From positions 19,562 to 83,561 of the IMG/VR virus record IMGVR_UViG_3300028887_000096: a stretch of DNA of 64,000 nt. One strand, written 5' to 3'. The DNA is from a virus. Its lineage: Duplodnaviria; Heunggongvirae; Uroviricota; Caudoviricetes. The position numbers and the translations under genes were made by a program. The notes under the pieces are model-generated. The model saw nothing but the letters and a program-made list of their open reading frames with translations, ran no database searches and was not told the DNA's origin. Below are positions 1-64,000 of the stretch, one piece after another; positions within the stretch are counted from its first letter, which is position 1, and the number at the start of each line of letters is the position of its first letter.

Positions 1-741
1 GAAGGTCGGTCTCCGTCCCTTTTCGCCCTTGGCCGTCTTCTTCATGAGGGTTGACTGGAGTTCCCTGACGCCGCTGATTTCCACGGCGCCGTCGATATAC
101 TGGACATCGACTGCGGACTTGTTCACGCCCGGGAGGTCAACGTAGAAGTGATAGGTGTCGTTCAGGAGGATCATTTCGTAGTACGGTTCCCCGTCTACGA
201 CGCGCACCTGATGCGCTTCGGCAGGCTGTTCTTGCTGCGGGGCGGGTGCCTGCGCCTGTGCCTGCTGTTGCTGCATCTGGGCTGCCTGCGCCTGTTGCTG
301 CTGTGCCATACGCATCTGCTGCTGTTGCATCTGCATCTGCTGGATTTGCTGCGGGGTCATCTGCGGCTGGGGCTGGGCATAGCGCATCTGCTGCGGGGGC
401 ATTGCCGCCTGCTGCGGATATTGCTGGAACCCCTGCTGCTGCGGGTAGCCTTGCTGATACTGCATCTGCATCTGCTGTTGCGGGTAGCCCTGCGGCTGTT
501 GCTGCGGGTAGCCCTGTGGATATTGCATGGGTTGCATAGGTTGCTGCATGTTTGGTCTCCTGGCGTTTACCTGTCCGGGGATTACGAACGTGTCGGCGTA
601 GTCCTGGTTGATGCGAGAGTTTTTGATGGTTTCGTTCCATCCCATACGCGGTCCACTGTTGTCACCGCCGTATGAGACGCCACCAAGCGGCATCCCGGTC
701 AGGCCGTCTACGTCTAGCGTGTCCTGGAAAATTGTAGGCAT
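1..741 (-). CDS. Hsp20/alpha-crystallin-domain protein with long Gln/Pro-rich low-complexity linker (3' part runs off window start)
   Basis: My own translation of the third minus frame (not in the ORF track because it is truncated at the window edge). N-terminal region, then PQQ/QGYPQQ repeats, then YHFYVDLPGVNKSAVDVQYIDGAVEISGV, which matches the sHSP alpha-crystallin domain signature. Codons are GC3-rich. Start is ATG at about 741 or GTG at about 818. Confidence 0.5.
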   Translation of the reverse strand, partial: MPTIFQDTLDVDGLTGMPLGGVSYGGDNSGPRMGWNETIKNSRINQDYADTFVIPGQVNARRPNMQQPMQPMQYPQGYPQQQPQGYPQQQMQMQYQQGYPQQQGFQQYPQQAAMPPQQMRYAQPQPQMTPQQIQQMQMQQQQMRMAQQQQAQAAQMQQQQAQAQAPAPQQEQPAEAHQVRVVDGEPYYEMILLNDTYHFYVDLPGVNKSAVDVQYIDGAVEISGVRELQSTLMKKTAKGEKGRRPTF

Positions 742-850
742 TTCTTCGCTCCCGTGCGCGTCATGGCTGTCCGGCTTCTTGCCGAACCCGAACAGGTTAA
801 GCAATTTGGTGAAAACTGACACATTTGTACCATGAGCGGTTAGTTGGTTT

Positions 851-869
851 GAACGAAAACTAGGTTTTT
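851..869 (-). promoter_or_regulatory. Second motif class CGTAAAAACCTAGTTTTCG (minus orientation)
   Basis: Between the sigma-factor stop and the Hsp20-like gene start. Confidence 0.4.
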
Positions 870-1699
870 ACGATGCCGGTACATTCTTCGAAGAGTTCCT
901 GCAAATTTGCGTTTTTTCGCAGTTTTTCGAGGGCAGCCATCTTGATCGTCCTGATGTGGGCCTTGGAGACCCCCGTGCAGGCCGCGATGTCCTTGGACGT
1001 CATGTCGTAGCCGTTGAAGCCGAAGGACGAACATACCACGCTGAGCTCGCGCTCATCGAGGGTTTCCTTCATCGCGGCGAGCAGGGTTTCCCTGACCGCC
1101 GGGTCCAGGAACGTAGTGTCCACGTCGGCATCCGTCGTGTCGGTGAGTGTGTCCTCTATCGTCACGCTGCCGTCCTCCGTCACCCTGTCGTATGTGGAGC
1201 AGGTGTTGTAGAGCACCGCCTCGGCTTCCTCGCCGAACATGACGCTGCTTGCCGGCTTGCCTTCCTTCTTTGCCTTGATGACGCGCTGGCGCACCTTCGG
1301 CGGGAGGTGTATCGGGTCGGACGTGTCGATGAACTGCTGCATCTGCCAACGGATGTACCATACGGCGTAGCTACCGAACTTCGTCGTCTCGTCGGGGTTG
1401 TATGTGTTGATGGCGGTCATGAGGCCGAGCTTCCCGGCTGCGTAGAAATCCGTCACCGGGAGCTGGTAACGCGCGGCGTAGTCTGTCGCCATGCGGAAAA
1501 CGAATCTCAGGTGGGATTGCATTATGCGGAGCTTGATAGTCTCGCGGTATGAGCGCTTCCTGGTCTTCTTGTATATCCTGAACATTTCGCGCTCGGTGGC
1601 GTCGTCGAGGATTTTGCATGCGTGAAGTTCCGCAAAGATTGTCTTCGGCGTGCCGCCTAGAATGGGCTTTTGCATTGTGCAACCATTCAGTTTTGTCAT
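860..1699 (-). CDS. Sigma-70 family RNA polymerase sigma factor
   Basis: Region 2-like YQLPVTDFYAAGKLGLMTAINTYNP..FGSYAVWYIRWQ and region 4 HTH LSVVCSSFGF..DIAACTGVSKAHIRTIKMAALEKLRK. The ORF track starts at 1732 (TTG). I prefer the ATG at about 1699, which sits directly behind a TTTGTATATTATTCT motif. Confidence 0.75.
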   Translation of the reverse strand: MTKLNGCTMQKPILGGTPKTIFAELHACKILDDATEREMFRIYKKTRKRSYRETIKLRIMQSHLRFVFRMATDYAARYQLPVTDFYAAGKLGLMTAINTYNPDETTKFGSYAVWYIRWQMQQFIDTSDPIHLPPKVRQRVIKAKKEGKPASSVMFGEEAEAVLYNTCSTYDRVTEDGSVTIEDTLTDTTDADVDTTFLDPAVRETLLAAMKETLDERELSVVCSSFGFNGYDMTSKDIAACTGVSKAHIRTIKMAALEKLRKNANLQELFEECTGIVKT

Positions 1700-1716
1700 A
1701 GAATAATATACAAATT
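1700..1716 (-). promoter_or_regulatory. Promoter motif variant TTTGTATATTATTCT immediately upstream of the sigma-factor ATG
   Basis: Member of the TTTG(C/T)TATATT family. Confidence 0.45.
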
Positions 1717-1803
1717 TCAAATATTTTTCCAAAATGCTTGGAATGAATTTTCAAAAAATATATTTTAGTAGCATAATCACTACATAAAACGCGCAGGTGT
1801 AAA

Positions 1804-3144
1804 TTGAGCAAACATGAAACCGCACTATCCGACAAGCGTCTATTGACACTTATCGGGAAACCGACCCCGGGCACTCAATATACAAAGACTGACCTTCCGC
1901 CGGTCGAGAAACTCCTCAAACATTACGGCTATGACAACAACAAGGTATATCCGTATTACGCTGTCTTGAAGAAACTCGGATGGGTGACGGACGCACCTGA
2001 CGCTTTCCGCTCCAACGTGCGCAAGCAATGCAAGCGCCTGAAGGACACCGCGAACGTCGTCGAGACCGAGGGCGAAGACATCCTTTCCAGCATCCACCTC
2101 GCTTCCGAAGGCCAGATTGCGGTCCTCCGCCAGGAACTCGCCAAGAAGCAGAAGGTGCTCGACGAGGCCAAGACGGACAAGTTCATCGCGCAGACGGTCA
2201 TCGAGGCTCTCGAACGCTCAATCAAGACGGTCAAGCCCGCGAACGTCACGATCAATGTCGATAAGCCGGCAAAGAGCAGGCGCGTGAAGGGCAAGTTCTT
2301 CAACATCCTGCCGATTTCCGACGTGCACTACGGCGAAGTGGTGAATGGCGGCACGATTAACGGCATCAACAACTACAACATGGCGATTTCCAAGAAGCGC
2401 CACATGCTGCTCTTCAAGAAGAACTACGAGTTTGCCTCGGTCTATGGCTGCGACGAACTCCACATCTTCATGCTTGGCGACATCTTCTCCGGCAACATCC
2501 ATGCCGAGCTCCGCGAAACGAACGAGACCGTGATTACCGAGTGCGTGACCGACTACTACTCCTTCATCATCGGCCTTATCGACGAATACTCCAAGCTCTA
2601 CAAGAAGATTACGATTTCCTGCGTCGTAGGCAACCATGCCCGCAATACGGAAAAGTTCCAGTTCAAGAACAAGGGTAAGGACTCCTACGAATACATCCTC
2701 TATGCCTTCATGCGCAACTACTACTCGAGCGACCGCTCCCCGAGCAACGTTACCGTCAACCTGACGGAAAGCACGGTGCAGTTCGCCCGCGTCGGCAAGC
2801 AGCTCTGGAAGCTGGAACACGGCGACCGCTACAAGGGCGGTTCCGCGTTCGTGTCCCCGTTCTCCACGGTCGTCCGCGACAATTTCAAGGACAAGGGCAT
2901 GTTCTCCGGCAACGAGGAACAGGACTTCGATGCCGTCATCATGGGCCACTGGCACATCGGTGGCGAGATGGCGCTTTACGGCACGAACACCCCGGTGTAT
3001 CTCAACCCGAGCATCGTTGGCCCAGGCGAATACTCCGTGCATAACTTGCACAGCAGCTACCCGGCATCCAGCTTCGTGTTCGTTACCGACGGCAAGAACG
3101 TCGTCGCCAAGGGGTCGGTTGACCTCATGTGCATCCAGCGATAG
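1804..3144 (+). CDS. Calcineurin-like metallophosphoesterase with unknown N-terminal domain
   Basis: Motifs ISDVHYG, MLGDIFSG, VVGNHARN and GHWH (D-x-H / GD / GNH / GHxH). TTG start per ORF track. A terminator follows. Confidence 0.7.
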   Translation: MSKHETALSDKRLLTLIGKPTPGTQYTKTDLPPVEKLLKHYGYDNNKVYPYYAVLKKLGWVTDAPDAFRSNVRKQCKRLKDTANVVETEGEDILSSIHLASEGQIAVLRQELAKKQKVLDEAKTDKFIAQTVIEALERSIKTVKPANVTINVDKPAKSRRVKGKFFNILPISDVHYGEVVNGGTINGINNYNMAISKKRHMLLFKKNYEFASVYGCDELHIFMLGDIFSGNIHAELRETNETVITECVTDYYSFIIGLIDEYSKLYKKITISCVVGNHARNTEKFQFKNKGKDSYEYILYAFMRNYYSSDRSPSNVTVNLTESTVQFARVGKQLWKLEHGDRYKGGSAFVSPFSTVVRDNFKDKGMFSGNEEQDFDAVIMGHWHIGGEMALYGTNTPVYLNPSIVGPGEYSVHNLHSSYPASSFVFVTDGKNVVAKGSVDLMCIQR

Positions 3145-3159
3145 TATTACGTAGCCATA

Positions 3160-3195
3160 GCAGAACGCCACCCGTAACTGGGTGGCGTTTCTGTT
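3160..3195. terminator. Rho-independent terminator
   Basis: ACGCCACCC-GTAACT-GGGTGGCGT followed by TTCTGTT. Confidence 0.7.
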
Positions 3196-3664
3196 ATCTC
3201 CTGCGGGGCGGAGGAGGTTGTCTCGGGGGCTTGGGTCCGCAGCAGCAACGCGGCGGGACGGGCGCCTGCCTCGGCATGCACCCGCACAGCGGACCGGGCA
3301 TCCAGCCCTTCGGGAGCCACCAGTAGGGGACAGTCGGCCACGGACGGGGTGTCCACGGGCCCCAGGCATGACCCCACCAGAACGGCACCGGGTCTCCGGG
3401 ACGGTGGTTCCAGAAATCGGGGTAGAGGTGGGAAGGCACGTATTCCCACGGGCCCGCCTGCGGTTCACGGGGTTGGCACGGGCCACTCGGCTTCGGCTGC
3501 ATCGGTATGAACAGCGGTCCCTTGGGGATCATGTGGAGGTACGATATGCACGGACGCGTAATCGGAGAAAACGGGTCAGCATATCCCCTTAGCATAGCAT
3601 GATGTCTGCACGGTTCGCACATGTTAGGTCCTTTCACCTCTATCGTATAGAGTTTACAAAACAC
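3194..3664 (-). CDS. Possible small Pro/Trp/Cys-rich protein (uncertain)
   Basis: Only open frame in a 550-bp GC-rich gap. Contains 10 Trp and many Pro (FWWGHAWGPWTPRPWPTVPYWWLPKGW) and a CGC..CCCG tail. No promoter motif upstream. GTG start, or ATG at MCEPC. Confidence 0.3.
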   Translation of the reverse strand: MFCKLYTIEVKGPNMCEPCRHHAMLRGYADPFSPITRPCISYLHMIPKGPLFIPMQPKPSGPCQPREPQAGPWEYVPSHLYPDFWNHRPGDPVPFWWGHAWGPWTPRPWPTVPYWWLPKGWMPGPLCGCMPRQAPVPPRCCCGPKPPRQPPPPRRR

Positions 3665-3672
3665 GTTTCCGA

Positions 3673-3688
3673 TTTTTTGCTATATTTC
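3673..3688 (+). promoter_or_regulatory. Extended -10-like promoter motif TTTTTTGCTATATTTC
   Basis: Ends about 7 nt before the rtcB ATG. Confidence 0.6.
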
Positions 3689-3695
3689 TTGCATT

Positions 3696-4901
3696 ATGAT
3701 AGAAATTCCGGGAAAATACTGTACGGCGAAGGTCTATACCGACAATGTCGAGGAGGCCGCGCTTAAACAGATAATGAACTTGATGAACCAGCCGTTTGCG
3801 GCGGGTTCCAACTGCGCAATCATGCCCGACTGCCACGCGGGCGTGGGTTGCGTTATCGGCCTCACAGCAAAGATTACCGACAAGGTGGTCCCGAACCTGG
3901 TGGGGGTGGATATCGGGTGTTCTATGCTTGTCCTCAAAGTGGACAAGTCGTTCGCGTTCGACCTGAAGCAGGTGGACAAGATTTGGCACCGCGACATCCC
4001 GTCCGGCATGAACCACCGCAAGTCCAAGCACAAGTATGCCGACAAGGCTGACCTCGAAAACATGATAGCCCCGGTGAACGTGGACAAGCTGAAACTGTCC
4101 ATCGGGACACTCGGCGGGGGCAACCACTTCGGCGAAATCAACGTAGATGATGCGGGCAACCATTACATCGTCATCCACTCCGGTTCCCGGCACCTCGGCA
4201 TCGAGGTATGCCGCTATTACCAGGACCTCGCTATCAAGTATCACCGCAACGACCGTGCGGCGATGCAGGATGCCATCAAGCAGCTGAAGAAGGCTGGCCG
4301 CGAGCGCGAAATCGAGGAAACCTTGCAGAAGATGAACGCGGACCGTCCGGCAATCCCGAACGAGCTCGCCTATCTCGAAGGCGCCCTCATGGAAGACTAC
4401 CTGCATGACATGAAGATTGCGCAGGAGTTTGCCATCTGGAACCGCGAGGCAATGATGGACGTGTTGGTTGACGGCCTGGGTATCAAGCCAAGGTATGTGC
4501 TGGATAAGTGGTGTACCATGCACAATTACGTTGACTTGGAACATAGAATTTTGCGCAAGGGAGCAATCTCATTGCAGAAAGATGAGATTGCACTAATTCC
4601 GATGAACATGAGGGATGGTTCCCTTATCGTCCGCGGCAAGGGCAACTCCGACTGGAACTGTTCCGGTCCGCACGGTGCCGGCCGTCTCATGTCCCGTTCC
4701 AAGGCCAAGGAGACGCTCAGGATGGAAGACTTCAAGGCTTCCATGGAAGGCATTTATACGACCTGCGTTTCGACCGGGACGATTGACGAGAGCCCGATGG
4801 CCTACAAGCCGTTCGACGAAATCATGCGCAACATCGAGCCGACCGCCGACATCGTCGAGCGCATCCGCCCGATCTACAACTTCAAGGCGTCGGAGGGATA
4901 A
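3696..4901 (+). CDS. rtcB: RNA-splicing ligase RtcB
   Basis: PDCHAGVGCVIG, GGGNHFGE, HSGSRHLG, HNY and GPHGAGR motifs typical of RtcB. The promoter motif ends 7 nt before the ATG. Confidence 0.85.
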   Translation: MIEIPGKYCTAKVYTDNVEEAALKQIMNLMNQPFAAGSNCAIMPDCHAGVGCVIGLTAKITDKVVPNLVGVDIGCSMLVLKVDKSFAFDLKQVDKIWHRDIPSGMNHRKSKHKYADKADLENMIAPVNVDKLKLSIGTLGGGNHFGEINVDDAGNHYIVIHSGSRHLGIEVCRYYQDLAIKYHRNDRAAMQDAIKQLKKAGREREIEETLQKMNADRPAIPNELAYLEGALMEDYLHDMKIAQEFAIWNREAMMDVLVDGLGIKPRYVLDKWCTMHNYVDLEHRILRKGAISLQKDEIALIPMNMRDGSLIVRGKGNSDWNCSGPHGAGRLMSRSKAKETLRMEDFKASMEGIYTTCVSTGTIDESPMAYKPFDEIMRNIEPTADIVERIRPIYNFKASEG

Positions 4902-5354
4902 ATGCCGAGGGCCAAGAAACCGAAGGAAAGTTTCGAGATTGTCCTGTTCAACAGCAAGCCCACCGAGGGCGGTCATTTCTATGACCTCGAGACGCTGCAA
5001 CGTATCGCCGACGACATCAACGCCGGCAAGGGGCTTGCGTTGGAGGAAATCGACCCGATTGCGCGGCAGGTCGAGGGGATTTCCGAAACCGAGGTCTGGA
5101 AGGAACGCATCATGGCCGATGCGGTGTCCTGCCGTCTCGAAGATGGCGTCTTGTGGGTCACGTTCGAGATACGCACCACCAAGTATGGGAAGCGCTTCAA
5201 GGCCGCGCTGGACACGCATGGCATCCGCGGCCTTTATTTCTTTCCCGTCGGCTATACACGCGAGCCGCTCGGTGAGAAGGGCGTAATCAAGAACTACTGC
5301 CTGTGCTACGTTTCGTTCGAGCCCCGGAACGCAATCAAGTTACCCAATTCGTAA
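4902..5354 (+). CDS. Hypothetical protein, translationally coupled to rtcB (TAAATG)
   Basis: Protein-like composition and GC3 codons. No archease signature seen. Confidence 0.6.
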   Translation: MPRAKKPKESFEIVLFNSKPTEGGHFYDLETLQRIADDINAGKGLALEEIDPIARQVEGISETEVWKERIMADAVSCRLEDGVLWVTFEIRTTKYGKRFKAALDTHGIRGLYFFPVGYTREPLGEKGVIKNYCLCYVSFEPRNAIKLPNS

Positions 5355-5380
5355 ATTTTCATTAACAAAAGGATCAAAAC

Positions 5381-5938
5381 ATGGAAGAAACAGAAAAATC
5401 CCTCGCTGCGTTGATCGTTACGCTCAAGTCCAGCAGCGGCGTGTCCATCAAGGACACTACCCTCACGAAGTTCAACTTCAAGGTAAACGGTTCCAGCGAC
5501 GCGAAGGAACTCGCCAAGGTGCTTGAAAACAAGTTCGGTGTCGAGGATGCCTACTCGATGGTGACATCCCGCTGCCAGTTCAAGCCGGCCAAGCTCCCTC
5601 TCGAAGACTATAAGATTTACCTTGACGTCACGTTCGGGACCGAGCTCGAAACTGTCGCCACGTTCAGCGCACAGCTTCGCAGCGTGAGCTTCCGCCACAC
5701 GGTCAAGGATGTCGGCGATGGCGTGGAAGATACCGTTGACGCCACGATGGAACTCTTGAAGAACGAAGACGGCGTGGAAGACAGCAAGGTCCGCCACTTC
5801 CTCAACTTCAAGGAAACCAACCCGCAGACCGGCAAGAAGATCCTCGTCCCGATGAAGTTCGAGTTCTGGAAGCGCGACAGCAATCCGATCGTCTATACCG
5901 AAATCGCGGAAGTGGCGCCCGAAGACGAAAGCCTCTAA
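5381..5938 (+). CDS. Hypothetical protein
   Basis: K/E/D-rich, GC3 codons. The opposite-strand ORF 5306..5950 is rejected. Confidence 0.65.
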   Translation: MEETEKSLAALIVTLKSSSGVSIKDTTLTKFNFKVNGSSDAKELAKVLENKFGVEDAYSMVTSRCQFKPAKLPLEDYKIYLDVTFGTELETVATFSAQLRSVSFRHTVKDVGDGVEDTVDATMELLKNEDGVEDSKVRHFLNFKETNPQTGKKILVPMKFEFWKRDSNPIVYTEIAEVAPEDESL

Positions 5939-5976
5939 GGATTTCATCATGCTACGGCCCGGCAGGCGACTGCCGG

Positions 5977-5991
5977 GTTTTGCTATATTTC
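5977..5991 (+). promoter_or_regulatory. Promoter motif TTTTGCTATATTTC
   Basis: 42 nt upstream of the 6033 ATG. Confidence 0.55.
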
Positions 5992-6032
5992 AATGTGCGG
6001 CACATAGTCGCACATTATTTTTATAGGTATTT

Positions 6033-7937
6033 ATGGACTACAAGAGAATATATGACATCTTCGTTGCCGACAGAAAGGCACACCCGACTACGGAACTGTA
6101 TTCCAGCCTCCACCACATCATCCCGCTCGGGGACGGTGGCAAGGACTGCGAGGAGAACCTGGTTCGCCTTTCCATCCGCGACCACCAGTTCGCCCACAAA
6201 CTGATTGACCGCTTTACCGGGCGCAAGGCATGTCCCGAGTTCACCAGGTTTACTTCAAAGCGTCAGATTGCCGCAATGCAGAAGAACGGCATCGACCCGA
6301 AACGCGCAAAGCGTGCCAAGGCCGGTGTCGGAAAGTTCCGCCTGTGGCTGAATGATACGGCCAAGACCCTTGCCGATGACTTTTCCCAGCAGATCTGCGA
6401 AAGGGCCGCTGAGGCTAACCCGGGAATGTCCGTGGTTCCGTTCATTACCAAGCAGTCCTTCCCGATCTGGCTGTCCGCGCTTAACGGGCTGAGCAAGCAC
6501 TTCGTCGTCAGTACCCAGAGCGACGAAAACCAGGCGGTCGGCCCGGGCATCAAGATGAGGGCGGGCGAAGTCATCCATCTCGGGATGGAGAGCGAAATCG
6601 AGCTCGTGGTGAAGAATGTCGGGGAATATCTCAAAGGCAACCTCATGATGGCGATTACCGACGGCGTGGCCCGCGCATACGCATTTACCCGCGCCACCGA
6701 GAAGGACCGGGAAATGTTCATCAACACGGCCACCCGCATGATGCGCATTACCCTCGGCCAGCTGAAGGCCACTTACCGCGTAATCGAAATCCGCCATGTG
6801 TATGAAGTCGCCGACCGCTATGTCACCCGAGTGGTGAATGCCGCAATCATCGACCGCGGGGTGACCGAGTATATCGACATGCTCACCCATCCGGTCCTGA
6901 CGGAAAATGTTGATAAGGTGTTCGGAATGTTGGCAACCCTTGCTGACGAGGCTCCCGTCGATCCGGTCCTCGGTAACACGATGCACCTTATCGTAAAATA
7001 CGCGCTCGACAAGTATGTTGACCCGGGCTATTCGATGTCCGGCGACCTGCGCAAGGGCATCGTCTATTGCGCATGCAACGACCTTGCGAGAAAACTCGCA
7101 ACGAAAAAAGACGTACTCGCCACGCATGACCTGAATAAGCTCACGTTCCACGCATGGCGTGAGGTGTTCGGTGTCCTGTTCGGCAGCATCGCCGACGCAG
7201 AAAAGTCCGCGCCCGGCGTCCCGGACTTGCAGGCGGCATATCGCACCTGCACCGACGAAGGTCTCCATGACGACATCATGGCCGGCCTCCCGGTCGCCAA
7301 TGAGCGTATTACCGCATGTCTCGTCGGGATGGTGGCTGCGAAGCTGCGCCCGCATGTGGATGACGGGATGCTTACCCAGGAAGAGTTTGACTTTGCAATC
7401 GAACCGCGCAGGGTAATGTCTGTCGTCATGCCGGAACTGCAGACCTACACGAAGACGCTGAAAGATGCCAAGACCAGGCTCCCGCTTGACCAGTTTGCCA
7501 AGAAGTGCCTGTTCGGGTATGCAACGTCATATTCCCGCAAGATTATCCTCTACATGCTCGGCAAGGATGTGACCGAGGAGACCTATGGCCGCATTGCCGG
7601 TCTTGACGAGAAGTATATCACTGCCACGTTTACGGCGAAGTGCCGTCTCAATGTCGGCATGGTCACTGCAGCCGTCGAGCCCGGGGCATGTTTCCAGCTT
7701 CCGGTCCCGTTCCATGCGATGATCAAGAAGGCAATCGACGACATTAGCATGTTTACTCAGATTTCTAAGGCCAAGGCCATGCTTCTCAAATCGGAAATCT
7801 CCGCGGAACTCGGTAAGCGTATCATGGAAGACGTTTCCCTCCGTCGCCCGACGAGCGTCCAGTTCAACAATGTCTTTAAAGAAATCCGCCTGATTACCGC
7901 CGAGCATGTCCAGAAGGTTCTCGGGGGTGACAAATGA
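6033..7937 (+). CDS. Large protein with N-terminal HNH nuclease motif
   Basis: HHIIPLGDGGKDCEENLVRLSIRDHQFAH near the N-terminus, followed by an unknown domain of about 550 aa. Promoter motif 42 nt upstream. Confidence 0.7.
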   Translation: MDYKRIYDIFVADRKAHPTTELYSSLHHIIPLGDGGKDCEENLVRLSIRDHQFAHKLIDRFTGRKACPEFTRFTSKRQIAAMQKNGIDPKRAKRAKAGVGKFRLWLNDTAKTLADDFSQQICERAAEANPGMSVVPFITKQSFPIWLSALNGLSKHFVVSTQSDENQAVGPGIKMRAGEVIHLGMESEIELVVKNVGEYLKGNLMMAITDGVARAYAFTRATEKDREMFINTATRMMRITLGQLKATYRVIEIRHVYEVADRYVTRVVNAAIIDRGVTEYIDMLTHPVLTENVDKVFGMLATLADEAPVDPVLGNTMHLIVKYALDKYVDPGYSMSGDLRKGIVYCACNDLARKLATKKDVLATHDLNKLTFHAWREVFGVLFGSIADAEKSAPGVPDLQAAYRTCTDEGLHDDIMAGLPVANERITACLVGMVAAKLRPHVDDGMLTQEEFDFAIEPRRVMSVVMPELQTYTKTLKDAKTRLPLDQFAKKCLFGYATSYSRKIILYMLGKDVTEETYGRIAGLDEKYITATFTAKCRLNVGMVTAAVEPGACFQLPVPFHAMIKKAIDDISMFTQISKAKAMLLKSEISAELGKRIMEDVSLRRPTSVQFNNVFKEIRLITAEHVQKVLGGDK

Positions 7938-8479
7938 CGCTTTCCGAGCGATATATAAGCGAGAAGTATGGCGCCGGTGCGCTTGCGGACTTCCAGAAGT
8001 TCGTTGCCGAGGAAAAGGCAAAGAACCAGAAGGCCAGGAGGCAGCAGCGGCTGGCCACGCGCAATCCGCATGTCCTCTTGCTGCAGGTCCGGCTGGATTA
8101 CGATTGCTATGACGGCGAAGGCGATGAGCATAGCTATTATGACGAGCGTAGCGTCGCGAGTTACCTGGATGATGCGCTTGGCCTGAACATTATCGAGGCC
8201 ACTGACGATACGGACGAGGACGAAAAGTTTTTCCGCATCGAGCAGGCAGCGAAATACTTGTCGAAATGCCGCGGTGTGCAGTATACGGACGATGACATTA
8301 TCGAGCGCATCATCAGGGTCATCCGGTATGGCAGCGAACGCGCCAACGAGGAAATGGCCCGTGGCGCGGTTTCCCGTGACTATCGGGGGATAAGTAACAA
8401 GGATCTATATCCGAACGAGTTCATGGAACACTATTTCAGGGGATGCCGTTACAGGGTGTCCGATTACAGGAGGTTCTAG
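7934..8479 (+). CDS. Hypothetical acidic protein
   Basis: ATGA overlap with the upstream gene. Protein-like composition. Confidence 0.6.
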   Translation: MTLSERYISEKYGAGALADFQKFVAEEKAKNQKARRQQRLATRNPHVLLLQVRLDYDCYDGEGDEHSYYDERSVASYLDDALGLNIIEATDDTDEDEKFFRIEQAAKYLSKCRGVQYTDDDIIERIIRVIRYGSERANEEMARGAVSRDYRGISNKDLYPNEFMEHYFRGCRYRVSDYRRF

Positions 8480-8480
8480 T

Positions 8481-8858
8481 ATGGATTGGGAAATTACCGG
8501 CTATGACAGGTTCTGTGGGGAGATTTCCAGCCCGCCGATCGGCGATGGCGCTGAACCGCAGAAGACCCCGCACGAGATAATCTCGGAAACGTTCATGTTC
8601 TACGGGGAAATGAACCCGGCGAAGATGAACGGTTTCTGCCGTGACCGCATGCGCACGGTATGTTTCAATTCGTTGCGGGCCGCACTCGGACTGTCCCCCA
8701 GCATCCAGGGCGACCTTGTCATATCGAAGCTGGTCGGCGCCTTCTACGGCCATTACGGCAGCGTGTCGGACTTCGACATGATCGTGTCGCTCTATGACAT
8801 GCCGCTGAAAAAGACCGTCGAATACATCAACGGCCTTGATCCCACTAAGGTAATGTAG
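8481..8858 (+). CDS. Hypothetical protein
   Basis: ORF ends 1 nt before the tRNA array. Confidence 0.6.
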   Translation: MDWEITGYDRFCGEISSPPIGDGAEPQKTPHEIISETFMFYGEMNPAKMNGFCRDRMRTVCFNSLRAALGLSPSIQGDLVISKLVGAFYGHYGSVSDFDMIVSLYDMPLKKTVEYINGLDPTKVM

Positions 8859-8932
8859 AGCACTCGGAAGGGCTCGAACCTTCGCATGGGGGCTTTGCAG
8901 GCCCCTGCCTTGACCAACTTGGCTACGAGTGC
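8859..8932 (-). tRNA. tRNA-Cys(GCA)
   Basis: Cloverleaf by eye. Acceptor GCACTCG/CGAGTGC, anticodon loop CTGCAAA, T-arm GGTTCGAGCCC. Confidence 0.75.
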
Positions 8933-8943
8933 ATAAGATGTAG

Positions 8944-9025
8944 TCCCTTCGGGGAGAATCGAACTCCCACGCCTTTCAGCACAAGGGTTTGAACCGAGCG
9001 CGTCTACCAGTTCCGCCACGAAGGG
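8944..9025 (-). tRNA. Class II tRNA, Leu(CAA)-like with imperfect anticodon stem (possible pseudo-tRNA)
   Basis: Acceptor CCCTTCG/CGAAGGG, T-arm GGGAGTTCGATTCTCCC, loop TTCAAAC, but 2 mismatches in the anticodon stem. Confidence 0.5.
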
Positions 9026-9028
9026 GTA

Positions 9029-9099
9029 TTGGGCGGTGACGGCTCGAACGTCATCCGAGGGGTTCAAAGCCCCTAGTGCTACCATTACACCACGGCCCA
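9029..9099 (-). tRNA. tRNA-Gln(TTG)
   Basis: Anticodon arm AGGGG-CTTTGAA-CCCCT, T-arm TGACGTTCGAGCCGTCA. Confidence 0.7.
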
Positions 9100-9109
9100 A
9101 AAATTTTAG

Positions 9110-9193
9110 TCGGCAGGGCGGGACTCGAACCCGCACGTCCTTTCGGACACCGCATCCTGAGTGCGGCGCGGCTACCAATTACGCCACCTGCCG
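9110..9193 (-). tRNA. tRNA-Leu(CAG)
   Basis: Class II. Loop CTCAGGA, variable arm TGTCCGAAAGGACG, T-arm GCGGGTTCGAGTCCCGC. Confidence 0.8.
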
Positions 9194-9198
9194 ATTAG

Positions 9199-9280
9199 TC
9201 GGCCATGAGGGCATCGAACCCACACGTCTTGCGACAGACGATCTTAAATCGTCCGCGTCTGCCAATTCCGCCAATAGCCG
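9199..9280 (-). tRNA. tRNA-Leu(TAA)
   Basis: Class II. Anticodon arm GACGA-TTTAAGA-TCGTC. Confidence 0.7.
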
Positions 9281-9284
9281 ATTA

Positions 9285-9368
9285 TCTCGTCGGTGGGACT
9301 CGAACCCACACGCCCTTTCGGGCACAGGCCCCTCAAACCTGCGCGTCTACCAATTCCGCCACGACGAG
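9285..9368 (-). tRNA. tRNA-Leu(GAG)
   Basis: Class II. Acceptor CTCGTCG/CGACGAG, loop TTGAGGG, variable arm TGCCCGAAAGGGCG. Confidence 0.8.
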
Positions 9369-9374
9369 GAATAG

Positions 9375-9449
9375 GGTGACCGACGGGACTCGAACCCGCA
9401 ACGGCTGCCTTCACAGGGCAGGGCTCCACCAGTTGAGCTACGGCGCACC
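9375..9449 (-). tRNA. tRNA-His(GTG) with G-1
   Basis: Loop CTGTGAA. Extra 5' G pairs with the C73 discriminator. One bulged nucleotide in the acceptor stem. Confidence 0.65.
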
Positions 9450-9623
9450 ATAAGTGCCGATGTTTTTATTGTAGGAGAATCGGAGCTCCGGTAACTTGAT
9501 GACAACAATGGCCCGGTAATAGCAAGCCAAGCACGGTCAGGGAAACGACCGCGAGGAGCAGGAGCCAGAATGTGATGTTGCCGCGTACCATGAGGATACT
9601 CCGTTAGTAAGAAAAATTCGTAG

Positions 9624-9712
9624 AGGAGACAGCAGGATTCGAACCTGCGGGGGCTTTGAGGGCCCCACGGCGTTAGCACCGCCGCGCCTTAAACCAGCTC
9701 GGCCATGTCTCC
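9624..9712 (-). tRNA. tRNA-Ser(GCT)
   Basis: Class II. Acceptor GGAGACA/TGTCTCC, loop GTGCTAA, T-arm GCAGGTTCGAATCCTGC. Confidence 0.7.
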
Positions 9713-9722
9713 AAATTTTTAG

Positions 9723-9811
9723 TGGGCAGGACAGGATTCGAACCTGTGATGTTTACCCAAAGGGACCTGATTTACAGTCAGGCTGCTTCAAACCAGCTTG
9801 CATACCTACCC
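9723..9811 (-). tRNA. tRNA-Tyr(GTA)
   Basis: Class II. Anticodon arm CCTGA-CTGTAAA-TCAGG, T-arm ACAGGTTCGAATCCTGT. Confidence 0.75.
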
Positions 9812-9823
9812 AAAATGTCTTCG

Positions 9824-9907
9824 CGGAAGCGGAGGGAGTCGAACCCCCAAGCCCTTGCGGAACCACGGTTTTCAAGACCGCTTGAGTCGCCAGTCTCTTG
9901 CGCTTCC
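9824..9907 (-). tRNA. tRNA-Ser(TGA)
   Basis: Class II. Acceptor GGAAGCG/CGCTTCC, loop CTTGAAA, T-arm GGGGGTTCGACTCCCTC. D-arm atypical. Confidence 0.6.
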
Positions 9908-9911
9908 ATAG

Positions 9912-9984
9912 CTCCACCTCCTGGACTCGAACCAGGGACCATCCGATTAACAGTCGGGCGCTCTACCAACTGAGCTAAGGTGGA
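9912..9984 (-). tRNA. tRNA-Asn(GTT)
   Basis: Acceptor TCCACCT/AGGTGGA, loop CTGTTAA. Confidence 0.8.
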
Positions 9985-10000
9985 ATAAAAATCACGTCCA

Positions 10001-10798
10001 TTACGGTGTTGATTGGTTGGGATTTGCCCATATCCCACATTTATACGGGCCATATTTTGCCTCCCAGGCGGCAATCCGGGATTTCAATTCTTCTAGCGTA
10101 ATGGAGCATTTGGAACCCTTGGAAGTATTTTTGGTTTGCAAAATCAGTTTGCAATTCGCGGGATGCTCGATAATCGTCGCGGGCACTTTATTGATGTAGC
10201 CCGCCTTTACGCTATACATGTGGTCGCGTGATACCCCGCCTGGGTTGTTGCCTTTATTGACGGGGCTGTACCACCCATGTTTCTTTATCAATTCAAAATC
10301 AAACTCGTCTGGATAATCGGCAAGGTTGAATTTAAATTTGCATGCGTTCCTGTAGTTGATGAACTCGGCGGAATACGCATTTGCACGTTGCCGTTTTCTG
10401 TACTCAATCCGGCATTGGTCCGAACAATATACACGGGTGTGCAATTTATGATGTATTTCAGCGCCGCAGTTTTTACAGCGCGTTACCGGAACCGAAATCC
10501 TGGTTCCCGCAACGATGGTTACTCTTTTGAGTTTTTCGCTAAGTTTTTGCCTTAACTCAGGTGTTCGTTCTCGACCATTGGCACAGCTGCGTGAACAGTG
10601 GAGAGGCCATCTGCCTTTCTCATAGTCGATATTTCGTATCGCTTTTGTAAATTCTTTATCGCATTTGGTGCATGTAAATGTATGTTCAGTTTTTGTTTGG
10701 TTATATTCTTTTATGCGGTGCATACTCAACTTGGCCTTTTCACGGCCTAGTTCAATATTTCGCCGATTTGCGGCTATTCGTTTTTCAGTGATAACCAT
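10001..10798 (-). CDS. HNH homing endonuclease with N-terminal zinc-ribbon motifs, inserted in the tRNA array
   Basis: C-terminal SRDHMYSVKAGY...HPANCKLILQTKNTSKG (HNH-like D-H/N/N-K). Several CxxC pairs in the N-terminus. Local GC is about 42%, against 58% for the surrounding DNA. GGAGA RBS 8 nt before the ATG. Confidence 0.7.
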   Translation of the reverse strand: MVITEKRIAANRRNIELGREKAKLSMHRIKEYNQTKTEHTFTCTKCDKEFTKAIRNIDYEKGRWPLHCSRSCANGRERTPELRQKLSEKLKRVTIVAGTRISVPVTRCKNCGAEIHHKLHTRVYCSDQCRIEYRKRQRANAYSAEFINYRNACKFKFNLADYPDEFDFELIKKHGWYSPVNKGNNPGGVSRDHMYSVKAGYINKVPATIIEHPANCKLILQTKNTSKGSKCSITLEELKSRIAAWEAKYGPYKCGIWANPNQSTP

Positions 10799-10816
10799 AA
10801 GAATATCTCCATTTAG

Positions 10817-10889
10817 TGCCAGGAACTGGACTCGAACCAGTATCTGAGGCTTTTCAGACCCCCGCCGTGACCATCTTGGCTATCCTGGC
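10817..10889 (-). tRNA. tRNA-Phe(GAA)
   Basis: Acceptor GCCAGGA/TCCTGGC, loop CTGAAAA. Confidence 0.75.
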
Positions 10890-10900
10890 ATAAAGTTTAG

Positions 10901-10973
10901 TAGCCCCTGCCGGATTCGAACCGACGTTCCTTGGCTGAAAACCAACTGTCCTAGTCCACTAGACGAAGGGGCC
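10901..10973 (-). tRNA. tRNA-Glu(TTC)
   Basis: D-arm GTCTAGTGGACTAGGAC, loop TTTTCAG, T-arm CGGTTCGAATCCG. Confidence 0.7.
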
Positions 10974-10976
10974 ATA

Positions 10977-11053
10977 TAGGCTATACTGGGATCGAACCAG
11001 TGACCTCGGGATTCGTAGTCCCGCGCTCTAAAATCCGGCTGAGCTAATAGCCT
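10977..11053 (-). tRNA. tRNA-Arg(ACG)
   Basis: Acceptor AGGCTAT/ATAGCCT, anticodon arm CGGGA-CTACGAA-TCCCG. Confidence 0.75.
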
Positions 11054-11061
11054 GAAAGTAA

Positions 11062-11134
11062 TGGACCCGGTGGGTAACGATCCCATCACAGTAACTGTGC
11101 CACAGTCACTCGCCACCATGGATCATGCGAGCCC
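11062..11134 (-). tRNA. tRNA-Ala(GGC), unusual D-arm and T-loop
   Basis: G3:U70 in the acceptor GGGCTCG/CGGGTCC, loop GTGGCAC. T-loop ATCGTTA is noncanonical. Confidence 0.55.
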
Positions 11135-11193
11135 AAAATAAAATCAACACCGTAATGTCAATATGCTGAATGGTTTCTCGAACCATTCGTGTT

Positions 11194-11267
11194 CGTGGAC
11201 CGCTAGGGGCTCGAACCCTACACACCTACCTTGCGAAGGTAGATCGCCACCGGAGGAACATGGCAGC
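11194..11267 (-). tRNA. tRNA-Ala(CGC), unusual D-arm
   Basis: G3:U70 in the acceptor GGGCTGC/GCGGTCC, anticodon arm CTACC-TTCGCAA-GGTAG, T-arm TAGGGTTCGAGCCCCTA. Confidence 0.6.
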
Positions 11268-11283
11268 CCAAATTTGTTTTTCG

Positions 11284-11358
11284 TGGACCCGGTGGGGCTC
11301 GAACCCACCACAACCGGCTTGCAAAGCCAGCTCGCCTCCAAGCGGATCATGCGAGCCC
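11284..11358 (-). tRNA. tRNA-Ala(TGC), unusual D-arm
   Basis: G3:U70 in the acceptor, anticodon arm CTGGC-TTTGCAA-GCCGG, T-arm GTGGGTTCGAGCCCCAC. Shares 5' half and flanking spacer with the other Ala genes. Confidence 0.6.
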
Positions 11359-11380
11359 AAATGTTTGCCGCCTAACGAAA

Positions 11381-11415
11381 GAACCCCGGTTCAGTTTTCC
11401 TGTACCGGGGTTCTC
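11381..11415. terminator. Bidirectional rho-independent terminator
   Basis: GAACCCCGGT...ACCGGGGTTC hairpin with T-rich flank. Confidence 0.6.
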
Positions 11416-11670
11416 TTCGAGTAAGGCTAAGAAGAAGAGGTTATCACCCGGTCAGGCCACTTTCGGCATAGCATGCGAAATGACGGCTGGCATTGCTGGA
11501 TGCCAAGCGTTCATTCGAGAGATATGCTGAAAATAGTTGCTTCATGGGTTTTTCCTTTTCTGCCATTAAGTTTAGCAATTTATTTTTCGTCCGGCAAGGG
11601 TTTTTGACCCCATTTTGAAGAAATAATAAATAAATAAGTTTTGTGTAAGTTTCCCGTAAGAAAATGACCC

Positions 11671-12225
11671 CTACATGAAGAAATCTGCATACATTTCGGT
11701 GGTCTGTTCGTCCTCGGAAAGGGTTGCGCGGAACTCCGCGAGGCGGCTGCTGAGGTAGTTGAACTCCTTCTGGTACCTGTCGTAGCGCTCGTAGTCCTTG
11801 TCGCTCTTCAAGTTGTTGCCGACAATCGTCATGTTGTCTTCGAGGTCGGCCAGCTTGATCTTCGTCGTGATGAGGTTCTCGCCGACCTTCTTGATGTAGT
11901 CGTCCCTGCCGAGGCTCTTGCGCCTGGTGAGGATTTCTACGCATTTCCACACGACCTCCGGGAAATAGAGCATGAGGTCCGATGTGGTCATGTTCCCTTC
12001 CTCTATGACATCGTGGAGATAGGCGATGGCGGTGATTGAGTCGTCCCCATACTGGCGGTCAAGCGCATTGGCCACCCGGGTCGGGTGCTGCACGTATTCC
12101 TGGCCGCTCTTGTCCAGCTGGCCCTCGTGCGCGAACGTTGCGAACTCGCATGCCTTCTGGACCATGCTTCCGTCGAACCTGTTCATTCGTTTAAGGAAAG
12201 CCTTGATTTCGTCGCGTGAACGCAT
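11671..12225 (-). CDS. HD-domain hydrolase, SpoT/Mesh1-like (p)ppGpp hydrolase candidate
   Basis: FAHEGQLDKSGQEYVQHP..VA, AIAYLHDVIEEG and IKLADLEDNM match HD motifs of the RelA/SpoT hydrolase domain. Confidence 0.65.
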   Translation of the reverse strand: MRSRDEIKAFLKRMNRFDGSMVQKACEFATFAHEGQLDKSGQEYVQHPTRVANALDRQYGDDSITAIAYLHDVIEEGNMTTSDLMLYFPEVVWKCVEILTRRKSLGRDDYIKKVGENLITTKIKLADLEDNMTIVGNNLKSDKDYERYDRYQKEFNYLSSRLAEFRATLSEDEQTTEMYADFFM

Positions 12226-12261
12226 TAAGATCTAAAAACTCCGATAAAGTCGTTAAAGCCA

Positions 12262-12300
12262 TGGGTCCCGGCGGGACTCTTGAGTCTAAAAATAGGTTTT
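12262..12300 (-). terminator. Rho-independent terminator ending the minus-strand operon
   Basis: GGGTCCCGGCGGGACTC hairpin followed by a T-tract on the minus strand. Confidence 0.5.
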
Positions 12301-12312
12301 TTGATACGAAAA
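12283..12312 (-). promoter_or_regulatory. Second motif class variant TTTTTCGTATCAAAAAACCTATTTTTAG
   Basis: Upstream of the HD-hydrolase gene. Confidence 0.3.
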
Positions 12313-12336
12313 ACCAAGAATTCCAGGGCCCGGTCG

Positions 12337-12687
12337 TTAAAAATTTTGCCCGCAGTCGGAATTGTTGAACCAGTAGTTCGGGGCGTCCATCCCCTCGCTG
12401 TTGGAGATTTCCCCGTGGGCGTCGTTGCCCGGCATGAACAGGGGCCCGTTGTTGTGGCAATGCCCGCCCGGGCAGTGGGCGTGCGCGATGAGGCGGTTGG
12501 TCCCGTCGGCCAGCTTGACCGCCTCGAACGCGTGGTCAGGGGTCGCGTGGACCTCGACGAACTTCTTTACGCCGAAGTTGATTTCCTCCTCGTAGGCGCC
12601 GGGCGGCAGGAACGGCATCGAGGCTGGGCTCATGATGTCCTGGTACGGGTTCGGCGAGGGATTGCATCTGCAAGGAGGCTTCTTCAT
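12337..12687 (-). CDS. Hypothetical protein with His-rich motif (weak Cu/Zn-SOD-like AHAH..GGHCHNNGP..HGE)
   Basis: Start 1 nt after the GNAT stop. Protein-like composition. Confidence 0.5.
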   Translation of the reverse strand: MKKPPCRCNPSPNPYQDIMSPASMPFLPPGAYEEEINFGVKKFVEVHATPDHAFEAVKLADGTNRLIAHAHCPGGHCHNNGPLFMPGNDAHGEISNSEGMDAPNYWFNNSDCGQNF

Positions 12688-12688
12688 G

Positions 12689-13318
12689 TTATCCTACCCA
12701 GATTTGGACGGGATGGCCGGAACCGTCGTCGGGGACTACCGCGACCATCTCGTAACCGTTGTTGATCATGCCGACCATGGTCTCGCGGTCGTCCGCGTCA
12801 ACCACGGTGAACGTAGTGATGCCGAGCTTCGCTATCTGCGCACGGAGCTCCGTCCCGAGGCCCATGCCGCGGTAGCCCTCGTCAACTGCGAAGAACTCCT
12901 GCTGGAGCATGCCGTCGAAGTTCTTGTCCGTGAGGAGGGAGTAAATCTCCACCGGGCGGAAGCCCTGGTAGGATTCCTGCGTCGGGTCGACGATTGTCGC
13001 GACCGCCACGGGATTGTCCCCGTTCTCCGCGTCGCAGATATACACGACGGTGTCGGAGTTGAGGAGACGGTCGAGTGTCGCCGGGACCGGGCGGGTCGCC
13101 ACCTCGGCATCCTTCGGCGTGGACGAATACTTCCCGTCGATGATTGCGACGAGCTGGTTCAGCCGTTCTTCTGGTATCTTGTCCGGGGTCTCGACGTAGG
13201 CCTTGAACCGGTTCGGGTCAAGTTTCTCCTGCTTTTCCTCGGACTGCTCCGACGCGGCGTCACATGCCGCGGCGAGGTTGTTCGCGCTGTCGTAATCGTA
13301 GAGTGGGTCGTTCATCAT
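12689..13318 (-). CDS. GNAT-family acetyltransferase
   Basis: EFFAVDEGYRGMGLGTELRAQI (GNAT motif A). I trimmed the start to MMNDPLY, because the ORF-track N-terminus is an Arg-rich artefact. Confidence 0.65.
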   Translation of the reverse strand: MMNDPLYDYDSANNLAAACDAASEQSEEKQEKLDPNRFKAYVETPDKIPEERLNQLVAIIDGKYSSTPKDAEVATRPVPATLDRLLNSDTVVYICDAENGDNPVAVATIVDPTQESYQGFRPVEIYSLLTDKNFDGMLQQEFFAVDEGYRGMGLGTELRAQIAKLGITTFTVVDADDRETMVGMINNGYEMVAVVPDDGSGHPVQIWVG

Positions 13319-14010
13319 TAACCGCCTATGTTGGAGTCGGCCTCGAACCATGTCTGGAAGTCCGGGGCCATCGCGAGCTTCTGGTGATACATCTTGTTGA
13401 TGGGGGCGACGAGTGCGCCGATGGAGCGCTGCTTGGCCTGCTTGAGTTCGGCCTCGGCCTGTTCCATCGCGGCAGTGTCGTTGGTGTCCTTTGCCGCGGC
13501 GAGTGCCTTCTGCGCCTTCTCGAAAGCCGGGCTGTGGAGTTCGCCGGAGACGATCTTCTTGTAGAGGTCGGTCGCCTTGCGCCACCCTTCCGTGTTGATC
13601 GGGTTCGGGTTGTCCGCCTGGTCGCGGTCGAGTTCCTGCGTGATGAGCACGAGACATTCCTGTCCGAGTTCGGCAATCTGCTCGTCAGTCATGCCGCGGT
13701 CGGCCTGGACGGAGAACTCCGCGGTCTTCAACGGGTCCACCTGGAGGCCCGGGTTCCCGGCACATGCCGTGAGGGATGCCCCGAGGACGCCTGCCGCAAG
13801 GAGGGTGCGCATGAACTTGCCCGCCTTGACGACACCGCTTTTCAGGGTGGTCAGCTTGTCCTGGAGGCTCTCGAACTGGGCCTGCGGGATTTCACCCTTG
13901 CTGTGTGCGGAGACCAGCATGGCCTCCTGCACGCTTTCGAGAATGGCCGCCTTGCGCAGGTCAGCGCCCTGTTTCATGTCGTCGATGGTGTTGTAAACGC
14001 TCCAATCCAT
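13318..14010 (-). CDS. Hypothetical protein with internal lipobox/TM segment (LLAAGVLGASLTAC)
   Basis: First gene of a three-gene minus-strand operon. Its stop overlaps the GNAT start. Confidence 0.55.
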   Translation of the reverse strand: MDWSVYNTIDDMKQGADLRKAAILESVQEAMLVSAHSKGEIPQAQFESLQDKLTTLKSGVVKAGKFMRTLLAAGVLGASLTACAGNPGLQVDPLKTAEFSVQADRGMTDEQIAELGQECLVLITQELDRDQADNPNPINTEGWRKATDLYKKIVSGELHSPAFEKAQKALAAAKDTNDTAAMEQAEAELKQAKQRSIGALVAPINKMYHQKLAMAPDFQTWFEADSNIGG

Positions 14011-14057
14011 GATATTTGCCGTAAAATCTTGCCCATAGTTTATAGTTTCGGGGAGGA

Positions 14058-14071
14058 ATTTGCTATATTTC
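14058..14071 (+). promoter_or_regulatory. Promoter motif TTTGCTATATTTC
   Basis: Upstream of the 14125 ATG. Confidence 0.55.
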
Positions 14072-14124
14072 CATTAAAGGGCGGCCCGTGCCGTTCCATA
14101 AACTATTATACCCAAGGAACTGAA

Positions 14125-14385
14125 ATGATTACAACCATCGCGGCGATGAAGGAAAAGGGGATGCGAATTGTCGTCCCGAAATGGTCCGGCGACTACAACG
14201 GCTACTTCAAGGTGGACCGTGGCTCGATGACGGACGAGGAGTGGAAGACATGGCTATCCGTGAACAAGGGCGAAATCTCCCGACAGATTTCCCTCTTCAT
14301 GAAGGAAAAGCGCCCGTCGTCCGAACTCCAGGCATACATTATCAACTTCCTCACGGAAAAGGGGATTGACGCATGCCCTGCCTAG
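14125..14385 (+). CDS. Hypothetical small protein
   Basis: Promoter motif at 14058-14071. ATG at MITTIAAM. The ORF-track N-terminal extension is rejected. Confidence 0.55.
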   Translation: MITTIAAMKEKGMRIVVPKWSGDYNGYFKVDRGSMTDEEWKTWLSVNKGEISRQISLFMKEKRPSSELQAYIINFLTEKGIDACPA

Positions 14386-15185
14386 CTGAACCAATCTACG
14401 ATTCCGAAGCGATTGAAAAATCCTTCATGCGGGTTATCTACGACTCAAAGACGCTTGTCCTTGGAAGTCCCTATGTCATGGCCAATCCGGCCCATGCGGA
14501 ACCCGCAAGCAAGTGTCAGCTTGAATTTGACGACGAGAAGACCGATGTAATCAACGCATACGGCGGTCTCCGCGTCGATGAGAAGACCCACAGATATTAC
14601 CCGGTCATCAGGATGACCCGCGGCATCATGTGCTGGCTCCGCGTTTCCGCGCTGTTCGCGTCGGCACTGTTTGTTGGCGAAAGCGCCGGCAAGGTGAAGA
14701 AGATGCTCAGGTTCCAGAGCGCCCGCGTGGATTCCATCCTCAATTCCCCCGGCGACGTGATGAACGAAATGATGGCCCAGTTCAACCTGCCGACCGACGG
14801 CTACTTCCTCGACCTTTCCCGCAGGATGTTCCAGATGATGGTGACATGCGTTCTTGCGCACGAGGCTGGCCATGTGTGCCTGTGGCACTCGTTCCGCGGC
14901 CAGGGCGCCGATGCTGGCGCTACCAACCGCAACGACGAACGCAGCGCGGACATTTTCGCATGCTCCGTCCTCCAGTCCCTCGGGACGGGCGAAGTGGGTG
15001 CCGTAGCTTTTGTATGCCAGATGGCGTCTCTCATGTTTACCAGCAAGAAGCGCGAAACCTATGACGGCATGGACTCCCATCCGGCCACGGTAGAGCGCGT
15101 CAGGAACATCTACACCTCGTTTGCCAACGTGATGAAGTACAGCAAGGTGAAGTGGTCCGACATCGAGAAAATTATATGCAAATAA
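14373..15185 (+). CDS. HExxH zinc metallopeptidase (ImmA/IrrE-like)
   Basis: VLAHEAGHVCLWH plus downstream NDERSADIFA. Confidence 0.55.
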   Translation: MPCLAEPIYDSEAIEKSFMRVIYDSKTLVLGSPYVMANPAHAEPASKCQLEFDDEKTDVINAYGGLRVDEKTHRYYPVIRMTRGIMCWLRVSALFASALFVGESAGKVKKMLRFQSARVDSILNSPGDVMNEMMAQFNLPTDGYFLDLSRRMFQMMVTCVLAHEAGHVCLWHSFRGQGADAGATNRNDERSADIFACSVLQSLGTGEVGAVAFVCQMASLMFTSKKRETYDGMDSHPATVERVRNIYTSFANVMKYSKVKWSDIEKIICK

Positions 15186-15634
15186 CCACTACGTTCACAG
15201 CACAGACGATGCTGAAGTCCAATGCGACCGACCTGCCGCTGTTCCGCCCGCCGGTCACGATCAAGAAGCTCTTCGACATCGAAATCGACGAGGAACTCCG
15301 CGGGTTCGTGGACAAGTACCTGGAAGCCCGCAAGGGCGACGAGGACACCCCGCAATACGGCGCGGATCCGTTCCTCATGGCGCGTCTCAGGAAGGAGATG
15401 CAGAAGGTCTTCGGGAAGGAGACCAAGGTTGACAAGATGGCAGACGACGATGTCGTCGATTCCGCCATCACCCACGCCGTCGAGGACAAGGTCGAGGACC
15501 TGGTCCCGCTCAACTTGAAGGGCGCGAAGATTCTCGGTCTCGACCCGGAAAAGGACTGCCCGGAAGGGTTCCATGTCGCGAATGTCTTTATCCGCCTGAA
15601 GGGATGGGAGGTAGGCGATGCCACTGCGCGATGA
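15176..15634 (+). CDS. Hypothetical protein
   Basis: Start reassigned to ATG MQITTT, overlapping the upstream stop. Confidence 0.55.
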   Translation: MQITTTFTAQTMLKSNATDLPLFRPPVTIKKLFDIEIDEELRGFVDKYLEARKGDEDTPQYGADPFLMARLRKEMQKVFGKETKVDKMADDDVVDSAITHAVEDKVEDLVPLNLKGAKILGLDPEKDCPEGFHVANVFIRLKGWEVGDATAR

Positions 15635-15917
15635 CATTATCCGCTCGTTTACCGAGGAGCAGAAACGGATCTACGACAATGTCCTCGGGGACATCGAAGG
15701 CATCCACAAGGGCTGGCTCATGTGCCGGAAGTTCTACGACGATGCACAGAAGGTCATCGACGACAAGACAACCGGGCCGGAAGTCCGCCTGTTCCTCATG
15801 AACACTGTCCTGAAATTCTGGATGGGGAGAATGAAGGGCATCGAGACGCTGCTCAACTTCGCCGGGCATTCCGAACTGGTGCCTGCGTGGAAGAAGGAAT
15901 TCAACGCCTCCAAGTAG
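15618..15917 (+). CDS. Hypothetical protein
   Basis: Overlaps the upstream gene by 17 nt. Protein-like composition. Confidence 0.55.
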   Translation: MPLRDDIIRSFTEEQKRIYDNVLGDIEGIHKGWLMCRKFYDDAQKVIDDKTTGPEVRLFLMNTVLKFWMGRMKGIETLLNFAGHSELVPAWKKEFNASK

Positions 15918-16883
15918 CTACAATACGAGATAGAACAATGCGGCAATCGCCCCTCCGGTGACTGCCGTTATTGCATATAGTGCCTTGCGCATGCGGGATA
16001 CGCTCTGTTCCAGGTCGTTCTTCTCGTTGACGACGGTCCCGACATGTTCCGCCAGGTCCTCCACGCTCTGCTTGGATGCCAGGTTCATCGAGGTAAGACG
16101 CTTGATGGCCGAGTTCGCGAGCGTGAGTGCGGCACTGGACTTCTTCGAAATTTCGTTGATTTTCGGCTCGTAGCCGTTGATTACGTCTTCCATCCGGTCA
16201 ACATCGACGCATACGTCGTCCACGATGTCGGAAAGCCTTATCAGGGCCCGGTTTGTGTTTTCTTCCACCGCGATGTCCCCGTCGTTGTCGAACGCGAGCG
16301 CGTCCTCCTCGGATTCCCGGCTGATCCGTTCGAGCTCGGTAAGCTGCTTGATGACGGAGTTCTGCGACCGCTTGGTCAGCTCCTGCCGGTTCATCCCCAT
16401 CTCTTCGACGGCGATTGCCGTGGAGATTGCGTCGTCCCCGCCGTCTGCGAGGCCAACCGGCACCAGATGGTGCAGGTATCGGTTGTCGGACAGCTGTTCT
16501 GTGCCCACCGTCTTGTAAAGCTGGACGGCGACCTTTTCGAGCGGAGAAATGATTTCGAGCGGGCAGAATACACCGGCCTTTACCATCTCGTTGAATATCG
16601 ACGTGTCGGCGAATACGGAAATCTTCCCGATTTCATAGCCGGATGACTGGCGCACGACCTCGGCCAGGACCAGCGGGTCATCGGAGTAGACGACCTTCTG
16701 GATGTACTTCGACATGTAGTTCCACCCGCGGTTGGACGTCTCCTTCAGGGTAACCGCGAACGACCAGTCGAGGATGTCGGTTATCGACTTGTTGCGGATG
16801 CAGTCGGAGTAGTCGAAGATGCTGTGCGGTGTGAAGGAACCGTTCTCGTTCACGCCAAGCCAGCAGGTGATGGTGTTTTCCAT
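15918..16883 (-). CDS. Hypothetical C-terminally membrane-anchored protein
   Basis: C-terminal TM segment ALYAITAVTGGAIAALFYLVL. CGTAAAACCTAGTTTTC motif about 27 nt upstream. Confidence 0.6.
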   Translation of the reverse strand: MENTITCWLGVNENGSFTPHSIFDYSDCIRNKSITDILDWSFAVTLKETSNRGWNYMSKYIQKVVYSDDPLVLAEVVRQSSGYEIGKISVFADTSIFNEMVKAGVFCPLEIISPLEKVAVQLYKTVGTEQLSDNRYLHHLVPVGLADGGDDAISTAIAVEEMGMNRQELTKRSQNSVIKQLTELERISRESEEDALAFDNDGDIAVEENTNRALIRLSDIVDDVCVDVDRMEDVINGYEPKINEISKKSSAALTLANSAIKRLTSMNLASKQSVEDLAEHVGTVVNEKNDLEQSVSRMRKALYAITAVTGGAIAALFYLVL

Positions 16884-16904
16884 GTCGCGGTGGTCGTTGT
16901 TACA

Positions 16905-16925
16905 TCCGAAAACTAGGTTTTACGA
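16905..16925 (-). promoter_or_regulatory. Second motif class CGTAAAACCTAGTTTTCGG
   Basis: 27 nt upstream of the minus gene starting at 16883. Confidence 0.4.
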
Positions 16926-16981
16926 AAAACGGGCCCGCGCCGGAGCGCGGACCCTGCCATGCGGTGTCGTTGTCGGAATGA

Positions 16982-17659
16982 CTATGCCTTACTGACTTCC
17001 GTCGCGATTTCGGCCTGCAGCGCGTCGGTCATCGACTTCTGGAGCATGTCCTTGTCGAGAGCTTTCAGGTCTTGCTTGTCCGAGCGGCGGAGACCCTTCT
17101 CGAAGAAGCGTTTGTAGATTGGCGTCCCTTCCGCCATGAGCTTTACTGCGCGGCAATCCTTGCACTTCCCGTTGATGATGCGCTCGTAGAACTTTTCCGC
17201 GCTCCCGTGGGCACCGAACGACCAGAGACTGCTGATAATCTTCATCACGCCGATGGCGATTGCCTTCTGGCGGTTCGGCTTGTCGTCCGGGTGGCGGGAG
17301 ACCGTGGTCGCGGCGAAACGGTTTGCATTCGGGTTGTTGTCGGGTGCGGGCATCTCGGGCATCTTGCCTTCGAGGGTCACCGTGGTCATGAGGGCCTTCG
17401 GGGAGAGCGGATTGTCCTCGTCCGTGCGCCGCACATGTTCGTTCCAGCGGATGAACAGGTTGTCGTCCACCGTGATGACTCCCATGTAGGGGGTCTTCGG
17501 GTCGTAGAGGACTTCGTCGAAGCTGCGGTGGACCGCGGCCATGTTGAGGAAGCCGTGGTCGGCGAGCCAGGCGAGGGTGTCGGCGCCGGACACCTTGCCG
17601 TCCATGTGTTCGGAAAGCCGCTTCAGGACGGCGGAGCGGGAGTTGATACTGGATTTCAT
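16982..17659 (-). CDS. Hypothetical protein
   Basis: Protein-like composition. The overlapping ORF 16989..17699 (Arg-rich) is rejected. Confidence 0.6.
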   Translation of the reverse strand: MKSSINSRSAVLKRLSEHMDGKVSGADTLAWLADHGFLNMAAVHRSFDEVLYDPKTPYMGVITVDDNLFIRWNEHVRRTDEDNPLSPKALMTTVTLEGKMPEMPAPDNNPNANRFAATTVSRHPDDKPNRQKAIAIGVMKIISSLWSFGAHGSAEKFYERIINGKCKDCRAVKLMAEGTPIYKRFFEKGLRRSDKQDLKALDKDMLQKSMTDALQAEIATEVSKA

Positions 17660-17668
17660 CGTGTCTCC

Positions 17669-18055
17669 TTATTTGACAAATTTTGCTGTGTTGATCCAAT
17701 CCGCGAGCATCGTGGCGACCGCGTTGATTGGTTCCATCACCTTGTTGTGGATGTTCGTGGCGATTTCGATTACCTCGTCAACGTATGCCGGGCTCGGTTC
17801 CTTGGTGGCCTTGCCGATTTCGATGCGTTCAGGCAGCTTGCACCGGTCATGGATCCACGGGAACCGCAGGATCGCTTGACAATCCTTGTAGCCCTTCCCG
17901 GATTTGAGACGGTGGAACCTGATTTCGATAATTCCGTGGGGGAGGGAAATCTCAAACTCGTGCCAATCGTAGTAGTTGGCGGAGCAGTGTGCCTGCTTTG
18001 ATTTGAGGTAGTCGATGGTTTCTTCAAATTTTTGGTCGCGTTCTGTGTTATTCAT
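17669..18055 (-). CDS. Hypothetical protein
   Basis: Promoter motif immediately upstream (TTTGCTATATTTATGGC-ATG). Confidence 0.6.
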   Translation of the reverse strand: MNNTERDQKFEETIDYLKSKQAHCSANYYDWHEFEISLPHGIIEIRFHRLKSGKGYKDCQAILRFPWIHDRCKLPERIEIGKATKEPSPAYVDEVIEIATNIHNKVMEPINAVATMLADWINTAKFVK

Positions 18056-18060
18056 GCCAT

Positions 18061-18086
18061 AAATATAGCAAAAATTGCTATATTTT
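18061..18086. promoter_or_regulatory. Back-to-back divergent promoter motifs forming a perfect palindrome AAATATAGCAA-AAA-TTGCTATATTT
   Basis: Serves the minus gene starting at 18055 and the plus gene at 18165. Confidence 0.6.
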
Positions 18087-18164
18087 GTATCAGGGCCGTC
18101 GGATGGGTAACCCCGGAAACGCCGGAATTATCCCATACCAAACAATCCGACGGACCAATCCATT

Positions 18165-18548
18165 ATGACATACGAGATATATTCCTCCTTTATTGTTCTT
18201 TCGGGGCTGTGCATGCTGTTTGGTGTGCTCACCCTGATGTGCAACAACCCGCGGCCGTTATGGATGACACTTGTCGGCACCAGTGTCGCCGTGTTCCTTG
18301 TCGTGAACATCGTCGCTCCTCCCAAGCCGGTGATGTTCCAGAACAGCGTGGAATACTATGAACAGAACCGTCCGTCCTGTCTTCTCCGCGACGGTGTCCC
18401 CGTTTCGTTGGACAGCCTGGAGTCCCGCTGCATAGTCGATTATATCGACTACCGTGTCGATTCCACCCATGCCGCGCAGCGTCTATGGGAATGGAAGATG
18501 CGTTCGTTCCACAAGGCCGTCCCGCAACTTTCACCGAGGAAAAACTGA
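18165..18548 (+). CDS. Hypothetical membrane protein (2 TM segments)
   Basis: Hydrophobic segments. Promoter motif at 18074-18086. Confidence 0.55.
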   Translation: MTYEIYSSFIVLSGLCMLFGVLTLMCNNPRPLWMTLVGTSVAVFLVVNIVAPPKPVMFQNSVEYYEQNRPSCLLRDGVPVSLDSLESRCIVDYIDYRVDSTHAAQRLWEWKMRSFHKAVPQLSPRKN

Positions 18549-18550
18549 CC

Positions 18551-18907
18551 ATGCGAGTAATGACCAAAGCAGAAATTCTCGCGCTCGACACGCCCGTGCT
18601 TATACGCGAGTGGTCGCCGTGCGCCTATAACGACGCAGGATGGATGCTCACCTGCGGCAAGGATGTTTCCGGGCATACGTTCGGCGCCCTTGACCTCGAT
18701 CCGAATCCGATGGGGCAGAAGGAAGAAATCAAGGAGACGTGGGACTGGGACGGGCCGCTGGACCTCGAAGACGACAAGACCTATGTCGTCGCCGAACAGC
18801 GGGAAATCGCCATAATGATTGCCAGGCTCCGCCTTGCCGTGAAGAACTGCGATTTTACGGCAATCGCCAAGGCCGGCAAGGAGATGGAAACCTATGAAGC
18901 AGGATAA
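18551..18907 (+). CDS. Hypothetical protein
   Basis: Start reassigned to MRVMTKAEIL after the upstream stop. Confidence 0.5.
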   Translation: MRVMTKAEILALDTPVLIREWSPCAYNDAGWMLTCGKDVSGHTFGALDLDPNPMGQKEEIKETWDWDGPLDLEDDKTYVVAEQREIAIMIARLRLAVKNCDFTAIAKAGKEMETYEAG

Positions 18908-19199
18908 CGAGCTGTTTTCGCCGGGAGCCGTGAAGGCGGTCACCCCTGGCCTGTGGGCCGGCATTAAGGAAGGCGGTGTCCCGAAATTCCCGGACAGCGT
19001 CACCTGGGTCGATGACGGGACCGTGGTCACGTTCTACGACCGCGAGACGATGAAGGAAATTTTCCATGCGAGCCGGGACGGCCTTGCCTACATGGGCCTT
19101 ACGCTCGACGACGTTGCGACGGGAACGGTCCTGTGCGTGCTCGCCCGCGTGACGAACCGCTGGCGAGGCGACGACATTCTTCATCCGCAGCCGTGGTAA
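18894..19199 (+). CDS. Hypothetical protein
   Basis: ATGA overlap. Protein-like composition. Confidence 0.5.
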   Translation: MKQDNELFSPGAVKAVTPGLWAGIKEGGVPKFPDSVTWVDDGTVVTFYDRETMKEIFHASRDGLAYMGLTLDDVATGTVLCVLARVTNRWRGDDILHPQPW

Positions 19200-19241
19200 T
19201 TGTATTATTTTGTTTGATTCTGGTCGAATATTTTATATATT

Positions 19242-19496
19242 ATGAACACGGAGGTTCTTATGGCCAACAATGACTGGAAACTGTGCAAGGATGAGCTACC
19301 GGCGACGCATGATCGGGCCGTTGCAATCTATCCCCCGTTCAAAGGCAAGGAATTTGCCTGCTGGAACGAACACGAGGATTGCTGGGACACCGAGGACGGC
19401 GACGATTATCTTTGCACCAAGGACAAGGTCATTGCCTGGTTCGATATACCTCCGGTTCCAGAAGAAATCAAACAGCTTTTAAGGAGTTCTACATGA
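19242..19496 (+). CDS. Hypothetical acidic protein
   Basis: TTTTATATATT directly precedes the ATG. Confidence 0.5.
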   Translation: MNTEVLMANNDWKLCKDELPATHDRAVAIYPPFKGKEFACWNEHEDCWDTEDGDDYLCTKDKVIAWFDIPPVPEEIKQLLRSST

Positions 19497-19795
19497 ACAA
19501 GCAGGACATCATCAACAAGGTTTTCGCTGACAAGCAGCTCGGCCTCTCTTCCCGTGCAAGCGCCACCCGCACGGTTGACGCAGTTCTCGGCGCAATCCAG
19601 AACGGCTTGAAGGAAGACGGCGTTGTGCAGATGTACGGTTTCGGCACCTTCCGCGTTCGCACTCGCGCAGCACGCACCGGACGCAACCCGCAGAACGGCC
19701 AGAAGATTAAGATCAAGGCTTCCAAGCGCGTCGGCTTCCGCGCCGGCGTGGACATGATGTCCAAGGCCGACCGTTTCAAGGCCAAGGTTCGCTAA
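19493..19795 (+). CDS. hup: HU/IHF-family DNA-binding protein
   Basis: GFGTFRVRTRAARTGRNPQNGQKIKI signature. The ORF-track N-terminal extension is rejected. A terminator follows. Confidence 0.8.
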   Translation: MNKQDIINKVFADKQLGLSSRASATRTVDAVLGAIQNGLKEDGVVQMYGFGTFRVRTRAARTGRNPQNGQKIKIKASKRVGFRAGVDMMSKADRFKAKVR

Positions 19796-19820
19796 CCTGC
19801 CGCCCGACGGAAATATGAAG

Positions 19821-19849
19821 GCTCCCGGACACCCGGGAGCCTTTTCTGC
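19821..19849 (+). terminator. Rho-independent terminator
   Basis: GGCTCCCGG-ACAC-CCGGGAGCC followed by TTTTCTG. Confidence 0.7.
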
Positions 19850-19954
19850 ATCCGGTGTATGGGGGCCCGGACGCTTCCGGCTGTAGTTTATAGATTTCGT
19901 GGCGGGCGCCATGGCCGGACTGCCGCGGGCGGTATGCCGCGCTAAACTATCTGT

Positions 19955-20497
19955 ATGGATATGCCTAGCTTCGATTCTTCAAAGATAGTCCGGCTGACCG
20001 GCTCGATTGACGAGGAAGCCTCCGAGAACTTTCTCGCGGGTCTCCGGGAAATGTCCCTCACCGGCGTCGATGGCGGCATCACGGTAGTGATACACAGCGA
20101 CGGCGGTGACACCGAGGACGCGTTCCGAATACTCGACGCGTTCAGGCTGCTGAAAGACAGCGGGTTCAAGATAAGGACCATACTGACGGGCAAGGCCTAT
20201 TCGATGGCGTCCTACATATTCTGCATGGGCGACTACCGCACAATCTACCCGAACGGGCGCCTGATGTTCCACATGAGCCGCTACCCGGAGTTGCAGGATA
20301 ACGACGTCACCTGCGCGAGGCTGATGGAGTTGTACAAGGACTTGAAGTTCTATGACGACAGGTTCGTCCAGATAATGAAGTCCGTCGGCATCCCGAGGCG
20401 CCTGATTTCCCGGGCGAAGTCCGAGGACGTGTATCTGAGCGCCGAGGAGGCGGTAAAGCTCGGCGTGGCCCATGCCATAGAGCACGAAATACTTTGA
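19955..20497 (+). CDS. ClpP-family serine protease
   Basis: GGDTEDAFRILDA, active-site-like GKAYSMASYIFCMG and MFHMSRYP (compare ClpP MIHQP). Confidence 0.65.
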   Translation: MDMPSFDSSKIVRLTGSIDEEASENFLAGLREMSLTGVDGGITVVIHSDGGDTEDAFRILDAFRLLKDSGFKIRTILTGKAYSMASYIFCMGDYRTIYPNGRLMFHMSRYPELQDNDVTCARLMELYKDLKFYDDRFVQIMKSVGIPRRLISRAKSEDVYLSAEEAVKLGVAHAIEHEIL

Positions 20498-20512
20498 TTT
20501 TTGCTATATTTT
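20497..20512 (+). promoter_or_regulatory. Promoter motif TTTTTGCTATATTTT
   Basis: 5 nt before the Dam-like methyltransferase ATG. Confidence 0.55.
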
Positions 20513-20516
20513 GGTC

Positions 20517-21308
20517 ATGGACTTTATAAATTCCCCATTCCCGTATGCAGGCTGCAAGTATGACCTGCTCACCCACCTTGACCGGCTCATTCCGCAGGGC
20601 GAGCGCCTTTTTGACGTGTTCGGCGGTTCCGGTGCGGTCGGCGTGAACCTTTCCTACCGCTTCAACTACGTATGCGTCACGGATATACTCCGCGACCTCG
20701 TGCAGATGCACCGCAGTCTCCAGAACGACGACCCGGACCAGGTCATCGCCAGGTTGAAGGAACTTTCATCCAAGGTCCCGGAAAAGTATGCCGAATTGCG
20801 CAGCGCCTACAACGCGCTCCCGCCGAATGACCCGGACCGCGGCTACCGTCTTTACGGACTTATCCTCTCCTGCACGAACAACCTGATGCGCTTCAACCTC
20901 AAGGGCGGTTTCAACCAGACCTGCGGCAAGCGCCAGCTCACCGACAACAAGGAAAAGGAAATCCGTGCATGGTGCGAACGCCTGCAGTCCGCCAAAGGCA
21001 AGGTGTTCTTCGGCTACGGCTCGTTCGATCCGCCGTATTCCAACACGGAAGCCGGCTACAATTCCACCTGGACTGTCGCGGATGACGACAAGCTCTCCGC
21101 GTTCATGCTATCGCATCCCGGCTACAAGTATGTCCTGTCCAGCTGCAGCAAGGACGGGAAGACTACCCGACTGGTGGAGACCCTCCGCGACAGCGGAATG
21201 TACGACACGACGGAAGTCCCGCACGTTTACAAGGCCGCCAAGAAGAGCAAGACTTCCGAAACGGTAGAACTCATTTTGTGCAGCAAAAACTGCCAAATTT
21301 CGCAGTAA
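20517..21308 (+). CDS. DNA adenine methyltransferase (Dam-like, DPPY)
   Basis: FGGSGAV (SAM motif), FGYGSFDPPY (motif IV). Promoter motif at 20497-20512. ATG at 20517. Confidence 0.7.
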   Translation: MDFINSPFPYAGCKYDLLTHLDRLIPQGERLFDVFGGSGAVGVNLSYRFNYVCVTDILRDLVQMHRSLQNDDPDQVIARLKELSSKVPEKYAELRSAYNALPPNDPDRGYRLYGLILSCTNNLMRFNLKGGFNQTCGKRQLTDNKEKEIRAWCERLQSAKGKVFFGYGSFDPPYSNTEAGYNSTWTVADDDKLSAFMLSHPGYKYVLSSCSKDGKTTRLVETLRDSGMYDTTEVPHVYKAAKKSKTSETVELILCSKNCQISQ

Positions 21309-21321
21309 ATTTGTATATTTT
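21307..21321 (+). promoter_or_regulatory. Promoter motif variant AAATTTGTATATTTT
   Basis: 5 nt before the ATG at 21326. Confidence 0.45.
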
Positions 21322-21325
21322 GACC

Positions 21326-22438
21326 ATGAACGACTATTGCGCACTCGTAGCATACAAGGAACCGTCGGCGGGGGCATACTTCCGCCGTAGAAACCTCATC
21401 GAGGTTGTGAACAACTGGCTCAGGAACTTCCCGGAGGCGGACATCGTCGTCACGGAGCAGATCCGTAGCGGGACCGTCGAACAGGCCGAGTCCCGGTGGG
21501 CCGGCTATGCCGAGAAGTTCGTGGATGCCGGAACCGTCACCCACATTACGGTCGAGTGCGACTATGACCAGTTCCACAAGACCCGTATCCTCAACAAGGC
21601 CATCCAGAAGTTCCCCAACTACAAGTTCTACATCCTCGCGGATGCCGACGCGTTCCTCGACATGGGCGCCTTCGATTATATCCGGGACCACAAGGACGAC
21701 CATAACCTTGTCTTCCCGTATGCGGAAGTGTTCTACCTCGATGAGAGCGATACCCGCAACGTCATCAGCGGCAAGCCGATGCGTCCGGGCGTAAAGAACC
21801 ACGGCGTGGTGATTTCCCGCCAGACGGGCCTGTGCAACGTGTTCTCCGGGGAGCTTTACCGTGCGGTCAAGGGGTTCGACGAGGAGTTCATCAACTGGGG
21901 TGCGGAGGACGATGCCTTCTGCTTCAAGGTGAAGCGCCTCGGGCGCCAGGTGATCCGCAACAACACCGGCAGGGGTGCCGTGATGCACCTGTTCCACCCG
22001 AAGGTGAACACGCCGGAGTATGTCAAGTCCCTGGACTACCGCGAGAACCGCAAGCTGTGCGCCTGCATCCGCAAGATGACCGACGAGGACTGGGAACGCT
22101 ACCTTCGCGGGGAGGAAGACCTCGGCGGACTTGCACAGGGATATAGCGACCGCGGCGCCCTGGTTACCCACATCGAGTGGCCGTGCGTCCCGGGAATGAT
22201 CCTCACAATCGACACCACCATCTACGATGTCCTCGCCGACGGCGAGACCGTGGACAGCCTGACCTTCACGAAGCTCATGGACGTGGTGCTCCAGGAGGAC
22301 GGGCCGGAAGTTGCCGTGCAGTTCCTCGACAACATCCTCATGCCGCTCAACCCGAAGACGCCCGAACAGCTCGCCGAGCTTAACGGTATCAGGGAGCGCC
22401 TCGTTAAACTGGCTAAGGAAGCTAGAGGCAAGGCATGA
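21326..22438 (+). CDS. Glycosyltransferase (GT-A fold, DxD and WGAEDDAF motifs)
   Basis: ILADADAFLD and NWGAEDDAFCFKVKRLG resemble GT2/galactosyltransferase motifs. Start reassigned to MNDYCAL. Confidence 0.5.
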   Translation: MNDYCALVAYKEPSAGAYFRRRNLIEVVNNWLRNFPEADIVVTEQIRSGTVEQAESRWAGYAEKFVDAGTVTHITVECDYDQFHKTRILNKAIQKFPNYKFYILADADAFLDMGAFDYIRDHKDDHNLVFPYAEVFYLDESDTRNVISGKPMRPGVKNHGVVISRQTGLCNVFSGELYRAVKGFDEEFINWGAEDDAFCFKVKRLGRQVIRNNTGRGAVMHLFHPKVNTPEYVKSLDYRENRKLCACIRKMTDEDWERYLRGEEDLGGLAQGYSDRGALVTHIEWPCVPGMILTIDTTIYDVLADGETVDSLTFTKLMDVVLQEDGPEVAVQFLDNILMPLNPKTPEQLAELNGIRERLVKLAKEARGKA

Positions 22439-23184
22439 TCCAGTTCATCCGCCAAGAGATAGGCCAGGAGTGTTCCAAGACGAACATGTTCGCGACATCG
22501 GTCGCGTCCTATCTCCACGATACGAGATATTTCGACATGTCGTCCCGTGCGCCGGTCGTGGTGCAGTGTGCGGACGGCAACATCCAGAAGGTTCCGGGAG
22601 GCTGGTACGGCCCGCGCATCGCCGTGCTGCACGACTGGTTCCCCAACTACAAGCCGGCTGCGCTGCTCGCCAAGCACGTCCTGTGCCTTGGCGGTTTCGA
22701 TCACCCGGATTTTGGCAAGAAGTGCATCGACCTTCCGTCGTTTCCCCTCGACCTTGACCGGTTCGTCCACCTGCCGACGGCGATGGACTACGACGTGGTA
22801 ATCGGGGGAGCCCTGCGGGATAACTCGCTGGACGCCCTTCGGAAGGCTTTCGACGCCAACCGGTTCAAGAAGGTTGCCCTCGTCTGCCATACAGTTTTTA
22901 CCGGCACGGCACGGGTGTTTGCCGACCTTTCGGCGTTCCTCTCCCACGAGGGCGCCGAAGTCGTGTTCAGACGCCAGAACATGCCTGCCCGGGTCCTGGA
23001 GACGCTCTACCTGAGCGCCCCGGCCATCATCCACCTCGGCCACTGTGGCAGGGGGTGGCTCCATTCGCTCGCTGAATACCGCAGGCGCACCGGGGCCATT
23101 GACGTTTTCTGCGAAAAGGAGTTTGGAAATGAAGAATTTGCTTCAGTCAGACAAGTTGCTGAAATTCTTGGAAATGCAACTTAG
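22435..23184 (+). CDS. Hypothetical protein
   Basis: ATGA overlap. Protein-like composition. Confidence 0.55.
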   Translation: MIQFIRQEIGQECSKTNMFATSVASYLHDTRYFDMSSRAPVVVQCADGNIQKVPGGWYGPRIAVLHDWFPNYKPAALLAKHVLCLGGFDHPDFGKKCIDLPSFPLDLDRFVHLPTAMDYDVVIGGALRDNSLDALRKAFDANRFKKVALVCHTVFTGTARVFADLSAFLSHEGAEVVFRRQNMPARVLETLYLSAPAIIHLGHCGRGWLHSLAEYRRRTGAIDVFCEKEFGNEEFASVRQVAEILGNAT

Positions 23185-23386
23185 CGCGTGCACGGCTGCC
23201 GCCAAGAAGGCCGCGATGCACGGAAACATCGTCCGTGCCCTCTACGTGCTTGTGTTCGCCGTGTTCCTGTTCAGCACCGCGCGTGTAATCCGCCAGATTT
23301 GGATCAACGGGGGTACGACGACCCTCGTGAAGGTAAGCAACGGGGAAGCCGGGGAAGTCCGCGCACAGTCCGAAGAAACCAAGTAA
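23171..23386 (+). CDS. Small membrane protein (start uncertain)
   Basis: TM segment ALYVLVFAVFLFS. Alternative start at 23129. Confidence 0.4.
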   Translation, partial: EMQLSACTAAAKKAAMHGNIVRALYVLVFAVFLFSTARVIRQIWINGGTTTLVKVSNGEAGEVRAQSEETK

Positions 23387-23396
23387 GGGGTTGCCG

Positions 23397-24971
23397 ATGA
23401 CCAACCGTAACGACGTGATTTTCGACATGAAGTCGATGCTGAAACGCTTCAACATCGACTCCGACCAGTGGGTGGGAAAGAATTTCAAGGAAAAGCTGGC
23501 CTACCTCAAGAAGCGCATGCGCTCCAATGACAAGATTGAGCTCGCCGAAAGCGGGTCTAAGCTGCTTGACGCGGTGTTCTACACCCTGCGCAACGCGTCC
23601 GAGAGCCGCATCGCCCACAAGTATATCGGCCTCGCACAGACCGCGTTCGACCTGTTCCGCATCAACTTCATCGTCAAGAACGCTTTCGTCGCCGAACAGT
23701 ACGAGTATCGCGGACGCTTCGACGCGATGGCCCGGGTGATTGGCGAGGACAACGACTGCGGCCTTACCGTCGCCGAGGTGAAGACCTCCGGCGACATGTG
23801 TCGCTATCTCCTCAACATGAGCCAGGCCGACCAGGAAAAATACGACATCCGCTTCAAGAAGATCAAGAACCTTCTCCGCGACGACGATGACGAGGACGAG
23901 GGCTACCGGCTCCGTTCCGCCGTCCTGTTCAGCCATGCCGGCCACAACTTCGTCATGCAGCTGGAAAACTACGCCGCGAGCAAGGCCGACCTCGGGAAGG
24001 ACCATGAAGACTACATGGAAAGCAGTTACGCCGATGTCCGCGTCGCCATGCGCAACGAGGACTATGACGAGGAAGTCATTACGGATGCCGTCCATACCCT
24101 GTATACCGCATATCTCGGCAACGTTGACCTTTCCAAGTACATGTTCGAGATGGACAACGTGTTCTTCTCGAAGTTCAAGCGCGAAATCGTCGATTTCGAC
24201 GTGTGCAACCTGGACGTGGCCCGCATGCGCAGGGCAATCTCGAAGACCCTGGAACACAACAAGAGCCGCAGCTTCCTCGTAGAGGGCGAGCCGGGCGTGG
24301 GCAAGACCATGTCCATCGAGAAGGTGCTCGAAGGCGTGCCGCAATACCCGGTGTTCTGGGTCCCGCTCGAAGCCATTCAGCAGGCCTGCATCGACCAGAC
24401 TTTCGAGACGCTCGCCCGCATCGACAAGTCGATTATCGTGTTCGACGACATCGACGGCATCGACATGAGCGAGAAGAACGAGTATGCCACCGACTTCATG
24501 GGTTATCTCGACGAGCTCCGCGAGACATCCAGCGGCCATATCATCATTATCATCGTGAACGAGCCGCAGAAGCTCCACCACATGTTCCGTTCGCGTCCGG
24601 GCCGTATCGACGAGGTGATCGTCGTGACTGCGCCGAAGACCGCGGAAGACGTGTTCGATGTCATCAAGCAGCGCTTCCGCCACGAGAACGTGGCGATGCC
24701 GAAATGGGCGTCGCTCGGCAACAAGCAGTTCAGGAAGGCCTGCGAGGACCTCGCGAAGAAGGGTATTACCCAGGCATACATCACCGGCATCATTTCCGAC
24801 CTGGTGACGTTCTATGACGGGGACCATTCGTTCAAGAACTTCAAGGACTCTGTCCGGTCCGCTATGGAAAGCCGGGACAACAGCATGCTCGTCGCGGGAA
24901 GTGATGGCCGTTTGTGCAGTGCCCAAACGGTCCAACAGACCGCCACCGCAAGTCAGGACGCGGGGGCCTAA
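23397..24971 (+). CDS. AAA+ ATPase
   Basis: Walker A GEPGVGKT, Walker B IIVFDDIDG, SRPGRIDE arginine-finger region. N-terminal domain of about 300 aa is unknown. Confidence 0.75.
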   Translation: MTNRNDVIFDMKSMLKRFNIDSDQWVGKNFKEKLAYLKKRMRSNDKIELAESGSKLLDAVFYTLRNASESRIAHKYIGLAQTAFDLFRINFIVKNAFVAEQYEYRGRFDAMARVIGEDNDCGLTVAEVKTSGDMCRYLLNMSQADQEKYDIRFKKIKNLLRDDDDEDEGYRLRSAVLFSHAGHNFVMQLENYAASKADLGKDHEDYMESSYADVRVAMRNEDYDEEVITDAVHTLYTAYLGNVDLSKYMFEMDNVFFSKFKREIVDFDVCNLDVARMRRAISKTLEHNKSRSFLVEGEPGVGKTMSIEKVLEGVPQYPVFWVPLEAIQQACIDQTFETLARIDKSIIVFDDIDGIDMSEKNEYATDFMGYLDELRETSSGHIIIIIVNEPQKLHHMFRSRPGRIDEVIVVTAPKTAEDVFDVIKQRFRHENVAMPKWASLGNKQFRKACEDLAKKGITQAYITGIISDLVTFYDGDHSFKNFKDSVRSAMESRDNSMLVAGSDGRLCSAQTVQQTATASQDAGA

Positions 24972-25098
24972 AATCCCCGATTTTGTGCACATTTGTGCAC
25001 TAACCTTGGCACCGTTTTTATTATAAACAATGACTACCCGCCGACGGAAACGGTCCTCCCGCACCGCCGGCCCAACTTCAACCTAAAGGATTCCTACA

Positions 25099-27668
25099 TG
25101 GAAGAATTACAGGACACGAAAATGTCGGAGCGCTCGTTCTTGAAGCAGGTCAAGAAGAAGGATGGCCCCCGGCAGAAGTTTGATCCCCTTAAAATCGAAC
25201 GCTGCATCACCCACGCACTCAATGACGCGAAGTGCACGCTCCCCCAGGAAAAAATCGAGGAAATGACCGGTGATGTGGTTGATTTGCTGTATGACTTGAA
25301 GCAGAAGTGCGTGAGCAATGAATCGGTTGCCATCGCTGTAAAGAAAGTTTTACGCGAAGTCAGCATGCCCGCCTATGATGCCTATGTCATCTTCCGCAAC
25401 AACCGCGACCGCGAACGCACCCTCCAGTCCCCCCTTATCAAGACCGTCCGCGAAATCAAGCATGCCGAGTTGCAGAGCTCCAATACCCTCCGCGACAACG
25501 CGAACGAGGCTGGCGGCACCCCGGCCGGCATGTTCGGCAAGATCGCCGGCGAAACCAACAAGATGTATAACCTGCTCGACAATGTGAGCAGGAAGTATGC
25601 GGAAGAACACACCAACGGCTACCTCCACATCCACGACCTCAACATGTATGACCTGACCTTCAACTGCCTCTTTGCCCCGGTAGGCAAGAAGTTGAGGACA
25701 GGCTTCGATTCCGGTACCGGCTTCCAGCGTCCGGCACAGACCATCCAGAGTGCTGCCGCGCTTACCGCCGTGATTCTCCAGTTGCAGTCCAACCAGCAAT
25801 ACGGCGGCATCGCCTGCGACAACTTCGATTTCGAGCTCGCCCCGTTCGTGGACCGTTCCTTCCGCAGGAACCTTGCCATCGAACTGAATGCGATGGCCGA
25901 ATATCGGGAAGAGGATGAGAACCTCGCCGAATATCGCACGCTCCCCGAAGAGTCCGACGACATCGAGAAGACTGTCAAGCGTATCGCGAAGGTGCTCGGC
26001 AAGGCCAATGTGTCCATGAACCAGCCGAGGAAGAAGCTCTATTGCAGTTTCCCGAAGAAGTGCGTCGACCGCGCATGGCTCTACACCGATGCCGATACGC
26101 ATCAGGCGATGGAGGCCCTTGTCCACAACTTGAACTCCTTGCAGTCTCGCTCTGGAAACCAAGTTCCGTTCTCGTCGTTGAACTTTGGCCTTGATACTTC
26201 CAACTGCGGACGAATGGTCAGCAAGAACCTCATGCGTGCCCAGTATGAGGGCATGGGCGACGGCCTGACCGCCATCTTCCCGATCCTCATCTTCAAGCTC
26301 ATGAAGGGTTATACCAAGAACCCGACCGACCCGAACTACGACCTTTACGAACAGGCCGTCGAATGTCTGGCCCGCCGTTTCTACCCGAACTTCGTGTCGG
26401 TGGACAGCACCTTCAACAAGCCCTATGTGAAGTACCGGACCAAGGAAATCGAACTCGCCGATGGGTTGCGCAACATCAAGCTCCGCGGAAAGGATGAGGG
26501 TTTCGCTGAATACCACGGGATCATCGAACGCTCCGAATGCCCGGAATATGAATACGAGGTGGAGCCGGGCGAATACTGGGAAATCGTCGAATACGATGAA
26601 AAGAAGCTCTCCCTTCGCAAGCTGATCGAGAACACCACCATTGCGACGATGGGATGCCGCACCCGTGTCATCGGCAATGTCAACGGCCCGGAACAGACTA
26701 CCGGCCGTGGCAACTTTGCCTTCCATACGATGAACCTCCCGCGCCTTGCCATCGAATCCCATATCGAGAAGGACAGTACCGACGAACGCATCGCACGCTT
26801 CTACGAGAAGCTCGACGCATTGCTCGACGATGCCAAGGAAAGCCTTGTTGAACGCTTTAACCTCGTGTGCCAGAAGACCTACGAGCGCTATCCGTTCACG
26901 ATGCAGGAAGGTTTGTACCTCACTTCCGATGACAAGAAGCATGAACTGTCCGATACCATCGCCGAGGTGATGAAGCAGTCCACGCTCTCCATCGGCTATA
27001 TCGGCATCGCCGAGACGATCAACCTCCTTACCGGCAAGATTTACGGTGTCGATCATGAGGTGGATGGACTTGCGGTGGCCATCGTGAAGCACATCCGTGA
27101 CTTCTGCGACGCTACCCAGAAGAAGACCCACATGAACTGGTCCTGCTTCGCCACCCCGGCAGAAGCGGTCGCGGGCCGGTTCGCCACCATCGACGCCAAC
27201 AAGTTCGCCGACAACAAGAAACTTGCCGATGTGAACCTTGAACGCATCTTCGGAAAGGGCTACTACACCAATTCCCACATGATGGACTTCTCTCTCGATG
27301 TCTCCCTCGACGAGAAGATCAAGGTGGAAGCCCCGTTCCATGCCCTCACCAATGCCGGGCATATATTCTACTACAAGTTGAACGGCGACTTGACGAAGAA
27401 CATCCCGGCAGTGAAGGCTGCCATCGACGCCATGTATGACGGCAACCTTGGGTACTTCACCGTCACGATGGATTCGGACGACTGTCTCAAGTGCGGCTAC
27501 CATGGCATCATCGACAATGTATGCCCGAAGTGCGGCTGCAAGGATGAACGCTATTTCGTCCGTGTCAGGCGAATTACCGGATATTTAACCGGTTCACCGC
27601 GGAAGAGTATTCTGGATGCTTGGTGCGATGGAAAGAAGAAGGAGCTCATCGATCGGCACAATATCTAG
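25099..27668 (+). CDS. nrdD: Anaerobic ribonucleoside-triphosphate reductase NrdD
   Basis: Class III RNR features. C-terminal CPKCGC zinc ribbon and glycyl-radical motif RRITGYLTG. Start reassigned to MEELQDTK, because the ORF-track start is an upstream extension. Confidence 0.8.
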
Positions 27669-27688
27669 CGTATTTTTACTTAAAATAA

Positions 27689-27720
27689 GTGCAGCCGTCG
27701 AACGGCTGCACTTTTTGTTT
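27689..27720 (+). terminator. Rho-independent terminator after nrdD
   Basis: GTGCAGCCG-TCGAA-CGGCTGCAC followed by TTTTTGTTT. Confidence 0.7.
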
Positions 27721-27735
27721 GGTTTCTAAACTGTA

Positions 27736-27750
27736 TTTTGCTATATTTCC
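27736..27750 (+). promoter_or_regulatory. Promoter motif TTTTGCTATATTTCC
   Basis: Upstream of the inserted zinc-finger gene. Confidence 0.55.
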
Positions 27751-27781
27751 ATGAGAAGATAATTGATTTTCGGGGATACCT

Positions 27782-29692
27782 ATGGAGCTCAATTTCATTT
27801 GTAAAATTTGTAATAAGCCGTTTGGCAAAACCGGGTTGACTAATCACATCCAGCGCACCCATAAAATGTCATATAAGGAGTATTATGACACTTTCATTGA
27901 TGGAAGCGAGCACCTGTGTCCCTATTGCGGCAAAGAGTGTGGGTTTGTTAGCCATTATGGTTATTACGAAACTTGTTGTGATCCCACATGTGTCAGAAAG
28001 GCGCAGCACCGGACAATGTATGCTCGATATGGTAAGGCCTGTCGCCACCCAGACAAAATTAAGGCAAAACCAATTATTGACTATCCATACCATTGCGAAA
28101 TATGTGGTCAAGGCACAAAGAATTTGCCGATGCTGAATAGGCATCTGAAAAAATATCACCCTGATGTAGATATTGAAAACTACTATAATACATATCTGGG
28201 AGTTAAACCACAAGTATGTGAGGTATGCGGTGGCCGAGCAAAGTGGTTGGGAACGCATTACCATAATGTTTGTGGATGCCCGGAGTGTACTAGCGTATTG
28301 CGTGGCAAGAATAATGCAATGAATAACCCGGTCTACCGCAAAAAAGCGAGGGATGCGCTAATTGCATTGCCGGACGAAAAAAAGCGGGCAATTCGCGAAA
28401 AGGTGGAGCAAACTTGCTTGGCACGCTTTGGGTATCGGCATAATTGGAGTTCCCCCGAACTGCGTGAGGCTGGCCAGTACGCCACATGCAAGGCACTATA
28501 TGGCGATCGGAATTACCATAATGTTGCGCAAATGCAGAATACTTGCACAGAACGGTTTGGCGTTAGGTCGTTTTCACAGACTGTTTCGTTTCAATCAAAA
28601 ATGTGGCATAAATTCAAGGTGGGTGAAATTACATTTGACTCGTCGTATGAGTATGCACTATATAATTTCTTGAATGCCGCTAAATTGCCATTTATTTATC
28701 ATCCGAAGGAATCTATTCGTTATGAATATGCCGGTAAAGAACACATGTTCTTTCCAGATTTCAAAATAAATGGCCATTTTTACGAGGTTAAGGGCGAGCA
28801 CCTGTATAAATATATGCAGACCCCGAACACTAAGGAGCATGCGAAACTGGAGTGCATTTTAGCAAACAATATCACACTTATAACAAAATGCGATGTATTT
28901 GCGTTTATTGATGCCGTATTTGGAAAATCGTTGAGTATTGATGCTATCGTTGAGCAATGCTTGCATACCGAGTTCCCGGGCAATGCGAAATGGCCTGCAT
29001 CACATCCCATTTGGGATTGCTTTGTTCCCGGGCATACTGATCCCCGCACTGCATGGGCAGACCCGGTGTTGGTTCGTAAAGGTGTTCTTAATCTAGTAAA
29101 GACATTGAACGACGCTCTAATTTCTGGAAAATATCCGGCATTCTGCACAAGATATATCAAATCTCTGCTGAGTGGAAATTACTTTGATAAGGTCCTGGAT
29201 AGGTTTACTATTGCAAAGATCGCGCCGAAAGTAACTGCATTACACGAAACCGAACTGTTGCGAATTATTGAGGAATCCGGTGTAGATTTAAGCCCCGGTG
29301 TGTATTGCCCAATGGCTGGGTTTGGCGGCATAGTTCGCGGTGTCAGACGGTGGTTTGAAACTCGCGGTATGCGCGGAGATATTGAGGCCTATGACATCAA
29401 TGACCGGTTCTGTAATTGGTATGGGTGGACTAGGCGTGATGTTTTGGCACAGGTGGTGCACACGAACAAGGTGGTTGTTGTTTGCCCTCCGTTTGGAAAG
29501 CAGTATGAGCACTGGAAGGGAACACCGGACGAAATGTCGGATATTACATTTAAACAATGGGTTTCCTTGATTAAGGAGCATGTCATTGCACCGAATTACA
29601 TATTTATTGGCCCAGAAGTCGATGACGGCAAGAACCGTTGTGGCCTATTTAAACGAAAGGTTGGAATTTCATTATATAAGGATGGTATATGA
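27782..29692 (+). CDS. Multi-zinc-finger protein with C-terminal DNA-methyltransferase-like motifs; low-GC insertion between nrdD and nrdG
   Basis: C2H2-like units (CKICNKPFGKTGLTNHIQRTH, CEICGQGTKNLPMLNRHLKKYH). C-terminal MAGFGGIVRG (motif I-like) and VVVCPPFG (motif IV-like). GC is about 40%, against about 60% in the flanks. Own promoter motif and terminator. Confidence 0.6.
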   Translation: MELNFICKICNKPFGKTGLTNHIQRTHKMSYKEYYDTFIDGSEHLCPYCGKECGFVSHYGYYETCCDPTCVRKAQHRTMYARYGKACRHPDKIKAKPIIDYPYHCEICGQGTKNLPMLNRHLKKYHPDVDIENYYNTYLGVKPQVCEVCGGRAKWLGTHYHNVCGCPECTSVLRGKNNAMNNPVYRKKARDALIALPDEKKRAIREKVEQTCLARFGYRHNWSSPELREAGQYATCKALYGDRNYHNVAQMQNTCTERFGVRSFSQTVSFQSKMWHKFKVGEITFDSSYEYALYNFLNAAKLPFIYHPKESIRYEYAGKEHMFFPDFKINGHFYEVKGEHLYKYMQTPNTKEHAKLECILANNITLITKCDVFAFIDAVFGKSLSIDAIVEQCLHTEFPGNAKWPASHPIWDCFVPGHTDPRTAWADPVLVRKGVLNLVKTLNDALISGKYPAFCTRYIKSLLSGNYFDKVLDRFTIAKIAPKVTALHETELLRIIEESGVDLSPGVYCPMAGFGGIVRGVRRWFETRGMRGDIEAYDINDRFCNWYGWTRRDVLAQVVHTNKVVVVCPPFGKQYEHWKGTPDEMSDITFKQWVSLIKEHVIAPNYIFIGPEVDDGKNRCGLFKRKVGISLYKDGI

Positions 29693-30222
29693 ACTTTTCA
29701 AAGATTGATCCGATGTCCATAGTGGACGGCGAAGGCTGCCGCGTGACGCTGTTCGTGTCAGGCTGCCGGAACCATTGTCCCGGGTGCTTCAACGAGGCTA
29801 CGTGGGACTTCTCATACGGCAAGGAGTTCACCGAAATCGAGGCTAACGAGATTATCGAGGCATGCCGGAAGCCCTATATCGCGGGCATTACAGTCCTCGG
29901 CGGCGAACCGATGGAGGAGGAGAACCAGCCGGCCGTGCTCGAACTTCTCAGGAAGTTCAGGGCGGAGCTCCCGGAGAAGAACATCTGGCTCTATACCGGC
30001 TACGTGATGGAGCGCGACCTCTATCCGGGCGGAAGGAAGCATGTGCCTGGCGTTACCGGGGAAATCCTGAAACTGGCCGACGTGCTCGTTGACGGCCCGT
30101 TCATCCAACAAAAACGGGACCTCGCACTGAGGTTCCGTGGAAGTTCCAACCAGCGCATCCTCCGCAAGAAGGATGGCCGCTTTGTGGAAGACGCTACCAG
30201 TTCGATTCCGACTCGAGTCTGA
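29689..30222 (+). CDS. nrdG: Anaerobic RNR activating protein NrdG (radical SAM)
   Basis: GCRNHCPGC cluster. Small glycyl-radical activase architecture. Confidence 0.8.
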   Translation: MNFSKIDPMSIVDGEGCRVTLFVSGCRNHCPGCFNEATWDFSYGKEFTEIEANEIIEACRKPYIAGITVLGGEPMEEENQPAVLELLRKFRAELPEKNIWLYTGYVMERDLYPGGRKHVPGVTGEILKLADVLVDGPFIQQKRDLALRFRGSSNQRILRKKDGRFVEDATSSIPTRV

Positions 30223-30889
30223 GACCGCCTGGAACGTTACATAACGGGGAGTTGTCCTGGACCGACACCTTGACACCTGCATCGAACGCAGCCTTCCTCT
30301 CGTCGTAGGACATCCTCCTGCGACGTTTTTTGCTGTACGCGGGTCGTCTATCCTGCGGTTTGGCTTCGAATGATAGGCCCGGTTCCAATGAAACTCCGCA
30401 AAATGCGGCATTGTACCCATACGGGTTCACCGATGCCTCGTTTTTGATGTCGTTTACCAGGTCGCCGAGGTCTCGTTGCATCCTTTTCAGTTTCTCGAGC
30501 GTGTTCGGGGAGGCGTATTTGCCTTCGAACGATTTGATTTCAGCATACCGGTTGGCCAGGTCCTTCCAGTATTTCGGCATCATTGAATACGGGACCAGTT
30601 CCCCGGTCAAGCCATATACGGCATCCCGGATTGCGTCGAAATCTGTCTCGTATGGGGTGACTTCCGGCTCGGCGATCTTGATTTCCTTGTCTGGCGCCGA
30701 GGAAACCTCCATGTCGAGTTCCTTGTGCCTGCGTTCCAGTCGGCCCAGCCTGGATTCGAGAAACAGCTTGGTGGTCTTTGCCGCGTCGTTGCCGGAGAGC
30801 TGGACTATGTTGTCCCGCGTCCTGGCGATTTCGACGGAATATTTTTCTTTTAACGAGCTTAAATAGGCTTCCCGGGCGTGTGTCTGCAT
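30194..30889 (-). CDS. Hypothetical protein
   Basis: Promoter motif (minus orientation) 17 nt upstream. Its 3' end overlaps the nrdG stop region. Confidence 0.55.
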   Translation of the reverse strand: MQTHAREAYLSSLKEKYSVEIARTRDNIVQLSGNDAAKTTKLFLESRLGRLERRHKELDMEVSSAPDKEIKIAEPEVTPYETDFDAIRDAVYGLTGELVPYSMMPKYWKDLANRYAEIKSFEGKYASPNTLEKLKRMQRDLGDLVNDIKNEASVNPYGYNAAFCGVSLEPGLSFEAKPQDRRPAYSKKRRRRMSYDERKAAFDAGVKVSVQDNSPLCNVPGGLRLESESNW

Positions 30890-30906
30890 TTGCGTATCTC
30901 CTACAC

Positions 30907-30957
30907 AAAATATAGCAATTTCGGGCCAGTTTTCCTATCTTGAATTTTGCTATATTT
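30907..30957. promoter_or_regulatory. Divergent promoter pair (AAAATATAGCAA ... TTTTGCTATATTTC)
   Basis: Serves the minus gene starting at 30889 and the plus gene at 30963. Confidence 0.6.
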
Positions 30958-30962
30958 CACGC

Positions 30963-31241
30963 ATGCGAGCCGACAAAGTGTTATTCTATCTAGTCAAGCG
31001 TAACTCGGACGGGCTATACCTGGTGGATAGCGGCACGTGCACGTTCGGTAAGTTTTACATGGGGCATACCGCGTCTTCGCGGACACGGGGCGACGCAGAC
31101 CTTCTCGTCGACCGTATCATGAAGCGCAGGGGGATGAACCGTGACGAACTTTCCGTGGTTGCTGTCGGGGAGCTAGACACTTCAACAAAAGAGGACAATC
31201 AATGTCTATCCCACTCATCTGTATCATTGCCGGAGCAGTAA
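30963..31241 (+). CDS. Hypothetical small protein
   Basis: Promoter motif ends 5 nt before the ATG. Overlaps the flotillin gene start. Confidence 0.45.
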   Translation: MRADKVLFYLVKRNSDGLYLVDSGTCTFGKFYMGHTASSRTRGDADLLVDRIMKRRGMNRDELSVVAVGELDTSTKEDNQCLSHSSVSLPEQ

Positions 31242-32860
31242 TCCTGGCAATCATTTTCATGGTCGGCTACGTCAAGGCACCGCCTGACAAGGCATTTATC
31301 ATTTCCGGTTGGCGTGAAAAACCGAAGGTCCTCGTGGGCCGCGCCGGCTTCCGCATCCCGTTCATCGAACGACTTGACATCGTTGACTTGAAGATCATGA
31401 CCATCCTCATCAACAAGACCGATCCGGTCCCGACCATCGACTGCATGTTCGTCAAGGTTGATGCGGTTGCTACGGCAAAGGTTGATGCGACCGCGGAACA
31501 TATTGCAATCGCCGCACAGAACTTCCTTAACATGGAATCCGGCGATACGAGCAAGATTAGTGACAAGTCCGAATTTTCGTCCAGGAAGGTCAATAGCAGC
31601 ATCGCGAGCATGATTGACAATATTTTGGATGGTTCGCTGCGTGAAGTTATCGGCCAGATCAAGATTGAGGACCTCGTCAGCAAGCGCGATGAAATCACCC
31701 GCCTCGTGAACGCAAGTGCAACCAAGGACCTCCAAAAGCTCGGCATCCGTCTCGATACCTTCAACATCCAGAAGTTCGACGACGAATACATCGACGGCGA
31801 AGGTGTCAAGCACAGCATGATCAAGGAACTCGGTACGGAACGCGCCACGGCCATTCTTAAGACAGCCGCCAACGCAAGGGCAGCTGCGGATGCGGACATC
31901 CGTATCGCAAAGGCCGAAGCCGACAAGCGTGCAAACGATGTCGAAGTCGAAAACGGTCTTGCCATTGCCAAGCGCCAGAACGACCTCGAAGTCAAGAAGC
32001 ACGAACTCGCCCAGATTGAACAGACTAAGAAGGCCGATGCAGACACCGCTTACGAAATCAAGCTGAAACAGCAGCAGAAGCTCATCAACATCGCCGACGC
32101 GGAAGCGAACATCGCGGCGGAAGAAAAGAATATCGAGCTCAGCGAACGCAAGGTGTCTGTCCGCGAACGTGAACTCCAGGCCGAAATCGAAAAGAAGGCC
32201 GAAGCCAACTACAAGGCACAGATCCACGATTCCGACGCTGCCTACTATAAGGCACAGAAGGACGCCGATGCCGAACTTTACAAGGCAAAGACGGACGCCG
32301 AAGCCGACCTTTATCGCCGCTCCAAGGATGCAGACGCAGGCCTCGTCCAGCGCCAGAAGTCCGCTGAAGGTGACCTCTACGACCAGGAACAGAAGGCAAA
32401 GGGTATCACCGCAATCGCAGACGCAAACCTCCACAAGGCAACCAACGAAGCCAACGCAATCAAGGCAACCGGTCTCGCCGAAGCTGACGCAATCAAGGCC
32501 AAGGGTCTTGCCGAAGCCGAAGCAATCGACAAGAAGGCCGACGCCATGAACAAGTATGGCGAAGCCCCGATTACCGAAATGCGCATCAAGGCCACGGAAA
32601 AGTTCTTCGAACAGCTCCCGGCAATGACCGCTGCAGCCGCAAAGCCGATGGAAAAGATTGGCAACATCACCATCTACGACGGCGGTCCGGCAAAGCTCAC
32701 CGAAAGCGTCACCAAGACCATCAAGCAGGTCTCGGACGGCCTTACGGATTCGCTCGGGTTCAGCCTTCCCAATGCGGTCAACAGCCTTCTCGGCGGTGCT
32801 CTTGCCGGCAAGATGATTGGCAAGGGCATGCAGGAGGCCCAGCAGGACCAGGCCCAGTAG
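31202..32860 (+). CDS. Flotillin-like SPFH/band-7 protein
   Basis: N-terminal TM, SPFH-like region, long Ala/Glu/Lys coiled-coil repeats (AEAD..KAKTDAEADLY) typical of FloT/YqiK. Confidence 0.7.
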   Translation: MSIPLICIIAGAVILAIIFMVGYVKAPPDKAFIISGWREKPKVLVGRAGFRIPFIERLDIVDLKIMTILINKTDPVPTIDCMFVKVDAVATAKVDATAEHIAIAAQNFLNMESGDTSKISDKSEFSSRKVNSSIASMIDNILDGSLREVIGQIKIEDLVSKRDEITRLVNASATKDLQKLGIRLDTFNIQKFDDEYIDGEGVKHSMIKELGTERATAILKTAANARAAADADIRIAKAEADKRANDVEVENGLAIAKRQNDLEVKKHELAQIEQTKKADADTAYEIKLKQQQKLINIADAEANIAAEEKNIELSERKVSVRERELQAEIEKKAEANYKAQIHDSDAAYYKAQKDADAELYKAKTDAEADLYRRSKDADAGLVQRQKSAEGDLYDQEQKAKGITAIADANLHKATNEANAIKATGLAEADAIKAKGLAEAEAIDKKADAMNKYGEAPITEMRIKATEKFFEQLPAMTAAAAKPMEKIGNITIYDGGPAKLTESVTKTIKQVSDGLTDSLGFSLPNAVNSLLGGALAGKMIGKGMQEAQQDQAQ

Positions 32861-32973
32861 GCGCTCTCCCAGGAAAACGTCAAGCAGCTCGCCGGCGCCG
32901 TGCTCGATGCAGTCCAGCAGCCCAGGCAAGACGCTACGCCCAAGAACCCCTGGTAACAACTAACCAAGAAACC

Positions 32974-33010
32974 CGGCCGCGGGGCAATTCCGTCCCGCGG
33001 CTTTCTTTTG
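32974..33010 (+). terminator. Rho-independent terminator
   Basis: GCCGCGGG...CCCGCGGC hairpin followed by TTTCTTTT. Confidence 0.55.
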
Positions 33011-33020
33011 GAATTTGAAA

Positions 33021-33824
33021 ATGTCCTATTCGCTGTTTTTCGGTGACTGTCTGGAGGAGATGAAGAAGCTCGCCCCCAAGTCGGTCGATATGATCCTATG
33101 TGACCTCCCCTACGGCGTCACGCACAACCCGCACGACAAGCGTATTGCCTTCGCGCCCCTATGGGAACAGTATGAACGCGTCATCAAGGACGACGGGGCA
33201 ATCGTCCTGTTCGCCCAGGGCCTGTTCTACGTTGACCTGGTGCAGTCCAAGCGCAAGCTGTTCCGCTACGACCTGGTCTGGAACAAGAAACTCGTCACCG
33301 GGTTCCTGAACGCCAAGCGCATGCCTCTCCGCTCCCACGAGCAGCTCGCCGTGTTCTACAAGACCATGCCGAAGTTCCACCCGCAGTTCCATGAAGGGAA
33401 GCCCCTCCACGGCCGCGGCAAGTCCTACATGTCTAAGGACATGGTGAACAACAACTACGGCAAGTTCAAGGCCACGGACGACGTCCGCAAGGGTAGCACC
33501 CAGAAATACCCGGTGTCCATCATCGACATCCCGAAACCGCACCCGTCCAAGTCCGAACACCGCACGGAAAAGCCCGTGGAACTTCTTTCCTGGCTTATCC
33601 GTTCCTACACGGAACCGGGCGATGTCGTCCTTGACAACTGCATGGGATGCGGCAGTACAGGCCTTGCCGCGCTGAAGGAAGGACGCACGTTCATCGGCAT
33701 GGAAATCGACAAGGAATACTTCGAGATTGCCTGGACACGCATTACCAAGCTGGCTGCCGACATGAACAAGGGCGACTTCCACGATGGCATCAAGACTGTC
33801 TTCAAGGAGGAAGCCGATGAGTAG
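33021..33824 (+). CDS. DNA methyltransferase, beta-class (motif IV DLPYG before motif I CMGCGSTG)
   Basis: Motif order IV then I, characteristic of N4C/N6A beta-class methyltransferases. ATG at 33021. Confidence 0.7.
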   Translation: MSYSLFFGDCLEEMKKLAPKSVDMILCDLPYGVTHNPHDKRIAFAPLWEQYERVIKDDGAIVLFAQGLFYVDLVQSKRKLFRYDLVWNKKLVTGFLNAKRMPLRSHEQLAVFYKTMPKFHPQFHEGKPLHGRGKSYMSKDMVNNNYGKFKATDDVRKGSTQKYPVSIIDIPKPHPSKSEHRTEKPVELLSWLIRSYTEPGDVVLDNCMGCGSTGLAALKEGRTFIGMEIDKEYFEIAWTRITKLAADMNKGDFHDGIKTVFKEEADE

Positions 33825-35103
33825 TAAAGCTGACATGGAACTGATGGAACCGAATAATTCCGTCGGGTTTCCCGTTCGTGCAGAAAAGTTTGCGAATGAA
33901 TGGGTTGCCAGGTTCCCATTCAGGGAGCGGTTCGGCATCCGCATGCAGGGATTAGACATCGACACCAAGGTGTTTGACCGCCGGGTACCCATTCTCTACC
34001 GCGAGCGCAAGCAGGAAGTCATGGATGCGCTCGGGTTCACCATGATTAGCCACATGCAGAAAGATACCTACGATTTTTGGAGCACGAGCTACCCGCAAGT
34101 GGATGTGGTCGAGGACATGGTCAAGAATGCGTTTTCCAGGACGGATGGCTACCCGGACCGGCTCACGTCGGCAATCAGGACGCTCAATCCCGATTGGGAA
34201 TATGGCCAGCCGACCAATGCGGTAGGCGTCCTGTTTACCGGAGGCCTGGACAGCACGGCGCTAGTCCTCAAGAACCTGGACGAGGGAAAGGTCGTCTTAC
34301 CGATTTACAACTGGATTAACTCCGAGTTTAAAGTTGCCCCGATACTCGCATATACGATGCTTGCCGCAATATCGAAGACCTACAAGGGCCCGGGCATCCT
34401 GATGCCTATGTATCGTGGCATCAATTTCCCTGCCGGGACGTGTAACTATGGCGGCAAGTTCGAGGGTTTCATCCAGCAGCCGGTCAATACGTTCAGCCTT
34501 GCCTACATCAACCCGCAAATCACGTCCCTGCTGGACGAGGTGCAGATGGGAATTGTCAAGGGGGACCAGTCCGAGACGTTCATCGAGGACATGCGGAAAC
34601 TTTATGACGGCACGTTTGCGCTCAGTCACCTGTACGGAAACCATGCACCGGAGTTCGAGAGCCAGGTTGCCCGCAAGCCGTCCTATACGTTCCCGCTCAT
34701 CAAGTGGGACAAGGCCATGGTTACCGAGTTCGTGGAGAAGCACGGCTTGGGCGGTCTCCCGCTCAGCTGCGAAGCGCCCTCGATTGCCTGCACGGTGTAT
34801 GCCAAGTTCACCGATGAGGAACGTGCGATAATCTACGGGCCCAGCGGGGACATGGCGATCAAGAGCGTCTTTGCCGGTCCTCGCCAGTGGTTGCTCCATG
34901 TGGTAATTTGCGACTGCGATGATTGCCATTCCTGCGGGAGAAGCCGCAATGAGGGCTATAATACGCGTGCAGTCTCGTTGCAATTCGGCATGGAAACCCT
35001 GGGCGGGGACGATATTGACCCGGCGTTCATTGACTACGGGGACATAATTAGGCCTGGCGTCACAATACGCAACGATGTCATGGTCCCGCACCTGTACAAA
35101 TAA
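33817..35103 (+). CDS. PP-loop ATP pyrophosphatase, QueC-like, with extra N-terminal domain
   Basis: VLFTGGLDSTALV (SGGxDS PP-loop) and C-terminal CDCDDCHSC cysteine cluster. Start overlaps the methyltransferase stop (GATGAGTAG). Confidence 0.55.
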   Translation: MSSKADMELMEPNNSVGFPVRAEKFANEWVARFPFRERFGIRMQGLDIDTKVFDRRVPILYRERKQEVMDALGFTMISHMQKDTYDFWSTSYPQVDVVEDMVKNAFSRTDGYPDRLTSAIRTLNPDWEYGQPTNAVGVLFTGGLDSTALVLKNLDEGKVVLPIYNWINSEFKVAPILAYTMLAAISKTYKGPGILMPMYRGINFPAGTCNYGGKFEGFIQQPVNTFSLAYINPQITSLLDEVQMGIVKGDQSETFIEDMRKLYDGTFALSHLYGNHAPEFESQVARKPSYTFPLIKWDKAMVTEFVEKHGLGGLPLSCEAPSIACTVYAKFTDEERAIIYGPSGDMAIKSVFAGPRQWLLHVVICDCDDCHSCGRSRNEGYNTRAVSLQFGMETLGGDDIDPAFIDYGDIIRPGVTIRNDVMVPHLYK

Positions 35104-35110
35104 AACAAAG

Positions 35111-35138
35111 ACGCCGCAGGAAACTGCGGCGTTTTTCG
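35111..35138. terminator. Bidirectional rho-independent terminator
   Basis: ACGCCGCAG-GAAA-CTGCGGCGT with T-runs on both sides. Confidence 0.7.
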
Positions 35139-35163
35139 TTCCGGCACCCGGAATGACTTTTGG

Positions 35164-35541
35164 TTACCATTCGACGATGAAGCGGGTCTCGAGAAAGCGC
35201 TTCTCGAATTCCTTCTTCTGCTGTACGCGCGGGTCAGATGCCGCATTGTCGAGGGTGATGATGTTGGACGGCTTGTCTTCCGTGACCTTGAACCCGTTGT
35301 CCTTGAGCTTCTGGATGAGGTCATGCTGCATCTGGTACATCTCGTTCACGCGGATGTCGTCCGCCTTCTGGCCGGCACCGGCGAACTGCATCTCGAAGAA
35401 GTTCTTCTTCATGATGTCGACGGGGCAGCCGCGGACGCCTGCCGCAAGAGTCATTCGTTCAAATTCCTGAAGGTGGGTCTTGTAAACGCGTTCGATTGCC
35501 GGGAGATTGGCAAGTTCTGCAAGTCTTTCTGCGTCGTTCAT
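35164..35541 (-). CDS. Hypothetical protein
   Basis: Start reassigned to ATG MNDAERLAE. Confidence 0.5.
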   Translation of the reverse strand: MNDAERLAELANLPAIERVYKTHLQEFERMTLAAGVRGCPVDIMKKNFFEMQFAGAGQKADDIRVNEMYQMQHDLIQKLKDNGFKVTEDKPSNIITLDNAASDPRVQQKKEFEKRFLETRFIVEW

Positions 35542-35788
35542 GATGTCTCCGTATAAAAGGGGTGGCAGTTTTCCGTTACCGGGTTTGATCATCCCGAGGC
35601 TGCCAACTCGTCCGGCTTACGATCCGGCCACTACGTGACGCACAGTTTGCACGTCCGACCGCGCAGACGATTTCGCTACCAGGGGAGGAGCTAATGCCTG
35701 CCGTCTTAGGTTCGGTGGGATGTTTCGGTCCGCTCTAGAAACGGCTGTGACATTAAATATACAAAAATGCCGGCGCCGGTCCAAGCGA

Positions 35789-35959
35789 TTAACGCCTTTT
35801 CTTCCGGTTGAGGAACCGGAGCTGGAAGTAGTCGCCCTTGTAGCCGCATTCGACTACGCTGTCGGAAAGGTCCGGGATGACGACTTCGGGGATGAACGGG
35901 CGGATGAACGTATCAACCAGGCGTGCTCGTAAGGATTTGCGTTTGATGTGTTTGCTCAT
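35789..35959 (-). CDS. Small basic protein (56 aa), not in ORF track
   Basis: My own translation. GC3 codons. An AACCTAGTTT motif lies immediately upstream. Confidence 0.35.
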   Translation of the reverse strand: MSKHIKRKSLRARLVDTFIRPFIPEVVIPDLSDSVVECGYKGDYFQLRFLNRKKRR

Positions 35960-36014
35960 GCGATGAAACTAGGTTATCCGGCAGGAAAAATGTATATTTG
36001 GGACGGAGGCATAT

Positions 36015-36998
36015 ATGCGAACACTTCAAGCATTTCAACGCGAATACTACAGGTTCTGCCATGACGACCGCACCCCGTTCGAGCGGGACGGCATGCGCCT
36101 GTTGCCGGTGGACATCAAGCGGGATGAGAAAAACTTTACGCCGCACGGCATGCTGGTCGGGAACGGGCCGATTGCCGGCAAGAAGACCGAGGTCAAGGTG
36201 GCACAGGTCTGTGCACTCGTCCCGGCGCTCGCCATGCCCGTAGTGGTGAAGACCGAGGACGGCAAGCAGGAGTTCTATTCCGACTGTGCGGAAATACTGC
36301 CGAAATGGGAACTCGACACGTTCGCCGAGCGGATGGTCAAGGAGTTCGGTGACCCGAAGAAGGGCGACTTCGACGGACTGTTCGAGTTCAACATGACGAC
36401 CATCCGGTATGTCGGCCCGGGCGCCGCGAGCGACATGCACACAAGGGGCTGGACGCTTGACATCGCCGGGCACAAAGGCATGTTCACCGACATTGTCGGG
36501 AAGGATGGCGGTAGCCACCTGTTCCGTCTTTCATACGGCGAGAACAAGCACAGGGAGTGGGCGGATGTTACCGATGCCGACGTGGAGAGGGTGGTTTCCC
36601 AGCTGCGCGAGTTCATCAAGGTCCATACCGGGAAATGGAACGCCAAGCGCATATACACCCACCTGGACGACACGCTCGGCGAGTTCTTCGTAATCAACGA
36701 AGACGGGGTCGCGTTCATTCCGGCAATCCGCCTTGCACTGGCCAGGCGCAAGTCCCTTGCCTCCCCGGTGATCGTGAGCGCGAGCGGTTTTGCCGTCGTT
36801 CCCTGCGACAAGAACGGGGAGAACGAGAACGCGATAGTCGGCGTCGAACTGGACAAGTTCTGCGATGCCGACTACATCGCACTGTTCAACTACGTAAAGA
36901 ATACGCTGGCGACCGCATTCGCCTACCTTGCCGCCACAATAAAAAGAAACGAGCCGACCATTGATAGTCAGCTCGTCAAGCAAGAGGCCAAGGACTAG
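36015..36998 (+). CDS. Hypothetical protein
   Basis: Protein-like composition. TGTATATTTGG about 17 nt upstream. Confidence 0.6.
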   Translation: MRTLQAFQREYYRFCHDDRTPFERDGMRLLPVDIKRDEKNFTPHGMLVGNGPIAGKKTEVKVAQVCALVPALAMPVVVKTEDGKQEFYSDCAEILPKWELDTFAERMVKEFGDPKKGDFDGLFEFNMTTIRYVGPGAASDMHTRGWTLDIAGHKGMFTDIVGKDGGSHLFRLSYGENKHREWADVTDADVERVVSQLREFIKVHTGKWNAKRIYTHLDDTLGEFFVINEDGVAFIPAIRLALARRKSLASPVIVSASGFAVVPCDKNGENENAIVGVELDKFCDADYIALFNYVKNTLATAFAYLAATIKRNEPTIDSQLVKQEAKD

Positions 36999-37462
36999 GC
37001 CTTTGCGGATGTCTCCGGGAGGTCTCCCACGTCACGCAAGTATGTGAGGCGGGAGCAGAACTCCTGGACGGTCAGCACCGTGTGGTGGGTGTCGTGCTTT
37101 CCCACGGAGTGGGTGAGCGTCGCCTTGTTGGTCGCGAGCAGTGCGCTGCGGAACCCGGGGTTCTTGTTCAGCTGGTTGTATGCGCGGTTCAGCAGGATCT
37201 GGTATGCTTCGGAGTCACGCTTGATGGGGATGCCCTTCCAGTAGAGCGTCTGGTCGCGGTACCAGTTCTTGTGCTTGCCCTTGTGCTTTGCCTTGATGCC
37301 CACGAGAGAGCATACGTAGATCTGCATCTCCGGGTTGGAGAACTTGAGCGATTGCAGGAAGCCTTCCATCGAGGCGCACTCCACCCCGTCGAACGTGAAC
37401 GGGTGAGGGGCGAAGTTGCTGAGGGTTCCTGCCGGATATGAATTGTTGCTTCCGATGTCCAT
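36995..37462 (-). CDS. NADAR-domain (YbiA/DUF1768-like) protein
   Basis: LSNFAPHPFTFDGVECASMEGFLQSLKF...WYRDQTLYWKG matches the YbiA/NADAR N-glycosidase fold signature. Promoter motif upstream. Confidence 0.55.
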   Translation of the reverse strand: MDIGSNNSYPAGTLSNFAPHPFTFDGVECASMEGFLQSLKFSNPEMQIYVCSLVGIKAKHKGKHKNWYRDQTLYWKGIPIKRDSEAYQILLNRAYNQLNKNPGFRSALLATNKATLTHSVGKHDTHHTVLTVQEFCSRLTYLRDVGDLPETSAKA

Positions 37463-37486
37463 AGTAGTTTCCTCGTTTGATAACTG

Positions 37487-37520
37487 AAATATAGCAATTT
37501 TCGTTTTTGCTATATTTCAG
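37487..37520. promoter_or_regulatory. Divergent promoter pair, perfect 14-nt inverted repeat CTGAAATATAGCAA / TTGCTATATTTCAG
   Basis: Serves the NADAR gene (minus) and the 37540 gene (plus). Confidence 0.6.
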
Positions 37521-37539
37521 TCAACGAAAGAGGTTACAC

Positions 37540-38589
37540 ATGTCAGAACAATTCCATTTTGCCGGCCTTGACCTGAAAGAAGTGCAGGTCCCCGGCTTCA
37601 CGATGCACACACAGACCAAGCGCACCCGCATGTTCAAGATTGAAAACTTGGACATCCCCAGCTATTCGATTACGGCGCGTGACGCCCTCGGAACGGACGA
37701 CCGCCGCGAGGTTGGCCGTTTCCGCATCTACAATATCTATTTGCTGATTTCTGCGGAAATCGGCGACAACAACAACAATTATTGCTGGACGACCGATAAC
37801 AAGGTCCTGTATGACATCTACGACACATCCGTTTCTGTCGGCGGGCACACTTACCAGGTCAGGTCTCCCCGCATTGGCGACGGCAGTGGCATTCGCGACT
37901 GGAACGCCTCCGTGGACTACGAACAGAAAACCAATTACCATGGATGGTTGCAGACCCACCTCAGTTCCATTCACTGGGCACACGGATTCTTTAACCCGGC
38001 CGCGGGAAGCAAGCGTTTCTTCAATGACGCCCCGCTCGACAAGTGCCTGGAAAACGCGGAAGAAAAACTGAAGATTAGCTACATTCGCGACCAGCTTGAA
38101 CGCAATCTTGGCGAAACGGCACGCGACGTTTTCAACGCCATCGTTTCGTCGATAGAAGAAAAGTATGCCGACCGTTTCGGTTCGTATTTTGACGCAACTA
38201 CCCAGCGCGTGGTGAAATCCGTCACAAACGTGGACTTTGACCGCGACCTGGACATGGTGGGACGCATTACCCTTACTCCGGCAGGCTTTGCCCAGGTATG
38301 CAAGGTATGTGCCGATACCGAACGCAAGGAGCTTTTTGAAAACTGGAAAGCATACTGCACCGAATCGTTCCGCCACCAGATTAAGACGCATGAAAAGATG
38401 AGTTCGGTAAGCATCTACGTTCCGGTCATCCGCCCGTGGTCGTTCGAAGCGTATTGCGCAATCCACGATCGCCAGGCAAAGGAAGATTTTTCCGCGGCGG
38501 AAGAAATCGCAAAACAGCTTGCCAAGGACACCGGGAAGGAGTTTAACGACGATCCGGTCCTCTATTCAACAGGGTACACCAATGACTAA
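37540..38589 (+). CDS. Hypothetical protein
   Basis: Promoter motif at 37505-37520. Start at MSEQFHF. Confidence 0.6.
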
Positions 38590-39076
38590 CGAAGAAAACA
38601 AAGACAGAGAAATCACGCCCGGCAGCACCTGGGCGCACTTCAAGGGCGCCACTTCCCAGGTGATTACCGTCGCCAAGCACTCCGAGACAGGCGAGGAACT
38701 CGTCATCTACAAGTGCATGGGCAACGCGGGGAAGACCAACCACAAGGACGGCATCTACGCCCGACCGAAGGAAATGTTCCTTTCCGAGGTTGACCGTGCG
38801 GCCTACCCGGAAGCTACCGCGAAATACCGCTTCACCAAGATTAGCGACGGCCCGGCGCCGCATCTCTATCTGGTGAATACGCGCATCCGTGCGGTGAACC
38901 CGGACCATGAAGGTTCGATCCCGACGAAGGACGGGCTGCCCTATCGGCTGAAAAGCAACAAGACCGGCGCTGCCCTGTACGACGACCTCTGCTGCCAGGT
39001 GCATGAACAGTCGAACGACAGCGCCCTGACTGTCACGGATGTTATCGGGTTTACCGACCTCGGACCCGCCGATTAG
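38582..39076 (+). CDS. Hypothetical protein (DUF1653-like)
   Basis: [27 protein letters not shown] pattern. ATGA overlap. Confidence 0.5.
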
Positions 39077-39121
39077 CGTAAATCGGCAGATTTTTCCAGG
39101 AACCCACCGCATACGGTGGGT

Positions 39122-39136
39122 TTTGCTATATTTCAG
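39122..39136 (+). promoter_or_regulatory. Promoter motif TTTGCTATATTTCAG
   Basis: Upstream of the 39151 ATG. Confidence 0.55.
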
Positions 39137-39150
39137 GCAGAGGTAAAAAT

Positions 39151-39669
39151 ATGTCAAACGAAAATGAAACCGTTGTTGTCCCGCTCTCCAAGATGCTCGT
39201 AACCGAAAAGAAGCCGTATGAAGGCGAACTACAACCACCGCCGTTCGCTTCCGACTGGCCGTTCCTCCCGAGCGAAATCCCGGGAGTCGACGTTTCCAAC
39301 GCATCGACGGATATTACTCCCGAAATGGACATCAAGGCTCTCGCCATGGCCGCACTCCGTATCCAGCGCGATGCGAAGCGCTATGCCGCGATCAATACCA
39401 ACAAGGGCACCGGCACCTATTCGTCGAAGCTCCTTGCCAAGAACATCGCGTGCGCCATCAAGGCGGCAATCAACGCCAGTTACGTCGGCAAGAACCTCGG
39501 CGACACTCTCGGCGACGCGTATTACCTGGAGAACGTCCGTAACTCCTATGTCGACCCGGGCTGCCTTTCCAAGGACGAACGTGTTGCCAAGGCAATCGAG
39601 CAGGCCAGGGGTCTCCGTCTCCGTTTCATCGAAGAAATTATCGAAGCCGGCAGCAAAGGCAGAATGTAA
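39151..39669 (+). CDS. Hypothetical protein
   Basis: Promoter motif at 39122-39136. Confidence 0.6.
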   Translation: MSNENETVVVPLSKMLVTEKKPYEGELQPPPFASDWPFLPSEIPGVDVSNASTDITPEMDIKALAMAALRIQRDAKRYAAINTNKGTGTYSSKLLAKNIACAIKAAINASYVGKNLGDTLGDAYYLENVRNSYVDPGCLSKDERVAKAIEQARGLRLRFIEEIIEAGSKGRM

Positions 39670-41690
39670 TGTCCAAGAACCGTAATTTACGCGAGGCGAA
39701 GACTGCCAAGAACGACGAGTTCTACACCAGTTACAGCGACGTCTCCCACGAGATGAAGGCGCTGTTCGAACGCGACCCCGGCTTCTTCGCCAACCGCACC
39801 GTCCTGTGTCCGTGCAACGACCTTGAACACCCGGGGTTCCGCGACTTCTTCATCGACAACTTCCAGGGACTGGGCCTCCGCAGGCTCACCTGTACCAGCT
39901 ATGTCCCTGGCCATCGCGGCCACGCGGAGACGGTTTCTCTCGGACGGGACGGCAATATTAAGGTTGCCCGATGGGTGCTGGATGGAGACGGGGACTTCCG
40001 TTCCCCGGAAATCACGAAGTTCATGCAGCATTCCGACCTGGTCGTGACCAACCCCCCTTTCAGCTGTTTCTCTTCAGATACCGAGGTGCTCACCGACGGA
40101 GGCTGGAAGCTGTTTACCGCCGTCAAGCCGGGCGACCTCGTCCTCAGCATGGACCCGGCAACCCGCAAGGTCGAATACGCCCGCATCGTTCGTTTCTACG
40201 ACACCCCGTACAAGGGCGAGCTGTTCCACTTCAAGAAGTCCGGCATGGACCTCATGGTGACCGGAAACCACCGCATGATCTGCAACGAGCGCAAGGACCT
40301 GTTCTGCCGCGCTGACGAGGTGGTCCCCCACTACCACTCGGTGCCTATCCGCGGGCTGGAATACGACTGGAGCGGCATCCACGAGGAGTTCTTCACGCTC
40401 CCGAGCGTCATGCAGAACGAACGCTACACCCACAAGGACATCACCGTCCCGGAAAAGAAAATCCCGATGGGCGACTGGCTGGAGTTCCTCGGGTTCTGGC
40501 TTGCCGACGGCTGCGTCCGCTTCGGCAACAACGTGAACGGCAATCCCCGCTACACGATCAGCATCAAGCAGAACGAGGACAACGAGAAGTACGTCATCGA
40601 CCTTTACGCCAAGATCGGCTTTCCGTGCAAGGTGGAACGGTCCAGCAAGACCAGGAACCACAACTACACCGTGTACAGCAAGCAGCTGTGGACCTACCTC
40701 GCGAAGTTCGGCAAGGGCATCGAGAAGAAGTTCCCGACGGAAGTCCTCTACATGGAACCGGCCTACATGGCCCGCTTCCTCGACGGCTACATGAAGGGCA
40801 ACTCCCATCTCTCTCACATCGGCGGGAAGGTGAGCCAGGCAATCGGCAGTACCGCCCCGAAGCTGTGCGAGGGCCTGCAGGAGCTCATCCTGAAAGTGCG
40901 CGGCGTGCTCGTGCAGTTCATCCAGCGCAAGTCCAAGGGAAACCCCTACTGGATGGCGAACTGGGCAATCGAGACCAAGAAGCGCAACACGGACTACCCG
41001 GTGCCGGAGAAGGTCCAGTATGACGGGACCGTGCACTGCCTGGAACTCGACCGCAACCATACCATGCTCGTCCGCAGGAACGGCCTGGCGACCTGGTGCG
41101 GGAACTGCTTCCGGGACTTCGTGGACTGGGTCGACGGCGCCGACAGGGACTTCTATGTCATCGGCAACAAGAACTGCGTCAACTACAACGAGGTGTTCCG
41201 CAAGCTGCGCTCCGGCAGGATCCAGCTCGGCATCACCTCCCCGGACGAGTTCGGGACGCCGGACGGCGAGACCGAGAAGGTCACCGGCCTTTGTCGGTGG
41301 TACACGAACATGTTCGTCCCCCGGACGGAAGACGAGCGAGGCATCTGTCTGCGGGCCACCTACGACCCGGCGAAATACCCCAAGTTCGAGAACTTCGACG
41401 CGATCAACGTCGACAGGGTTTCCGACATCCCGAAGGACTACTACGGGGTGATGGGCGTCCCGATTACGTTCTTCGACCATTTCGACCCGAAGCAGTTCGA
41501 GGTCCTTGGCCGGAGCGGGGACACCGCGTGGGTATTCGGCGAGTGCGAGTTCTTTACGCCCCCGCCGGAGGAACGGCAGAAGGCGTACAAGGCCTACTAC
41601 AAGAACTGGCGGGTGCAGAACAGCTACCTGCTCGACGAGAACGGGATGCCGAAGTGCATCTATTACAGAGTTTTCATAAGGAGAAGATGA
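39669..41690 (+). CDS. N6-adenine DNA methyltransferase interrupted by an intein
   Basis: N-extein ends ...DLVVTNPPFS (motif IV). The intein runs from CFSSDTEVLTDGGW to ...NGLATWCGN. The C-extein resumes at CFRDF. Confidence 0.7.
   Translation: MSKNRNLREAKTAKNDEFYTSYSDVSHEMKALFERDPGFFANRTVLCPCNDLEHPGFRDFFIDNFQGLGLRRLTCTSYVPGHRGHAETVSLGRDGNIKVARWVLDGDGDFRSPEITKFMQHSDLVVTNPPFSCFSSDTEVLTDGGWKLFTAVKPGDLVLSMDPATRKVEYARIVRFYDTPYKGELFHFKKSGMDLMVTGNHRMICNERKDLFCRADEVVPHYHSVPIRGLEYDWSGIHEEFFTLPSVMQNERYTHKDITVPEKKIPMGDWLEFLGFWLADGCVRFGNNVNGNPRYTISIKQNEDNEKYVIDLYAKIGFPCKVERSSKTRNHNYTVYSKQLWTYLAKFGKGIEKKFPTEVLYMEPAYMARFLDGYMKGNSHLSHIGGKVSQAIGSTAPKLCEGLQELILKVRGVLVQFIQRKSKGNPYWMANWAIETKKRNTDYPVPEKVQYDGTVHCLELDRNHTMLVRRNGLATWCGNCFRDFVDWVDGADRDFYVIGNKNCVNYNEVFRKLRSGRIQLGITSPDEFGTPDGETEKVTGLCRWYTNMFVPRTEDERGICLRATYDPAKYPKFENFDAINVDRVSDIPKDYYGVMGVPITFFDHFDPKQFEVLGRSGDTAWVFGECEFFTPPPEERQKAYKAYYKNWRVQNSYLLDENGMPKCIYYRVFIRRR
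40065..41105 (+). mobile_element. LAGLIDADG-type intein (about 347 aa) inside the methyltransferase
   Basis: Hint block A C-x-x-x-T-x-V-L-T-x-x-G. Two LAGLIDADG-like motifs (EFLGFWLADGCV, ARFLDGYMKGNSH). C-terminal VHCLELDRNHTMLV...N followed by a +1 Cys. Confidence 0.65.
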
Positions 41691-42274
41691 TGAGCGAATA
41701 CGCATCAATCAGTGAACTTCGCGAACGTCTGGCAAAGCTGCCGAAAATCAACTCGGAAGCCTTCATCCAGGCATGCCGCGAACGCGGCCCCATTGCCCCG
41801 TTCGACTTGGAGAACGCGGTGAAGAACAAGATCAAGGAATCCACCGTGTACTACATCTATGTCGGTGCCGGCGGAAAGTTCAGGTTCAAGCCCTACACGC
41901 TCAAGCGTGACGAACCGACCTTGAAGTGCGCGAAGAACTGGGCGGACAACCACTGCTTCGACCGCCGCTTCTACCAGGACGAGGAAGAAGCCCGCGCGAT
42001 GTGCGCCTTCCTCAACGGCAACTGCCCGGACGCGGAAATCGTCCGCACCCGCATCGAGAACACCGTGGGTGCGGCGATGAGCTGGGGGACCGACAACAAG
42101 ATCGGTGAAATTGACTACGCGACCACCGTTTTGCGCGAAATCTCCAACATCCCCGGGCTCCACCCGGACCTTGTCCGCGCGGCAATCTATGCGGAAAATT
42201 TCCTCACTTCCTATCGCGCATACCACGAACAGATGGAGACTGTCGCGAGGGAGGATGAACACGATGTCTGCTGA
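41687..42274 (+). CDS. Hypothetical protein
   Basis: Start overlaps the methyltransferase stop. Confidence 0.55.
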   Translation: MMSEYASISELRERLAKLPKINSEAFIQACRERGPIAPFDLENAVKNKIKESTVYYIYVGAGGKFRFKPYTLKRDEPTLKCAKNWADNHCFDRRFYQDEEEARAMCAFLNGNCPDAEIVRTRIENTVGAAMSWGTDNKIGEIDYATTVLREISNIPGLHPDLVRAAIYAENFLTSYRAYHEQMETVAREDEHDVC

Positions 42275-42434
42275 ACTCAGTAAGGCCCTCCACGAGTTCG
42301 AGGTCGATTGGTTCGGGTCCCACGGGACCTGTAACGACGCCAACGCCGAGGGCGGATATACGCCGGAATACTATTCCGCAAGGTTCTGGTACTTGAAGGA
42401 ACGCGGTCTGGAGCTTCCCGATGAAAAGGATTGA
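42267..42434 (+). CDS. Small hypothetical protein (55 aa)
   Basis: Overlapping start. Protein-like composition. Confidence 0.35.
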   Translation, partial: SAELSKALHEFEVDWFGSHGTCNDANAEGGYTPEYYSARFWYLKERGLELPDEKD

Positions 42435-42717
42435 CCTCGCCGTTGACCGGGTCGTCTCGATATTCGGCCCTCCGCTGGATTTTGTGACCAGCATCGCCCT
42501 TCTGTTTCCGACGCTGGCCACGGTTATCGCCCTGTGCGTATGGCCGTTGCTCCTGTGCATATACGGAAACTGCAACGGATGGTTCCCTCCCGGGTTCGCC
42601 TACCTGGTTGTCGGCATCCCGTCCACCGTCCTGTGGGTCGCCATCGTGTTCGCCGTCGTCATGCGGATCGGCGGACATCGAGAAAAGCCGGGTGACGGCG
42701 TGGAACCTGGCATCTAA
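42421..42717 (+). CDS. Hypothetical membrane protein
   Basis: Two hydrophobic segments. Confidence 0.5.
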   Translation: MKRIDLAVDRVVSIFGPPLDFVTSIALLFPTLATVIALCVWPLLLCIYGNCNGWFPPGFAYLVVGIPSTVLWVAIVFAVVMRIGGHREKPGDGVEPGI

Positions 42718-42746
42718 TTTTGTATTTTTCCTGCAAGGAGATTGCT

Positions 42747-43322
42747 ATGAGCAACAAGAAACAAGAAACATCTGGAATGTCGTTGGCCGCGGATCTGTCC
42801 CGCAGGGAATTTTCCAACTGCGTCGGGGACTTTTCCGACTTCATGCGCCATACCTTCAAGAGCCTGGACATCGAGTTCGTGGCGACTACGCGCGACCGCG
42901 GTGTGCTCAACGAGCTCTGCCTGGTCTTCGGCCAGTCCTGGCCGGACAACTTCCGCGGGGTCACGTTCTCCTCGGTCAAGGCGAGAGATTTCGAGAAGCT
43001 GTGCAACAAGGGGCTTACCGGGGACGGCAGCACCAAGCGCGTCCACTATGAATGGTCCCCGTCCGATCTCGAAAAATGCAGGTTCCTGACCGCGGACATC
43101 ACTTCGCTGTATTTCAATTCCGGGAAGCTCGACCGCCACAATACCTACGGTTCCGTCACCGGTCTCGGGGCGCTCCTCACCTATGCGACGGACTTCAAGA
43201 ACGCCGTGTTCCTCTCGAACATCGCCGCCACCTATATCCGTGCCGCGGATGGCCTGCGGAAGGCCTCCAACGGAGAAACGCCAGTCGTCGAAGTAGAGGA
43301 CAAGAATGCTAAGGTCTCCTGA
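42747..43322 (+). CDS. Hypothetical protein
   Basis: AGGAG RBS. Start at MSNKKQ. Confidence 0.55.
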   Translation: MSNKKQETSGMSLAADLSRREFSNCVGDFSDFMRHTFKSLDIEFVATTRDRGVLNELCLVFGQSWPDNFRGVTFSSVKARDFEKLCNKGLTGDGSTKRVHYEWSPSDLEKCRFLTADITSLYFNSGKLDRHNTYGSVTGLGALLTYATDFKNAVFLSNIAATYIRAADGLRKASNGETPVVEVEDKNAKVS

Positions 43323-43623
43323 CGAAGCCAAGGTCGAGCGCAAGTTCCGCGGGCGGTGCGTGATGCAGATCGACAAGAAGCACCGCATCGTCTGTAACAA
43401 GCTGTTGATGAACGCCTATCCCCAGTGGAAGGGTCGGTTCTTCTGGCACCGGTACAAGTCCTACTCGATAGATACGGCAATGGGTTCGCTCATCCTGTAT
43501 TCCGTGTTCCAGGACCCGGTGTTCTTCCTCCTGTATGCGGATGCGCTCACGTTTATCCACGCGGCCATCGAGCAGGAGAAGAAAGGCAAGAAGATTGGGG
43601 AATACTACTACGAGGAGATATAG
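43306..43623 (+). CDS. Hypothetical protein
   Basis: Overlapping start. A terminator follows. Confidence 0.5.
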   Translation: MLRSPDEAKVERKFRGRCVMQIDKKHRIVCNKLLMNAYPQWKGRFFWHRYKSYSIDTAMGSLILYSVFQDPVFFLLYADALTFIHAAIEQEKKGKKIGEYYYEEI

Positions 43624-43637
43624 GTTCCCGAAAATAC

Positions 43638-43673
43638 AAAAAAGACGCGGTCGCCCGCGTCTTTTCTGTTTTC
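43638..43673. terminator. Bidirectional rho-independent terminator
   Basis: GACGCGG-TCGC-CCGCGTC flanked by A- and T-runs. Confidence 0.7.
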
Positions 43674-43680
43674 ATGAAGG

Positions 43681-44157
43681 TTAAAGTTTCGAGATGAACT
43701 GGAGCAGCTCCATCTTCATGCCCATCAGCATGTGCTCCGGGATTTCCGCGTGCCCGAACCCGCCCCAGGCCATGTCCTGGGACATCTCGATGAAGCGGTG
43801 CAGCTTTTCCGGGATGACCTTGTTGATGATGCCGGCGAGCAGCTTGCAGCGCTCCTCGGTCGTCTTGCTGCCGGTATATTTGAGGTTGACCAGGTCGCAG
43901 CACAGGCCGGTCCTGGCATAGTCCAGCGGGGTATAGTTGCCGTCCGGCGGTGTTGCATGCTGTCCCGACCTCAGCAGGTTGCCTTCGAGGGTGAGCCCGT
44001 ATTGCTTGAGGCGGTCCGGTTCGTTTTTGGCCAGGCGTTCGAGAATATCCAGTTCCCTCGGATCCTCGATTATGATGTTCGCCTTTCCGACGATGCGGGT
44101 TAAAATGCCGTCGAACATGATGTTCTCGTTGTAGTCCAGTTCGCTGCGTTCGCTCAT
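43681..44157 (-). CDS. Hypothetical protein
   Basis: My own translation (MSERSELDYNEN...). The ORF-track N-terminal extension is rejected. ATGA overlap with the upstream gene. Confidence 0.55.
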   Translation of the reverse strand: MSERSELDYNENIMFDGILTRIVGKANIIIEDPRELDILERLAKNEPDRLKQYGLTLEGNLLRSGQHATPPDGNYTPLDYARTGLCCDLVNLKYTGSKTTEERCKLLAGIINKVIPEKLHRFIEMSQDMAWGGFGHAEIPEHMLMGMKMELLQFISKL

Positions 44158-44540
44158 TTTGGTTTCTCCAGGTTGAGTTCCTTGCACCACTCTTTGCCGA
44201 ACCAGTCGGCCACCAGGTGCCTGTGACAGAAGTCCCCCGGCTTCTCGTAGCACAGGAGGACTATCTTCGAATGGGGGACTTTGGTGAGGGCTTCGAGTTC
44301 CCTGATGGCGACGCCGCGCTGGCAAATCGGCATCAGGACTTCCTCGTTGAAGCGCTCGATGTAATACTTGTTGTCGCCCTTGTGGCTGCCGTATTTCCAC
44401 TCCTTGAAGAAACCTTTCTTCGGGGCGAGCTTCGGGTAGCGGAAGCCGCTGAACCACGCGGGCGTGTACAGGGCGATTGACACCGGGGTGTAGCCGAGCG
44501 CGATATAGCGGCTGGTCCTGTCGAAATATCCCGTGAACAT
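44154..44540 (-). CDS. DUF488-family protein
   Basis: My own translation. IVLLCYEKPGDFCHRHLVADWF matches the DUF488 conserved core. Confidence 0.55.
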   Translation of the reverse strand: MFTGYFDRTSRYIALGYTPVSIALYTPAWFSGFRYPKLAPKKGFFKEWKYGSHKGDNKYYIERFNEEVLMPICQRGVAIRELEALTKVPHSKIVLLCYEKPGDFCHRHLVADWFGKEWCKELNLEKPK

Positions 44541-44542
44541 GT

Positions 44543-44995
44543 TTACCCAAGCGCTTGCGGGGCGCATGCCGCGTTGCGGCGGGCGTTGTCTTCGTGTATG
44601 CCGCGTTCGATTTCTTCGCGGGCCCCGTAGTTGATGAGGTTCTGGAAGAACAGGCCTGCCGCGACAAGGAAGCGGAGACGGCGGTCGTAGAACGTTCCGT
44701 CGTCGCTGACTTCGACGAACTTGTTGACGATGTGCTTTTCGGCAAGTTCGGCCTTGACCATCGCCGTGGCCTTCTTTGCGTAGAAGTGCAGGAACCATGC
44801 GCGTTGCAGGGCGTCTCTGTCCACGATGTCCGTCTTGATAGGGTGTTGCTTGATCGCCTCGTCGGCTTCGTTGGAGGCGTCTACGTATGTCTGGCAGGGA
44901 GCCGGTTCCGAGTAGCTGTCCTCGAAATAGCTGACTATTTCGGAGATGTTGTTCTCGGCCTTGCGCATTTCTTCGATAAGTTCTTTGTTTTCCAT
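44543..44995 (-). CDS. Hypothetical protein
   Basis: Promoter motif (minus orientation) immediately upstream. Confidence 0.6.
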   Translation of the reverse strand: MENKELIEEMRKAENNISEIVSYFEDSYSEPAPCQTYVDASNEADEAIKQHPIKTDIVDRDALQRAWFLHFYAKKATAMVKAELAEKHIVNKFVEVSDDGTFYDRRLRFLVAAGLFFQNLINYGAREEIERGIHEDNARRNAACAPQALG

Positions 44996-44999
44996 GACT

Positions 45000-45060
45000 G
45001 AAATATAGCAAACTGGCCAGCCGGCGTGTTCCGACCGAAATATGGTAGATTTGCTATATT
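45000..45060. promoter_or_regulatory. Divergent promoter pair (15-nt inverted-repeat arms, 36-nt spacer)
   Basis: Serves the minus gene starting at 44995 and the plus gene at 45079. Confidence 0.6.
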
Positions 45061-45078
45061 TCAGTAAAAGGAGTTATC

Positions 45079-45273
45079 ATGAAAGGATCCGAACTTGTTG
45101 CCGAGATACAGGAACTGATTAAGAAGCATGGCGATTTCGACGTCGCCAGGGCCGTGCGCGAGGAAGGTGCGCTGTATGATACGTTCGAGCCCATCAGCGG
45201 TGTGGACGTAGGACAGGAATATAACGCCTACCGCGGGGAGAATGTGGGCCCGAAATACATCGTAATCGGTTAG
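45079..45273 (+). CDS. Hypothetical small protein
   Basis: Promoter motif at 45045-45060. AGGAG RBS. Confidence 0.5.
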   Translation: MKGSELVAEIQELIKKHGDFDVARAVREEGALYDTFEPISGVDVGQEYNAYRGENVGPKYIVIG

Positions 45274-45525
45274 TTTCTTACGTGGAGCTTACAGAAAACT
45301 TATTTAATTCTTATTTCTTCAAAAAGCGGTCAAAAACCCTTTACAGCCGGAAATAAATTTGCTAAACTTATAGTCACAAGGAATACTTATGAACCAGAGA
45401 ATTACGACAATCATTACGAAGAAGCCCACCGGCTGGATGAAACCAGGCCGCGGTTTCGATGGTATTGATGGAATGATTCAATGTGTTCACCGGTAGTCCA
45501 AGTACCCAGTTTTCTGCAGAAGAAA

Positions 45526-45560
45526 GGGGTCCCGGTGAAAACACCGGGACCCCTTCTGCA
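45526..45560 (+). terminator. Strong rho-independent terminator
   Basis: GGGGTCCCGGTG-AAAA-CACCGGGACCCC followed by TTCTGCATTC. Confidence 0.65.
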
Positions 45561-45656
45561 TTCGCTGGTAAGCGCCGGGAGCCGTCGGACGGACAACTCG
45601 AGTAAGGTCGCCCGCTCCTCCCGGCGCCGGGACAGTCAGCACATGTCCCACCCCCT

Positions 45657-45728
45657 AGCCCTCGGGTGTGACTGGTAGCATCGCAGACTCCAAATCTGCA
45701 GGATGGCGTTCGAAGCGTCAGGGGGCTG
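45657..45728 (+). tRNA. tRNA-Trp(CCA)
   Basis: Acceptor AGCCCTC/GGGGGCT, anticodon arm GCAGA-CTCCAAA-TCTGC, T-arm TGGCGTTCGAAGCGTCA. Confidence 0.6.
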
Positions 45729-45732
45729 TTAC

Positions 45733-45805
45733 GCATCTGTAGCTCAGTTGGTAGAGCGCATCCTTGCCATGGATGAGGTCACCGGATCGAAGCCGGCCAG
45801 ATGCT
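45733..45805 (+). tRNA. tRNA-Gly(GCC)
   Basis: D-arm GCTCAGTTGGTAGAGC, loop TTGCCAT. Confidence 0.75.
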
Positions 45806-45814
45806 CGAAATTAC

Positions 45815-45885
45815 GCGCCTATGGTGTATTGGCTGCATCGCTGCCTTCCAAGCAGCGGGATCCGTTTCGACTACGGATAGGCGCT
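45815..45885 (+). tRNA. tRNA-Gly(TCC)
   Basis: Acceptor GCGCCTA/TAGGCGC, loop CTTCCAA. Confidence 0.75.
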
Positions 45886-45892
45886 TTAAAAT

Positions 45893-45963
45893 GCTTCTAT
45901 ATGCTAATGGTAGACGAGCGGACTCTTAATCCGTGGGTTCTGGTTCGAGTCCAGATAGGAGCA
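45893..45963 (+). tRNA. tRNA-Lys(CTT), isotype tentative
   Basis: Loop CTCTTAA, T-arm TCTGGTTCGAGTCCAGA. Confidence 0.55.
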
Positions 45964-45970
45964 CTAACAT

Positions 45971-46043
45971 TCCGGCGTAGCTCAGTTGGTAGAGCGGCCC
46001 CTTCATACGGGGTTGGTCGCAGGTTCGAGCCCTGCCACCGGGA
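45971..46043 (+). tRNA. tRNA-Met(CAT)
   Basis: D-arm GCTCAGTTGGTAGAGC, loop TTCATAC, T-arm GCAGGTTCGAGCCCTGC. Confidence 0.7.
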
Positions 46044-46057
46044 CTAACAATCAACTT

Positions 46058-46131
46058 CGATGCGTGGTGTAATTGGTTAGCACGCCGCTCTGATAAGGCG
46101 GTAGTTGTTGGTTCGAGTCCAGCCGTATCGA
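46058..46131 (+). tRNA. tRNA-Ile(GAT)
   Basis: Loop CTGATAA, T-arm GTTGGTTCGAGTCCAGC. Confidence 0.65.
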
Positions 46132-46185
46132 CTAAGGAGTAAGAATATGAACAGACGAAAACGTAATACCTCGCGAATTTGATTC

Positions 46186-46258
46186 ACGGGTGTGGCGAAA
46201 TTGGTATCGCAATAGACTTTTAATCTATGGGCTGCGGGTTCGATCCCCGTCACCCGTA
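46186..46258 (+). tRNA. tRNA-Lys(TTT)
   Basis: Anticodon arm ATAGA-CTTTTAA-TCTAT, T-arm GCGGGTTCGATCCCCGT. Confidence 0.75.
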
Positions 46259-46263
46259 TAACT

Positions 46264-46337
46264 GGGGCCATAGTTCAGTTGGATAGAACGCCGGCTTGTC
46301 ACGCCGGAAATCGCGGGTTCGAGCCCCGCTGGTCCCG
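46264..46337 (+). tRNA. tRNA-Asp(GTC)
   Basis: Anticodon arm CCGGC-TTGTCAC-GCCGG. Confidence 0.8.
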
Positions 46338-46341
46338 CTAC

Positions 46342-46415
46342 GGTGCCGTAGCTCAGTTGGACAGAGCAGCCGTCTTCTAAACGGCCGGTCGAATGTTCGA
46401 CTCATTCCGGCATCA
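46342..46415 (+). tRNA. tRNA-Arg(TCT)
   Basis: Anticodon arm GCCGT-CTTCTAA-ACGGC. Confidence 0.75.
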
Positions 46416-46426
46416 CGCTTTTTTCG

Positions 46427-46499
46427 GCGTATAGCGCAGTTGGTAGCGCACATGCTTCGGGAGCATGGGGTCGCTGGTTCGAGTCCAGCTACGCCGACT
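46427..46499 (+). tRNA. tRNA-Pro(CGG)
   Basis: Anticodon arm CATGC-TTCGGGA-GCATG. Confidence 0.75.
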
Positions 46500-46509
46500 A
46501 GACTTTCCG

Positions 46510-46582
46510 GGGTGTAGCTCAGATGGTAGAGCGCCTGCTTTGGGAGCAGGATGTCGCAGGTTCGAGCCCTGCTACCCCGATA
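46510..46582 (+). tRNA. tRNA-Pro(TGG)
   Basis: Anticodon arm CCTGC-TTTGGGA-GCAGG. Confidence 0.75.
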
Positions 46583-46585
46583 TGC

Positions 46586-46658
46586 CGTCGTAGCTCAGTT
46601 GGTAGAGCAGCGCACCTGTAATGCGCCGGTCGCTGGTTCGAGGCCGGCCGACGGCTTA
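46586..46658 (+). tRNA. tRNA-Thr(TGT), with C33
   Basis: Anticodon arm GCGCA-CCTGTAA-TGCGC. Position 33 is C, which is unusual. Confidence 0.6.
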
Positions 46659-46661
46659 TGC

Positions 46662-46733
46662 CGGGTTAGCTCAGTGGTAGAGCAGGGCTTTCGTAAAGCT
46701 CAGGTCGCAGGTTCGAGCCCTGCACCCGGCTCT
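46662..46733 (+). tRNA. tRNA-Thr(CGT)
   Basis: Anticodon arm GGGCT-TTCGTAA-AGCTC. Confidence 0.7.
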
Positions 46734-46735
46734 CG

Positions 46736-46750
46736 CTTTTTGCTATATTT
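46736..46750 (+). promoter_or_regulatory. Promoter motif directly after the tRNA array
   Basis: TTTGCTATATTTCAAGC-ATG for the Nif3 gene. Confidence 0.55.
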
Positions 46751-46755
46751 CAAGC

Positions 46756-47595
46756 ATGAAGCAATCCGAATTTACCAGACTACTTGACTGTTTCGTCGTG
46801 CACGAAGGTTCGCACGACAAGAAACCCCTCGAAGACTACTGCCATACCGGCCTCCTCGTTGACGCCAAGGGCGACCCGAATGCCGAAATCAAGCATGTCG
46901 TCACCGGCGTCAGCCTCCGCAAGGAACTCATCCTCCGCGCAATCGAACAGAAGGCCGACGCAATCATCGTCCATCACCCGAACGGCTTCTGGAAATCCGA
47001 GAAGGACAAGCGCCTCATCGGTACCCACGGCGAATACATGCGCCTCCTCATCCAGAACGGCATCAGCCTCTACGGCTACCACCTCCACCTCGACCGTCAT
47101 TTCCTGGTGGGCAACAACTATACCATTGGCCGTCTCATCCAGTTCGAGGATCCGCAGAGACGCATGACTTTCACTACGTTCCTCGACGGCATCGGCGTCA
47201 TGTTCGACGGCTGCCCGGCAAAGGAAACGATCGACAACGTGTTCCCGAACGGCTGGAACGTGGCGGGCGACCCGGAAATGGTGCAGCGCCTGACCGACAC
47301 GTCCGTTGACAAGAAGTTCGCCGTATGTTCCGGCAGCTGCGGTCCGTCCGGTCTCGAAGAGGCCAAGATGCTCGGCGCCGACGTGCTCGTCACCGGAGAA
47401 ATCCGCGAATCCATGCCGATCTACGCCGAAGAGCACGGCATGGCGATTATCTACGCCGGCCACCACCGTTCCGAAATCTTCTGTGTCCAGTTCCTCGCCG
47501 ACTACATCATGGGCGCCGGCCAGTTCGAGGGCATGGCGGACGACCGTTTCAAGGGCGTCACCGCGGAATTCATCGACATCGACAATCCTGTATAA
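46756..47595 (+). CDS. Nif3-family (DUF34) dinuclear-metal protein
   Basis: ADAIIVHHPNGFW and downstream His/Glu-rich motifs typical of NIF3/YqfO. Promoter motif at about 46736-46750. Confidence 0.6.
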   Translation: MKQSEFTRLLDCFVVHEGSHDKKPLEDYCHTGLLVDAKGDPNAEIKHVVTGVSLRKELILRAIEQKADAIIVHHPNGFWKSEKDKRLIGTHGEYMRLLIQNGISLYGYHLHLDRHFLVGNNYTIGRLIQFEDPQRRMTFTTFLDGIGVMFDGCPAKETIDNVFPNGWNVAGDPEMVQRLTDTSVDKKFAVCSGSCGPSGLEEAKMLGADVLVTGEIRESMPIYAEEHGMAIIYAGHHRSEIFCVQFLADYIMGAGQFEGMADDRFKGVTAEFIDIDNPV

Positions 47596-48086
47596 TGACC
47601 GAAGAACAGTTCATCTCCATCCTCCCGCTGTTCCGCGGGACGCCCAAGCAGGTAAAGGCTGCGCTTGCGCCATACCCGGAAATCCACCGTATCGACATCG
47701 GCGTGATTCGCAAGATTCTGGGTTACACCGGCGAGCCGACCAAGACCAACGGGACGCCCGAAGTCCTTGCCGAGATGGTGGACAGGTACCGCAACGGGGA
47801 GGGGACGCTGCGCGGCCTCGCCGTCGAGTACCACGTCGCGCCCAAGACGTTCCAGCGGGCCTTGCACAAGGCGGGGTTCGACACCTCCAGGCAGGATACG
47901 TGGACCACCATAAAGGAAAAGCGCTTCCTGAAATACATTTCCGACGGGATGAGCTATACCGCGATCGCAAAACTGTTCAACATTAGCGTCTCGGCGGTGT
48001 CCCAGAAGGCCCACCGTCTCGGGGTTCCCAATGTCAAGCCGGGCCATCCCTGCAAGTTCAAGGGTGTGCGGCTGAGCAAGAAATAA
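47595..48086 (+). CDS. Putative DNA-binding protein with two HTH motifs
   Basis: GTLRGLAVEYHVAPKTFQRALHKAG and GMSYTAIAKLFNISVSAVSQKAHRLG resemble LuxR/sigma region-4-type HTH. Start reassigned to MTEEQFIS. Confidence 0.5.
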   Translation: MTEEQFISILPLFRGTPKQVKAALAPYPEIHRIDIGVIRKILGYTGEPTKTNGTPEVLAEMVDRYRNGEGTLRGLAVEYHVAPKTFQRALHKAGFDTSRQDTWTTIKEKRFLKYISDGMSYTAIAKLFNISVSAVSQKAHRLGVPNVKPGHPCKFKGVRLSKK

Positions 48087-48134
48087 CTATTCACTCTCTA
48101 ACGGGCTGCTCGGAAGGCAGCAAAGGATAACAAA

Positions 48135-48962
48135 ATGGATATTCAGCTCCAAAAGCACAACGAAAAGGTTCCTGACAGCATCATGGAACATGTCCGCCGG
48201 GTCCCGACAAAGAACCTTTCCGAGCTCAACGCGGAACTCGCTCCGCTCGGCTTCGCCGCAATCGAAGTCGTCCAGGGCAAGGTTGACTGGAAGAACGACA
48301 CCACCCCGTATCCGAAGCCGGACCACTACATGGAAATCTTCGAAATCCATGACTATGTTGACCGCATGGTCGGCATCGCGCTCGAAAAGCCGGACGACGC
48401 CCGCGACCTTGTCACCAAGCTCCGCGGACTTCGCGAAACGCTCAAAAGCTGGGGTGCGAACGAAGGGGTCATCCGTTATGCACTTCCTTCCGCATGCAGG
48501 GAACGCGTCGCAAGCGATGCCGGCTTCATCAACAATATCACGGTCAAGGACATCCTGGCCAAGATTGAAGAGCTCCGCAAGGTCGCGGTACAGCTCCGCG
48601 CTCTCGACGGCGTGAAGGCTGCCGATGAAATGGCGTTAAAGTTCGCCGGCAAGTGGATCAAGCTCCATGAAAACTGCTATGGCAAGGTAAAGGACGTGGT
48701 GTCGTGCAACAACGACACTTTCGCCCAGGTTACCGGCGAAAAGTATGGCGTCGAACTCGATCTCGTTGTCGAACGGAGCAATACGGACAATTATCTCTCC
48801 CTCGACGACAAGAACGACATGGCATATCCGGTCCGCCTTGAAGATGCAGTGGAAGTCGCCCCGCACGACGTCCGCCAGATGGTGTGGGAATGGGAATCCC
48901 GTTTCGACCAGCACCGCAAGGATTTCCGCGACAAGTTCGATGCGGCCTGCGTGGGGAGGTAG
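48135..48962 (+). CDS. Hypothetical protein
   Basis: Protein-like composition, GC3 codons. Confidence 0.6.
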   Translation: MDIQLQKHNEKVPDSIMEHVRRVPTKNLSELNAELAPLGFAAIEVVQGKVDWKNDTTPYPKPDHYMEIFEIHDYVDRMVGIALEKPDDARDLVTKLRGLRETLKSWGANEGVIRYALPSACRERVASDAGFINNITVKDILAKIEELRKVAVQLRALDGVKAADEMALKFAGKWIKLHENCYGKVKDVVSCNNDTFAQVTGEKYGVELDLVVERSNTDNYLSLDDKNDMAYPVRLEDAVEVAPHDVRQMVWEWESRFDQHRKDFRDKFDAACVGR

Positions 48963-48964
48963 TC

Positions 48965-49417
48965 ATGCTTAAGTCGAAGCTCGGCGTCATGGACACGCAG
49001 TCCGGCGAAATCAAGTGGACCGGCGAGCAGGACGTCGCGGAAACGGTCGAGTTCCTGGTCGAGAAGGGCGAGATGAAGGCTACATTCTGGCCCGACAAGG
49101 GTCCGATGTCGTCGGTCAAGGAGTTGCTTGACGCCTTGAAACCGTTGCGCGAACGCGTCCTTTCCCCGCGAGGGACGATCGAAGTCCTTACCAAGGGCAA
49201 GATGACGTGCTACAAGTACGGCGTCCCCCGCAAGGAAGACGGCAGGGAAGTGCAGGACCTGACCATGACGGTGATTACGGGCAAGGTGGTAATCAGTGTC
49301 GGGGACCGCATCCGCCCGATCCGCGCAATCGAAAAGAAACAATTAAAGGCCGCCATGCGGCAAAGGATAGCAAGGAGAGAACCATGCTTAAGAATACCAT
49401 TATCATCTGTGCGCTAG
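48965..49417 (+). CDS. Hypothetical protein
   Basis: Start reassigned to MLKSKLGV. Confidence 0.5.
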   Translation: MLKSKLGVMDTQSGEIKWTGEQDVAETVEFLVEKGEMKATFWPDKGPMSSVKELLDALKPLRERVLSPRGTIEVLTKGKMTCYKYGVPRKEDGREVQDLTMTVITGKVVISVGDRIRPIRAIEKKQLKAAMRQRIARREPCLRIPLSSVR

Positions 49418-49692
49418 TCGCAGCATCGGCATTTGCCGACCTTTGTGCCGATTTCGTCGTGGTCAACATCGCCACGAACGATACGACCCTCCACTTCTCC
49501 CAGAAGGGCCTCAACAAGGGCGACGTTACCAACGGCGACTGCCATTACGAAACCGACTGGTTCGGTAGCGGCGTGCAGTGGCGATGCGAGAACATGTACC
49601 TTATCAAGGACGGCCAGTCCCTCTACATCCCCAAGCGCAACGGGGAGTTCTCGCAGAAGCAGTTCACGTTCGCCTGCGAAAGCATCTGGTAG
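49384..49692 (+). CDS. Secreted small protein (signal peptide)
   Basis: MLKNTIIICALVAASAFA signal-like N-terminus. AGGAGA RBS. Confidence 0.55.
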   Translation: MLKNTIIICALVAASAFADLCADFVVVNIATNDTTLHFSQKGLNKGDVTNGDCHYETDWFGSGVQWRCENMYLIKDGQSLYIPKRNGEFSQKQFTFACESIW

Positions 49693-49720
49693 GACTTATC
49701 CGATAGAGAGAGAAACAACA

Positions 49721-49750
49721 AGCCCCGGCTTCTGCCGGGGCTTTCATGTT
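49721..49750. terminator. Bidirectional rho-independent terminator
   Basis: AGCCCCGGC-TTCT-GCCGGGGCT followed by TTCATGTT. Confidence 0.65.
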
Positions 49751-50564
49751 ATTTGACGCGCTTGATGAACTTTTCCTCGTATTTGTCGAGCAGTGCCCGT
49801 TTCTTGTCGTCGATGGGGTAGCGTTCGCAGCCCTTGGGCTTCATGAACCTGACCAACGCGCGGATGAAATCGGGCGTCACCGTCTCGTAGTGCCTGAACG
49901 GGGATTTGAACCTATCCAGGAGCCTCTCGAAGGCGTCCACGGTATACTTGCTGTCCTCGGAAGCGGCTTTCCATACAGTCTGCATTTCCCCGAGGACGTT
50001 GTTGGTGTCGTGGTAGCCGTACATGAAGCCGAGGTCTTTCAGCTTGCCTTCGTAGGGGTCGTCGAGTTCGCAGTTGGTGTCGTTGACGATATAGCGGACG
50101 CAGTCGCGGTATTTCCCCTTCGTGTCAAACGCAATGCCATGGATTTCGACGAACTCGATACTCCTGACGCGGATGGTGTGGTCCTCGCGGTCAATCTCGA
50201 CGTCCGGGAAGAAGTTCTCTCCCCACCCGTCAGAAATCTGTCCGTCGAGGTAGTCCACGACTTCCTGGGTGAACGTGTAGAAGTTCGCCATCTCGTCCGC
50301 GGTGACGGTGAAGCATACGTAGAGCTTCTTGTCGCGGGCGCTGACGTGGGTCGTGATTTCCCTGATTACGTTGCCCTTGCTGGTGTCCCCCTCGTGGAGG
50401 CAGTCGGCGAGCGAGGGTGCGCAGGAGAACGCGATGACTTCCTTGTCGCATTCGAGCTCCTCGATTATTTCGAGCAGTTTCCAGTGGGGCGGGTCGATTT
50501 CATCGTCGTCGGACCTGCGGGTGAACGTGAGCGGGGCGAAAAATTTGAGTTGGTGCTGTATCAT
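49749..50564 (-). CDS. Hypothetical protein
   Basis: Start reassigned to MIQHQLK, downstream of the minus-orientation promoter motif. Confidence 0.6.
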   Translation of the reverse strand: MIQHQLKFFAPLTFTRRSDDDEIDPPHWKLLEIIEELECDKEVIAFSCAPSLADCLHEGDTSKGNVIREITTHVSARDKKLYVCFTVTADEMANFYTFTQEVVDYLDGQISDGWGENFFPDVEIDREDHTIRVRSIEFVEIHGIAFDTKGKYRDCVRYIVNDTNCELDDPYEGKLKDLGFMYGYHDTNNVLGEMQTVWKAASEDSKYTVDAFERLLDRFKSPFRHYETVTPDFIRALVRFMKPKGCERYPIDDKKRALLDKYEEKFIKRVK

Positions 50565-50580
50565 TGTAAAACCTCTGCAA

Positions 50581-50615
50581 TAAAATATAGCAAACTCGCG
50601 CATTTTGCTATATTT
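50581..50615. promoter_or_regulatory. Divergent promoter pair
   Basis: AAAATATAGCAAA ... TTTTGCTATATTTC. Confidence 0.6.
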
Positions 50616-50681
50616 CATGACATGGATATTTACTTAATTACGGCGAGTGCGCACTGATGCTCGAACCGGCATGAGGCATAT

Positions 50682-51248
50682 ATGGAAGCACACAACATTC
50701 TTGTCACTGTCCATGGCCATGAATACAGCGTCAAGCAGAAAAACGGTGGTTGGTGCGTATTTCCGACCCCGTTGCATGCGGACGATGAAATCGAAGTCCT
50801 GCGCAAGGCCAACCGGACGGTCAACGGCTATTACGAATCCCTCCAGGGTTCCATCATTTACATGGAAGGACTTGGCTCGGCAACCCGCATCACGATGCAG
50901 GTCGCCAAGCTGATCGGGGATTTCCTTGCCAACATCGTCATCGACGAGGACCCGACCCGGTCCGGGTACGACACTGCATATTCCCCGAAAATCGTGTTCC
51001 ATAATCGGGACGAGTTCGAAATTATCAGGAAGCGCCCCAATGCCGCTGCCCCGCTGGGCCTGCGGGCGCTCTTTACGCCCACCGAGAGCACGATGTTCCC
51101 GAACGGCAAGCCGGGATGGAACATCACTATCGACACGGGGACCGGGGCAAAGGCCGCGGACCGGCTGCATGCGTGGCTCCCGTCTTCCGACCCGGCGGTG
51201 GGCCGGCTTATCGACTATATCAACCGTTATACGCGAATGGAGAGATAA
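50682..51248 (+). CDS. Hypothetical protein
   Basis: Promoter motif at 50602-50615. Confidence 0.55.
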   Translation: MEAHNILVTVHGHEYSVKQKNGGWCVFPTPLHADDEIEVLRKANRTVNGYYESLQGSIIYMEGLGSATRITMQVAKLIGDFLANIVIDEDPTRSGYDTAYSPKIVFHNRDEFEIIRKRPNAAAPLGLRALFTPTESTMFPNGKPGWNITIDTGTGAKAADRLHAWLPSSDPAVGRLIDYINRYTRMER

Positions 51249-51250
51249 CC

Positions 51251-51820
51251 ATGGCATCTACAGAAGAAATGCACGCAGAATATGTCGCCCAGGCGGCAAA
51301 GAACATCAACTTCGAGTTCATCCCGGCAATGCTCAGCAGGCCGGTAGACAAGACCACGAATGTACCGGAACTGCACTGGGAGCAGGACATGAGCGAGTTC
51401 CCGTCGGACGATCCACGTGCAATGGGCTACCATATCGGCAAGTTCCATGCAAAGTTCGTCCGCAAGTTCAGCGATGTCAACAAGTCGCACATTGAACTGG
51501 TCCTCGTGTTCGAGGAAAACACCTTCGAAGGCTTCCTGCACCCGGACTACCAGGTAATCATCAACATGGAAACGGACGCGTTCACCAAGTATCGCGTCAC
51601 CTACAACCCGAAGACCGAAAAGCTGGAACTCGAACGTCTCGCCGAGAACGTCACCGTCGAGCTGCATAGCGTGGCCGAGATGAAACGCCTTCTGGCCAAC
51701 ATCCCGGACGACTACCACATCGGTGTCACCATCGGCGGCATCAATCTGCCGTGCGAAGTGACCGGCATCAAGGTGAACCCGAAAATGAAGCGGGTCATGC
51801 TCATTTACGGAACACCATAG
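51251..51820 (+). CDS. Hypothetical protein
   Basis: Start reassigned to MASTEEMH. Confidence 0.55.
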   Translation: MASTEEMHAEYVAQAAKNINFEFIPAMLSRPVDKTTNVPELHWEQDMSEFPSDDPRAMGYHIGKFHAKFVRKFSDVNKSHIELVLVFEENTFEGFLHPDYQVIINMETDAFTKYRVTYNPKTEKLELERLAENVTVELHSVAEMKRLLANIPDDYHIGVTIGGINLPCEVTGIKVNPKMKRVMLIYGTP

Positions 51821-51830
51821 GAGAAATCAC

Positions 51831-52463
51831 ATGGCTAATGAACAACCCTGGATCACAATGGACCAGTTCGACGCGATATGCACCCATTACGGGCTGTCGC
51901 TCAGGTGTTTTGACGGGGAGCATCCCCAGTGGATGTCGTCCGGCGTCATAGTGTCCCCCGTCATCGAGGGCGGGGAGGCTACGTTCTGCACGTTCGACGC
52001 GGCCAACGACATGTTCCACGAACCGCACGTAAGTTTCTACAACGCGCTCTTGAAGGAGAACGCTACCGGCAAGTACATGACGAACGACATCTGTCTCGGC
52101 GGGTGCCCCACCTGCATCGAGAACATGGAAGACCTTTCCCGCGCCTGCTGCACCGTCATGAAGCGCATCAAGTGGTTGGAGGAACACCCGGACTTCCGCC
52201 CGAAGGCTATCCAGATCTACGAATACGAGCGCATGAAGGTGAAAACCAAGGTTTCCGACCTCATGGCAGGCGAGGAAATCTGCGTGGGCTTCCATGACGA
52301 GATTCCGTTCCGCGTAATCAACATCAGGCCGGTTGATGACCAGAAGAAACAGGTGGAAGTCGAAATTGAAAGGCTGTTCACCGGAGAGCGCGAGAAGGTC
52401 CGCGTGTCCCCGGAGGCATCCGTAACCGCAATGAGGAGAGCATGGAAGAACGAAAATTCGTAA
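51831..52463 (+). CDS. Hypothetical protein
   Basis: Protein-like composition. Confidence 0.55.
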   Translation: MANEQPWITMDQFDAICTHYGLSLRCFDGEHPQWMSSGVIVSPVIEGGEATFCTFDAANDMFHEPHVSFYNALLKENATGKYMTNDICLGGCPTCIENMEDLSRACCTVMKRIKWLEEHPDFRPKAIQIYEYERMKVKTKVSDLMAGEEICVGFHDEIPFRVINIRPVDDQKKQVEVEIERLFTGEREKVRVSPEASVTAMRRAWKNENS

Positions 52464-53344
52464 TCGGCGATGACCAGGAGCTTATCGCCCGCGGGAAGCA
52501 AATCTGGGAAGACGCCAAGAAGGCGCCGCTCGAAAACAAGGAGGAAGGCAAGGATGTCGTGGGTGAAGGCGACCCGAGGCTGATTGCCCGCTATCTCGCA
52601 TTTTCCGCATTATCGTGCAACTGGGAAGGACAGGTTCTGAACGGACTGTTCGGCATATTCCGTCATCTCTGCAAGCCGGCAGACGACCTGGTCCATGCGC
52701 GTCTCGACAAGATCGGGGACAGGCATGACGATGGCAGGTACTGGGACCATGCGTTTTGGATGATGGCCTTCTGCGAGGACAACTGGCCGGCTATCCAGGC
52801 GGACTGGAACCGTCGCCAGGCGGAAGAAAAGAAGAAGCGGGAAGCCAACGCCGCGAAATGCAGGGAATACAACGAAAAGTATGTCCGCTACATCATCAAG
52901 CCGTCCAAGCTGACCGGCGAGTATTACGCAAGCCGGTTATGTACCGAAAAGAAGACTGACGCGGAAGTCAACGAAATTATTGCGGAGTCCCATGACCGTA
53001 AGCTCTACAAGAACCGCGCCGAGGCCGAACAGGCCTGCAAGGAGGCCATGGATGCCGAGCGCAACCCGCGCATGATTGGCGCCCGTATCGACACCTATGT
53101 CGGCCATGCCATCAAGGACCCGCATAACGCGAAGTTCCGCGAAGACAATATTGCCAAGCTCAAGAAGATGATGGGGCGGAACAAGGACGCCGATGCAGCA
53201 ATCGAGAAGTCGCTCGTCTATATCAACGCCTTTGTTGAATATTACACGACGCTCGAAGCAATCAACCCGGAACTGGAATCGGTCGATTCATGCAGCGGGC
53301 TCCGTCATGACGACAACACGCCGTTTGAAGACGATTTCGACTGA
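52442..53344 (+). CDS. Hypothetical protein
   Basis: Overlaps the upstream gene by 22 nt. Confidence 0.55.
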   Translation: MEERKFVIGDDQELIARGKQIWEDAKKAPLENKEEGKDVVGEGDPRLIARYLAFSALSCNWEGQVLNGLFGIFRHLCKPADDLVHARLDKIGDRHDDGRYWDHAFWMMAFCEDNWPAIQADWNRRQAEEKKKREANAAKCREYNEKYVRYIIKPSKLTGEYYASRLCTEKKTDAEVNEIIAESHDRKLYKNRAEAEQACKEAMDAERNPRMIGARIDTYVGHAIKDPHNAKFREDNIAKLKKMMGRNKDADAAIEKSLVYINAFVEYYTTLEAINPELESVDSCSGLRHDDNTPFEDDFD

Positions 53345-53354
53345 CGGGGGCAAC

Positions 53355-53546
53355 ATGCAGCAACCAGTCCTTGACCAGATTGTGGGGTGCCCGCGGTTTA
53401 CCGAGATGCTCAATTCAGATGCCGCCAAGAAGATTGTGCCTGTCAAGCCCCAGGCAGGCGATGCGGGTCTCGCGAAGGCGCTCCGTGACATCAATTCGCA
53501 GAACCCGTGGGAGACGGCAACACGGTTTTCCAGAGGTGAAAAATGA
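53355..53546 (+). CDS. Small hypothetical protein
   Basis: Start reassigned to MQQPVLD. Confidence 0.4.
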   Translation: MQQPVLDQIVGCPRFTEMLNSDAAKKIVPVKPQAGDAGLAKALRDINSQNPWETATRFSRGEK

Positions 53547-54031
53547 CACCAGCAGACTGTTTCGGACAGAGATACTTGGCAGCCGATCCCGGGTTTCCGG
53601 CTAAGTTCGAGTTCAGACCGAAGAACGTCGAGAGCACCCCCTGGCTGCAGAACGCGAACTGCGTTTACCGGCTCTTCAAGGTATATCCGTCCTGCAAGTG
53701 GCTGGTCGGGTATTACGAGACGCTCGGCGAGGCCAAGCGGGAGACTTTATATCTTGACCGGTTCGAAAGCGAACCTGTCGAGATTTCATACGAGGCCGAG
53801 GAAATCCCCCTCCAGCTGGTGCCGGAGGAAGTCAGGAACCGCTGGAAACGAGAGGCGGAGGAAGCCCGGTTGGCCGAAGAACGGGCAAAGAGGCCATATC
53901 CGATTCCCCTGGTGCGCCAGGGTTGGCCGAAACTGTCACTGACACCGCCCAGTGCCAAGGAACTGATTGCCGAGGCAAACCGGTGGGCGCAATCGCGCTC
54001 CATCAAGAAACCACAAGGGAGACCCATCTAA
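53543..54031 (+). CDS. Hypothetical protein
   Basis: ATGA overlap. Confidence 0.55.
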   Translation: MTPADCFGQRYLAADPGFPAKFEFRPKNVESTPWLQNANCVYRLFKVYPSCKWLVGYYETLGEAKRETLYLDRFESEPVEISYEAEEIPLQLVPEEVRNRWKREAEEARLAEERAKRPYPIPLVRQGWPKLSLTPPSAKELIAEANRWAQSRSIKKPQGRPI

Positions 54032-54708
54032 TGGACATGCTGAAATTCGTGAAGTCGATCGTGGAACAGGGCGGCTATGTCCTCCCCAAGCATCTCGCCG
54101 ACTACTATAAGGACGCGTACAATCCGTCATCTAGGTCCGATTTCAATATTACTGAGCGCGGTGAATATATTGGCGGCGTATCGTTTGCTTTCATAGACCG
54201 GCCCTATGTCATGTTCAATTTCCACCTGATACATAACGTTGACTATTCGTGCGACGAGAAAATCAGGAATGTCTTTGCGGGCGAACCGACATTATTCAAC
54301 GCGCATATCAATGGCGCTTCGGTCTATACCAACTACATGCTGGTGAAGGAAAAGTACCTGGATTTCATCGCGCTGGGAAAGAAATACTATAACATCGACT
54401 ATCCCGATACGCCGGAGGCGAAACTGGCAATGCTTCGACGGCGCGGTGGCAGGCCGTTTGACAAGAAACTGCAGGCCGTTTACAAGAAGCGCAAGAAGGA
54501 AGCCGTCGCGATTGTCGAGGACTTCATGAAGTCCTTCTACAAGCGCTACCCCTACATGGTGGAATATGACCGCAGGTGGTCTAAGATGAGCGGTTCCGAC
54601 CGTTTCCACTACCTCATGCGTGATACCGCCCTCCTCAACGAGATGGGGCTTAAGTTCAACGACGGCGAAAAATACAGCATCCACATGTTCAGCAGGATTA
54701 CGAAATGA
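54031..54708 (+). CDS. Hypothetical protein
   Basis: Start MDMLKFV overlaps the upstream stop. Confidence 0.55.
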   Translation: MDMLKFVKSIVEQGGYVLPKHLADYYKDAYNPSSRSDFNITERGEYIGGVSFAFIDRPYVMFNFHLIHNVDYSCDEKIRNVFAGEPTLFNAHINGASVYTNYMLVKEKYLDFIALGKKYYNIDYPDTPEAKLAMLRRRGGRPFDKKLQAVYKKRKKEAVAIVEDFMKSFYKRYPYMVEYDRRWSKMSGSDRFHYLMRDTALLNEMGLKFNDGEKYSIHMFSRITK

Positions 54709-55595
54709 AAGACGTTACACCCATGACCATTTTCGGCAAGGAGTTCCAGGTATATACCGGCTCCTGCTGCTCCGCCGGATCCGCGAAGCGCACGCTGTAT
54801 GTCGAGGTTACCGACATGTGCAACGCGAAGTGCGGCTTCTGTTCCCTTGCCAAGACAGGCGGCGCCAAGAAGCGCAACGTCCTGGATCCGGGCGTGCTGT
54901 GGCTCTGCCTCGACGAGCTGGTGAAGGCCGGCGCAATCGACCGCGTGTCCCTCACCGGCGGGGAACCCCTTCTCCCGGGTAACGACAGGCTCTATGGGCT
55001 GTTCGACACGCTCGAGCAGAGCGGCATCGACTACTACGCGCTGACCACGAACGGGACGTTCCTGGAACGGTCCCTTCCCGTCCTCGATAAACGCCCGAAG
55101 CTGAAATACGTGAACGTCAGCCGTCACAGCTTCAGCAACGCGCAGAACCGGGAGATTTTCGGGACCGACGTCCCGGACATCATCGACGTGGGGAGGCTGT
55201 TCTCGATGCTCGACAACGGGAAGCGCAAGTTCCGGCTCAACTGCACGATCACGAACGACATTTCCCGAGTGTGGCTCGACAACTACCTGAACATCGCCAT
55301 GAAGCACGGCATCGACAACTTCCTGTTCCGCGCGGAGTATTTCGGCGGTGCGCCGAGGCATATCAAGGACATGTTCGGGTCGATGCTTGGCGGATTAAAG
55401 GAGTCTACCAAGTGCCGGTGCTTCTACGGGTTCATCGGCGGGGCCAAGGTGGAGTTCCGCGCGGTGGATGCCCGCAGGGAGTTCGAGATCGAGCTTGAGC
55501 ATAAATACATCCGCAACTTTGTCCTGCACAGCGACGGTAAGTTGCGCGGAGGGTGGTCCGACGAGGCCGTCCTCATTGCCGACCTGTCTGTTTAG
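54705..55595 (+). CDS. Radical SAM enzyme (viperin/MoaA-like CNAKCGFC core)
   Basis: CNAKCGFCSLAKT (CxxxCxxC), SLTGGEPLL (GGE SAM motif), LTTNGT. Confidence 0.65.
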   Translation: MKDVTPMTIFGKEFQVYTGSCCSAGSAKRTLYVEVTDMCNAKCGFCSLAKTGGAKKRNVLDPGVLWLCLDELVKAGAIDRVSLTGGEPLLPGNDRLYGLFDTLEQSGIDYYALTTNGTFLERSLPVLDKRPKLKYVNVSRHSFSNAQNREIFGTDVPDIIDVGRLFSMLDNGKRKFRLNCTITNDISRVWLDNYLNIAMKHGIDNFLFRAEYFGGAPRHIKDMFGSMLGGLKESTKCRCFYGFIGGAKVEFRAVDARREFEIELEHKYIRNFVLHSDGKLRGGWSDEAVLIADLSV

Positions 55596-55693
55596 AAAAT
55601 TTTACAGTCGATTTTTAAAAATTAGTATCAATTTTTGAAATCCGAAACCTAATTTTATAAGGTAAACATGTTCCAGACAGAACCGAGGCATCT

Positions 55694-56731
55694 ATGTATA
55701 GGCGCAATCCTGACCTCCGTGGCGAGGGAGAAGAGATCCGGCTCGAACCGGCCCAGTTGCTCGAAATCGAGAAGTGCAAACACAACCCGAGATACTTCCT
55801 CGAAAACTACTTCTACATCCATTCCGTGCTCGGCGCGGTAAAGTTCCCCCTCCGGCCCAGGCAGGTGCAGGAACTCGACGCGATCCGCGACAACAAGCTG
55901 ATCAAGGGGGACTGGTATCGCCAGGCCGGCTTCACCACCCTCGTCCTCGGCTACATGCTGTGGGCCTGCATGTTCCGCCCGAAATACGCGGCGCTCTACA
56001 TGATGCCCAAGCGCAAGGCCGCGGAAGGCTATTTCAGGTCCATCGTCCGGGAGATGTACCTGCGCATCCCATACTGGATGCAGCCCGGCGTTACCGTGTG
56101 GACTGCGAATAAAATACGGTTCTGCAACGGGAGCGTATTCTGCGCCCGTGCGGAGCTGGAAAAGAACACCCGCGGCATCGGGTGGGACTTCCTGTTCCTC
56201 GACGACTTCGGCTGCCTGACGGACAGGGCGATGCGCGATTTCACCAATGTAGTGTTCCCCGGCTACGAAGCACGCGCAAGGGCGAAACTTGTCCTCGGCG
56301 GTGCGCACCGTTTCGGCAGGCAGCGGCCCGCGAACCTCACGTTCTGGGAGAACTGCACGATCCCGTTCCACGTGTCCGAGCATACATGGAAGGACGACCC
56401 GCGTTATGACAATAGCTGGGCGTTCAAAGAACGCCAGCGTATCGGGGATTTTGCGTTCCGGCAACGCTACGAGGGCGAGATTTTCGTCTCGATACCGTCC
56501 AGCCAGCACCAGCGTTCCCGCGGGATAGAATGGATCCCGACTTCGGAACGGCTCCCGGAAAGCGGTGCCCGTGTCCTCGTCACCGTTGACTACTCCGGCA
56601 GGGAGACCTGTTCGGCGATATTCTACGGGAACAAGGATAACCCGCAATGGGACGACGGGACCGGCGAATACTACTATGACCATCAAAACGTTCTCGCATG
56701 GGCAGAACGCCCGGAACCGTACAGGGGGTAA
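55694..56731 (+). CDS. Terminase large-subunit-like ATPase domain protein (no nuclease domain recognised)
   Basis: LRPRQVQELDAI...RQAGFTT (deviant Walker A) and DFLFLDDFG (Walker B). Only 345 aa. Confidence 0.45.
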   Translation: MYRRNPDLRGEGEEIRLEPAQLLEIEKCKHNPRYFLENYFYIHSVLGAVKFPLRPRQVQELDAIRDNKLIKGDWYRQAGFTTLVLGYMLWACMFRPKYAALYMMPKRKAAEGYFRSIVREMYLRIPYWMQPGVTVWTANKIRFCNGSVFCARAELEKNTRGIGWDFLFLDDFGCLTDRAMRDFTNVVFPGYEARARAKLVLGGAHRFGRQRPANLTFWENCTIPFHVSEHTWKDDPRYDNSWAFKERQRIGDFAFRQRYEGEIFVSIPSSQHQRSRGIEWIPTSERLPESGARVLVTVDYSGRETCSAIFYGNKDNPQWDDGTGEYYYDHQNVLAWAERPEPYRG

Positions 56732-56733
56732 AC

Positions 56734-56922
56734 ATGCTGATTAGCCACGGAACCCCGTCCGAAGTGCCGGACACGTCAGAAACGAGAGAATCGTTTGAGC
56801 CTTTATTCAAGGAAGTGCGCGACGAGATTGACAAGGAAACATTAACCGCCATGGAGCAATATCATGCCAAACATTGCAAGGAAACGCGAGCGCAAGCGCG
56901 TGAAGAAGCTGCGCAGGATTGA
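56734..56922 (+). CDS. Small hypothetical protein
   Basis: Start reassigned to MLISHG. Confidence 0.4.
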   Translation: MLISHGTPSEVPDTSETRESFEPLFKEVRDEIDKETLTAMEQYHAKHCKETRAQAREEAAQD

Positions 56923-57061
56923 AAAGGCCAGGAAGGCATGGAACCGCCTGCTCAACATCAGGGCCAAGTGGCCGGAAGGGATGGACGCGCTGATGAACGC
57001 CGCGTGGGACCCGCAGATGTCCCTGCTGTATCATGACATCCCGGGGGAGATTAGGGATTGA
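56864..57061 (+). CDS. Small basic hypothetical protein
   Basis: Arg/Lys-rich N-terminus. Overlapping frame. Confidence 0.4.
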   Translation: MPNIARKRERKRVKKLRRIEKARKAWNRLLNIRAKWPEGMDALMNAAWDPQMSLLYHDIPGEIRD

Positions 57062-57534
57062 GACAGTTCGACTATGACAAATATCTTGAAATCATGCTCG
57101 GCGGTCTCCGGTATGACGAGGCGCACATGCGCAACGAAACTGAGCTCGCGATCGGTTCCGGCAAGGATGACCACGCGATTGCTACCGAGATGGTTTCCCG
57201 GCTCAAAGATGCCGGTTACGAGGCATGGGTCCGGGCGGACCATTATCCTATAACTAAGGACTATCTCTACGTTGTCGTGGCGAAGTGCAAATATCCGAAC
57301 CATTTCGACCGGCTCGACAAGGATATGTATGCGCTGCTTGATACCCGTAACGGCGAGATAGTGAGCATCCCCGACCACGGGCGCCTGACATACGCCATAT
57401 TCCCTACGTTGGAGGATGCGCTCGGCAAGAACGGCATGAAGCATGACGAGATTGTCCGACACCGGGGCGCGGAGAACATCAGGCTTATTACATTGAAGAT
57501 GGACCAGGACATAACGAAAAAGGCCGGGAACTAA
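57058..57534 (+). CDS. Hypothetical protein
   Basis: TTG start per ORF track, or ATG at 57094. Confidence 0.5.
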   Translation: MRQFDYDKYLEIMLGGLRYDEAHMRNETELAIGSGKDDHAIATEMVSRLKDAGYEAWVRADHYPITKDYLYVVVAKCKYPNHFDRLDKDMYALLDTRNGEIVSIPDHGRLTYAIFPTLEDALGKNGMKHDEIVRHRGAENIRLITLKMDQDITKKAGN

Positions 57535-57555
57535 TCCCGGTCTTTTATTTTTGTC
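57523..57555. terminator. Rho-independent terminator
   Basis: CCGGGA-ACTA-ATCCCGG followed by TCTTTTATTTTTG. Confidence 0.6.
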
Positions 57556-57560
57556 GCCTC

Positions 57561-58145
57561 TTATTTGTCTTCCTGCGACTTCTCGTCGGTTATATCTTCG
57601 CACGAGAAATTTTTGTAGATTTTGTCCCGGTACGGGTCTTTCCCGCCGTTCAGGGCCTTGTATTTCTCGTAATCGAAGCCAGATTCGTCGATATACTTCT
57701 TTATCAGTTCGACACACTTGGTGAATACCGGCCTGCGTAAATACGAAATGGGTCTATTTATCAACCACGCATTTCCTTCAGTCCAGTCTTTATTGTGTGT
57801 AACGTCATTAAGCATGCTGATCTGGCCATAAAAATTCTTAAGGCTCCATTCATGGCGCGGCATGGCAACCGTCCACACAGGGATGTCCTTGTACGTGGCA
57901 ACATACTGACGGTTATTCCAGTAGCCGCAGTTAGTTGCGTATACGCCGTCGCCACGATAGATGAGGATACGCAAGCCCATCTTCCTGGACCAATTTATAT
58001 AGTCATCCAGGTCGGGAATATCTTCGGTGTCCCAGCTTTTATATCCCAGTTTCTCTGTCTCGTCGTAGGTAAACTGGTCCAGTCCGTGCGACAAGAATTG
58101 ATGTTCCGATTTCGGGTATATCCTATCCAGCATTTGCCGCTCCAT
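57561..58145 (-). CDS. Hypothetical protein (lower-GC gene)
   Basis: Protein-like composition. The region is AT-richer than its neighbours. Confidence 0.55.
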   Translation of the reverse strand: MERQMLDRIYPKSEHQFLSHGLDQFTYDETEKLGYKSWDTEDIPDLDDYINWSRKMGLRILIYRGDGVYATNCGYWNNRQYVATYKDIPVWTVAMPRHEWSLKNFYGQISMLNDVTHNKDWTEGNAWLINRPISYLRRPVFTKCVELIKKYIDESGFDYEKYKALNGGKDPYRDKIYKNFSCEDITDEKSQEDK

Positions 58146-58647
58146 ACTTAATGTCTTCGTTCATGATGCACTTGACTCGTTTGGCCAAGTCATCTATGGT
58201 TTCGTGTTCAAAATCACACAGCGTACTCCAACCGCCGAGACCGCAACCGCTGAGCACGTAAGGTTTTACCGAATGCTTCTTGACTACATGGACAGCATAC
58301 GTCGACAATGTCGGAGTTTTCAGCTTCCATAGATAGTCGTCTCGCGAACGGTCGTCTCCTACGTCGTGGACCTCTTTGAGAATTTCGCTATGCAGCGCCG
58401 GGAACACGTCGCGTATTCGCTGAACCTCTTCGTCAGTGAACCTTATTTGGCGGAGCAATATTGATTTCGGGTTGTTCAGGATTAGGTAGACGTTGAGCCG
58501 TTCGTCTTCTACGGCGTTCACGGCGTCGATCGCTTGCTGAAGACGGCCCGGGTCGAACTCGTCCGGCTTCTCGGCTACTGCATCCTGCATCGCCTTAATG
58601 ACATTCTCGCGAAGCCGCTTAATACGGTCAGTCTCTTTCTGTTCCAT
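58123..58647 (-). CDS. Hypothetical protein
   Basis: Start reassigned to MEQKETDRI (AAGGGAG RBS). Confidence 0.55.
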   Translation of the reverse strand: MEQKETDRIKRLRENVIKAMQDAVAEKPDEFDPGRLQQAIDAVNAVEDERLNVYLILNNPKSILLRQIRFTDEEVQRIRDVFPALHSEILKEVHDVGDDRSRDDYLWKLKTPTLSTYAVHVVKKHSVKPYVLSGCGLGGWSTLCDFEHETIDDLAKRVKCIMNEDIKYGAANAG

Positions 58648-58657
58648 AACTGCTCCC

Positions 58658-59014
58658 TTATTTGCCTTCCCGCATCGCAAGCAGGTTCTGTTCCCTGATT
58701 TCCGGCGGGACGTCCTCCGGGTGGAACGGTTGGACGATGATGCCCGCCTGGTCGAGCTGGCCACGGATATGCGACTGCTTGGGGAACAGTGCGGACAGCA
58801 TATCCTGTGCCTGCTTCTTGCTCATGCCGCGGATTACTTCGACCTGGCTCTCGACACATTCCAGGACCATGTGCTTGCTTACGTTGGGGTCGGCAAGCTC
58901 GAACTGGTGGACGATGGACAGCTTGCCGTCCTGGCCTTTTGACACCTTGTAAACGTATTTGGGGTTCTGCCGGGCGACAGCTTTCAAGAAATTCTGACAG
59001 TGTTCCAGGGACAT
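58658..59014 (-). CDS. Hypothetical protein
   Basis: Start reassigned to MSLEHCQ. Confidence 0.5.
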   Translation of the reverse strand: MSLEHCQNFLKAVARQNPKYVYKVSKGQDGKLSIVHQFELADPNVSKHMVLECVESQVEVIRGMSKKQAQDMLSALFPKQSHIRGQLDQAGIIVQPFHPEDVPPEIREQNLLAMREGK

Positions 59015-59045
59015 GTCGTCGGTGAACCCCGAGAACACGATGGAG

Positions 59046-59465
59046 TTAAGCAGTTTGCGTATCGGTTGCACTGGAAGCCTCCTTCGACGTGTTGATGATG
59101 GTCGGGGGAACCTTGTCTTCGCGGTAAACGGCATGGAGCAATGTATCTACCTTGCCGTTTACGCAGATGTCGAAACCGCACTGCTTCAACGCGCTGATGA
59201 TGTCGGTTGCCACGATGCTGTTCTGGCAGGTCGTGCCGTTCTTGTTCAGGCAGATGATGTACCGGTATTCGGTGAAGTCGTCCGGCTTGCGGGTCGGTTC
59301 TGAATACAGGAGCAGGAGTTGCGTATTGCTCGGGCCCGGAATTGCCATGTCGAAATCGGCATACTTGAGGGCCTCGTCAACGTTCGGAGCGGTGACCCTG
59401 AACTGGTTGTAAATGCCGTCTTTCCTGAGCAGGACGATGTATTCTCGTGTGGTGGTTTCACTCAT
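59046..59465 (-). CDS. Hypothetical protein
   Basis: AAGGAGA RBS. Confidence 0.55.
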   Translation of the reverse strand: MSETTTREYIVLLRKDGIYNQFRVTAPNVDEALKYADFDMAIPGPSNTQLLLLYSEPTRKPDDFTEYRYIICLNKNGTTCQNSIVATDIISALKQCGFDICVNGKVDTLLHAVYREDKVPPTIINTSKEASSATDTQTA

Positions 59466-59486
59466 TGGTGTGTCTCCTTAATAGTT

Positions 59487-59828
59487 TTATGGTTTGATAA
59501 CCCTGATATATCGGACGTTGACCGCGTTCCTGATTGTGCTGCCATCCTGGCAGTGCACGATGGACGCGTGGGGGTTGCTCCGGTAAAGGTCGATTGTCTG
59601 GTGGGTGCCGATGCACCGGTGGCCGTCAACTTCCAGTTCATAGACCGGAAGACGGGCGGGATCGTTGGAAATGATTATCAGGGCGATTATTCCTATGCCC
59701 AACATAATCACGACGGTTGCCACGATGTTGAGTTCATGGTCGCGCAGCCATTGCTTGACTTTCCCTGGTTTCTCCGGGACACAGTCAGGCAAGCCTGGCG
59801 TCATGAGGTATGGGTGCTGGAACGGCAT
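59487..59828 (-). CDS. Hypothetical membrane protein
   Basis: TM segment IVATVVIMLGIGIIALIII. Confidence 0.5.
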   Translation of the reverse strand: MPFQHPYLMTPGLPDCVPEKPGKVKQWLRDHELNIVATVVIMLGIGIIALIIISNDPARLPVYELEVDGHRCIGTHQTIDLYRSNPHASIVHCQDGSTIRNAVNVRYIRVIKP

Positions 59829-59831
59829 AGA

Positions 59832-60471
59832 CTAATCGTTCGCCTCGACAATGCCTTCGACTGCTTCGTTGAGCTGCTGGATGTCGTTCGGATCCAGCTT
59901 GCCGAGCTTCCTGTCGAAGCGGATGTAGCTGTTGATGTTGTTGACGAACTTGGAGACGCTCATTTTCCCGTCCTTGGCGTGCGCCTTGTTGCGGAGTTCC
60001 AGCGCGTCGGCGAGGATCTTGCGGCCCTGGCCTTTCGGGTCCGTGACGGAAAGCCGCGGGACGATGCGGTATTCGACGAGTTCCCCGTCCTTGGGTTCGT
60101 CGAACCCGATTACGGTATGCTCCGGGTTGCCCTGGGTATCTGTATAGAGGTAGATGGCCAGATCGTCGATGCTGCATTTGTCCTGCCGGATGAGGATGCT
60201 GGTGCCACGGAGTACCGCCCTGCGGTGGATGCTGTCAACCATTTCGGGTTCGACGGAACGCACGAACATGGCCATGCACTCCCCGTCCGGTGCCGGCTTT
60301 CCCGACATGACGACCTTGTTGATTAGCAGCTTGTCCAGGGTTTCCTGCAAGCCGCCGAGCCCTTCTGCGCGGACGCAGGCTTCTGCCTTAACAAGTTCCT
60401 GGTTAAGCGTGGCAATCTGGTCCTTGATGTTCTGGACGTCTTCTGCGGTATATTTCTTTTCTTCGGCCATA
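59832..60471 (-). CDS. Hypothetical protein
   Basis: Start MAEEKKY, 17 nt downstream of the minus-orientation promoter motif. Confidence 0.6.
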
Positions 60472-60488
60472 ATGTGGTCCTCCGGCAT

Positions 60489-60502
60489 GAAATATAGCAA
60501 AA
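60489..60502 (-). promoter_or_regulatory. Promoter motif (minus orientation)
   Basis: GAAATATAGCAAAA upstream of the operon that starts at 60471. Confidence 0.55.
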
Positions 60503-60505
60503 GTG

Positions 60506-61027
60506 CTACTTTGCCAGCGCCTTCCAGTCCACCCACTCGCTCTCGTCGCGGTTGTACCGGTTGTTGTGGAACTTGTGAGCGACGGTGATGTTGTAGTTGG
60601 ACGGGTCCTTGCTGGCCTTGACGGCAGCGGCGACCGCGGCTTCCTGGTTATCGAACGTTTCGGACCAGCTGTCTACCAGGCCACCGACGTCGGGGAAATC
60701 GTATTCGAGGACATACTTGTGGTTGGTGTAGCGGGATGCCCGGACCTTGTTGGAGTATTCATCGTATTCTTCGTAGAATTTGCCCTTGCTGCCGGGGTGG
60801 AAGATGCTCTTCCATGCCTCGTAGGGGAGCCTGGTATATTTGCGGTCGCTGAAAATGTCCGGGTAGTGGTGCCCGCACACGCCTTCCTTGGCCTGTTCGG
60901 TGCTGAAAACAAACCAGCCCTCATGATTGGGCTCTACGCCGCATCCGGGATTCCAGAAGCAGCAGACTGTGGTGTCGTTCACGTAGTAACGGTTACTGCA
61001 CTTGGCGCAGCAGCATTTCTTATCCAT
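60506..61027 (-). CDS. Cys-rich hypothetical protein
   Basis: MDKKCCCAKCSNRYY...CCFWNPGCG N-terminus. ATGGATAA overlap with the upstream gene. Confidence 0.55.
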   Translation of the reverse strand: MDKKCCCAKCSNRYYVNDTTVCCFWNPGCGVEPNHEGWFVFSTEQAKEGVCGHHYPDIFSDRKYTRLPYEAWKSIFHPGSKGKFYEEYDEYSNKVRASRYTNHKYVLEYDFPDVGGLVDSWSETFDNQEAAVAAAVKASKDPSNYNITVAHKFHNNRYNRDESEWVDWKALAK

Positions 61028-61358
61028 TCTCGATCCCCTTGGATTGCGACGTGTCCCATGGACACGGGACAACCGTATCAAGCCGTTTGTGGTCTGCCCC
61101 AATCCGGTATGCCGTTATGCGCAGGTCTTTGAGCTTGGTCTTGTCATTGGTGGAGTAGAACCGGTCACCATACCATTTTTCCAGCTTGATGCCGGTTCCT
61201 TCCAGGTTGACTTCATATACGACATCGTGGTCCCAGTCCACACGCTTTTTGTATTCATCGAATAGCGCACGGTGGAGTAGGCGCCAGTCGCTGAGGGGCG
61301 TATTGCCATCATTGAATACGAGGCCGCTGACGATATAAACCTTTTTAATTCTTCCCAT
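61020..61358 (-). CDS. Hypothetical protein
   Basis: Protein-like composition. Confidence 0.55.
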   Translation of the reverse strand: MGRIKKVYIVSGLVFNDGNTPLSDWRLLHRALFDEYKKRVDWDHDVVYEVNLEGTGIKLEKWYGDRFYSTNDKTKLKDLRITAYRIGADHKRLDTVVPCPWDTSQSKGIENG

Positions 61359-61363
61359 GCTAC

Positions 61364-61798
61364 TCAGCTCCTATTGTAAAAGGCGTTGAGTCGTTTCTGA
61401 TATTCTTCCATCATCTTAGGTTCGCGTTTCTTCTGGCGTCGTAAACGGGCCAATCCGTTCTTGCGTTCCCTCCTGACGGTTTCGATTGTAGTCTTTTTCG
61501 GGTCGTGACAGAACTGTTTCAGCATGTCGAGAAACTTTTCCACGTCATATCCGCTCCAGAGCAACTTCTCGTTCTTGAACACTTCGCCTGATTGCAGCAG
61601 CATCAGCATATCCCCCGGATCCTCCTGGGTACGGTCGGGCGCGACGGACGGGTACATGTCGGCATATCCCAGCTTCCCGAAGGTAGCCGTCACGGTCCCG
61701 TCACCGGGGATGTCCAGTTCGCAGTCGGGGAAGAACGCCCTGCACATGATGCAGAAGCGCTGGACAAGGAACGGGGTGTCTAGTGGCTGGTATGGCAT
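61364..61798 (-). CDS. Hypothetical protein
   Basis: Start MPYQPLD overlaps the upstream stop (TAATG). Confidence 0.5.
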   Translation of the reverse strand: MPYQPLDTPFLVQRFCIMCRAFFPDCELDIPGDGTVTATFGKLGYADMYPSVAPDRTQEDPGDMLMLLQSGEVFKNEKLLWSGYDVEKFLDMLKQFCHDPKKTTIETVRRERKNGLARLRRQKKREPKMMEEYQKRLNAFYNRS

Positions 61799-62076
61799 TA
61801 CTTCACCTCCTTGCACTTGATCTTGCCGATGGCCGGAAAATAGTGGACGTATGTGTTCTTTCTGTTCGTTTCTTCATTATGGAACGCGAAATTATCCACC
61901 TCGCATTCTAGCGTCTTTACGGGAACCTGTATCTCGATGCACTGGGCCTTGAATGCGACCCTCGGCTTCTGGATTTGGGCTCGGACGGCCTCGCATTGTT
62001 CCCGCGTGGCGAATTGCAGGTCCGCGGTCACCGTATATCCGGTGAAGATGAAAAGGGCGAACATGGTGCTAAACAT
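61798..62076 (-). CDS. Hypothetical secreted/membrane protein
   Basis: Hydrophobic N-terminus MFSTMFALFIFTG. Confidence 0.5.
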   Translation of the reverse strand: MFSTMFALFIFTGYTVTADLQFATREQCEAVRAQIQKPRVAFKAQCIEIQVPVKTLECEVDNFAFHNEETNRKNTYVHYFPAIGKIKCKEVK

Positions 62077-62227
62077 TGGATGCCTCCTTGCCCGGGTGTG
62101 GGACGATTTTAAAGACGTAGGGGCACATGATTACGGTGTCCTTCGGGATGCTGTCGCAGAGGTTCTTGAGGCCTTGCTTGATGTCCCCGTTTGCGCCCGG
62201 GAGCGGCTTGATGTCGATTGCTGACAT
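62069..62227 (-). CDS. Small hypothetical protein (52 aa), not in ORF track
   Basis: GGTGAGGTAACT-ATG RBS. Tight overlaps with both neighbours. Confidence 0.35.
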   Translation of the reverse strand: MSAIDIKPLPGANGDIKQGLKNLCDSIPKDTVIMCPYVFKIVPHPGKEASNV

Positions 62228-62234
62228 AGTTACC

Positions 62235-62801
62235 TCACCATTCAAAGTGCATCGCCTTGATCCAGTCCTTGATGCAGGCCATCATCGGGCGTTTCTTGTA
62301 TATTCCGGTCGCCTTGTATGCGTATATGCTGCCGTCCCAGCACATGTCCTCGGTGTCCGCGCCGTCCGGTGCAGCTGCCTTGATGTAGTCGATGCTTTCC
62401 GGGTTGTAGAGGAAGTCCATGAAGCGTTCCATGAACGTCTTCTCGTCCGTCTTGAGCTGGCCGAGCATGCACTCGAACGGCCAGTGCGAGCGCGGCGCCT
62501 CGGCCAGGTTCGGAATCGGCCTGAACTTCTCGTGCCAGAAGTGGTCGGTAAACATGGCGAACGCGTCGCGGAAGCTGATGTTGCTGGTCTCGGTCACATC
62601 GTATTGGCCGTCCGCAAACTGCTGCTTGTAGCTGAACGGGAACTCGTACCACGGGACGCGCTTGCGGGTCTCGTCCAGTTCCTGCTGCTTCTTGATCAGG
62701 CGTTTGGTCTTTTCCTTGGTGATGGCGCCGTTCACGTAGGCTTCCGCCTCCTGGAGGAGTTCCGGGTGGCACTCTTCGATGAATTTCCTATACTTGCTCA
62801 T
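62235..62801 (-). CDS. Hypothetical protein
   Basis: Protein-like composition. Confidence 0.55.
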   Translation of the reverse strand: MSKYRKFIEECHPELLQEAEAYVNGAITKEKTKRLIKKQQELDETRKRVPWYEFPFSYKQQFADGQYDVTETSNISFRDAFAMFTDHFWHEKFRPIPNLAEAPRSHWPFECMLGQLKTDEKTFMERFMDFLYNPESIDYIKAAAPDGADTEDMCWDGSIYAYKATGIYKKRPMMACIKDWIKAMHFEW

Positions 62802-63162
62802 TTGCGGTCTCCGCCATGGTGAATGTTACGTTGAGCCGTTCGTTGCAGTGGGTGCAGTAGACGGCGAACTGGGGGAACTTTTTCAGCTCGGACACCGGCT
62901 TGGTGAAGGTGTTGTTGGTCCCGCATTTGCACTGCCAGTCCACCTGGTATTCGTCGTCGCGGAACATGTGGGGGATGCGCTTCCAGTAGCCCTTGGGGGC
63001 GCCCGGGTGGACGATTGCGTGCCGCGTCGGCTGTTTGGGTGGCTCCACGTCCAGACAGTCGGGCGGGACGGCCACCACGCTGCACATGCTGGTGTCAAAG
63101 CCTTCTGCCTTCAGCCGTGCCATGCCTTCTGGATCCGGCTCGAACTTTATTGCTTCTGCCAT
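62788..63162 (-). CDS. Hypothetical protein with CxC..CxxC motifs
   Basis: Protein-like composition. Confidence 0.55.
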   Translation of the reverse strand: MAEAIKFEPDPEGMARLKAEGFDTSMCSVVAVPPDCLDVEPPKQPTRHAIVHPGAPKGYWKRIPHMFRDDEYQVDWQCKCGTNNTFTKPVSELKKFPQFAVYCTHCNERLNVTFTMAETANEQV

Positions 63163-63428
63163 GCGGAGTCCCCCTGGGTGCAGGTTTCCGGCAGCTTGCC
63201 GGTGCTGACGGTGAAGTTGCTCAGCGCATAGACGGTCGGGCCGTTCTGGCAGATGACCTTGTAGCTGTAGGAGCGGTCATGCCAGTAGGTGTCGAGACGG
63301 CCCTTGCACGAGCCACCAGGCCACGAGACCAGGACTGGCTGGTCGCTTTCGGTGTAACGGTTGGGAGAGCTGTTGCATTCGCAACCGAACAGGACGAATG
63401 TCAACAATACAAGTAGGAGTTTTTTCAT
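63147..63428 (-). CDS. Lipoprotein
   Basis: MKKLLLVLLTFVLFGC lipobox signal. Promoter motif upstream. Confidence 0.55.
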   Translation of the reverse strand: MKKLLLVLLTFVLFGCECNSSPNRYTESDQPVLVSWPGGSCKGRLDTYWHDRSYSYKVICQNGPTVYALSNFTVSTGKLPETCTQGDSAWQKQ

Positions 63429-63447
63429 GGGATTGTTCCTTTTGATG

Positions 63448-63463
63448 AAATATAGCTAAAAGT
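63448..63463 (-). promoter_or_regulatory. Promoter motif variant (minus orientation) GAAATATAGCTAAAAG
   Basis: Upstream of the lipoprotein gene. Confidence 0.45.
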
Positions 63464-63707
63464 TCTTGATTTCGTCATAAAGCCCGGTGAAAAGCTGTCT
63501 CATCGCGGCGGGTTTCGAGTCGGCAAGGAACTCGTCATACCAGTGTATCGCCGGGGTGTCCTCGGTGTCGCCCTTTCCGCGGTAGAAAATCTCGAAACGC
63601 TTTTCCTTCTCGTTGCGCCGGGCCACGAGGATGTCCTTCTCGTAGTCGTCCCCGTTCTTGGTGAAGCCGCTTTCGAGAAGGTATTTTATGAGTTCTTCCG
63701 GTGTCAT
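63456..63707 (-). CDS. Hypothetical protein
   Basis: Start reassigned to MTPEELIKY. Confidence 0.5.
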   Translation of the reverse strand: MTPEELIKYLLESGFTKNGDDYEKDILVARRNEKEKRFEIFYRGKGDTEDTPAIHWYDEFLADSKPAAMRQLFTGLYDEIKNF

Positions 63708-63711
63708 GCGG

Positions 63712-64000
63712 CTACCCCTGGTTGGTGATCCACGGTGTGTGGTCTTCCCTGCCGTTGTCATAATAAATCCGGTTGCCGACGGTCACCGCTTCGGCACCCC
63801 ATGTCAGCTGCTGGCCGAAGATGTGCATGAACTCGAACAGTTCCAGGCGGTACATCTTGCGGCCCTGGAAGTTCGGGTTGGGCATCAGGGCCCTGTGGTT
63901 GGCGAGGAATTTTTCCAGTTCCGCCTGGACATCTTCCTTGCCGTAGAGCTGTTTCAGGTGGCGGGTGACCGCGTCGAGACCTTTCTCGGTCAGCTCGAAT
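63712..64000 (-). CDS. Hypothetical protein, 3' end only (5' end beyond window)
   Basis: My own translation. Ends ...TPWITNQG then a stop. Confidence 0.4.
   Translation of the reverse strand, partial: FELTEKGLDAVTRHLKQLYGKEDVQAELEKFLANHRALMPNPNFQGRKMYRLELFEFMHIFGQQLTWGAEAVTVGNRIYYDNGREDHTPWITNQG

Follow-up and report, generated by a model that had tools for sequence, protein, structure and literature searches.

Restriction-endonuclease-like folds are used in homing by I-Ssp6803I and I-Bth0305I (PD-(D/E)xK, EDxHD), which are intron-encoded and small and have neither zinc fingers nor methyltransferase domains. In restriction enzymes of Type IIG/IIC (MmeI, Eco57I, and BcgI type), a PD-(D/E)xK nuclease is located N-terminal to an amino-methyltransferase of the gamma class with an NPPY motif; these proteins of 900–1,000 aa carry a C-terminal target-recognition domain and function in bacterial defence. 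To our knowledge, no characterised homing endonuclease has a conserved, enzyme-like methyltransferase domain. The homing genes of phage T4 include mobC at the nrdG/nrdD junction, segD between genes 23 and 24, segB in the tRNA region, and the td-intron gene I-TevI (PMC2988022).

Here we describe a gene, referred to as X, located between nrdD (upstream) and nrdG (downstream) in a stretch of 64,000 nt, hereafter the window. Its nuclease, sporadic presence, shared sites, mosaicism, and composition together indicate that X is probably a free-standing selfish gene of the homing-endonuclease type, residing at the nrdD–nrdG site of a large T4-like phage.

Position, composition, and signals of the inserted gene

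The nrdD gene, encoding anaerobic ribonucleotide reductase, spans 25098–27668 on the plus strand and matches PF13597 (9.4e-149), ATP-cone, Gly_radical, and TIGR02487. A preliminary description of this DNA had recognised the gene but started it at 25099, which is out of frame. The nrdG gene for the activating enzyme was found where it had been placed, at 29689–30222 on the plus strand (TIGR02491, 6.4e-51). The two genes had been called normally adjacent, which applies to 10 of the 17 related IMG/VR loci. X itself occupies 27782–29692 (plus strand) and encodes 636 aa, with a predicted zinc-finger, PD-(D/E)xK nuclease, and methyltransferase-like fusion. The ORF had rightly been noticed but was assigned to 27689–29692, a span whose start would include the upstream terminator and promoter motif.

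In the GC profile of the window, values across the X ORF were 0.39–0.48, compared to 0.55–0.58 in the flanks. The GC and GC3 contents of X were 0.437 and 0.440, versus 0.550 and 0.762 for nrdD, so that a low-GC gene does separate nrdD from nrdG and differs in composition from its neighbours, as first proposed. Across the X family, the composition is foreign in high-GC hosts and native-like in low-GC hosts.

A terminator of its own and a copied phage promoter motif had also been ascribed to X, and both were observed. An intrinsic-terminator-like hairpin at 27687–27721 (plus strand) has a 12-bp stem at 27687–27713 with a 3-nt loop, followed by a T-run. All insert-bearing loci have a hairpin at the same position; that of the window arrives with the insert and supplants the native nrdD terminator of empty alleles, whose spacer (GGCCACCCGGAAGGGTGGCC plus a T-run) is present in loci L015 and L016 and supplanted in the window and L001. 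The promoter-like copy, TTTTGCTATATTTCC, lies at 27736–27750 (plus strand), 32 nt 5ʹ of the ATG of X, and belongs to a repeated phage motif, TTTTGCTATATTTC(A/C), that occurs 18 times in the window where 0.98 occurrences would be expected (none of 100 shuffles reached 18). The motif likewise occurs upstream of the X copy in L001 and elsewhere in related loci. At the 3ʹ end, the TGA of X and the ATG of nrdG overlap as ATGA.

X is under strong purifying selection: its dN/dS against the L001 copy was 0.074, with values of about 0.07 in all modules, equal to that of nrdD. Between deep lineages, X was 48%–52% identical and NrdD 52%–64%. A dN/dS of about 0.07 and an X divergence like that of NrdD would fit a long-resident useful gene.

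Filled and empty alleles at the nrdD–nrdG junction

Close relatives with 90%–99% identical NrdD have an empty nrdD–nrdG junction. In three lineage pairs, indels of about 2 kb fall precisely in the gap that separates the stop codon of nrdD from the start codon of nrdG: 1,984 bp replace 26 bp in L001 compared to L015 (flanks 95% identical), an indel of 2,010 bp separates L019 and L026 (flanks 95% and 90%), and one of 2,006 bp separates L004 and L025. The synteny comparison suggested for this junction thus gave relatives that are either filled or empty, with clean boundaries. The empty state is ancestral, given that the native terminator is found in both L015 and L016, two loci with only ~79% identity between their nrdD genes.

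The same junction is occupied in L022 and L028 by nuclease-only relatives with the Pfam domain DUF7487, again with empty counterparts. Conversely, members with the same C-terminal domain as X are found directly 3ʹ of gp23 (L008–L011) and of the thymidylate synthase gene (L012), and DUF7487 genes of cultured phages lie after gp23 (Vibrio phage Va1) and within a tRNA cluster (Escherichia phage PhaxI). These sites parallel those of mobC, segD, segB, and I-TevI in T4.

These contexts bear on whether X might serve the anaerobic ribonucleotide reductase as a dedicated accessory factor, for example a modifier or regulator of NrdD/NrdG, inherited vertically with nrdD. X directly follows nrdD in lineages down to 52% NrdD identity and is here translationally coupled to nrdG, as such a factor might be. 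However, X is absent from phages with 98%–99% identical NrdD, no nrdG follows X in L005–L007 and L013, relatives with the same C-domain adjoin gp23 or the thymidylate synthase gene, and the domains of X appear to be DNA-directed. We regard an accessory role as extremely improbable and rejected it because empty alleles exist and because family members also occur at gp23 and td.

In L005 and L007, where nrdD is split, a search with Rfam gave no match to a group I intron. Comparison of filled and empty alleles revealed no consistent immunising polymorphism at the 3ʹ end of nrdD: the window and L001 have GAT/AAT where L015 and L016 have GAC/AAC, and AATATC also occurs in other empty loci. The IMG/VR pattern scan with X returned zero matches, a scan that is insensitive, since L017–L019, fetched by their NrdD, contain X. 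When the 5-kb region was compared to GenBank phages by megablast, no match was obtained.

Mosaicism around the insert

Sliding identity and informative sites delimited a donor-type (L001/L015-like) tract of ~4.75 kb at 25061–29810, containing the whole of nrdD and of the insert as well as ~120 nt from the start of nrdG, in an L016-like backbone. Sharp informative-site switches place the left breakpoint at 25060–25072 and the right one at 29808–29811, the right edge being 120 nt beyond the insert. Identity between the window and L016 is 94%–96% on the upstream side of the tract and 89%–99% on the downstream side, but only 74%–87% across nrdD; compared to L001 and L015, the pattern is the opposite. 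At the protein level, NrdD of the window shares 99.3% identity with its counterpart in L015, which has no insert, and 82% with the one in L016. Since nrdD of the window is closer to X-less L015 than to L001, the actual donor is unsampled.

A second case was provided by L018 and L019, in which X is 97% identical, while NrdD and NrdG are 85% and 76% identical; the DNA identity falls sharply at the right edge of X and declines gradually into nrdD. Such tracts are consistent with co-conversion, though ordinary homologous recombination could also produce them. The clean indels in near-identical relatives and the recombinant tract agree with the original view of a mobile insertion with foreign composition. 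The term domesticated, used for it at the same time, is not supported: purifying selection on X is strong, but signs of recent movement between lineages are seen as well.

Zinc module, repeats, and nuclease core

The N-terminal zinc module (aa 1–175; 27782–28306, plus strand) is a duplicated unit of a C2H2 finger and a C4 knuckle, giving four predicted zinc sites. The ligands are C7/C10/H22/H27 and C105/C108/H121/H126 for the C2H2 pattern and C46/C49/C65/C70 and C146/C149/C164/C169 for C4, and all 16 Cys/His residues are invariant in 22 homologs. The pattern C-x2-C-x12-H-x3-5-H fits aa 105–126 and nearly fits aa 7–27, where the spacer has 11 residues. Several C2H2-like fingers had been noted in this protein, which the invariant ligands corroborate, while the score with Pfam zf-C2H2 (PF00096) was 18.5 bits, under the cutoff of 25.2, and zinc-finger matches in the PDB were weak. 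The module presumably binds DNA and sets the target; in other family members it is swapped for Zn-ribbons or NUMOD3. It is followed by three ~25–30-aa repeats of the form K..T.L.KYGV. (aa ~200–270; 28379–28591, plus strand), which form the N-terminal part of DUF7487, are visible in the homolog alignment, and number more than 10 in homolog P0039. These may be modular DNA-contact repeats.

DUF7487 (PF24308) matched aa 202–358 of X, scoring 38.4 bits where the gathering threshold is 27, and most X homologs are pre-annotated with this family. Within it, a putative PD-(D/E)xK core at aa ~283–340 (28628–28801, plus strand) reads FDS-x2-E290 ... P325-D326-F327 ... E335-x-K337. A profile of X aligned with T7 endonuclease I (1m0d) over a 62-residue core (E 7.7e-4), with E20/D55/E65/K67 of the latter in register with E290/D326/E335/K337. 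Among 22 homologs, D286, S287, E290, P325, D326, F327, and K337 are invariant, and position 335 is E or D. X further matched phrog_3339 "homing endonuclease" (6e-8) and phrog_15137 "endonuclease" (4e-6). A subgroup of the family (P0037–P0057) has instead a Vsr-like core, CDFYIP…VEIQGxWTHG. A single-sequence AlphaFold model of whole X had a pLDDT of 35, and the nuclease and zinc modules are characterised from sequence only. From the profile alignment and the conserved residues, the middle region of X is predicted to be a T7-endonuclease-I-like PD-(D/E)xK nuclease with intact catalytic residues, which supports the earlier label homing-endonuclease-like. The nuclease domain itself, at about aa 200–360, had been overlooked.

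C-terminal methyltransferase-like domain

The helical sub-domain at aa 385–490 (28934–29251, plus strand) contains invariant FPG..KW....HPIW and SP..AW blocks and terminates in motif X (RFTIAKIAPKVTAL). An AF2 model gave it mostly helices with pLDDT 92–98, the fold comparison yielded no separate match for it, and it is possibly the target-recognition region. The rest of the chain (aa 491–636; 29252–29689, plus strand) is a Rossmann-type, class-I methyltransferase-like domain with the characteristics of that fold and with motif I (YCPMAGFGG, 29303–29329), motif II (EAYDIN, 29384–29401), and motif IV (VCPPF, 29480–29494), all on the plus strand; the protein ends ~65 aa past motif IV. P510, G513-F514-G515-G516, D538, and C568-P569-P570-F571 are invariant among homologs, so the GFGG and PPF motifs pointed out in the preliminary description do lie inside a domain of methyltransferase fold. 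Before the motif I proline, X has Cys509; some members carry Leu or Asn at this position, and distant members have Asp. Motif IV reads CPPF in X and TCPPY, TSPPW/V, TSTPY, or TCSPY in relatives; its first position is always Cys or Ser, resembling the N4C motif SPPY/F without being canonical.

X has no match to PF01555 at the curated threshold, which only the distant homologs P0118, P0116, P0119, and P0121 pass. A family profile of the C-domain that includes distant members reached the DNA methyltransferase 8s9m at 5e-5, whereas PDB searches with the single X protein or its full-length profile gave no match for the C-domain. The attribute methyltransferase-like is borne out at the level of fold and profile. 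On these profile relations, the C-domain appears to be related to PF01555 without being a member, and we consider it a divergent, circularly permuted module resembling DNA amino-methyltransferases.

Conservation within X is highest in the C-domain. This domain defines a family of roughly 67 clusters among 1.84 billion representatives and matched no record in a collection of 50,697 phage records. Along with the methyltransferase fold and motifs, this conservation is what would favour an orphan DNA methyltransferase, targeted by zinc fingers and acting in anti-restriction or gene regulation, in which the nuclease-like region is inactive or structural. Yet E290, D326, E/D335, and K337 are conserved family-wide, the nuclease segment has a dN/dS of 0.09, fusions of the C-domain recur with two different types of PD-(D/E)xK nuclease (T7 endonuclease-I-like and Vsr-like), and the same sites hold nuclease-only paralogs. 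An orphan methyltransferase is therefore most improbable. The initial choice between a nuclease and a methyltransferase falls away, as a nuclease and a methyltransferase-like domain are joined in one chain, and for the same reason "orphan methyltransferase" is not an apt name.

The presence of both domains raises another alternative, in which X is a single-chain weapon like a restriction–modification system (an analogue of Type IIG/IIC) that benefits the phage: the methyltransferase would mark phage DNA at a short motif, the nuclease would destroy unmarked competitor or host DNA, and the patchy distribution and mosaic flanks would be by-products of recombination rather than of site-specific homing. 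Type IIG enzymes have the nuclease N-terminal to the methyltransferase, the order seen in X; purifying selection is strong on all modules, and the 47%–53% identity of the C-domain between members adjoining different genes suggests one common short specificity. On the other hand, members are always directly 3ʹ of conserved genes, which are classical homing sites, the long DNA-binding N-termini vary (zinc fingers, Zn-ribbons, or NUMOD3), nuclease-only relatives occupy the same junction, the identity islands centre on X, and no PADLOC defence model or NCBIfam restriction–modification model matches X. We consider such a weapon unlikely, though less so than an orphan methyltransferase.

Proposed homing by X

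Conserved nuclease residues, precise presence or absence, and an intergenic site beside conserved genes were all found for X, as is expected of a free-standing homing endonuclease gene (HEG), and its signatures match those used for putative HEGs in other phages (PMC10055350). We infer cleavage, a target site, homing, and methyl transfer by X as follows. In a mixed infection, the X protein would use its zinc fingers and DUF7487 repeats to recognise a long site in a relative lacking X, at the nrdD/nrdG junction or close to it; the T7-endonuclease-I-like PD-(D/E)xK centre would cut, and the X-bearing genome would serve as the repair template. Repair would copy X together with variable lengths of the nrdD and nrdG flanks (co-conversion). 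The cassette would come with a terminator and, in the lineage of the window, also with a phage promoter, and the stop/start overlap would keep nrdG expressed. The C-domain would most likely methylate a short motif that coincides with the cut position or adjoins it, thereby protecting the carrier genome; possibly, its role is purely DNA-binding or base-flipping.

More tentatively, X and its family of ~67 clusters might be homing endonucleases that bear their own DNA methyltransferase and thus immunise the target copy of the carrier, a proposal we hold to be possible and well short of probable. If it is true, the zinc-finger and repeat module would direct nuclease and methyltransferase alike to one long site, and conserved genes would be open to invasion with no need for a pre-existing resistant polymorphism. 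X would then represent a zinc-finger nuclease of natural origin that mechanistically links homing endonucleases to restriction–modification systems.

Comparison with known systems

Like X, the T4 gene mobC and SegH are free-standing ORFs at the nrdG/nrdD junction of T4-related phages with a patchy distribution among relatives, and T4 HEGs are associated with similar regulatory signals, namely a terminator and a stop/start overlap (PMC2988022). The gene order at the X locus, nrdD–X–nrdG, differs from that in T4. While mobC is an HNH and SegH a GIY-YIG enzyme, X is predicted to combine a PD-(D/E)xK core with zinc fingers of the C2H2 and C4 kinds and with a domain resembling methyltransferases. 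Sequence and profile searches of the PDB gave no match of X to I-Ssp6803I or I-Bth0305I.

T7 endonuclease I (1m0d, 2pfj, 1fzr), whose catalytic core aligns with X, is a junction-resolving PD-(D/E)xK nuclease; it is a domain-swapped dimer of 149 aa that reads DNA structure rather than sequence, whereas in X the core lies within a multidomain protein of 636 aa. X-like repeats together with a PD-(D/E)xK core are also found in gp269 of Va1 ("HJR family nuclease") and gp006 of PhaxI ("endonuclease"). Such DUF7487 phage proteins are 23%–28% identical to X over aa ~100–378 and, unlike X, are nuclease-only proteins of 210–300 aa. Pfam gives DUF7487 no described function, and our literature search found no mention of this family; a search on natural fusions of HEGs and methyltransferases retrieved nothing relevant.

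With the beta class of DNA amino-methyltransferases (PF01555 N6_N4_Mtase; the cytosine-N4 methyltransferase 8s9m; M.MboIIA, 1g60), the X family shares the class-I fold, the motif X/I block (…KIAP…DPFAGFGG), the motif II Asp, a motif IV resembling (S/D)PPY, and E/D-x-W and W…Y-I-F blocks after motif IV. The blocks run I-II-III-IV in X and IV…I in the beta class, that is, they are circularly permuted. X further differs from this class in its CPPF motif IV, in a Cys in place of the acidic residue of motif I, and in its ~150 aa plus a helical N-terminal extension. From Type IIG/IIC enzymes, X is set apart by its N-terminal zinc fingers, CPPF instead of NPPY, the lack of a C-terminal target-recognition domain, and its location in a phage at homing-type sites rather than in a bacterial defence context.

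Overall, the insertion site and behaviour of X are ordinary for homing genes, while its protein architecture appears to be undescribed. Unusual are the core of the T7-endonuclease-I type and the strongly conserved, permuted DNA-methyltransferase-like domain, which no Pfam model recognises; a further unusual feature is the C2H2 zinc fingers, through which X parallels, in nature, the zinc-finger nucleases made by engineering. Should the methyltransferase prove active, X would be an example of a selfish nuclease bearing its own immunity and would also provide a function for DUF7487, a question made directly testable by the near-identical filled and empty alleles.

Insertion between nrdD and nrdG

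The low-GC gene (X) was a 636-aa ORF (27782–29692, + strand) flanked by bona fide nrdD (25098–27668, +; PF13597, 9e-149; TIGR02487) and nrdG (29689–30222, +; TIGR02491, 6e-51), as in the preliminary description, whose nrdD start of 25099 was one base off frame. The TGA of X shares bases with the nrdG ATG in an ATGA overlap. Upstream of the ORF, the terminator and phage promoter motif reported earlier were both present, as a hairpin with a 12-bp stem and T-run (27687–27713) and a copy of the 15-mer TTTTGCTATATTTCC (27736–27750). This was one of 18 matches in the window, where about one was expected and none of 100 shuffles attained 18.

The 18 sites of the motif, TTTTGCTATATTTCA, lay on both strands (for example 3675, 5978, 14058, 20499, 27736, 30945, 37505, 39121, 46738, and 50603), and it also occurred in the related phage loci L001, L015, L016, L024, L027, L028, L030, and L031. 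It is presumably the phage's own promoter, possibly of late type. The phage ORF at 31202–32860 (+) encodes 552 aa; its counterpart in L001 has the Pfam domains Band_7 and Flotillin, unusual for a phage, and is followed by a DNA methylase gene (PF01555).

IMG/VR loci were collected via an NrdD anchor and gene content was mapped by tblastn. The nrdD-nrdG junction was empty in 10 loci, contained X in three (L017–L019), and contained a shorter nuclease-only DUF7487 gene in four (L022, L023, L028, and L029). Filled and empty pairs were near-identical apart from the insert, and this precise presence or absence supported the proposed mobile insertion. Between L001 (filled) and L015 (empty), with flanks 95% identical, 26 bp of native spacer and terminator were replaced by 1,984 bp. 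L019 and L026 (empty of X), with NrdD 98% identical, differed by a 2,010-bp indel exactly from the nrdD stop to the nrdG start, and L004 and L025 by a 2,006-bp indel. Similar pairs existed for the nuclease-only gene (L022 versus L021/L020; L028 versus L026). The native terminator was common to L015 and L016, whose nrdD genes are only ~79% identical, which makes the empty junction the ancestral state.

The last ~35 nt of the X ORF (window 29654–29688; L001 7873–7907) are similar to the native terminator in its 3ʹ half (L015 3468–3499; CGGAAGGTTGGCATT versus CGGAAGGGTGGCCTT), and BLAST homology resumes there. The similarity could be due to chance or to a microhomology where X first inserted.

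Composition, selection and mosaic tracts

The low GC content was confirmed against the neighbours, at 0.39–0.48 across X and 0.55–0.58 in both flanks, with GC3 of 0.44 in X and 0.76 in nrdD. In hosts of 53–56% GC, GC3 was 0.36–0.45 for X and 0.67–0.78 for nrdD, whereas in hosts of 29–35% GC, X was near host composition or somewhat lower. This argues that X originated in low-GC phages and came horizontally to the window lineage. Comparison of X in the window with X in L001 gave a dN/dS of 0.074 overall (zinc, nuclease, and methyltransferase-like parts, 0.079, 0.092, and 0.061, respectively), and that of nrdD was 0.074. Because of these low values, X is predicted to be a functional gene, not a decaying one.

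The identity between the window and the empty L016 was 94–96% at 23317–25000 and 89–99% from 29750 on, but only 74–87% across nrdD; the pattern against L001/L015 was the opposite. Informative sites confined the left switch to 25060–25072, some 30 nt upstream of the nrdD ATG, and the right switch to 29808–29811, roughly 120 nt inside nrdG, indicating that a ~4.75-kb tract (containing nrdD, X, and the 5ʹ end of nrdG) was placed in a different backbone. Independently of this tract, L018 and L019 shared 97% identity in X, 85% in NrdD, and 76% in NrdG. In their DNA, X formed an island of 95–98% identity, falling abruptly to 60–69% at its right edge and declining gradually into nrdD on the left.

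The window nrdD was nearer to insert-free L015 (dS 0.09) than to insert-bearing L001 (dS 0.20), and dS between the X genes of the window and L001 was 0.27, so either the true donor is unsampled or the tract itself is mosaic. The NrdG of L026 was 99% identical to that of L028 but only 74% to that of L019, despite the 98% NrdD match. With this discordance, the nrdD/nrdG junction looks like a group-wide recombination breakpoint, in the window and beyond it.

Zinc sites and nuclease

Alignment A1 comprised 22 full-length X homologs of 46–95% identity. The C2H2-like fingers described earlier corresponded to four invariant zinc-ligand sets, two of C2H2 pattern (C7/C10/H22/H27 and C105/C108/H121/H126) and two of C4 pattern (C46/C49/C65/C70 and C146/C149/C164/C169), which appear to form a duplicated finger-plus-knuckle unit; the Pfam zf-C2H2 score was under the model's threshold. 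Residues 202–358 matched Pfam DUF7487 (38.4 bits; threshold 27) and the PHROG families 'homing endonuclease' (6e-8) and 'endonuclease' (4e-6), and the family profile matched T7 endonuclease I (E 7.7e-4). The motifs FRSGLE/FDSSYE, PDF/PDF, and VETKG/YEVKG aligned in register, so that catalytic E20/D55/E65/K67 of T7 endonuclease I match E290/D326/E335/K337 of X, invariant in A1 except for E or D at 335. The homing-endonuclease-like reading thus gained a nuclease domain that had gone unnoticed.

The family member P0039 (742 aa) has more than 10 tandem repeats of ~23 aa (KVKSTNIEKYGVDSYSKTDEYKN) ahead of the nuclease, an expanded DUF7487 repeat that looks like a modular array and might read DNA one repeat at a time. 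In P0030 (459 aa, 222,553-bp contig), the zinc and nuclease parts are intact, and the divergent C-terminal domain breaks off ~70 residues in; decaying or truncated copies are expected in a homing-gene life cycle, and P0030 may be one.

A permuted methyltransferase-like domain

The C-terminal 250 residues (C-domain) were the best conserved part of X in A1, with the blocks RFTIAKIAPKVTAL, YCPMAGFGGIV, IEAYDIN, VCPPFGKxYEHWxGTPDEMSDI, and YIFIGPE. Single-sequence structure prediction of X was unusable (pLDDT 35); the C-domain model from a 45-sequence alignment reached pLDDT 89.9 and pTM 0.83. Foldseek against the PDB returned almost exclusively class-I methyltransferases (E about 1e-3), including Type I M subunits, M.BseCI, and KsgA, so the SAM-binding-like GFGG and PPF motifs noted earlier lie in conserved blocks of a methyltransferase fold. 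The best named matches among viral models were DNA N4-cytosine and other DNA methylases. An exhaustive phmmer search found C-domain carriers in only 67 clusters among 1.84 billion representatives.

Over the homologous block, the distant members P0118 (41 bits), P0116, P0119, and P0121 passed the PF01555 (N6_N4_Mtase) threshold, with the textbook motifs DPFAGFGG, Y.G.DIN, and TCPPY. The profile including them (A4) matched the DNA cytosine-N4 methyltransferase structure 8s9m (5e-5) and M.MboIIA (2.4e-3), with the motif I–II and motif IV blocks in swapped order, indicating that the C-domain is probably related to the beta-class DNA amino-methyltransferases by circular permutation. The window protein has CPPF as its motif IV and a Cys at the acidic position of motif I. 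In A4, the positions invariant across the family fell on motifs X, I, II, and IV and on the E-x-W after motif IV, a pattern that an active enzyme would show; a non-catalytic, DNA-binding role is also possible.

Genomic positions of family members

All X homologs came from metagenomic phage contigs; no close relative of the region was found among deposited phages, and no C-domain match among 50,697 phage records. Each of the full-length homologs with 96%, 52%, 50%, and 48% identity was located immediately 3ʹ of nrdD. C-domains behind other nuclease modules directly followed gp23, the major capsid gene (P0056 and P0041), or lay 3ʹ of thymidylate synthase (P0035), and cultured-phage DUF7487 genes lay after gp23 in Va1 and in a tRNA cluster in PhaxI.

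Directly after gp23, L009–L011 carry a tandem pair of DUF7487-type nuclease genes (L009: 4374–6059 and 6001–8049), one weakly matching REase_MTES_1575 and the other bearing the C-domain, which suggests homing genes stacked at one hotspot. In a low-GC lineage, nrdD is split into two ORFs (L005 and L006, 2231–5951; L007, 2979–5951). An extra 218-aa ORF with a weak, below-threshold HNH match (E 7e-4) lies between the halves in L005 and L006, and is absent from L007. Rfam detected no group I intron at the split, which may reflect a second endonuclease invasion of nrdD.

Discussion

We consider it likely that X is a mobile homing-type nuclease gene. On criteria taken from the literature (PMC2988022, PMC10055350), we found a nuclease intact by sequence, precise presence/absence among close relatives, conserved-gene neighbours, insert-versus-flank identity discordance, and co-conversion-like tracts, and the behaviour of X matches that of a free-standing homing endonuclease gene. 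All descriptive elements of the preliminary description proved real, and its interpretation was borne out in part.

The C-domain, 47–53% identical, occurs at various target genes, joined to differing DNA-binding N-termini and to two types of nuclease, which makes it unlikely as a long-site specificity element. Most economically, it would methylate a short motif where cleavage takes place and so shield the carrier genome. A restriction-modification-like exclusion role is possible, but X matched no defence or restriction-modification model in PADLOC or NCBIfam.

To our knowledge, no characterised homing endonuclease joins zinc fingers and DUF7487 repeats to a T7-endonuclease-I-like core and a methyltransferase-like domain within a single polypeptide; X is a new architecture in a well-known kind of selfish gene. 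The homing genes of T4 occupy a niche like that of the X family: mobC separates nrdG from nrdD, segD lies between genes 23 and 24, segB is found among the tRNA genes, and td contains I-TevI (PMC2988022).

What the first reader, a model, noticed from the sequence alone, without database searches (positions are those of the whole stretch)
33021..35103. Translationally coupled beta-class DNA methyltransferase and QueC-like PP-loop enzyme: candidate DNA hypermodification pair
The methyltransferase (motifs DLPYG then CMGCGSTG) stop overlaps the start of a 429-aa protein with an SGGxDS PP-loop (TGGLDST) and a C-terminal Cys cluster like the QueC zinc site. It also has an N-terminal domain of about 150 aa that QueC lacks. 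QueC-family enzymes feed 7-deazaguanine DNA modifications in phages. Other PP-loop enzymes (DndC, TilS-like) also modify nucleic acids. No TGT/DpdA-like partner was recognised by eye in this window.
Basis: inference. Interest (0 to 1): 0.6.

Follow-up and report, generated by a model that had tools for sequence, protein, structure and literature searches.

The report
Orphan methylase plus singleton QueC-like enzyme
A giant gut or rumen phage carries an ordinary DNA adenine methylase followed by a fast-evolving, unusually decorated relative of the queuosine enzyme QueC, but comparison with related phages suggests the two genes are neighbours by descent rather than a DNA-hypermodification pair.

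Summary
A beta-class DNA methyltransferase (33021-33824) overlaps by 8 nt a 428-aa PP-loop protein (33817-35103). A Shine-Dalgarno site lies inside the methylase 3' end, and terminator hairpins bracket the two genes.

The QueC-like call holds at superfamily level. The nearest solved relatives are Cap9 and B. subtilis QueC, the four zinc cysteines are kept, and there is an extra N-terminal domain of about 130 aa.

It is not a canonical QueC:
- No Pfam QueC hit.
- The YxQxHxxE, VPxRN and YPDC substrate motifs are lost.
- No TGT/DpdA, FolE, QueD, QueE or CmoA was found in 64 kb.

It belongs to the "singleton phage QueC-like" group (phrog_1550), which Hutinet et al. 2019 already suspected to be unrelated to 7-deazaguanine synthesis.

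The "pair" reading is weak:
- The methylase is a common orphan type, with the same DLPYG motif in solitary phage methylases.
- The PP-loop gene occurs without a methylase in the sister clade and in outgroups.
- Stop/start overlap is the norm in this genome (14 of 27 neighbour pairs).
- The two genes evolve very differently (dN/dS 0.12 against 0.63).
- A recombination breakpoint sits exactly at their junction.

Most likely this is an orphan m6A methylase plus an ATP-dependent adenylating amide ligase whose variable N-domain recognises an unknown partner.

The parts
32975..33002 (+). Intrinsic-terminator-like hairpin followed by TTCTTTT. It closes the upstream flotillin unit and marks the start of the two-gene unit.
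   Evidence: 11-bp stem, 9 GC pairs; sequence.
33021..33824 (+). Orphan beta-class (motif IV then motif I) DNA methyltransferase, most likely N6-adenine specific, 267 aa.
   Evidence: PF01555 1.7e-28 and phrog_67 1e-67. Nearest solved structures are the m6A enzymes CcrM, RsrI, MboIIA and DpnA. It is 45-53% identical to solitary methylases in 400 phage records.
33102..33116 (+). Methylase motif IV, DLPYG (aa 28-32), a variant of DPPY.
   Evidence: Invariant in the window and in solitary homologues from Salmonella phage S102 and an Acinetobacter phage record.
33633..33662 (+). Methylase motif I (SAM binding), DNCMGCGSTG (aa 205-214).
33804..33810 (+). Shine-Dalgarno sequence AAGGAGG for the PP-loop gene. 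It lies inside the methylase 3' end, 6 nt before ATG 33817.
   Evidence: Sequence.
33817..35103 (+). Singleton QueC-like PP-loop ATP pyrophosphatase, 428 aa. Its start overlaps the methylase stop by 8 nt.
33817..34206 (+). N-terminal alpha/beta domain (aa 1 to about 130) with no recognisable relatives. It is the most variable part of the protein.
   Evidence: No Pfam or NCBIfam hit. Identity between subclades is 22-28%, against 45-60% for the core. It cannot be aligned at DNA level between otherwise 98%-identical phages.
34237..34257 (+). PP-loop (pyrophosphate-binding) motif TGGLDST, aa 141-147.
   Evidence: Invariant in the family. Aligns with SGGQDST of B. subtilis QueC and SGGMDS of Cap9.
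34207..34776 (+). QueC-like Rossmann core (aa 131-320). It carries the family motifs PIYNWIN, FEGFIQQPxN, DEVQMGIVKGDQS, FALSH and FPLxxWDK, and the first zinc cysteine in SCE (C318).
34777..34914 (+). Insertion of about 46 aa between zinc Cys1 and Cys2, specific to this subfamily. Spacing is C(x)48C against C(x)8C in QueC.
   Evidence: The outgroups P0014 and P0016 have about 21 residues here, and phage QueC-like P0035 and B. subtilis QueC have about 8.
34915..34935 (+). CxxCxxC part of the zinc site (C367, C370, C373; DCDDCHSCGRS).
   Evidence: Nearly invariant in 101 sequences. Aligned to CGECPAC of B. subtilis QueC.
35111..35132 (.). GC-rich hairpin with T-runs on both strands. It is a likely bidirectional terminator shared with the convergent gene at 35164-35592 (-).
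   Evidence: sequence.

Best explanation
These are two functionally independent genes that are co-transcribed because phage genes are tightly packed.

Gene 1 is an ordinary orphan beta-class DNA methyltransferase, most likely m6A. It is one of at least three methylases in this window, and it protects the phage genome from restriction.

Gene 2 is a divergent member of the "singleton phage QueC-like" PP-loop ATP pyrophosphatases.

Shown:
- An intact PP-loop, a four-cysteine zinc site and a conserved lysine (K299).
- A strongly conserved pocket, so it is an active enzyme.

Inferred from QueC and Cap9 chemistry:
- It binds ATP and adenylates a carboxylate (or carbonyl) on its substrate.
- It then lets an amine attack, forming an amide and releasing AMP and PPi.

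Further inference:
- The residues that canonical QueC uses to hold 7-carboxy-7-deazaguanine and to complete nitrile formation are replaced, and no deazaguanine pathway is nearby. It is therefore not a preQ0 synthase.
- The hypervariable N-terminal domain and the subfamily-specific insertion in the zinc ribbon most likely grip a macromolecular partner, as the N- and C-terminal extensions of QatC grip QatB.
- The fast, recombination-driven turnover of this gene suggests that the partner is itself variable, for example a host or defence protein.
For: Methylase is ordinary:
- PF01555, phrog_67 and m6A enzymes as nearest structures.
- It is 45-53% identical to solitary methylases in 400 phage records, including about 42-kb Jerseyvirus genomes, with the same CDLPYG motif.
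- Two further methylases lie in the window: D12 Dam-type and EcoRI-like.

PP-loop protein belongs to the singleton QueC-like group:
- phrog_1550.
- 77 of 88 distant relatives match phrog_1550 and 55 of 88 match Pfam QueC weakly.
- hhalign probability 100%.
- Cultured relatives in Ackermannviridae and jumbo Pseudomonas phages stand alone, with no que genes beside them.
- Hutinet 2019 reached the same view of such singletons (PMC6884629).

Active enzyme, but not QueC:
- Invariant TGGxDST, N224, D250, K299 and the cysteines.
- YxQxHxxE becomes YNWINSE and VPxRN becomes QQPVN (against motifs in PMC13082051).

No pathway partners were found.

Decoupling from the methylase:
- Between lineages the methylase is 86.5% identical and the PP-loop protein 40-42%.
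- dN/dS is 0.12 for the methylase and 0.63 for the PP-loop gene.
- DNA identity of 98% ends within 10 nt of the PP-loop start codon.
- The sister clade and the outgroups lack an adjacent methylase.

Overlap is the norm in this genome.

Mechanism precedent: Cap9 and QatC adenylate CDG and attach it to a protein N-terminus (10.1101/2025.04.06.647259, PMC13279940, PMC13639016).
Against: - The two genes form a tight unit bracketed by terminators, and the overlap is kept in all three clade-A sublineages even where the PP-loop allele has been replaced. That is at least compatible with co-function.
- A methylase-like enzyme plus an AMP-forming ligase is now a proven route to phage DNA hypermodification (CmoX/CmoY, PMC12783734).
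- No substrate or partner has been identified. No neighbour with a conserved N-terminal glycine tail was found.
- Elevated dN/dS could reflect relaxed constraint rather than an arms race.
- Only about 72 kb of a roughly 430-470 kb genome was inspected.
Confidence: 0.55

Rival explanations
1. DNA-hypermodification pair, as the first reader proposed and updated with the CmoX/CmoY precedent. The methylase homologue would install a handle on DNA, for example a carboxymethyl group from host carboxy-SAM on adenine N6. The QueC-like ligase would adenylate that carboxylate and amidate it, giving an N6-carbamoylmethyl-adenine-like or amino-acid-conjugated base.
For: - There is an 8-nt overlap and a strong internal SD, and terminators bracket just these two genes.
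- The arrangement is kept in every clade-A locus.
- QueC chemistry is carboxylate to amide.
- A phage methylase-like enzyme plus an ATP-dependent amide ligase acting on DNA has been demonstrated (PMC12783734).
- Variation of the ligase could diversify the appended group.
Against: - The methylase has the same catalytic motifs as solitary orphan methylases in small phages that lack any ligase.
- It is a beta-class N6/N4 enzyme, not a C5 CmoX type.
- No CmoA was found in the window.
- The ligase family occurs without a methylase in clade B, P0014, P0016, L028 and L029, and in cultured phages.
- Every domain of the protein is acidic (pI 4.7-5.6), which is unusual for a DNA-binding enzyme.
- The recombination breakpoint sits at the gene junction and the evolutionary rates are very unequal.
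Confidence: 0.12
2. A 7-deazaguanine pathway component. The protein would be a divergent QueC, DpdC or Gat-QueC-like enzyme. It would convert host-supplied CDG or preQ0 for insertion into phage DNA by a DpdA encoded elsewhere in the genome, or for queuosine in the phage's own GUN-anticodon tRNAs.
For: - The nearest characterised families are QueC and Cap9.
- The zinc site and PP-loop are intact.
- The phage encodes tRNA-Tyr(GUA), Asn(GUU) and Asp(GUC), which are Q substrates.
- Only part of the genome was visible.
Against: - No Pfam QueC hit for the protein.
- YxQxHxxE, the essential Arg of VPxRN, and YPDC are not conserved. Mutation of these residues abolishes QueC activity in E. coli (PMC13082051).
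- No TGT/DpdA, FolE, QueD or QueE in about 72 kb.
- Relatives in fully sequenced Ackermannviridae and jumbo phages are singletons, and the deazaguanine specialists judged them functionally unrelated (PMC6884629).
Confidence: 0.1
3. A tRNA-modifying PP-loop enzyme in the functional style of TilS, ThiI, MnmA or TtcA. It would act on the phage's large tRNA set, for example to protect or tune anticodon loops alongside the RtcB tRNA ligase.
For: - There are 26 tRNA genes and an RtcB in the same window.
- Many PP-loop enzymes adenylate a base carbonyl in tRNA.
Against: - Sequence profiles favour QueC and Cap9 over tRNA thiolases and TilS: E about 1e-8 against 0.02-0.1.
- No THUMP, PUA or other RNA-binding domain was detected.
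- All domains are acidic.
- No [4Fe-4S] or persulfide cysteine pattern typical of the thiolases is present.
Confidence: 0.08

Closest known systems
Singleton phage QueC-like PP-loop ATPases (PHROG phrog_1550). Examples are the proteins in Erwinia phage phiEa2809, Serratia phage phiMAM1, Pseudomonas phages PS119XW and PA1C, and Salmonella SFP10 and Escherichia ECML-4 as discussed by Hutinet et al. 2019.
   Same: - Same core, with shared motifs: FxGGxDST, PIY, QQP, DE(I/V)Q(I/M)G, FPL..K, SCE.P and CxxCxxC.
- hhalign probability 100%.
- Encoded alone in large phages without other que genes.
- Function unknown.
   Different: - Identity is only about 25-30%.
- This subfamily adds an N-terminal domain of about 130 aa, an insertion of about 46 aa inside the zinc ribbon and a C-terminal tail.
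- It is confined to one group of uncultured jumbo phages: 13 clusters among 5.8 billion proteins.
- In one lineage it sits behind a methylase.
Canonical QueC (7-cyano-7-deazaguanine synthase, PF06508; B. subtilis 3BL5)
   Same: - PP-loop Rossmann fold.
- C-terminal four-cysteine zinc site.
- Conserved Asn of the RN motif and conserved Lys.
- Full-length profile alignment.
   Different: - No PF06508 hit for the protein itself.
- YxQxHxxE, the Arg of VPxRN, and YPDC are not kept.
- Cys1-Cys2 spacing is 48 residues rather than 8.
- It is twice as long.
- No queD, queE or folE linkage.
Cap9 (type IV CBASS) and QatC (QatABCD): QueC-family protein deazaguanylases
   Same: - QatC shares the architecture of a QueC core with N- and C-terminal extensions and a widened zinc motif, and its CDG-recognition residues are also remodelled (PMC13279940, PMC13082051).
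   Different: - It is encoded by a phage, not a defence island.
- No CD-NTase, Cap10, QatA, QatB or QatD neighbour.
- No PADLOC QatC match, only a weak "QueC" match at E 0.008.
- No partner with a conserved Met-Gly N-terminus was identified.
CmoX/CmoY (with CmoA) 5-carboxymethylcytosine-glycine hypermodification of Synechococcus phage S-B43
   Same: A methyltransferase-fold gene next to an ATP-dependent, AMP-forming PP-loop amide ligase in a phage. The chemistry is carboxylate adenylation followed by amine attack (PMC12783734).
   Different: - CmoX is a C5-cytosine enzyme with an SPPC motif and a carboxylate-binding Arg, whereas this one is a beta-class N6/N4 enzyme.
- CmoY is an asparagine-synthetase homologue, whereas this one is QueC-like.
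- No CmoA was found here.

Membership tests
Beta-class N6/N4 DNA methyltransferase (PF01555) | Pfam match above the gathering score | tested here: met
   100.5 bits against a cut-off of 26.7, covering residues 22-237.
Beta-class N6/N4 DNA methyltransferase (PF01555) | Motif IV ((D/S)PP(Y/F)-type) lies N-terminal to motif I (FxGxG-type) | tested here: met
   DLPYG at aa 28-32 and CMGCGSTG at aa 207-214. Pro is replaced by Leu at the second position, and solitary homologues share this.
Canonical QueC (PF06508 cluster 1) | SGGxDS pyrophosphate loop | tested here: met
   TGGLDST at aa 141-147, invariant in the family. The first Ser is replaced by Thr.
Canonical QueC (PF06508 cluster 1) | Pfam PF06508 match | tested here: not met
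   No Pfam family at E <= 1 for the protein. Only distant relatives touch PF06508, with a best E of 1e-11.
Canonical QueC (PF06508 cluster 1) | YxQxHxxE motif (the Tyr is essential) | tested here: not met
   The aligned segment is Y164-N-W-I-N168-S-E. Tyr is kept, Gln becomes Trp and His becomes Asn (motif from PMC13082051).
Canonical QueC (PF06508 cluster 1) | VPxRN motif (the Arg is essential) | tested here: not met
   The aligned segment is Q220-Q-P-V-N224. Arg is replaced by V, L, M or Y across the family, and only Asn is kept.
Canonical QueC (PF06508 cluster 1) | YPDC substrate motif | tested here: inconclusive
   The region reads GDQSETF(I/V/T)(E/D/K). An aromatic residue (F/Y255) is conserved, the acid is not conserved in clade B, and the alignment is gapped here.
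Canonical QueC (PF06508 cluster 1) | C(x)8CxxCxxC zinc motif | tested here: inconclusive
   All four cysteines are conserved and aligned (C318, C367, C370, C373), but the spacing is C(x)48C because of an insertion. Metal binding was not tested.
Canonical QueC (PF06508 cluster 1) | Genomic linkage to queD, queE and folE (and to dpdA in phages) | tested here: not met
   None found in the 64-kb window or in 8 kb beyond its left end. The rest of the genome was not visible.
Singleton phage QueC-like group (phrog_1550) | Profile match to the family | tested here: met
   phrog_1550 9.8e-8. hhalign of A1 against A2 gives probability 100% and E 2.3e-46 over residues 122-395.
Singleton phage QueC-like group (phrog_1550) | Encoded without other 7-deazaguanine genes | tested here: met
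   True for the window, for relatives' loci, and for cultured phages phiEa2809 and PS119XW within +/-5 kb.
Cap9/QatC protein deazaguanylases | Operon partner that is the protein substrate (CD-NTase or QatB with a conserved N-terminal Gly tail) | tested here: not met
   No CD-NTase, Qat or Cap10 genes are present. Upstream ORFs in clade B and beside P0016 are small lipoprotein or transmembrane peptides, and in clade A the upstream gene is a methylase starting MSYS.
Cap9/QatC protein deazaguanylases | Profile match to defence-system models | tested here: not met
   PADLOC gives only "QueC" PDLC00911 at E 0.008, with no QatC model.
Cap9/QatC protein deazaguanylases | Catalysis of N-terminal nucleobase conjugation | not testable with these tools
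   This needs biochemistry or mass spectrometry.
CmoX/CmoY/CmoA DNA hypermodification | C5-cytosine methylase fold with SPPC and a carboxylate-binding Arg, a CmoA Cx-SAM synthase nearby, and an asparagine-synthetase-type ligase | tested here: not met
   The methylase is PF01555 beta-class. No class-I SAM-MTase or CmoA-type hit was found in the window. The ligase has no Asn_synthase hit.
DndC / PAPS-reductase-type PP-loop | Profile match to the PAPS reductase family | tested here: not met
   phrog_424 E 0.23. PDB PAPS reductase E 1.4-1.8.

The most novel reading that the evidence does not exclude
The PP-loop protein would be the first virus-encoded QueC-family protein-modifying enzyme. It would be a Cap9/QatC-like ligase whose hypervariable N-terminal domain targets a host or defence protein, or a phage protein. 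It would attach a nucleobase-type or other carboxylate to that protein, or compete for the substrate of deazaguanylation-dependent immunity. Allele swapping at this locus would then reflect an arms race with that target.
Probability: 0.15. Interest if true: 0.75.

Novelty: new variant of a known kind. Interest (0 to 1): 0.38.

Why it matters
QueC-family enzymes were shown in 2025-2026 to do more than make preQ0. Cap9 and QatC attach a deazaguanine to protein N-termini to switch on anti-phage immunity.

Large phages carry orphan QueC-like genes whose role has been unknown since they were noticed in 2019. This locus adds an elaborated, fast-evolving, recombination-prone version with QatC-like architecture. 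That makes it a reasonable candidate for testing whether phages use the same chemistry, possibly against the host.

The finding also removes a tempting but weakly founded annotation, "7-deazaguanine or DNA-hypermodification pair", for a methylase and QueC-like neighbour pair.

Tried and rejected
- Direct tblastn of the PP-loop protein and of its nearest outgroup P0014 against 50,697 phage records found nothing. Only a more typical relative, P0035, reached cultured phages.
- The first AF2 run used the 14-sequence alignment and was unusable, with pLDDT 49.7. It was redone with 101 sequences and gave pLDDT 83.6.
- The afdb50 fold library was unavailable. BFVD was used instead.
- hhalign of the family against a single B. 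subtilis QueC sequence aligned only the PP-loop, at probability 34%. The link to QueC rests on the wider profile.
- I looked for a conserved small upstream partner that might be a protein substrate. The upstream ORFs in clade B and beside P0016 are unrelated lipoprotein or transmembrane peptides, so this was rejected.
- I looked for the window's right end in the assembly index in order to extend it. It was not on record.
- The radical SAM gene at 54705-55592 was checked as a possible QueE. It matches only generic radical-SAM PHROGs.
- Literature searches combining PP-loop with phage DNA hypermodification returned nothing directly. The CmoX/CmoY paper came from a broader search.
- DndC, TilS and asparagine or NAD synthetase assignments were considered and rejected on profile scores.
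Full report
**1. The observation**

The two ORFs exist as described.

- The methyltransferase runs from ATG 33021 to TAG 33824 (267 aa).
- It has DLPYG (aa 28-32) ahead of DNCMGCGSTG (aa 205-214).
- It scores 100.5 bits on Pfam N6_N4_Mtase (cut-off 26.7) and 1e-67 on phrog_67.
- Its nearest solved relatives are the m6A enzymes CcrM, RsrI, MboIIA and DpnA. The m4C enzyme PvuII is far weaker.

The downstream ORF starts at ATG 33817 and ends at TAA 35103.

- It is 428 aa, and every close homologue is 428-429 aa and starts at the same Met.
- The overlap is 8 nt (ATGAGTAG). A consensus AAGGAGG lies 6 nt upstream of the start.
- Terminator-like hairpins sit just before the methylase (32975-33002) and just after the PP-loop gene (35111-35132).

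The two genes therefore look like one transcription unit. Overlap itself is not informative here. Using longest-ORF starts, 14 of 27 same-strand neighbour pairs in this window overlap.

**2. Genomic setting**

The window is part of an uncultured jumbo phage.

- Near-identical or related loci lie on contigs of 119 kb up to 473 kb from metagenomes.
- Neighbours include NrdD and NrdG, a flotillin-like protein, a T4 gp30.3/NADAR-like protein, an EcoRI-like methylase, RtcB, a sigma factor, a head protease, a terminase-like ORF and 26 tRNA genes.
- There is no nucleotide-level or PP-loop protein match in 50,697 cultured phage records.

**3. What the PP-loop protein is**

On its own the protein hits nothing in Pfam or NCBIfam.

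- It does hit phrog_1550 "QueC-like" at 9.8e-8 and PADLOC "QueC" weakly.
- Only 13 clusters in 5.8 billion proteins are full-length relatives.
- An exhaustive profile search found 247 relatives. All but three representatives match only the core, profile positions of about 139-330.
- Of 88 such relatives, 77 match phrog_1550 and 55 match Pfam QueC weakly.
- hhalign of the family against that set gives probability 100% and E 2e-46.
- A profile of the combined set hits Cap9 (1.2e-8), B. subtilis QueC over its full length (9.7e-8), a second QueC and QatC. NAD synthetase, argininosuccinate synthetase and TilS-type chains stay above E 0.01.

With the deeper alignment, AlphaFold gives a confident model (pLDDT 83.6, pTM 0.88).

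- Foldseek covers Cap9 best (TM 0.65 on the target) and B. subtilis QueC next (TM 0.57-0.58, rmsd about 4 Å).
- Against viral models the best hits are orphan "7-cyano-7-deazaguanine synthase" or "alpha hydrolase" proteins of jumbo phages (Noxifer, Vibrio phage YC, RSF1, Wellington, Miami) and mycobacteriophage Muddy.

**4. Why it is not a canonical QueC**

I used the motif set defined and mutationally tested by Libby et al. (PMC13082051). I added B. subtilis QueC to the 101-sequence alignment.

- The PP-loop is kept (TGGLDST).
- YxQxHxxE is YNWINSE.
- VPxRN is QQPVN, so the essential Arg is lost and only the Asn is kept.
- The YPDC region reads GDQSETF and cannot be aligned confidently.
- The conserved Lys is kept (K299 in FPLIKWDK).
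- All four zinc cysteines are kept (C318, C367, C370, C373), but with 48 residues between the first two instead of 8.

The family's own pocket residues are invariant across 14 sequences that are otherwise only about 35-40% identical. This argues for an active enzyme with a different substrate.

The protein adds three elements to the core:

- an N-terminal alpha/beta domain of about 130 aa with no detectable relatives;
- the insertion of about 46 aa in the zinc ribbon;
- a C-terminal tail.

This layout resembles QatC, which uses such extensions to hold its protein substrate QatB (PMC13279940, PMC13639016).

**5. No pathway partners in view**

I scanned every ORF of at least 60 aa in the window against Pfam and PHROGs.

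- There is no TGT/DpdA, FolE, QueD/PTPS or QueE, no second QueC, and no CmoA-like SAM enzyme.
- The one radical-SAM gene (54705-55592) matches only generic radical-SAM PHROGs.
- Eight kb beyond the left end adds nothing.
- Cultured phages with phrog_1550 genes (phiEa2809, PS119XW) also carry them alone.
- Hutinet et al. 2019 singled out such singleton QueC-like proteins (SFP10, ECML-4, SP-15, Muddy) as probably a functionally unrelated subgroup of N-type ATP pyrophosphatases (PMC6884629).

**6. Is the methylase a partner?**

Adjacency holds in every locus of one lineage, clade A (L001-L003, L013, L014, L019-L027). These loci share the whole NrdD-NrdG-flotillin-methylase-PP-loop-gp30.3-EcoRI-methylase synteny, so they amount to a single observation.

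In the sister clade (P0008-P0013, L004-L006, L028, L029) and the nearest outgroups (P0014, P0016), the gene has no methylase beside it. It follows unrelated small lipoprotein or transmembrane ORFs.

The methylase is 45-53% identical to solitary methylases in 400 phage records. Small Jerseyvirus genomes are among them, with the same CDLPYG motif.

The two genes also evolve in opposite ways.

- Between the window and the L002/L013 lineages the methylase is 86.5% identical and the PP-loop protein 40-42%. Typical neighbours are about 65%.
- Window against L001 dN/dS is 0.12 for the methylase and 0.13 for the EcoRI-like methylase. It is 0.29 for flotillin and 0.63 for the PP-loop gene, reaching 0.83 in its C-terminal part.
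- Two phages that are 98% identical at DNA level through flotillin and the methylase lose all DNA similarity within 10 nt of the PP-loop start codon. They regain only about 65% in the core.
- The N-domain is 22-28% identical between subclades, against 45-60% for the core.

So the PP-loop gene behaves as a swappable, fast-evolving cassette downstream of a conserved methylase.

**7. Mechanism**

Shown:

- A PP-loop fold with an intact ATP-pyrophosphate loop.
- A conserved four-cysteine site and conserved pocket residues.
- Membership of the singleton phage QueC-like group.

Inferred from QueC and Cap9 chemistry:

- Adenylation of a carboxylate or carbonyl, then attack by an amine to give an amide.

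Inferred from architecture and evolutionary pattern:

- The variable N-domain and the insertion recognise a macromolecular, variable partner.

All domains are acidic (pI 4.7-5.6). This mildly disfavours direct nucleic-acid binding. The substrate is not identified.

**8. The strongest rival**

CmoX/CmoY (PMC12783734) proves that a methylase-fold enzyme plus an AMP-forming PP-loop ligase can hypermodify phage DNA.

The defining parts of that system are absent here: a C5-cytosine enzyme with a carboxylate-binding Arg, a CmoA, and an asparagine-synthetase-type ligase. The comparative data in section 6 also argue against obligate coupling. I leave this reading at about 0.12. The deazaguanine-pathway reading is at about 0.10, limited mainly by the unseen 85% of the genome. 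A tRNA-modification reading is at about 0.08.

**9. Verdict**

The QueC-like assignment is right at superfamily level. The "hypermodification pair" is not supported.

What remains is a new, decorated and rapidly diversifying variant of an already noticed but uncharacterised phage enzyme group. It is of moderate interest given the recent discovery of protein deazaguanylation by QueC-family enzymes.

Noticed in passing
window 8858-11053 (-) and 45656-46732 (+); RtcB at 3696-4901 (+): There are two tRNA arrays totalling 26 tRNA genes. They include the queuosine-substrate anticodons Tyr(GUA), Asn(GUU) and Asp(GUC) and a single CAU tRNA. An RtcB tRNA ligase lies in the same window.
   Followed up: partly
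L003 1-1854 against L013 1513-3366 and L014 1-1298; window 33817-34206: The PP-loop gene is an allele-replacement hot spot. Two phages are 98% identical in DNA through flotillin and the methylase, then become unalignable within 10 nt of the PP-loop start codon. dN/dS is 0.63 against 0.12-0.29 for neighbours.
   Followed up: yes
window 27782-29692 (+): A 636-aa ORF (DUF7487 plus a weak C2H2 zinc-finger hit) sits between nrdD and nrdG. It has low GC3 (0.44) and lies in a local GC dip (0.46). It is present in L001 and L022 but absent from the L002 lineage, so it looks like a mobile insertion.
   Followed up: partly
window 39669-41690 (+): The Pfam match of this EcoRI-like adenine methylase is split into three stretches. 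Weak Hint, intein-splicing and LAGLIDADG hits fall at residues 132-348, so an intein is possible. The length is conserved in related phages at 667-673 aa.
   Followed up: no
window 24993-27668 (+): NrdD is 98-99.7% identical to the L002, L020 and L023 lineage, whose other shared genes are about 65% identical. It is only about 80% identical to the otherwise closest lineage, L001. This suggests recent recombination.
   Followed up: partly
window 20511-21308 (+): A D12-class Dam-type methylase is a third DNA methyltransferase in the window. It is 51% identical to one in the P0016 phage locus L011.
   Followed up: no
window 36995-37462 (-): A T4 gp30.3-family protein (PF08010, 4.7e-56) with a weak NADAR match. 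It is conserved next to the locus in all clade-A phages.
   Followed up: no
window 54705-55592 (+) and 55694-56731 (+): A radical-SAM protein (CNAKCGFC) of unknown role sits immediately upstream of a 345-aa ORF. That ORF matches only part of terminase large-subunit profiles, so the terminase may be split or fragmentary.
   Followed up: no
L005 10001-10948 and 10982-11311 (266-kb contig); same in L006: The clade-B PP-loop homologue P0013 is split into 315-aa and 109-aa ORFs. This is a frameshift or pseudogene, or an assembly error seen in two samples.
   Followed up: partly
window 38546-63761 (exact ORF not pinpointed): One ORF in the second half of the window matches DUF34/NIF3 (PF01784, 7e-41). 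This family has historically been mis-annotated as GTP cyclohydrolase I type 2.
   Followed up: no
L004 20857-21311; L005 4801-6165 and 17697-18911: TnpB/IS605 OrfB-type (Cas12f-like) genes are scattered in the clade-B jumbo-phage loci.
   Followed up: no

Follow-up and report, generated by a model that had tools for sequence, protein, structure and literature searches.

A probable class 1 intein with a LAGLIDADG homing endonuclease, inserted directly behind the catalytic motif of an EcoRI-family DNA methyltransferase of a large phage

In the 64,000-nucleotide stretch of phage DNA analyzed here (the window), an ORF of 673 codons encodes a DNA methyltransferase that is split by an insert of 347 aa. 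We consider it highly probable (roughly 0.9) that this insert is an intein of canonical (class 1) architecture that harbors a LAGLIDADG homing endonuclease. Its host protein, probably an orphan, is an N6-adenine methyltransferase of the EcoRI family encoded by a large phage, and the insertion separates Ser132 from the helix downstream of motif IV (Table 1). The case is clean yet fairly ordinary: such insertions are common in metagenomes, and this type of selfish element is already known from other phage methylases.

Table 1. Predicted features of the intein-containing methyltransferase gene; positions are those of the window
Feature	Position	Strand	Basis
Precursor ORF, 673 aa, 78.1 kDa (N-extein, intein, C-extein and stop)	39669..41690	+	ORF list; Pfam
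N-extein, aa 1-132, N-terminal half of predicted EcoRI-family N6-adenine methyltransferase, ends ...DLVVTNPPFS	39669..40064	+	Pfam PF13651
Motif IV, catalytic tetrapeptide N128-P-P-F131	40050..40061	+	alignment A1
Predicted intein, 347 aa, aa 133-479, 40.1 kDa	40065..41105	+	absence from homologues, residue conservation, AF2 model, profile
Predicted LAGLIDADG homing-endonuclease core, ~aa 267-433, two alpha-beta-beta-alpha-beta-beta-alpha halves	40467..40967	+	model secondary structure; Foldseek; Pfam
LAGLIDADG motif 1, DWLEFLGFWLADG, aa 269-281, catalytic Asp280	40473..40511	+	Asp in 91/92 relatives
LAGLIDADG motif 2, FLDGYMKGNS, aa 370-379, Asn378 at catalytic position	40776..40805	+	residue comparison
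C-extein, aa 480-673, C-terminal methyltransferase half, opens at +1 nucleophile Cys480 (CFRDFVDWV...)	41106..41687	+	Pfam PF13651

The unspliced ORF matches the Pfam profile EcoRI_methylase (PF13651) in split stretches (E=4.5e-68); the N-extein matches this profile by itself (E=3.2e-31; aa 6-80 and following), and aa 481-672 of the C-extein align with profile positions 151-344 (E=2.9e-37). After splicing in silico, the protein becomes a full-length member of the family (E=3.9e-75), with the score increasing from 230.5 to 253.7 bits (cut-off 26.4) and a single contiguous match that spans the junction (aa 99-325 aligned to profile positions 116-344). A preliminary description of this DNA, made from the letters alone, had proposed that an intein splits an adenine methyltransferase right after motif IV and that the methyltransferase frame resumes past the insert; the ORF, the junctions and the assignment of both flanks to PF13651 bear this out, as does the contiguous, higher-scoring match obtained after removal of the insert. 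The insertion point lies after S132, one residue past the catalytic NPPF; N128, P129, P130 and S132 are invariant in alignment A1, and F131 is conserved in at least 90%. The host protein can be assigned to the EcoRI family of N6-adenine DNA methyltransferases, with methylation of adenine at N6 predicted at the level of the family. No restriction endonuclease was detected among the genes neighboring this ORF, which fits an orphan phage methylase, and an anti-restriction role may be proposed for the intein-split enzyme. A single-sequence search of PDB sequences with the spliced extein returned chance matches alone (PDE10A at E ~0.1). The same phage encodes a second, uninterrupted methyltransferase (33015-33824).

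The junctions read ...DLVVTNPPFS(132) / C133 FSSDTEVLT ... RRNGLATWCGN479 / C480 FRDFVDWV..., with the insert running from an initial Cys to a terminal WCGN and a further Cys next to it on the C-terminal side, as had been noted from the translation. The same intein allele with the same junctions is present in at least 91 other protein clusters, and 90 of these 91 share the pattern NPPFS/C...W[CS]GN/C, with Ser at the +1 position in the remaining one. Alignment of the exteins with intein-free homologues, the comparison suggested in the preliminary description, revealed 121 proteins that lack the insert and are continuous at this site; NPPFS-LFREF is found across the site in 118 of the 121, with Leu at the equivalent of +1. 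Among them, the 326-aa protein of L002 (a 253-kb viral contig from IMG/VR) is collinear with, and 88-90% identical to, the predicted spliced product and reads NPPFS-CFREF at the junction; its DNA flanks are 90% (N-extein side) and 89% identical to those in the window, and the empty site is represented at the DNA level by GTGACCAACCCCCCTTTCAGC directly followed by TGTTTCCGGGAATTCGTGGAC. A nucleotide search of 50,697 phage records with the gene yielded no match, and in a protein search of the same records none was found to carry this allele, the matches being either methyltransferases devoid of an intein or proteins of unrelated kinds that contain related inteins. In further methyltransferase families, related inteins likewise occupy motif IV, behind (N/S)PP(F/Y), and one free-standing relative, which has lost the splicing residues and retained the endonuclease residues, adjoins an uninterrupted methyltransferase. 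The earlier assessment of methyltransferase insertions as less common therefore holds for the curated literature and not for metagenomes, where this exact allele is frequent.

These comparisons make it extremely improbable that the ~350 aa belong permanently to this methyltransferase subfamily, as an integral or accessory domain (for instance a DNA-recognition module) that is never removed. Such a domain would account for the more than 90 clusters in which insert and host gene are conserved together and for the purifying selection on the insert, and the free-standing relative implies that the fold can function without splicing. However, the insert would then disrupt the loop that bears the catalytic NPPF, homologues that are continuous at the site include one with ~90% identity, and it is precisely the splicing residues that show 99-100% conservation (Cys1, the Thr/His pair of block B, the terminal Asn and the Cys at +1); neither would an integral domain give rise to inteins with 99% identity within exteins with 54% identity (see below). 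The two observations regarded in the preliminary description as incompatible with an intein, namely presence of the insert as an integral domain in homologous methyltransferases and lack of the junction residues, are both contradicted by the data: 121 homologues are without the insert, and Cys1, the terminal Asn and Cys+1 are invariant or nearly so.

We conclude that the insert is most likely an intein, and mapped its splicing blocks to C133 (Cys1), T198/H201 (block B), C457/H464 (block F) and W476-C477-G478-N479 (block G). Of the 92 methyltransferase inteins compared, all possess the position-1 nucleophile C133, the block B Thr T198 and the C-terminal Asn N479, whereas the block B His H201 and the +1 Cys are each found in 91 (with a single Ser at +1). 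Two positions, again in 92 of 92, carry other residues than expected, namely Gly478 instead of the penultimate His and Cys457 instead of Asp at block F position 4 (F:4). In class 1 inteins, a His at block G position 6 (the penultimate residue) and an Asp at F:4 are the rule without being strictly required. With Gly and Cys at these positions, both the assistance to Asn cyclization and the coordination of the steps would be non-canonical. Variation of the penultimate His, including replacement by Gly, has been noted for phage inteins (PMC5050341, PMC9957025, bioRxiv 10.1101/2025.01.02.630785), and splicing despite a penultimate Gly is established for phage inteins such as the Bethlehem RDF intein (PMC5050341).

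The same combination of residues characterizes a large clade of inteins, most of them from phages or metagenomes (at E<=1e-3 the clade has 7716 representatives, and at E<=1e-30 it has 228). Among 139 related inteins of this wider clade, Cys is found at A:1 in 137 and Gly at the penultimate position in 129; F:4 is occupied by Cys in 117, Asp in 12, Ser in 6, Gly in 3 and Ala in 1. The resulting signature, Cys1, F:4 Cys, G:5 Cys/Ser and penultimate Gly (...VYC[LV]x[LV]xxNH...RRNGxxxW[CS]GN/[SCT]), mixes class 1 and class 3 hallmarks. Class 3 inteins are defined by the lack of a position-1 nucleophile together with the Trp(B:12)-Cys(F:4)-Thr(G:5) triad (PMC2807308). Those characterized (mycobacteriophage Bethlehem DnaB, MchDnaB1; PMC2807308, PMC7664689) share F:4 Cys and the phage association with the window intein, which unlike them starts with Cys and has Met instead of Trp at B:12 and Cys instead of Thr at G:5; on these grounds a class 3 mechanism, prompted by F:4 Cys, was discarded as the main reading. 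A related reading, in which splicing is class 3-like or redox-gated through Cys457, acting as the first or relay nucleophile or as the disulfide partner of Cys133, Cys477 or Cys480, appears unlikely. It draws on F:4 Cys as a class 3 hallmark where standard inteins usually have Asp (PMC2807308), on the presence of this Cys in 92/92 methyltransferase inteins and 117/139 of the wider clade, on the four cysteines grouped at the predicted active site, on the apparent anaerobic setting of the phage and on the precedent of a class 3 intein that senses oxidative stress (PMC6195587). The remaining class 3 markers are absent, however (with G:5 being Cys/Ser, not Thr), and 16% of the wider clade have another residue at F:4 (Asp, Ser, Gly or Ala); given that Cys1 is retained in 137 of the 139 inteins while F:4 varies, it is Cys1 that looks obligatory, which supports the class 1 assignment.

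Based on the established class 1 pathway and on the residues present, splicing of the window protein can be predicted to proceed as follows. The 78-kDa precursor would be unable to form the catalytic loop; through Cys133, the Ser132-Cys133 bond would undergo an N-S acyl shift, aided by Thr198 and His201 of block B, and the thioester would be handed to Cys480; cyclization of Asn479 would free the 40-kDa intein, and a final S-N shift would yield a 38-kDa methyltransferase reading NPPFS-CFRDF. For homing, the endonuclease of this intein family would cut intein-free alleles at the coding sequence of NPPFS/LFRE[FY], and repair would copy the intein in.

Family models are of limited help in recognizing this element. 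On the window sequence, Intein_splicing (Pfam; 16.9-18.9 bits vs 35.8), Hint (19 bits vs 29.7) and TIGR01445 (NCBIfam; 18.1 bits vs 24.5) all score below their curated cut-offs, and NCBIfam and PHROGs searches with the full protein gave at most weak, sub-threshold intein or endonuclease matches; precomputed matches to PF14890 exist for several relatives. The intein call is accordingly grounded in anatomy, comparative data and the predicted fold rather than in a family model. In Foldseek searches, the AF2 model of the intein (pLDDT 84.3) has its best matches among homing-endonuclease-associated inteins, namely TliVMA (7qsu; 4e-18), PhoVMA, PI-SceI, PI-TkoII and PI-PfuI, and the predicted HINT fold is matched by solved inteins with E=4e-18 to 1e-10 and by the Ssp DnaB mini-intein with 8e-6. 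The architecture of TliVMA and PhoVMA (7qsu, 7qss, 7qst), PI-SceI (1vde), PI-PfuI (1dq3) and PI-TkoII/PI-PkoII (2cw7), a HINT domain interrupted by a double-LAGLIDADG endonuclease, is the same as that predicted here (Foldseek E 4e-18 to 6e-12), at only 10-16% identity; the window intein differs from these archaeal and yeast inteins in its smaller size (347 aa) and penultimate Gly. The family profile also matches PI-PkoII (4e-5), which has Asp at F:4 where the window intein has Cys, and TliVMA at the sequence level. The closest solved sequence relative of the N-terminal splicing lobe is the AceL NrdHF-1-1 intein (6zgq; E=1.2e-3 with the single sequence, 1.7e-9 with the profile), which shares with it TEV.T..G and the block B NHRM, and which is a 165-aa mini-intein in another host protein (ribonucleotide-reductase-related NrdHF, by its name).

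The endonuclease core of the model resembles I-DmoI (Foldseek ~1e-6), and LAGLIDADG_3 (Pfam) scores 23.1 bits on the isolated intein, above the cut-off of 22.5; the two LAGLIDADG-like motifs recognized previously could both be located (Table 1). The acidic residue of the first helix, Asp280, is present; the second catalytic position, which is Asp in 87 of 92 relatives, is occupied in the window by Asn378 (codon AAC, 40800-40802), as it is in P0001, L001, L003, P0003 and P0016. By analogy with other LAGLIDADG enzymes, this replacement probably leaves the endonuclease of the window copy crippled, or at least not fully active, a point that the preliminary description did not raise.

Elsewhere in the family, mobility is apparent: in 261 of 2926 pairs, similarity between the inteins exceeds that between the exteins by over 15 points, and the 99% identical inteins of P0040 and P0071 reside in methyltransferases with 54% identity, which points to recent homing. 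In the window lineage, the intein/extein identities are 0.98/0.96 and 0.69/0.66, and GC3 is 0.90 for the intein and for the C-extein in the window; these sequence comparisons indicate that the intein and its host gene have co-diverged by vertical descent. The sister allele of L002 lacks the intein and retains the +1 Cys, whereas the other empty alleles have Leu, and in the extein tree, an approximate one built by NJ and carrying no support values, it is placed within the intein-containing alleles (90% and 64% identical to it, vs <=56% for Leu alleles). One Cys codon and this tree together suggest precise loss of the intein in L002. With co-divergence, Asn378 and this loss in a sister phage allele, the element in the window lineage looks to be past its mobile phase.

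Degeneration could have gone further, leaving a dead remnant that no longer splices and a methyltransferase that is a disrupted pseudogene; the likely inactivating Asp-to-Asn change, the absence of the penultimate His and the availability of the second, uninterrupted methyltransferase would be in line with this scenario, which we nevertheless consider quite improbable. The splicing residues are all intact, Gly478 and Cys457 being the norm in a large, clearly mobile clade, and the ORF is open across 2 kb. Moreover, dN/dS is 0.07-0.17 for the intein and exteins alike in comparison with two close relatives (for the intein, 0.10 vs L001 and 0.07 vs L003, from few substitutions), which is suggestive of purifying selection on the intein. 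An intein that still splices, probably with an impaired endonuclease, is the preferred reading.

Descriptions of inteins in phage DNA methylases, of both the N6_N4_Mtase and C5 types, date back to 2016 (PMC5050341, PMC9957025, bioRxiv 10.1101/2025.01.02.630785). The inteins of actinobacteriophage methylases (DNMT-1/2 in N6_N4_Mtase, PF01555, and C5; Kelley et al. 2016, PMC5050341; Gosselin et al. 2023, PMC9957025; bioRxiv 10.1101/2025.01.02.630785) likewise bear LAGLIDADG endonucleases and reside in orphan phage methyltransferases; their distribution over homologues is patchy, and there is evidence that they have moved horizontally from one divergent methylase to another. The window intein differs from them in its host family (EcoRI_methylase, PF13651), in its site one residue past NPPF and in the hosts of its allele, which are large uncultivated phages rather than actinophages. 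Neither a link between PF13651 and inteins nor an insertion at this site was found in the literature searched, where the Jug-phage and huge-phage papers that mention inteins do not mention methyltransferases.

The window intein leaves the current understanding of inteins unaltered; it adds to the list of intein targets the PF13651 family and an insertion point directly behind the catalytic NPPF. Together with the related inteins behind (N/S)PP(F/Y) elsewhere, it identifies motif IV of amino-methyltransferases as a recurrent landing site. For one allele, the relatives document the homing cycle with unusual completeness, from recent invasion (99%/54%) through vertical residence and sporadic loss of an endonuclease catalytic residue to an empty allele that retains the +1 Cys of the intein and to a free-standing derivative whose neighbor is an uninterrupted methyltransferase. 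The curated Hint and intein models overlook the clade on many sequences, which calls for caution in annotation, and for protein engineering the clade supplies inteins with penultimate Gly and F:4 Cys. Should the F:4 Cys be functional, as a relay nucleophile or a redox-sensitive disulfide gate, which we regard as doubtful, production of the methyltransferase would be conditional in an anaerobe-infecting phage.

The phage encodes nrdD and nrdG and hence appears to come from an anaerobic setting. A two-stretch Pfam match of the 891-aa NrdD ORF (24993-27668) raised the suspicion of a second intein; this candidate was rejected, since the translation contains no intein junctions or blocks, and the surplus length of the ORF is probably explained by an over-extended TTG start and ordinary insertions.

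Translation of the precursor frame fixes the insert exactly and bears out the preliminary description, which had placed an insert of about 347 aa, starting with Cys and ending in ...WCGN before another Cys, in an adenine DNA methyltransferase. With a slash marking the splice junction here and below, the N-terminal boundary reads ...SDLVVTNPPFS(132) / C(133)FSSDTEVLTDGGWK and the C-terminal boundary HCLELDRNHTMLVRRNGLATWCGN(479) / C(480)FRDFVDWV..., that is, Cys is the first residue of the insert, Gly-Asn are the last two, and Cys follows immediately. Both flanks match the Pfam profile EcoRI_methylase (PF13651; E=4.5e-68 for the whole protein, 3.2e-31 and 2.9e-37 for the flanks queried separately), and the C-terminal piece, aa 480-672, aligns with profile positions 150-344. 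Curated Hint, intein and LAGLIDADG models gave only sub-cut-off scores on the full protein; the isolated insert scored 23.1 bits against LAGLIDADG_3, narrowly above the cut-off of 22.5.

Features of the window discussed in the text
Feature	Position (nt)	Strand	Details
634-aa ORF	6033-7937	+	matches to PHROG homing-endonuclease families over the first ~65 residues (phrog_655, 1.6e-14)
nrdD ORF	24993-27668	+	891 aa; mechanical call, TTG start
636-aa ORF between nrdD and nrdG	27782-29692	+	DUF7487 and PHROG homing-endonuclease matches
nrdG	29689-30222		
Second, uninterrupted methyltransferase	33015-33824	+	N6_N4_Mtase, E=1.8e-28
Methyltransferase precursor ORF	39669-41690	+	673 aa, single uninterrupted frame
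Intein insert	40065-41105	+	aa 133-479, exactly 347 aa
Second LAGLIDADG catalytic acid position	40800-40802	+	Asn378, codon AAC

Four independent lines of evidence, drawn from sequence comparison and structure modelling, agree in identifying the insert as a LAGLIDADG intein that splits the methyltransferase right after motif IV, as had been proposed, and not as an integral domain of the enzyme. First, a search of 5.8 billion proteins yielded approximately 100 clusters of 600-750 aa that share the insert, along with shorter homologs that lack it. In the 91 relatives with readable junctions, these read NPPFS / C[YFH]S.DTEV and W[CS]GN / C (with / S in one exception), and the 121 intein-free homologs are continuous over the site, with a seamless NPP[FY]S-L in 118 and I, M and C at the junction in one each. 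Second, the protein spliced in silico gives one Pfam match spanning the junction (aa 99-325 to profile positions 116-344) and scores 253.7 bits, up from 230.5. Third, the AlphaFold2 model of the full precursor (mean pLDDT 84.3, from 73 aligned sequences) retrieves from the PDB, as the best Foldseek matches, inteins associated with homing endonucleases, namely TliVMA (7qsu, E=4e-18), 7qss, PhoVMA (7qst), PI-SceI (1vde/1jva/1ef0), PI-TkoII (2cw7) and PI-PfuI (1dq3), followed by I-DmoI, which matches the endonuclease core, and mini-inteins. By sequence, the methyltransferase-intein profile matched the AceL NrdHF intein (6zgq, 1.7e-9), PI-PkoII (4e-5) and TliVMA (5e-4).

The fourth line comes from a close relative whose site is empty: the 253-kb IMG/VR contig UViG_3300028591_000075 (L002), which encodes a 326-aa protein (cluster P0267) that is collinear with the predicted spliced product and 88-90% identical to it, with the junction NPPFS-CFREF. 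The window DNA reads ...CCTTTCAGC / TGTTTCTCT... at the N-terminal junction and ...TGCGGGAAC / TGCTTCCGGGAC at the C-terminal one, the empty site reads ...CCTTTCAGC / TGTTTCCGGGAA, and the flanks share 90% and 89% identity with those of the window. This is the only one of the 121 intein-free alleles with Cys in place of Leu, and its closest relatives carry the intein (90% identity to the window and the L001 protein P0001, 64% to P0002 and P0003, compared to at most 56% to Leu alleles); the simplest reading is a precise secondary loss of the intein, with the +1 Cys retained. The three intein-containing alleles compared all have TGTTTC at the start of the intein and TGCTTC at that of the C-extein, and the empty site reads TGTTTC-CGG, which is compatible, on the weak basis of one synonymous base, with loss by deletion between these 6-bp repeats. 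At L002:6385-6435, the empty site reads ...TTCAGC / TGTTTCCGGGAATTCGTG, where the codons for the conserved Arg-Glu-Phe immediately past the insertion point contain an EcoRI site, GAATTC (GACTTC in the window). This is probably a coincidence; it would be relevant if the targets methylated by the enzyme included GAATTC-like sequences within its homing site.

Among 92 aligned inteins of this allele, the junction residues are present almost without exception: Cys1 and the terminal Asn (N479) in all 92, and the +1 Cys in 91. Also conserved are the block B Thr (92; T198) and His (91; H201), the first LAGLIDADG Asp (91; D280), Cys at F:4 (92; C457), the block F His (83; H464) and, in block G, Trp (91; W476), Cys or Ser (C477) and Gly (92; G478). 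In contrast to textbook class 1 inteins, the penultimate residue is Gly rather than His and F:4 is Cys rather than Asp, opposite the Asp of VYDLSVE in PI-PkoII. Standard inteins are described as having 'usually Asp' at F:4, and class 3 inteins as having Cys there (PMC2807308), but the window intein lacks the remaining class 3 markers, with Cys at position 1, Met at B:12 and Cys at G:5. A HMMER search of the full library with the intein as query recovered 7716 representatives at E<=1e-3 (228 at E<=1e-30). Across 139 full-length relatives, which reside in many different host proteins other than this one, Cys at A:1 (137), His at B:10 (139), Gly at G:6 (129) and Asn at G:7 (137) are nearly invariant, and F:4 is Cys in 117, Asp in 12, Ser in six, Gly in three and Ala in one. 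Given that Cys1 is the constant nucleophile and F:4 is replaceable, we assign the window intein, from these alignments, to predicted class 1 splicing, with F:4 and penultimate residues that are non-canonical but typical of the clade. Phage inteins with a penultimate Gly splice well, for example, that of the Bethlehem RDF (PMC5050341).

In the model, the intein lies between the strand 124-127 (LVVT) with NPPFS and the helix 481-490 (FRDFVDWVDG), which precedes the strand 494-500. The motif IV loop is thus 347 residues away from the rest of the fold, and the precursor would be expected to be inactive before splicing. The +1 Cys stands where intein-free enzymes have Leu, so this position tolerates the change.

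Across the family, inteins are more than 15 points more similar than the respective exteins in 261 of 2926 pairs (in the extreme pair, P0040 and P0071, 99% against 54% identity), and alleles with and without the intein are intermixed on an approximate NJ tree from a biased sample, where parsimony requires seven changes or more. Such discordant histories bear the signature of ongoing homing. The window lineage looks different from the family, with parallel intein and extein identities (0.98/0.96 to P0001, 0.69/0.66 to P0002 and 0.69/0.64 to P0003). GC3 is 0.90 in the intein and C-extein alike, and dN/dS values, from small counts, against L001 (a 436-kb contig) and L003, both 92-95% identical, are 0.10 and 0.07 in the intein, compared to 0.16 and 0.17 in the exteins. 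LAGLIDADG enzymes employ one metal-binding acid from each helix. At the second catalytic position, the window shares Asn with L001/P0001 and L003, and P0003 and P0016 have Asn independently; P0071 carries Tyr there, and the remaining 87, P0002 among them, carry Asp. Because of Asn378, the window endonuclease probably either acts as a nickase or is inactive.

Inteins of the same clade are located directly after motif IV in other methyltransferases, with junctions including TNPPF[NA] / C, TNPPY[SK] / C, ITNPPF / C and TSPPY[YWF] / C; among these hosts, P0168, P0189 and P0214 are N6_N4_Mtase proteins. Related W[SC]GN / S inteins are found in the gp50 'methylase' of EBPR siphovirus 2, about 45 residues past DPPY, and in Prevotella phage Lak-A1. 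The free-standing protein P0123 (349 aa) shares 42% identity with the window intein and retains both LAGLIDADG Asp residues but has Ser at position 1, Pro for the block B Thr, Gly at F:4 and Val followed by a stop for the terminal Asn. Its gene starts 15 nt 3' of an intact intein-free EcoRI-family methyltransferase with the junction NPPFS-LFTPY (L007:1308-3386, a Logan SRR11482319 contig), and it looks like a former intein turned free-standing homing endonuclease beside its old host gene. A similar free-standing form, P0121, occurs in another context in L006. Metagenomic giants of 2,200-3,700 aa (P0122, P0133, P0134, P0138, P0156 and P0220) contain two to five same-clade inteins each (Cys1, VYC, W[CS]GN).

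LAGLIDADG inteins in phage DNA methylases are established, in actinophage N6_N4_Mtase and C5 enzymes (PMC5050341, PMC9957025, bioRxiv 10.1101/2025.01.02.630785). Our literature search found no paper linking PF13651 to inteins, and the allele is missing from 50,697 deposited phage genomes; hence this is a new intein allele of a well-known kind, new in both its host family and its insertion site. Its database relatives are unnamed or 'hypothetical protein'. Uncultivated phages carry the allele in abundance, and apart from the clade-wide non-canonical F:4 and penultimate signature its mechanism is ordinary; it is a tidy worked example of the homing cycle that holds little surprise for specialists.

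The window appears to derive from a very large phage; its relatives come from IMG/VR viral contigs and from contigs 323-436 kb long, and it also encodes RtcB, an exonuclease, NrdD, NrdG and free-standing homing-endonuclease-like genes. N6_N4 methyltransferase genes also lie near the EcoRI-family gene in L002 (7785-8435), L008 (the contig of P0004) and L009, and thus these phages tend to carry the two methyltransferases together. Among the neighbors of the EcoRI-family gene, no restriction endonuclease was detected, and the gene is best read as an orphan, presumably with an anti-restriction function.

The TTG start of nrdD lies well 5' of the ATP-cone, which opens at about aa 52, and the true start is probably a Met codon at about aa 36-44. 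No intein was detected in the window NrdD ORF, although other huge phages frequently have this gene interrupted (PMC12880540). In the close relative L001, nrdG is instead directly preceded by a TnpB/Cas12f-like ORF (OrfB_IS605), and the sequence is homologous to the window only from 29700 onward. Given these two different occupants, the slot between the nrd genes seems to act as a hotspot for mobile genes of different kinds. The remainder of the 634-aa ORF has no family match. BLAST comparison of L001 and L003 with the window gave short secondary matches, 72-81% identical, among 45940-46716 (region 45900-46720), and an inverted match to 11567-11669, suggesting that this phage has a family of dispersed or tandem repeats.
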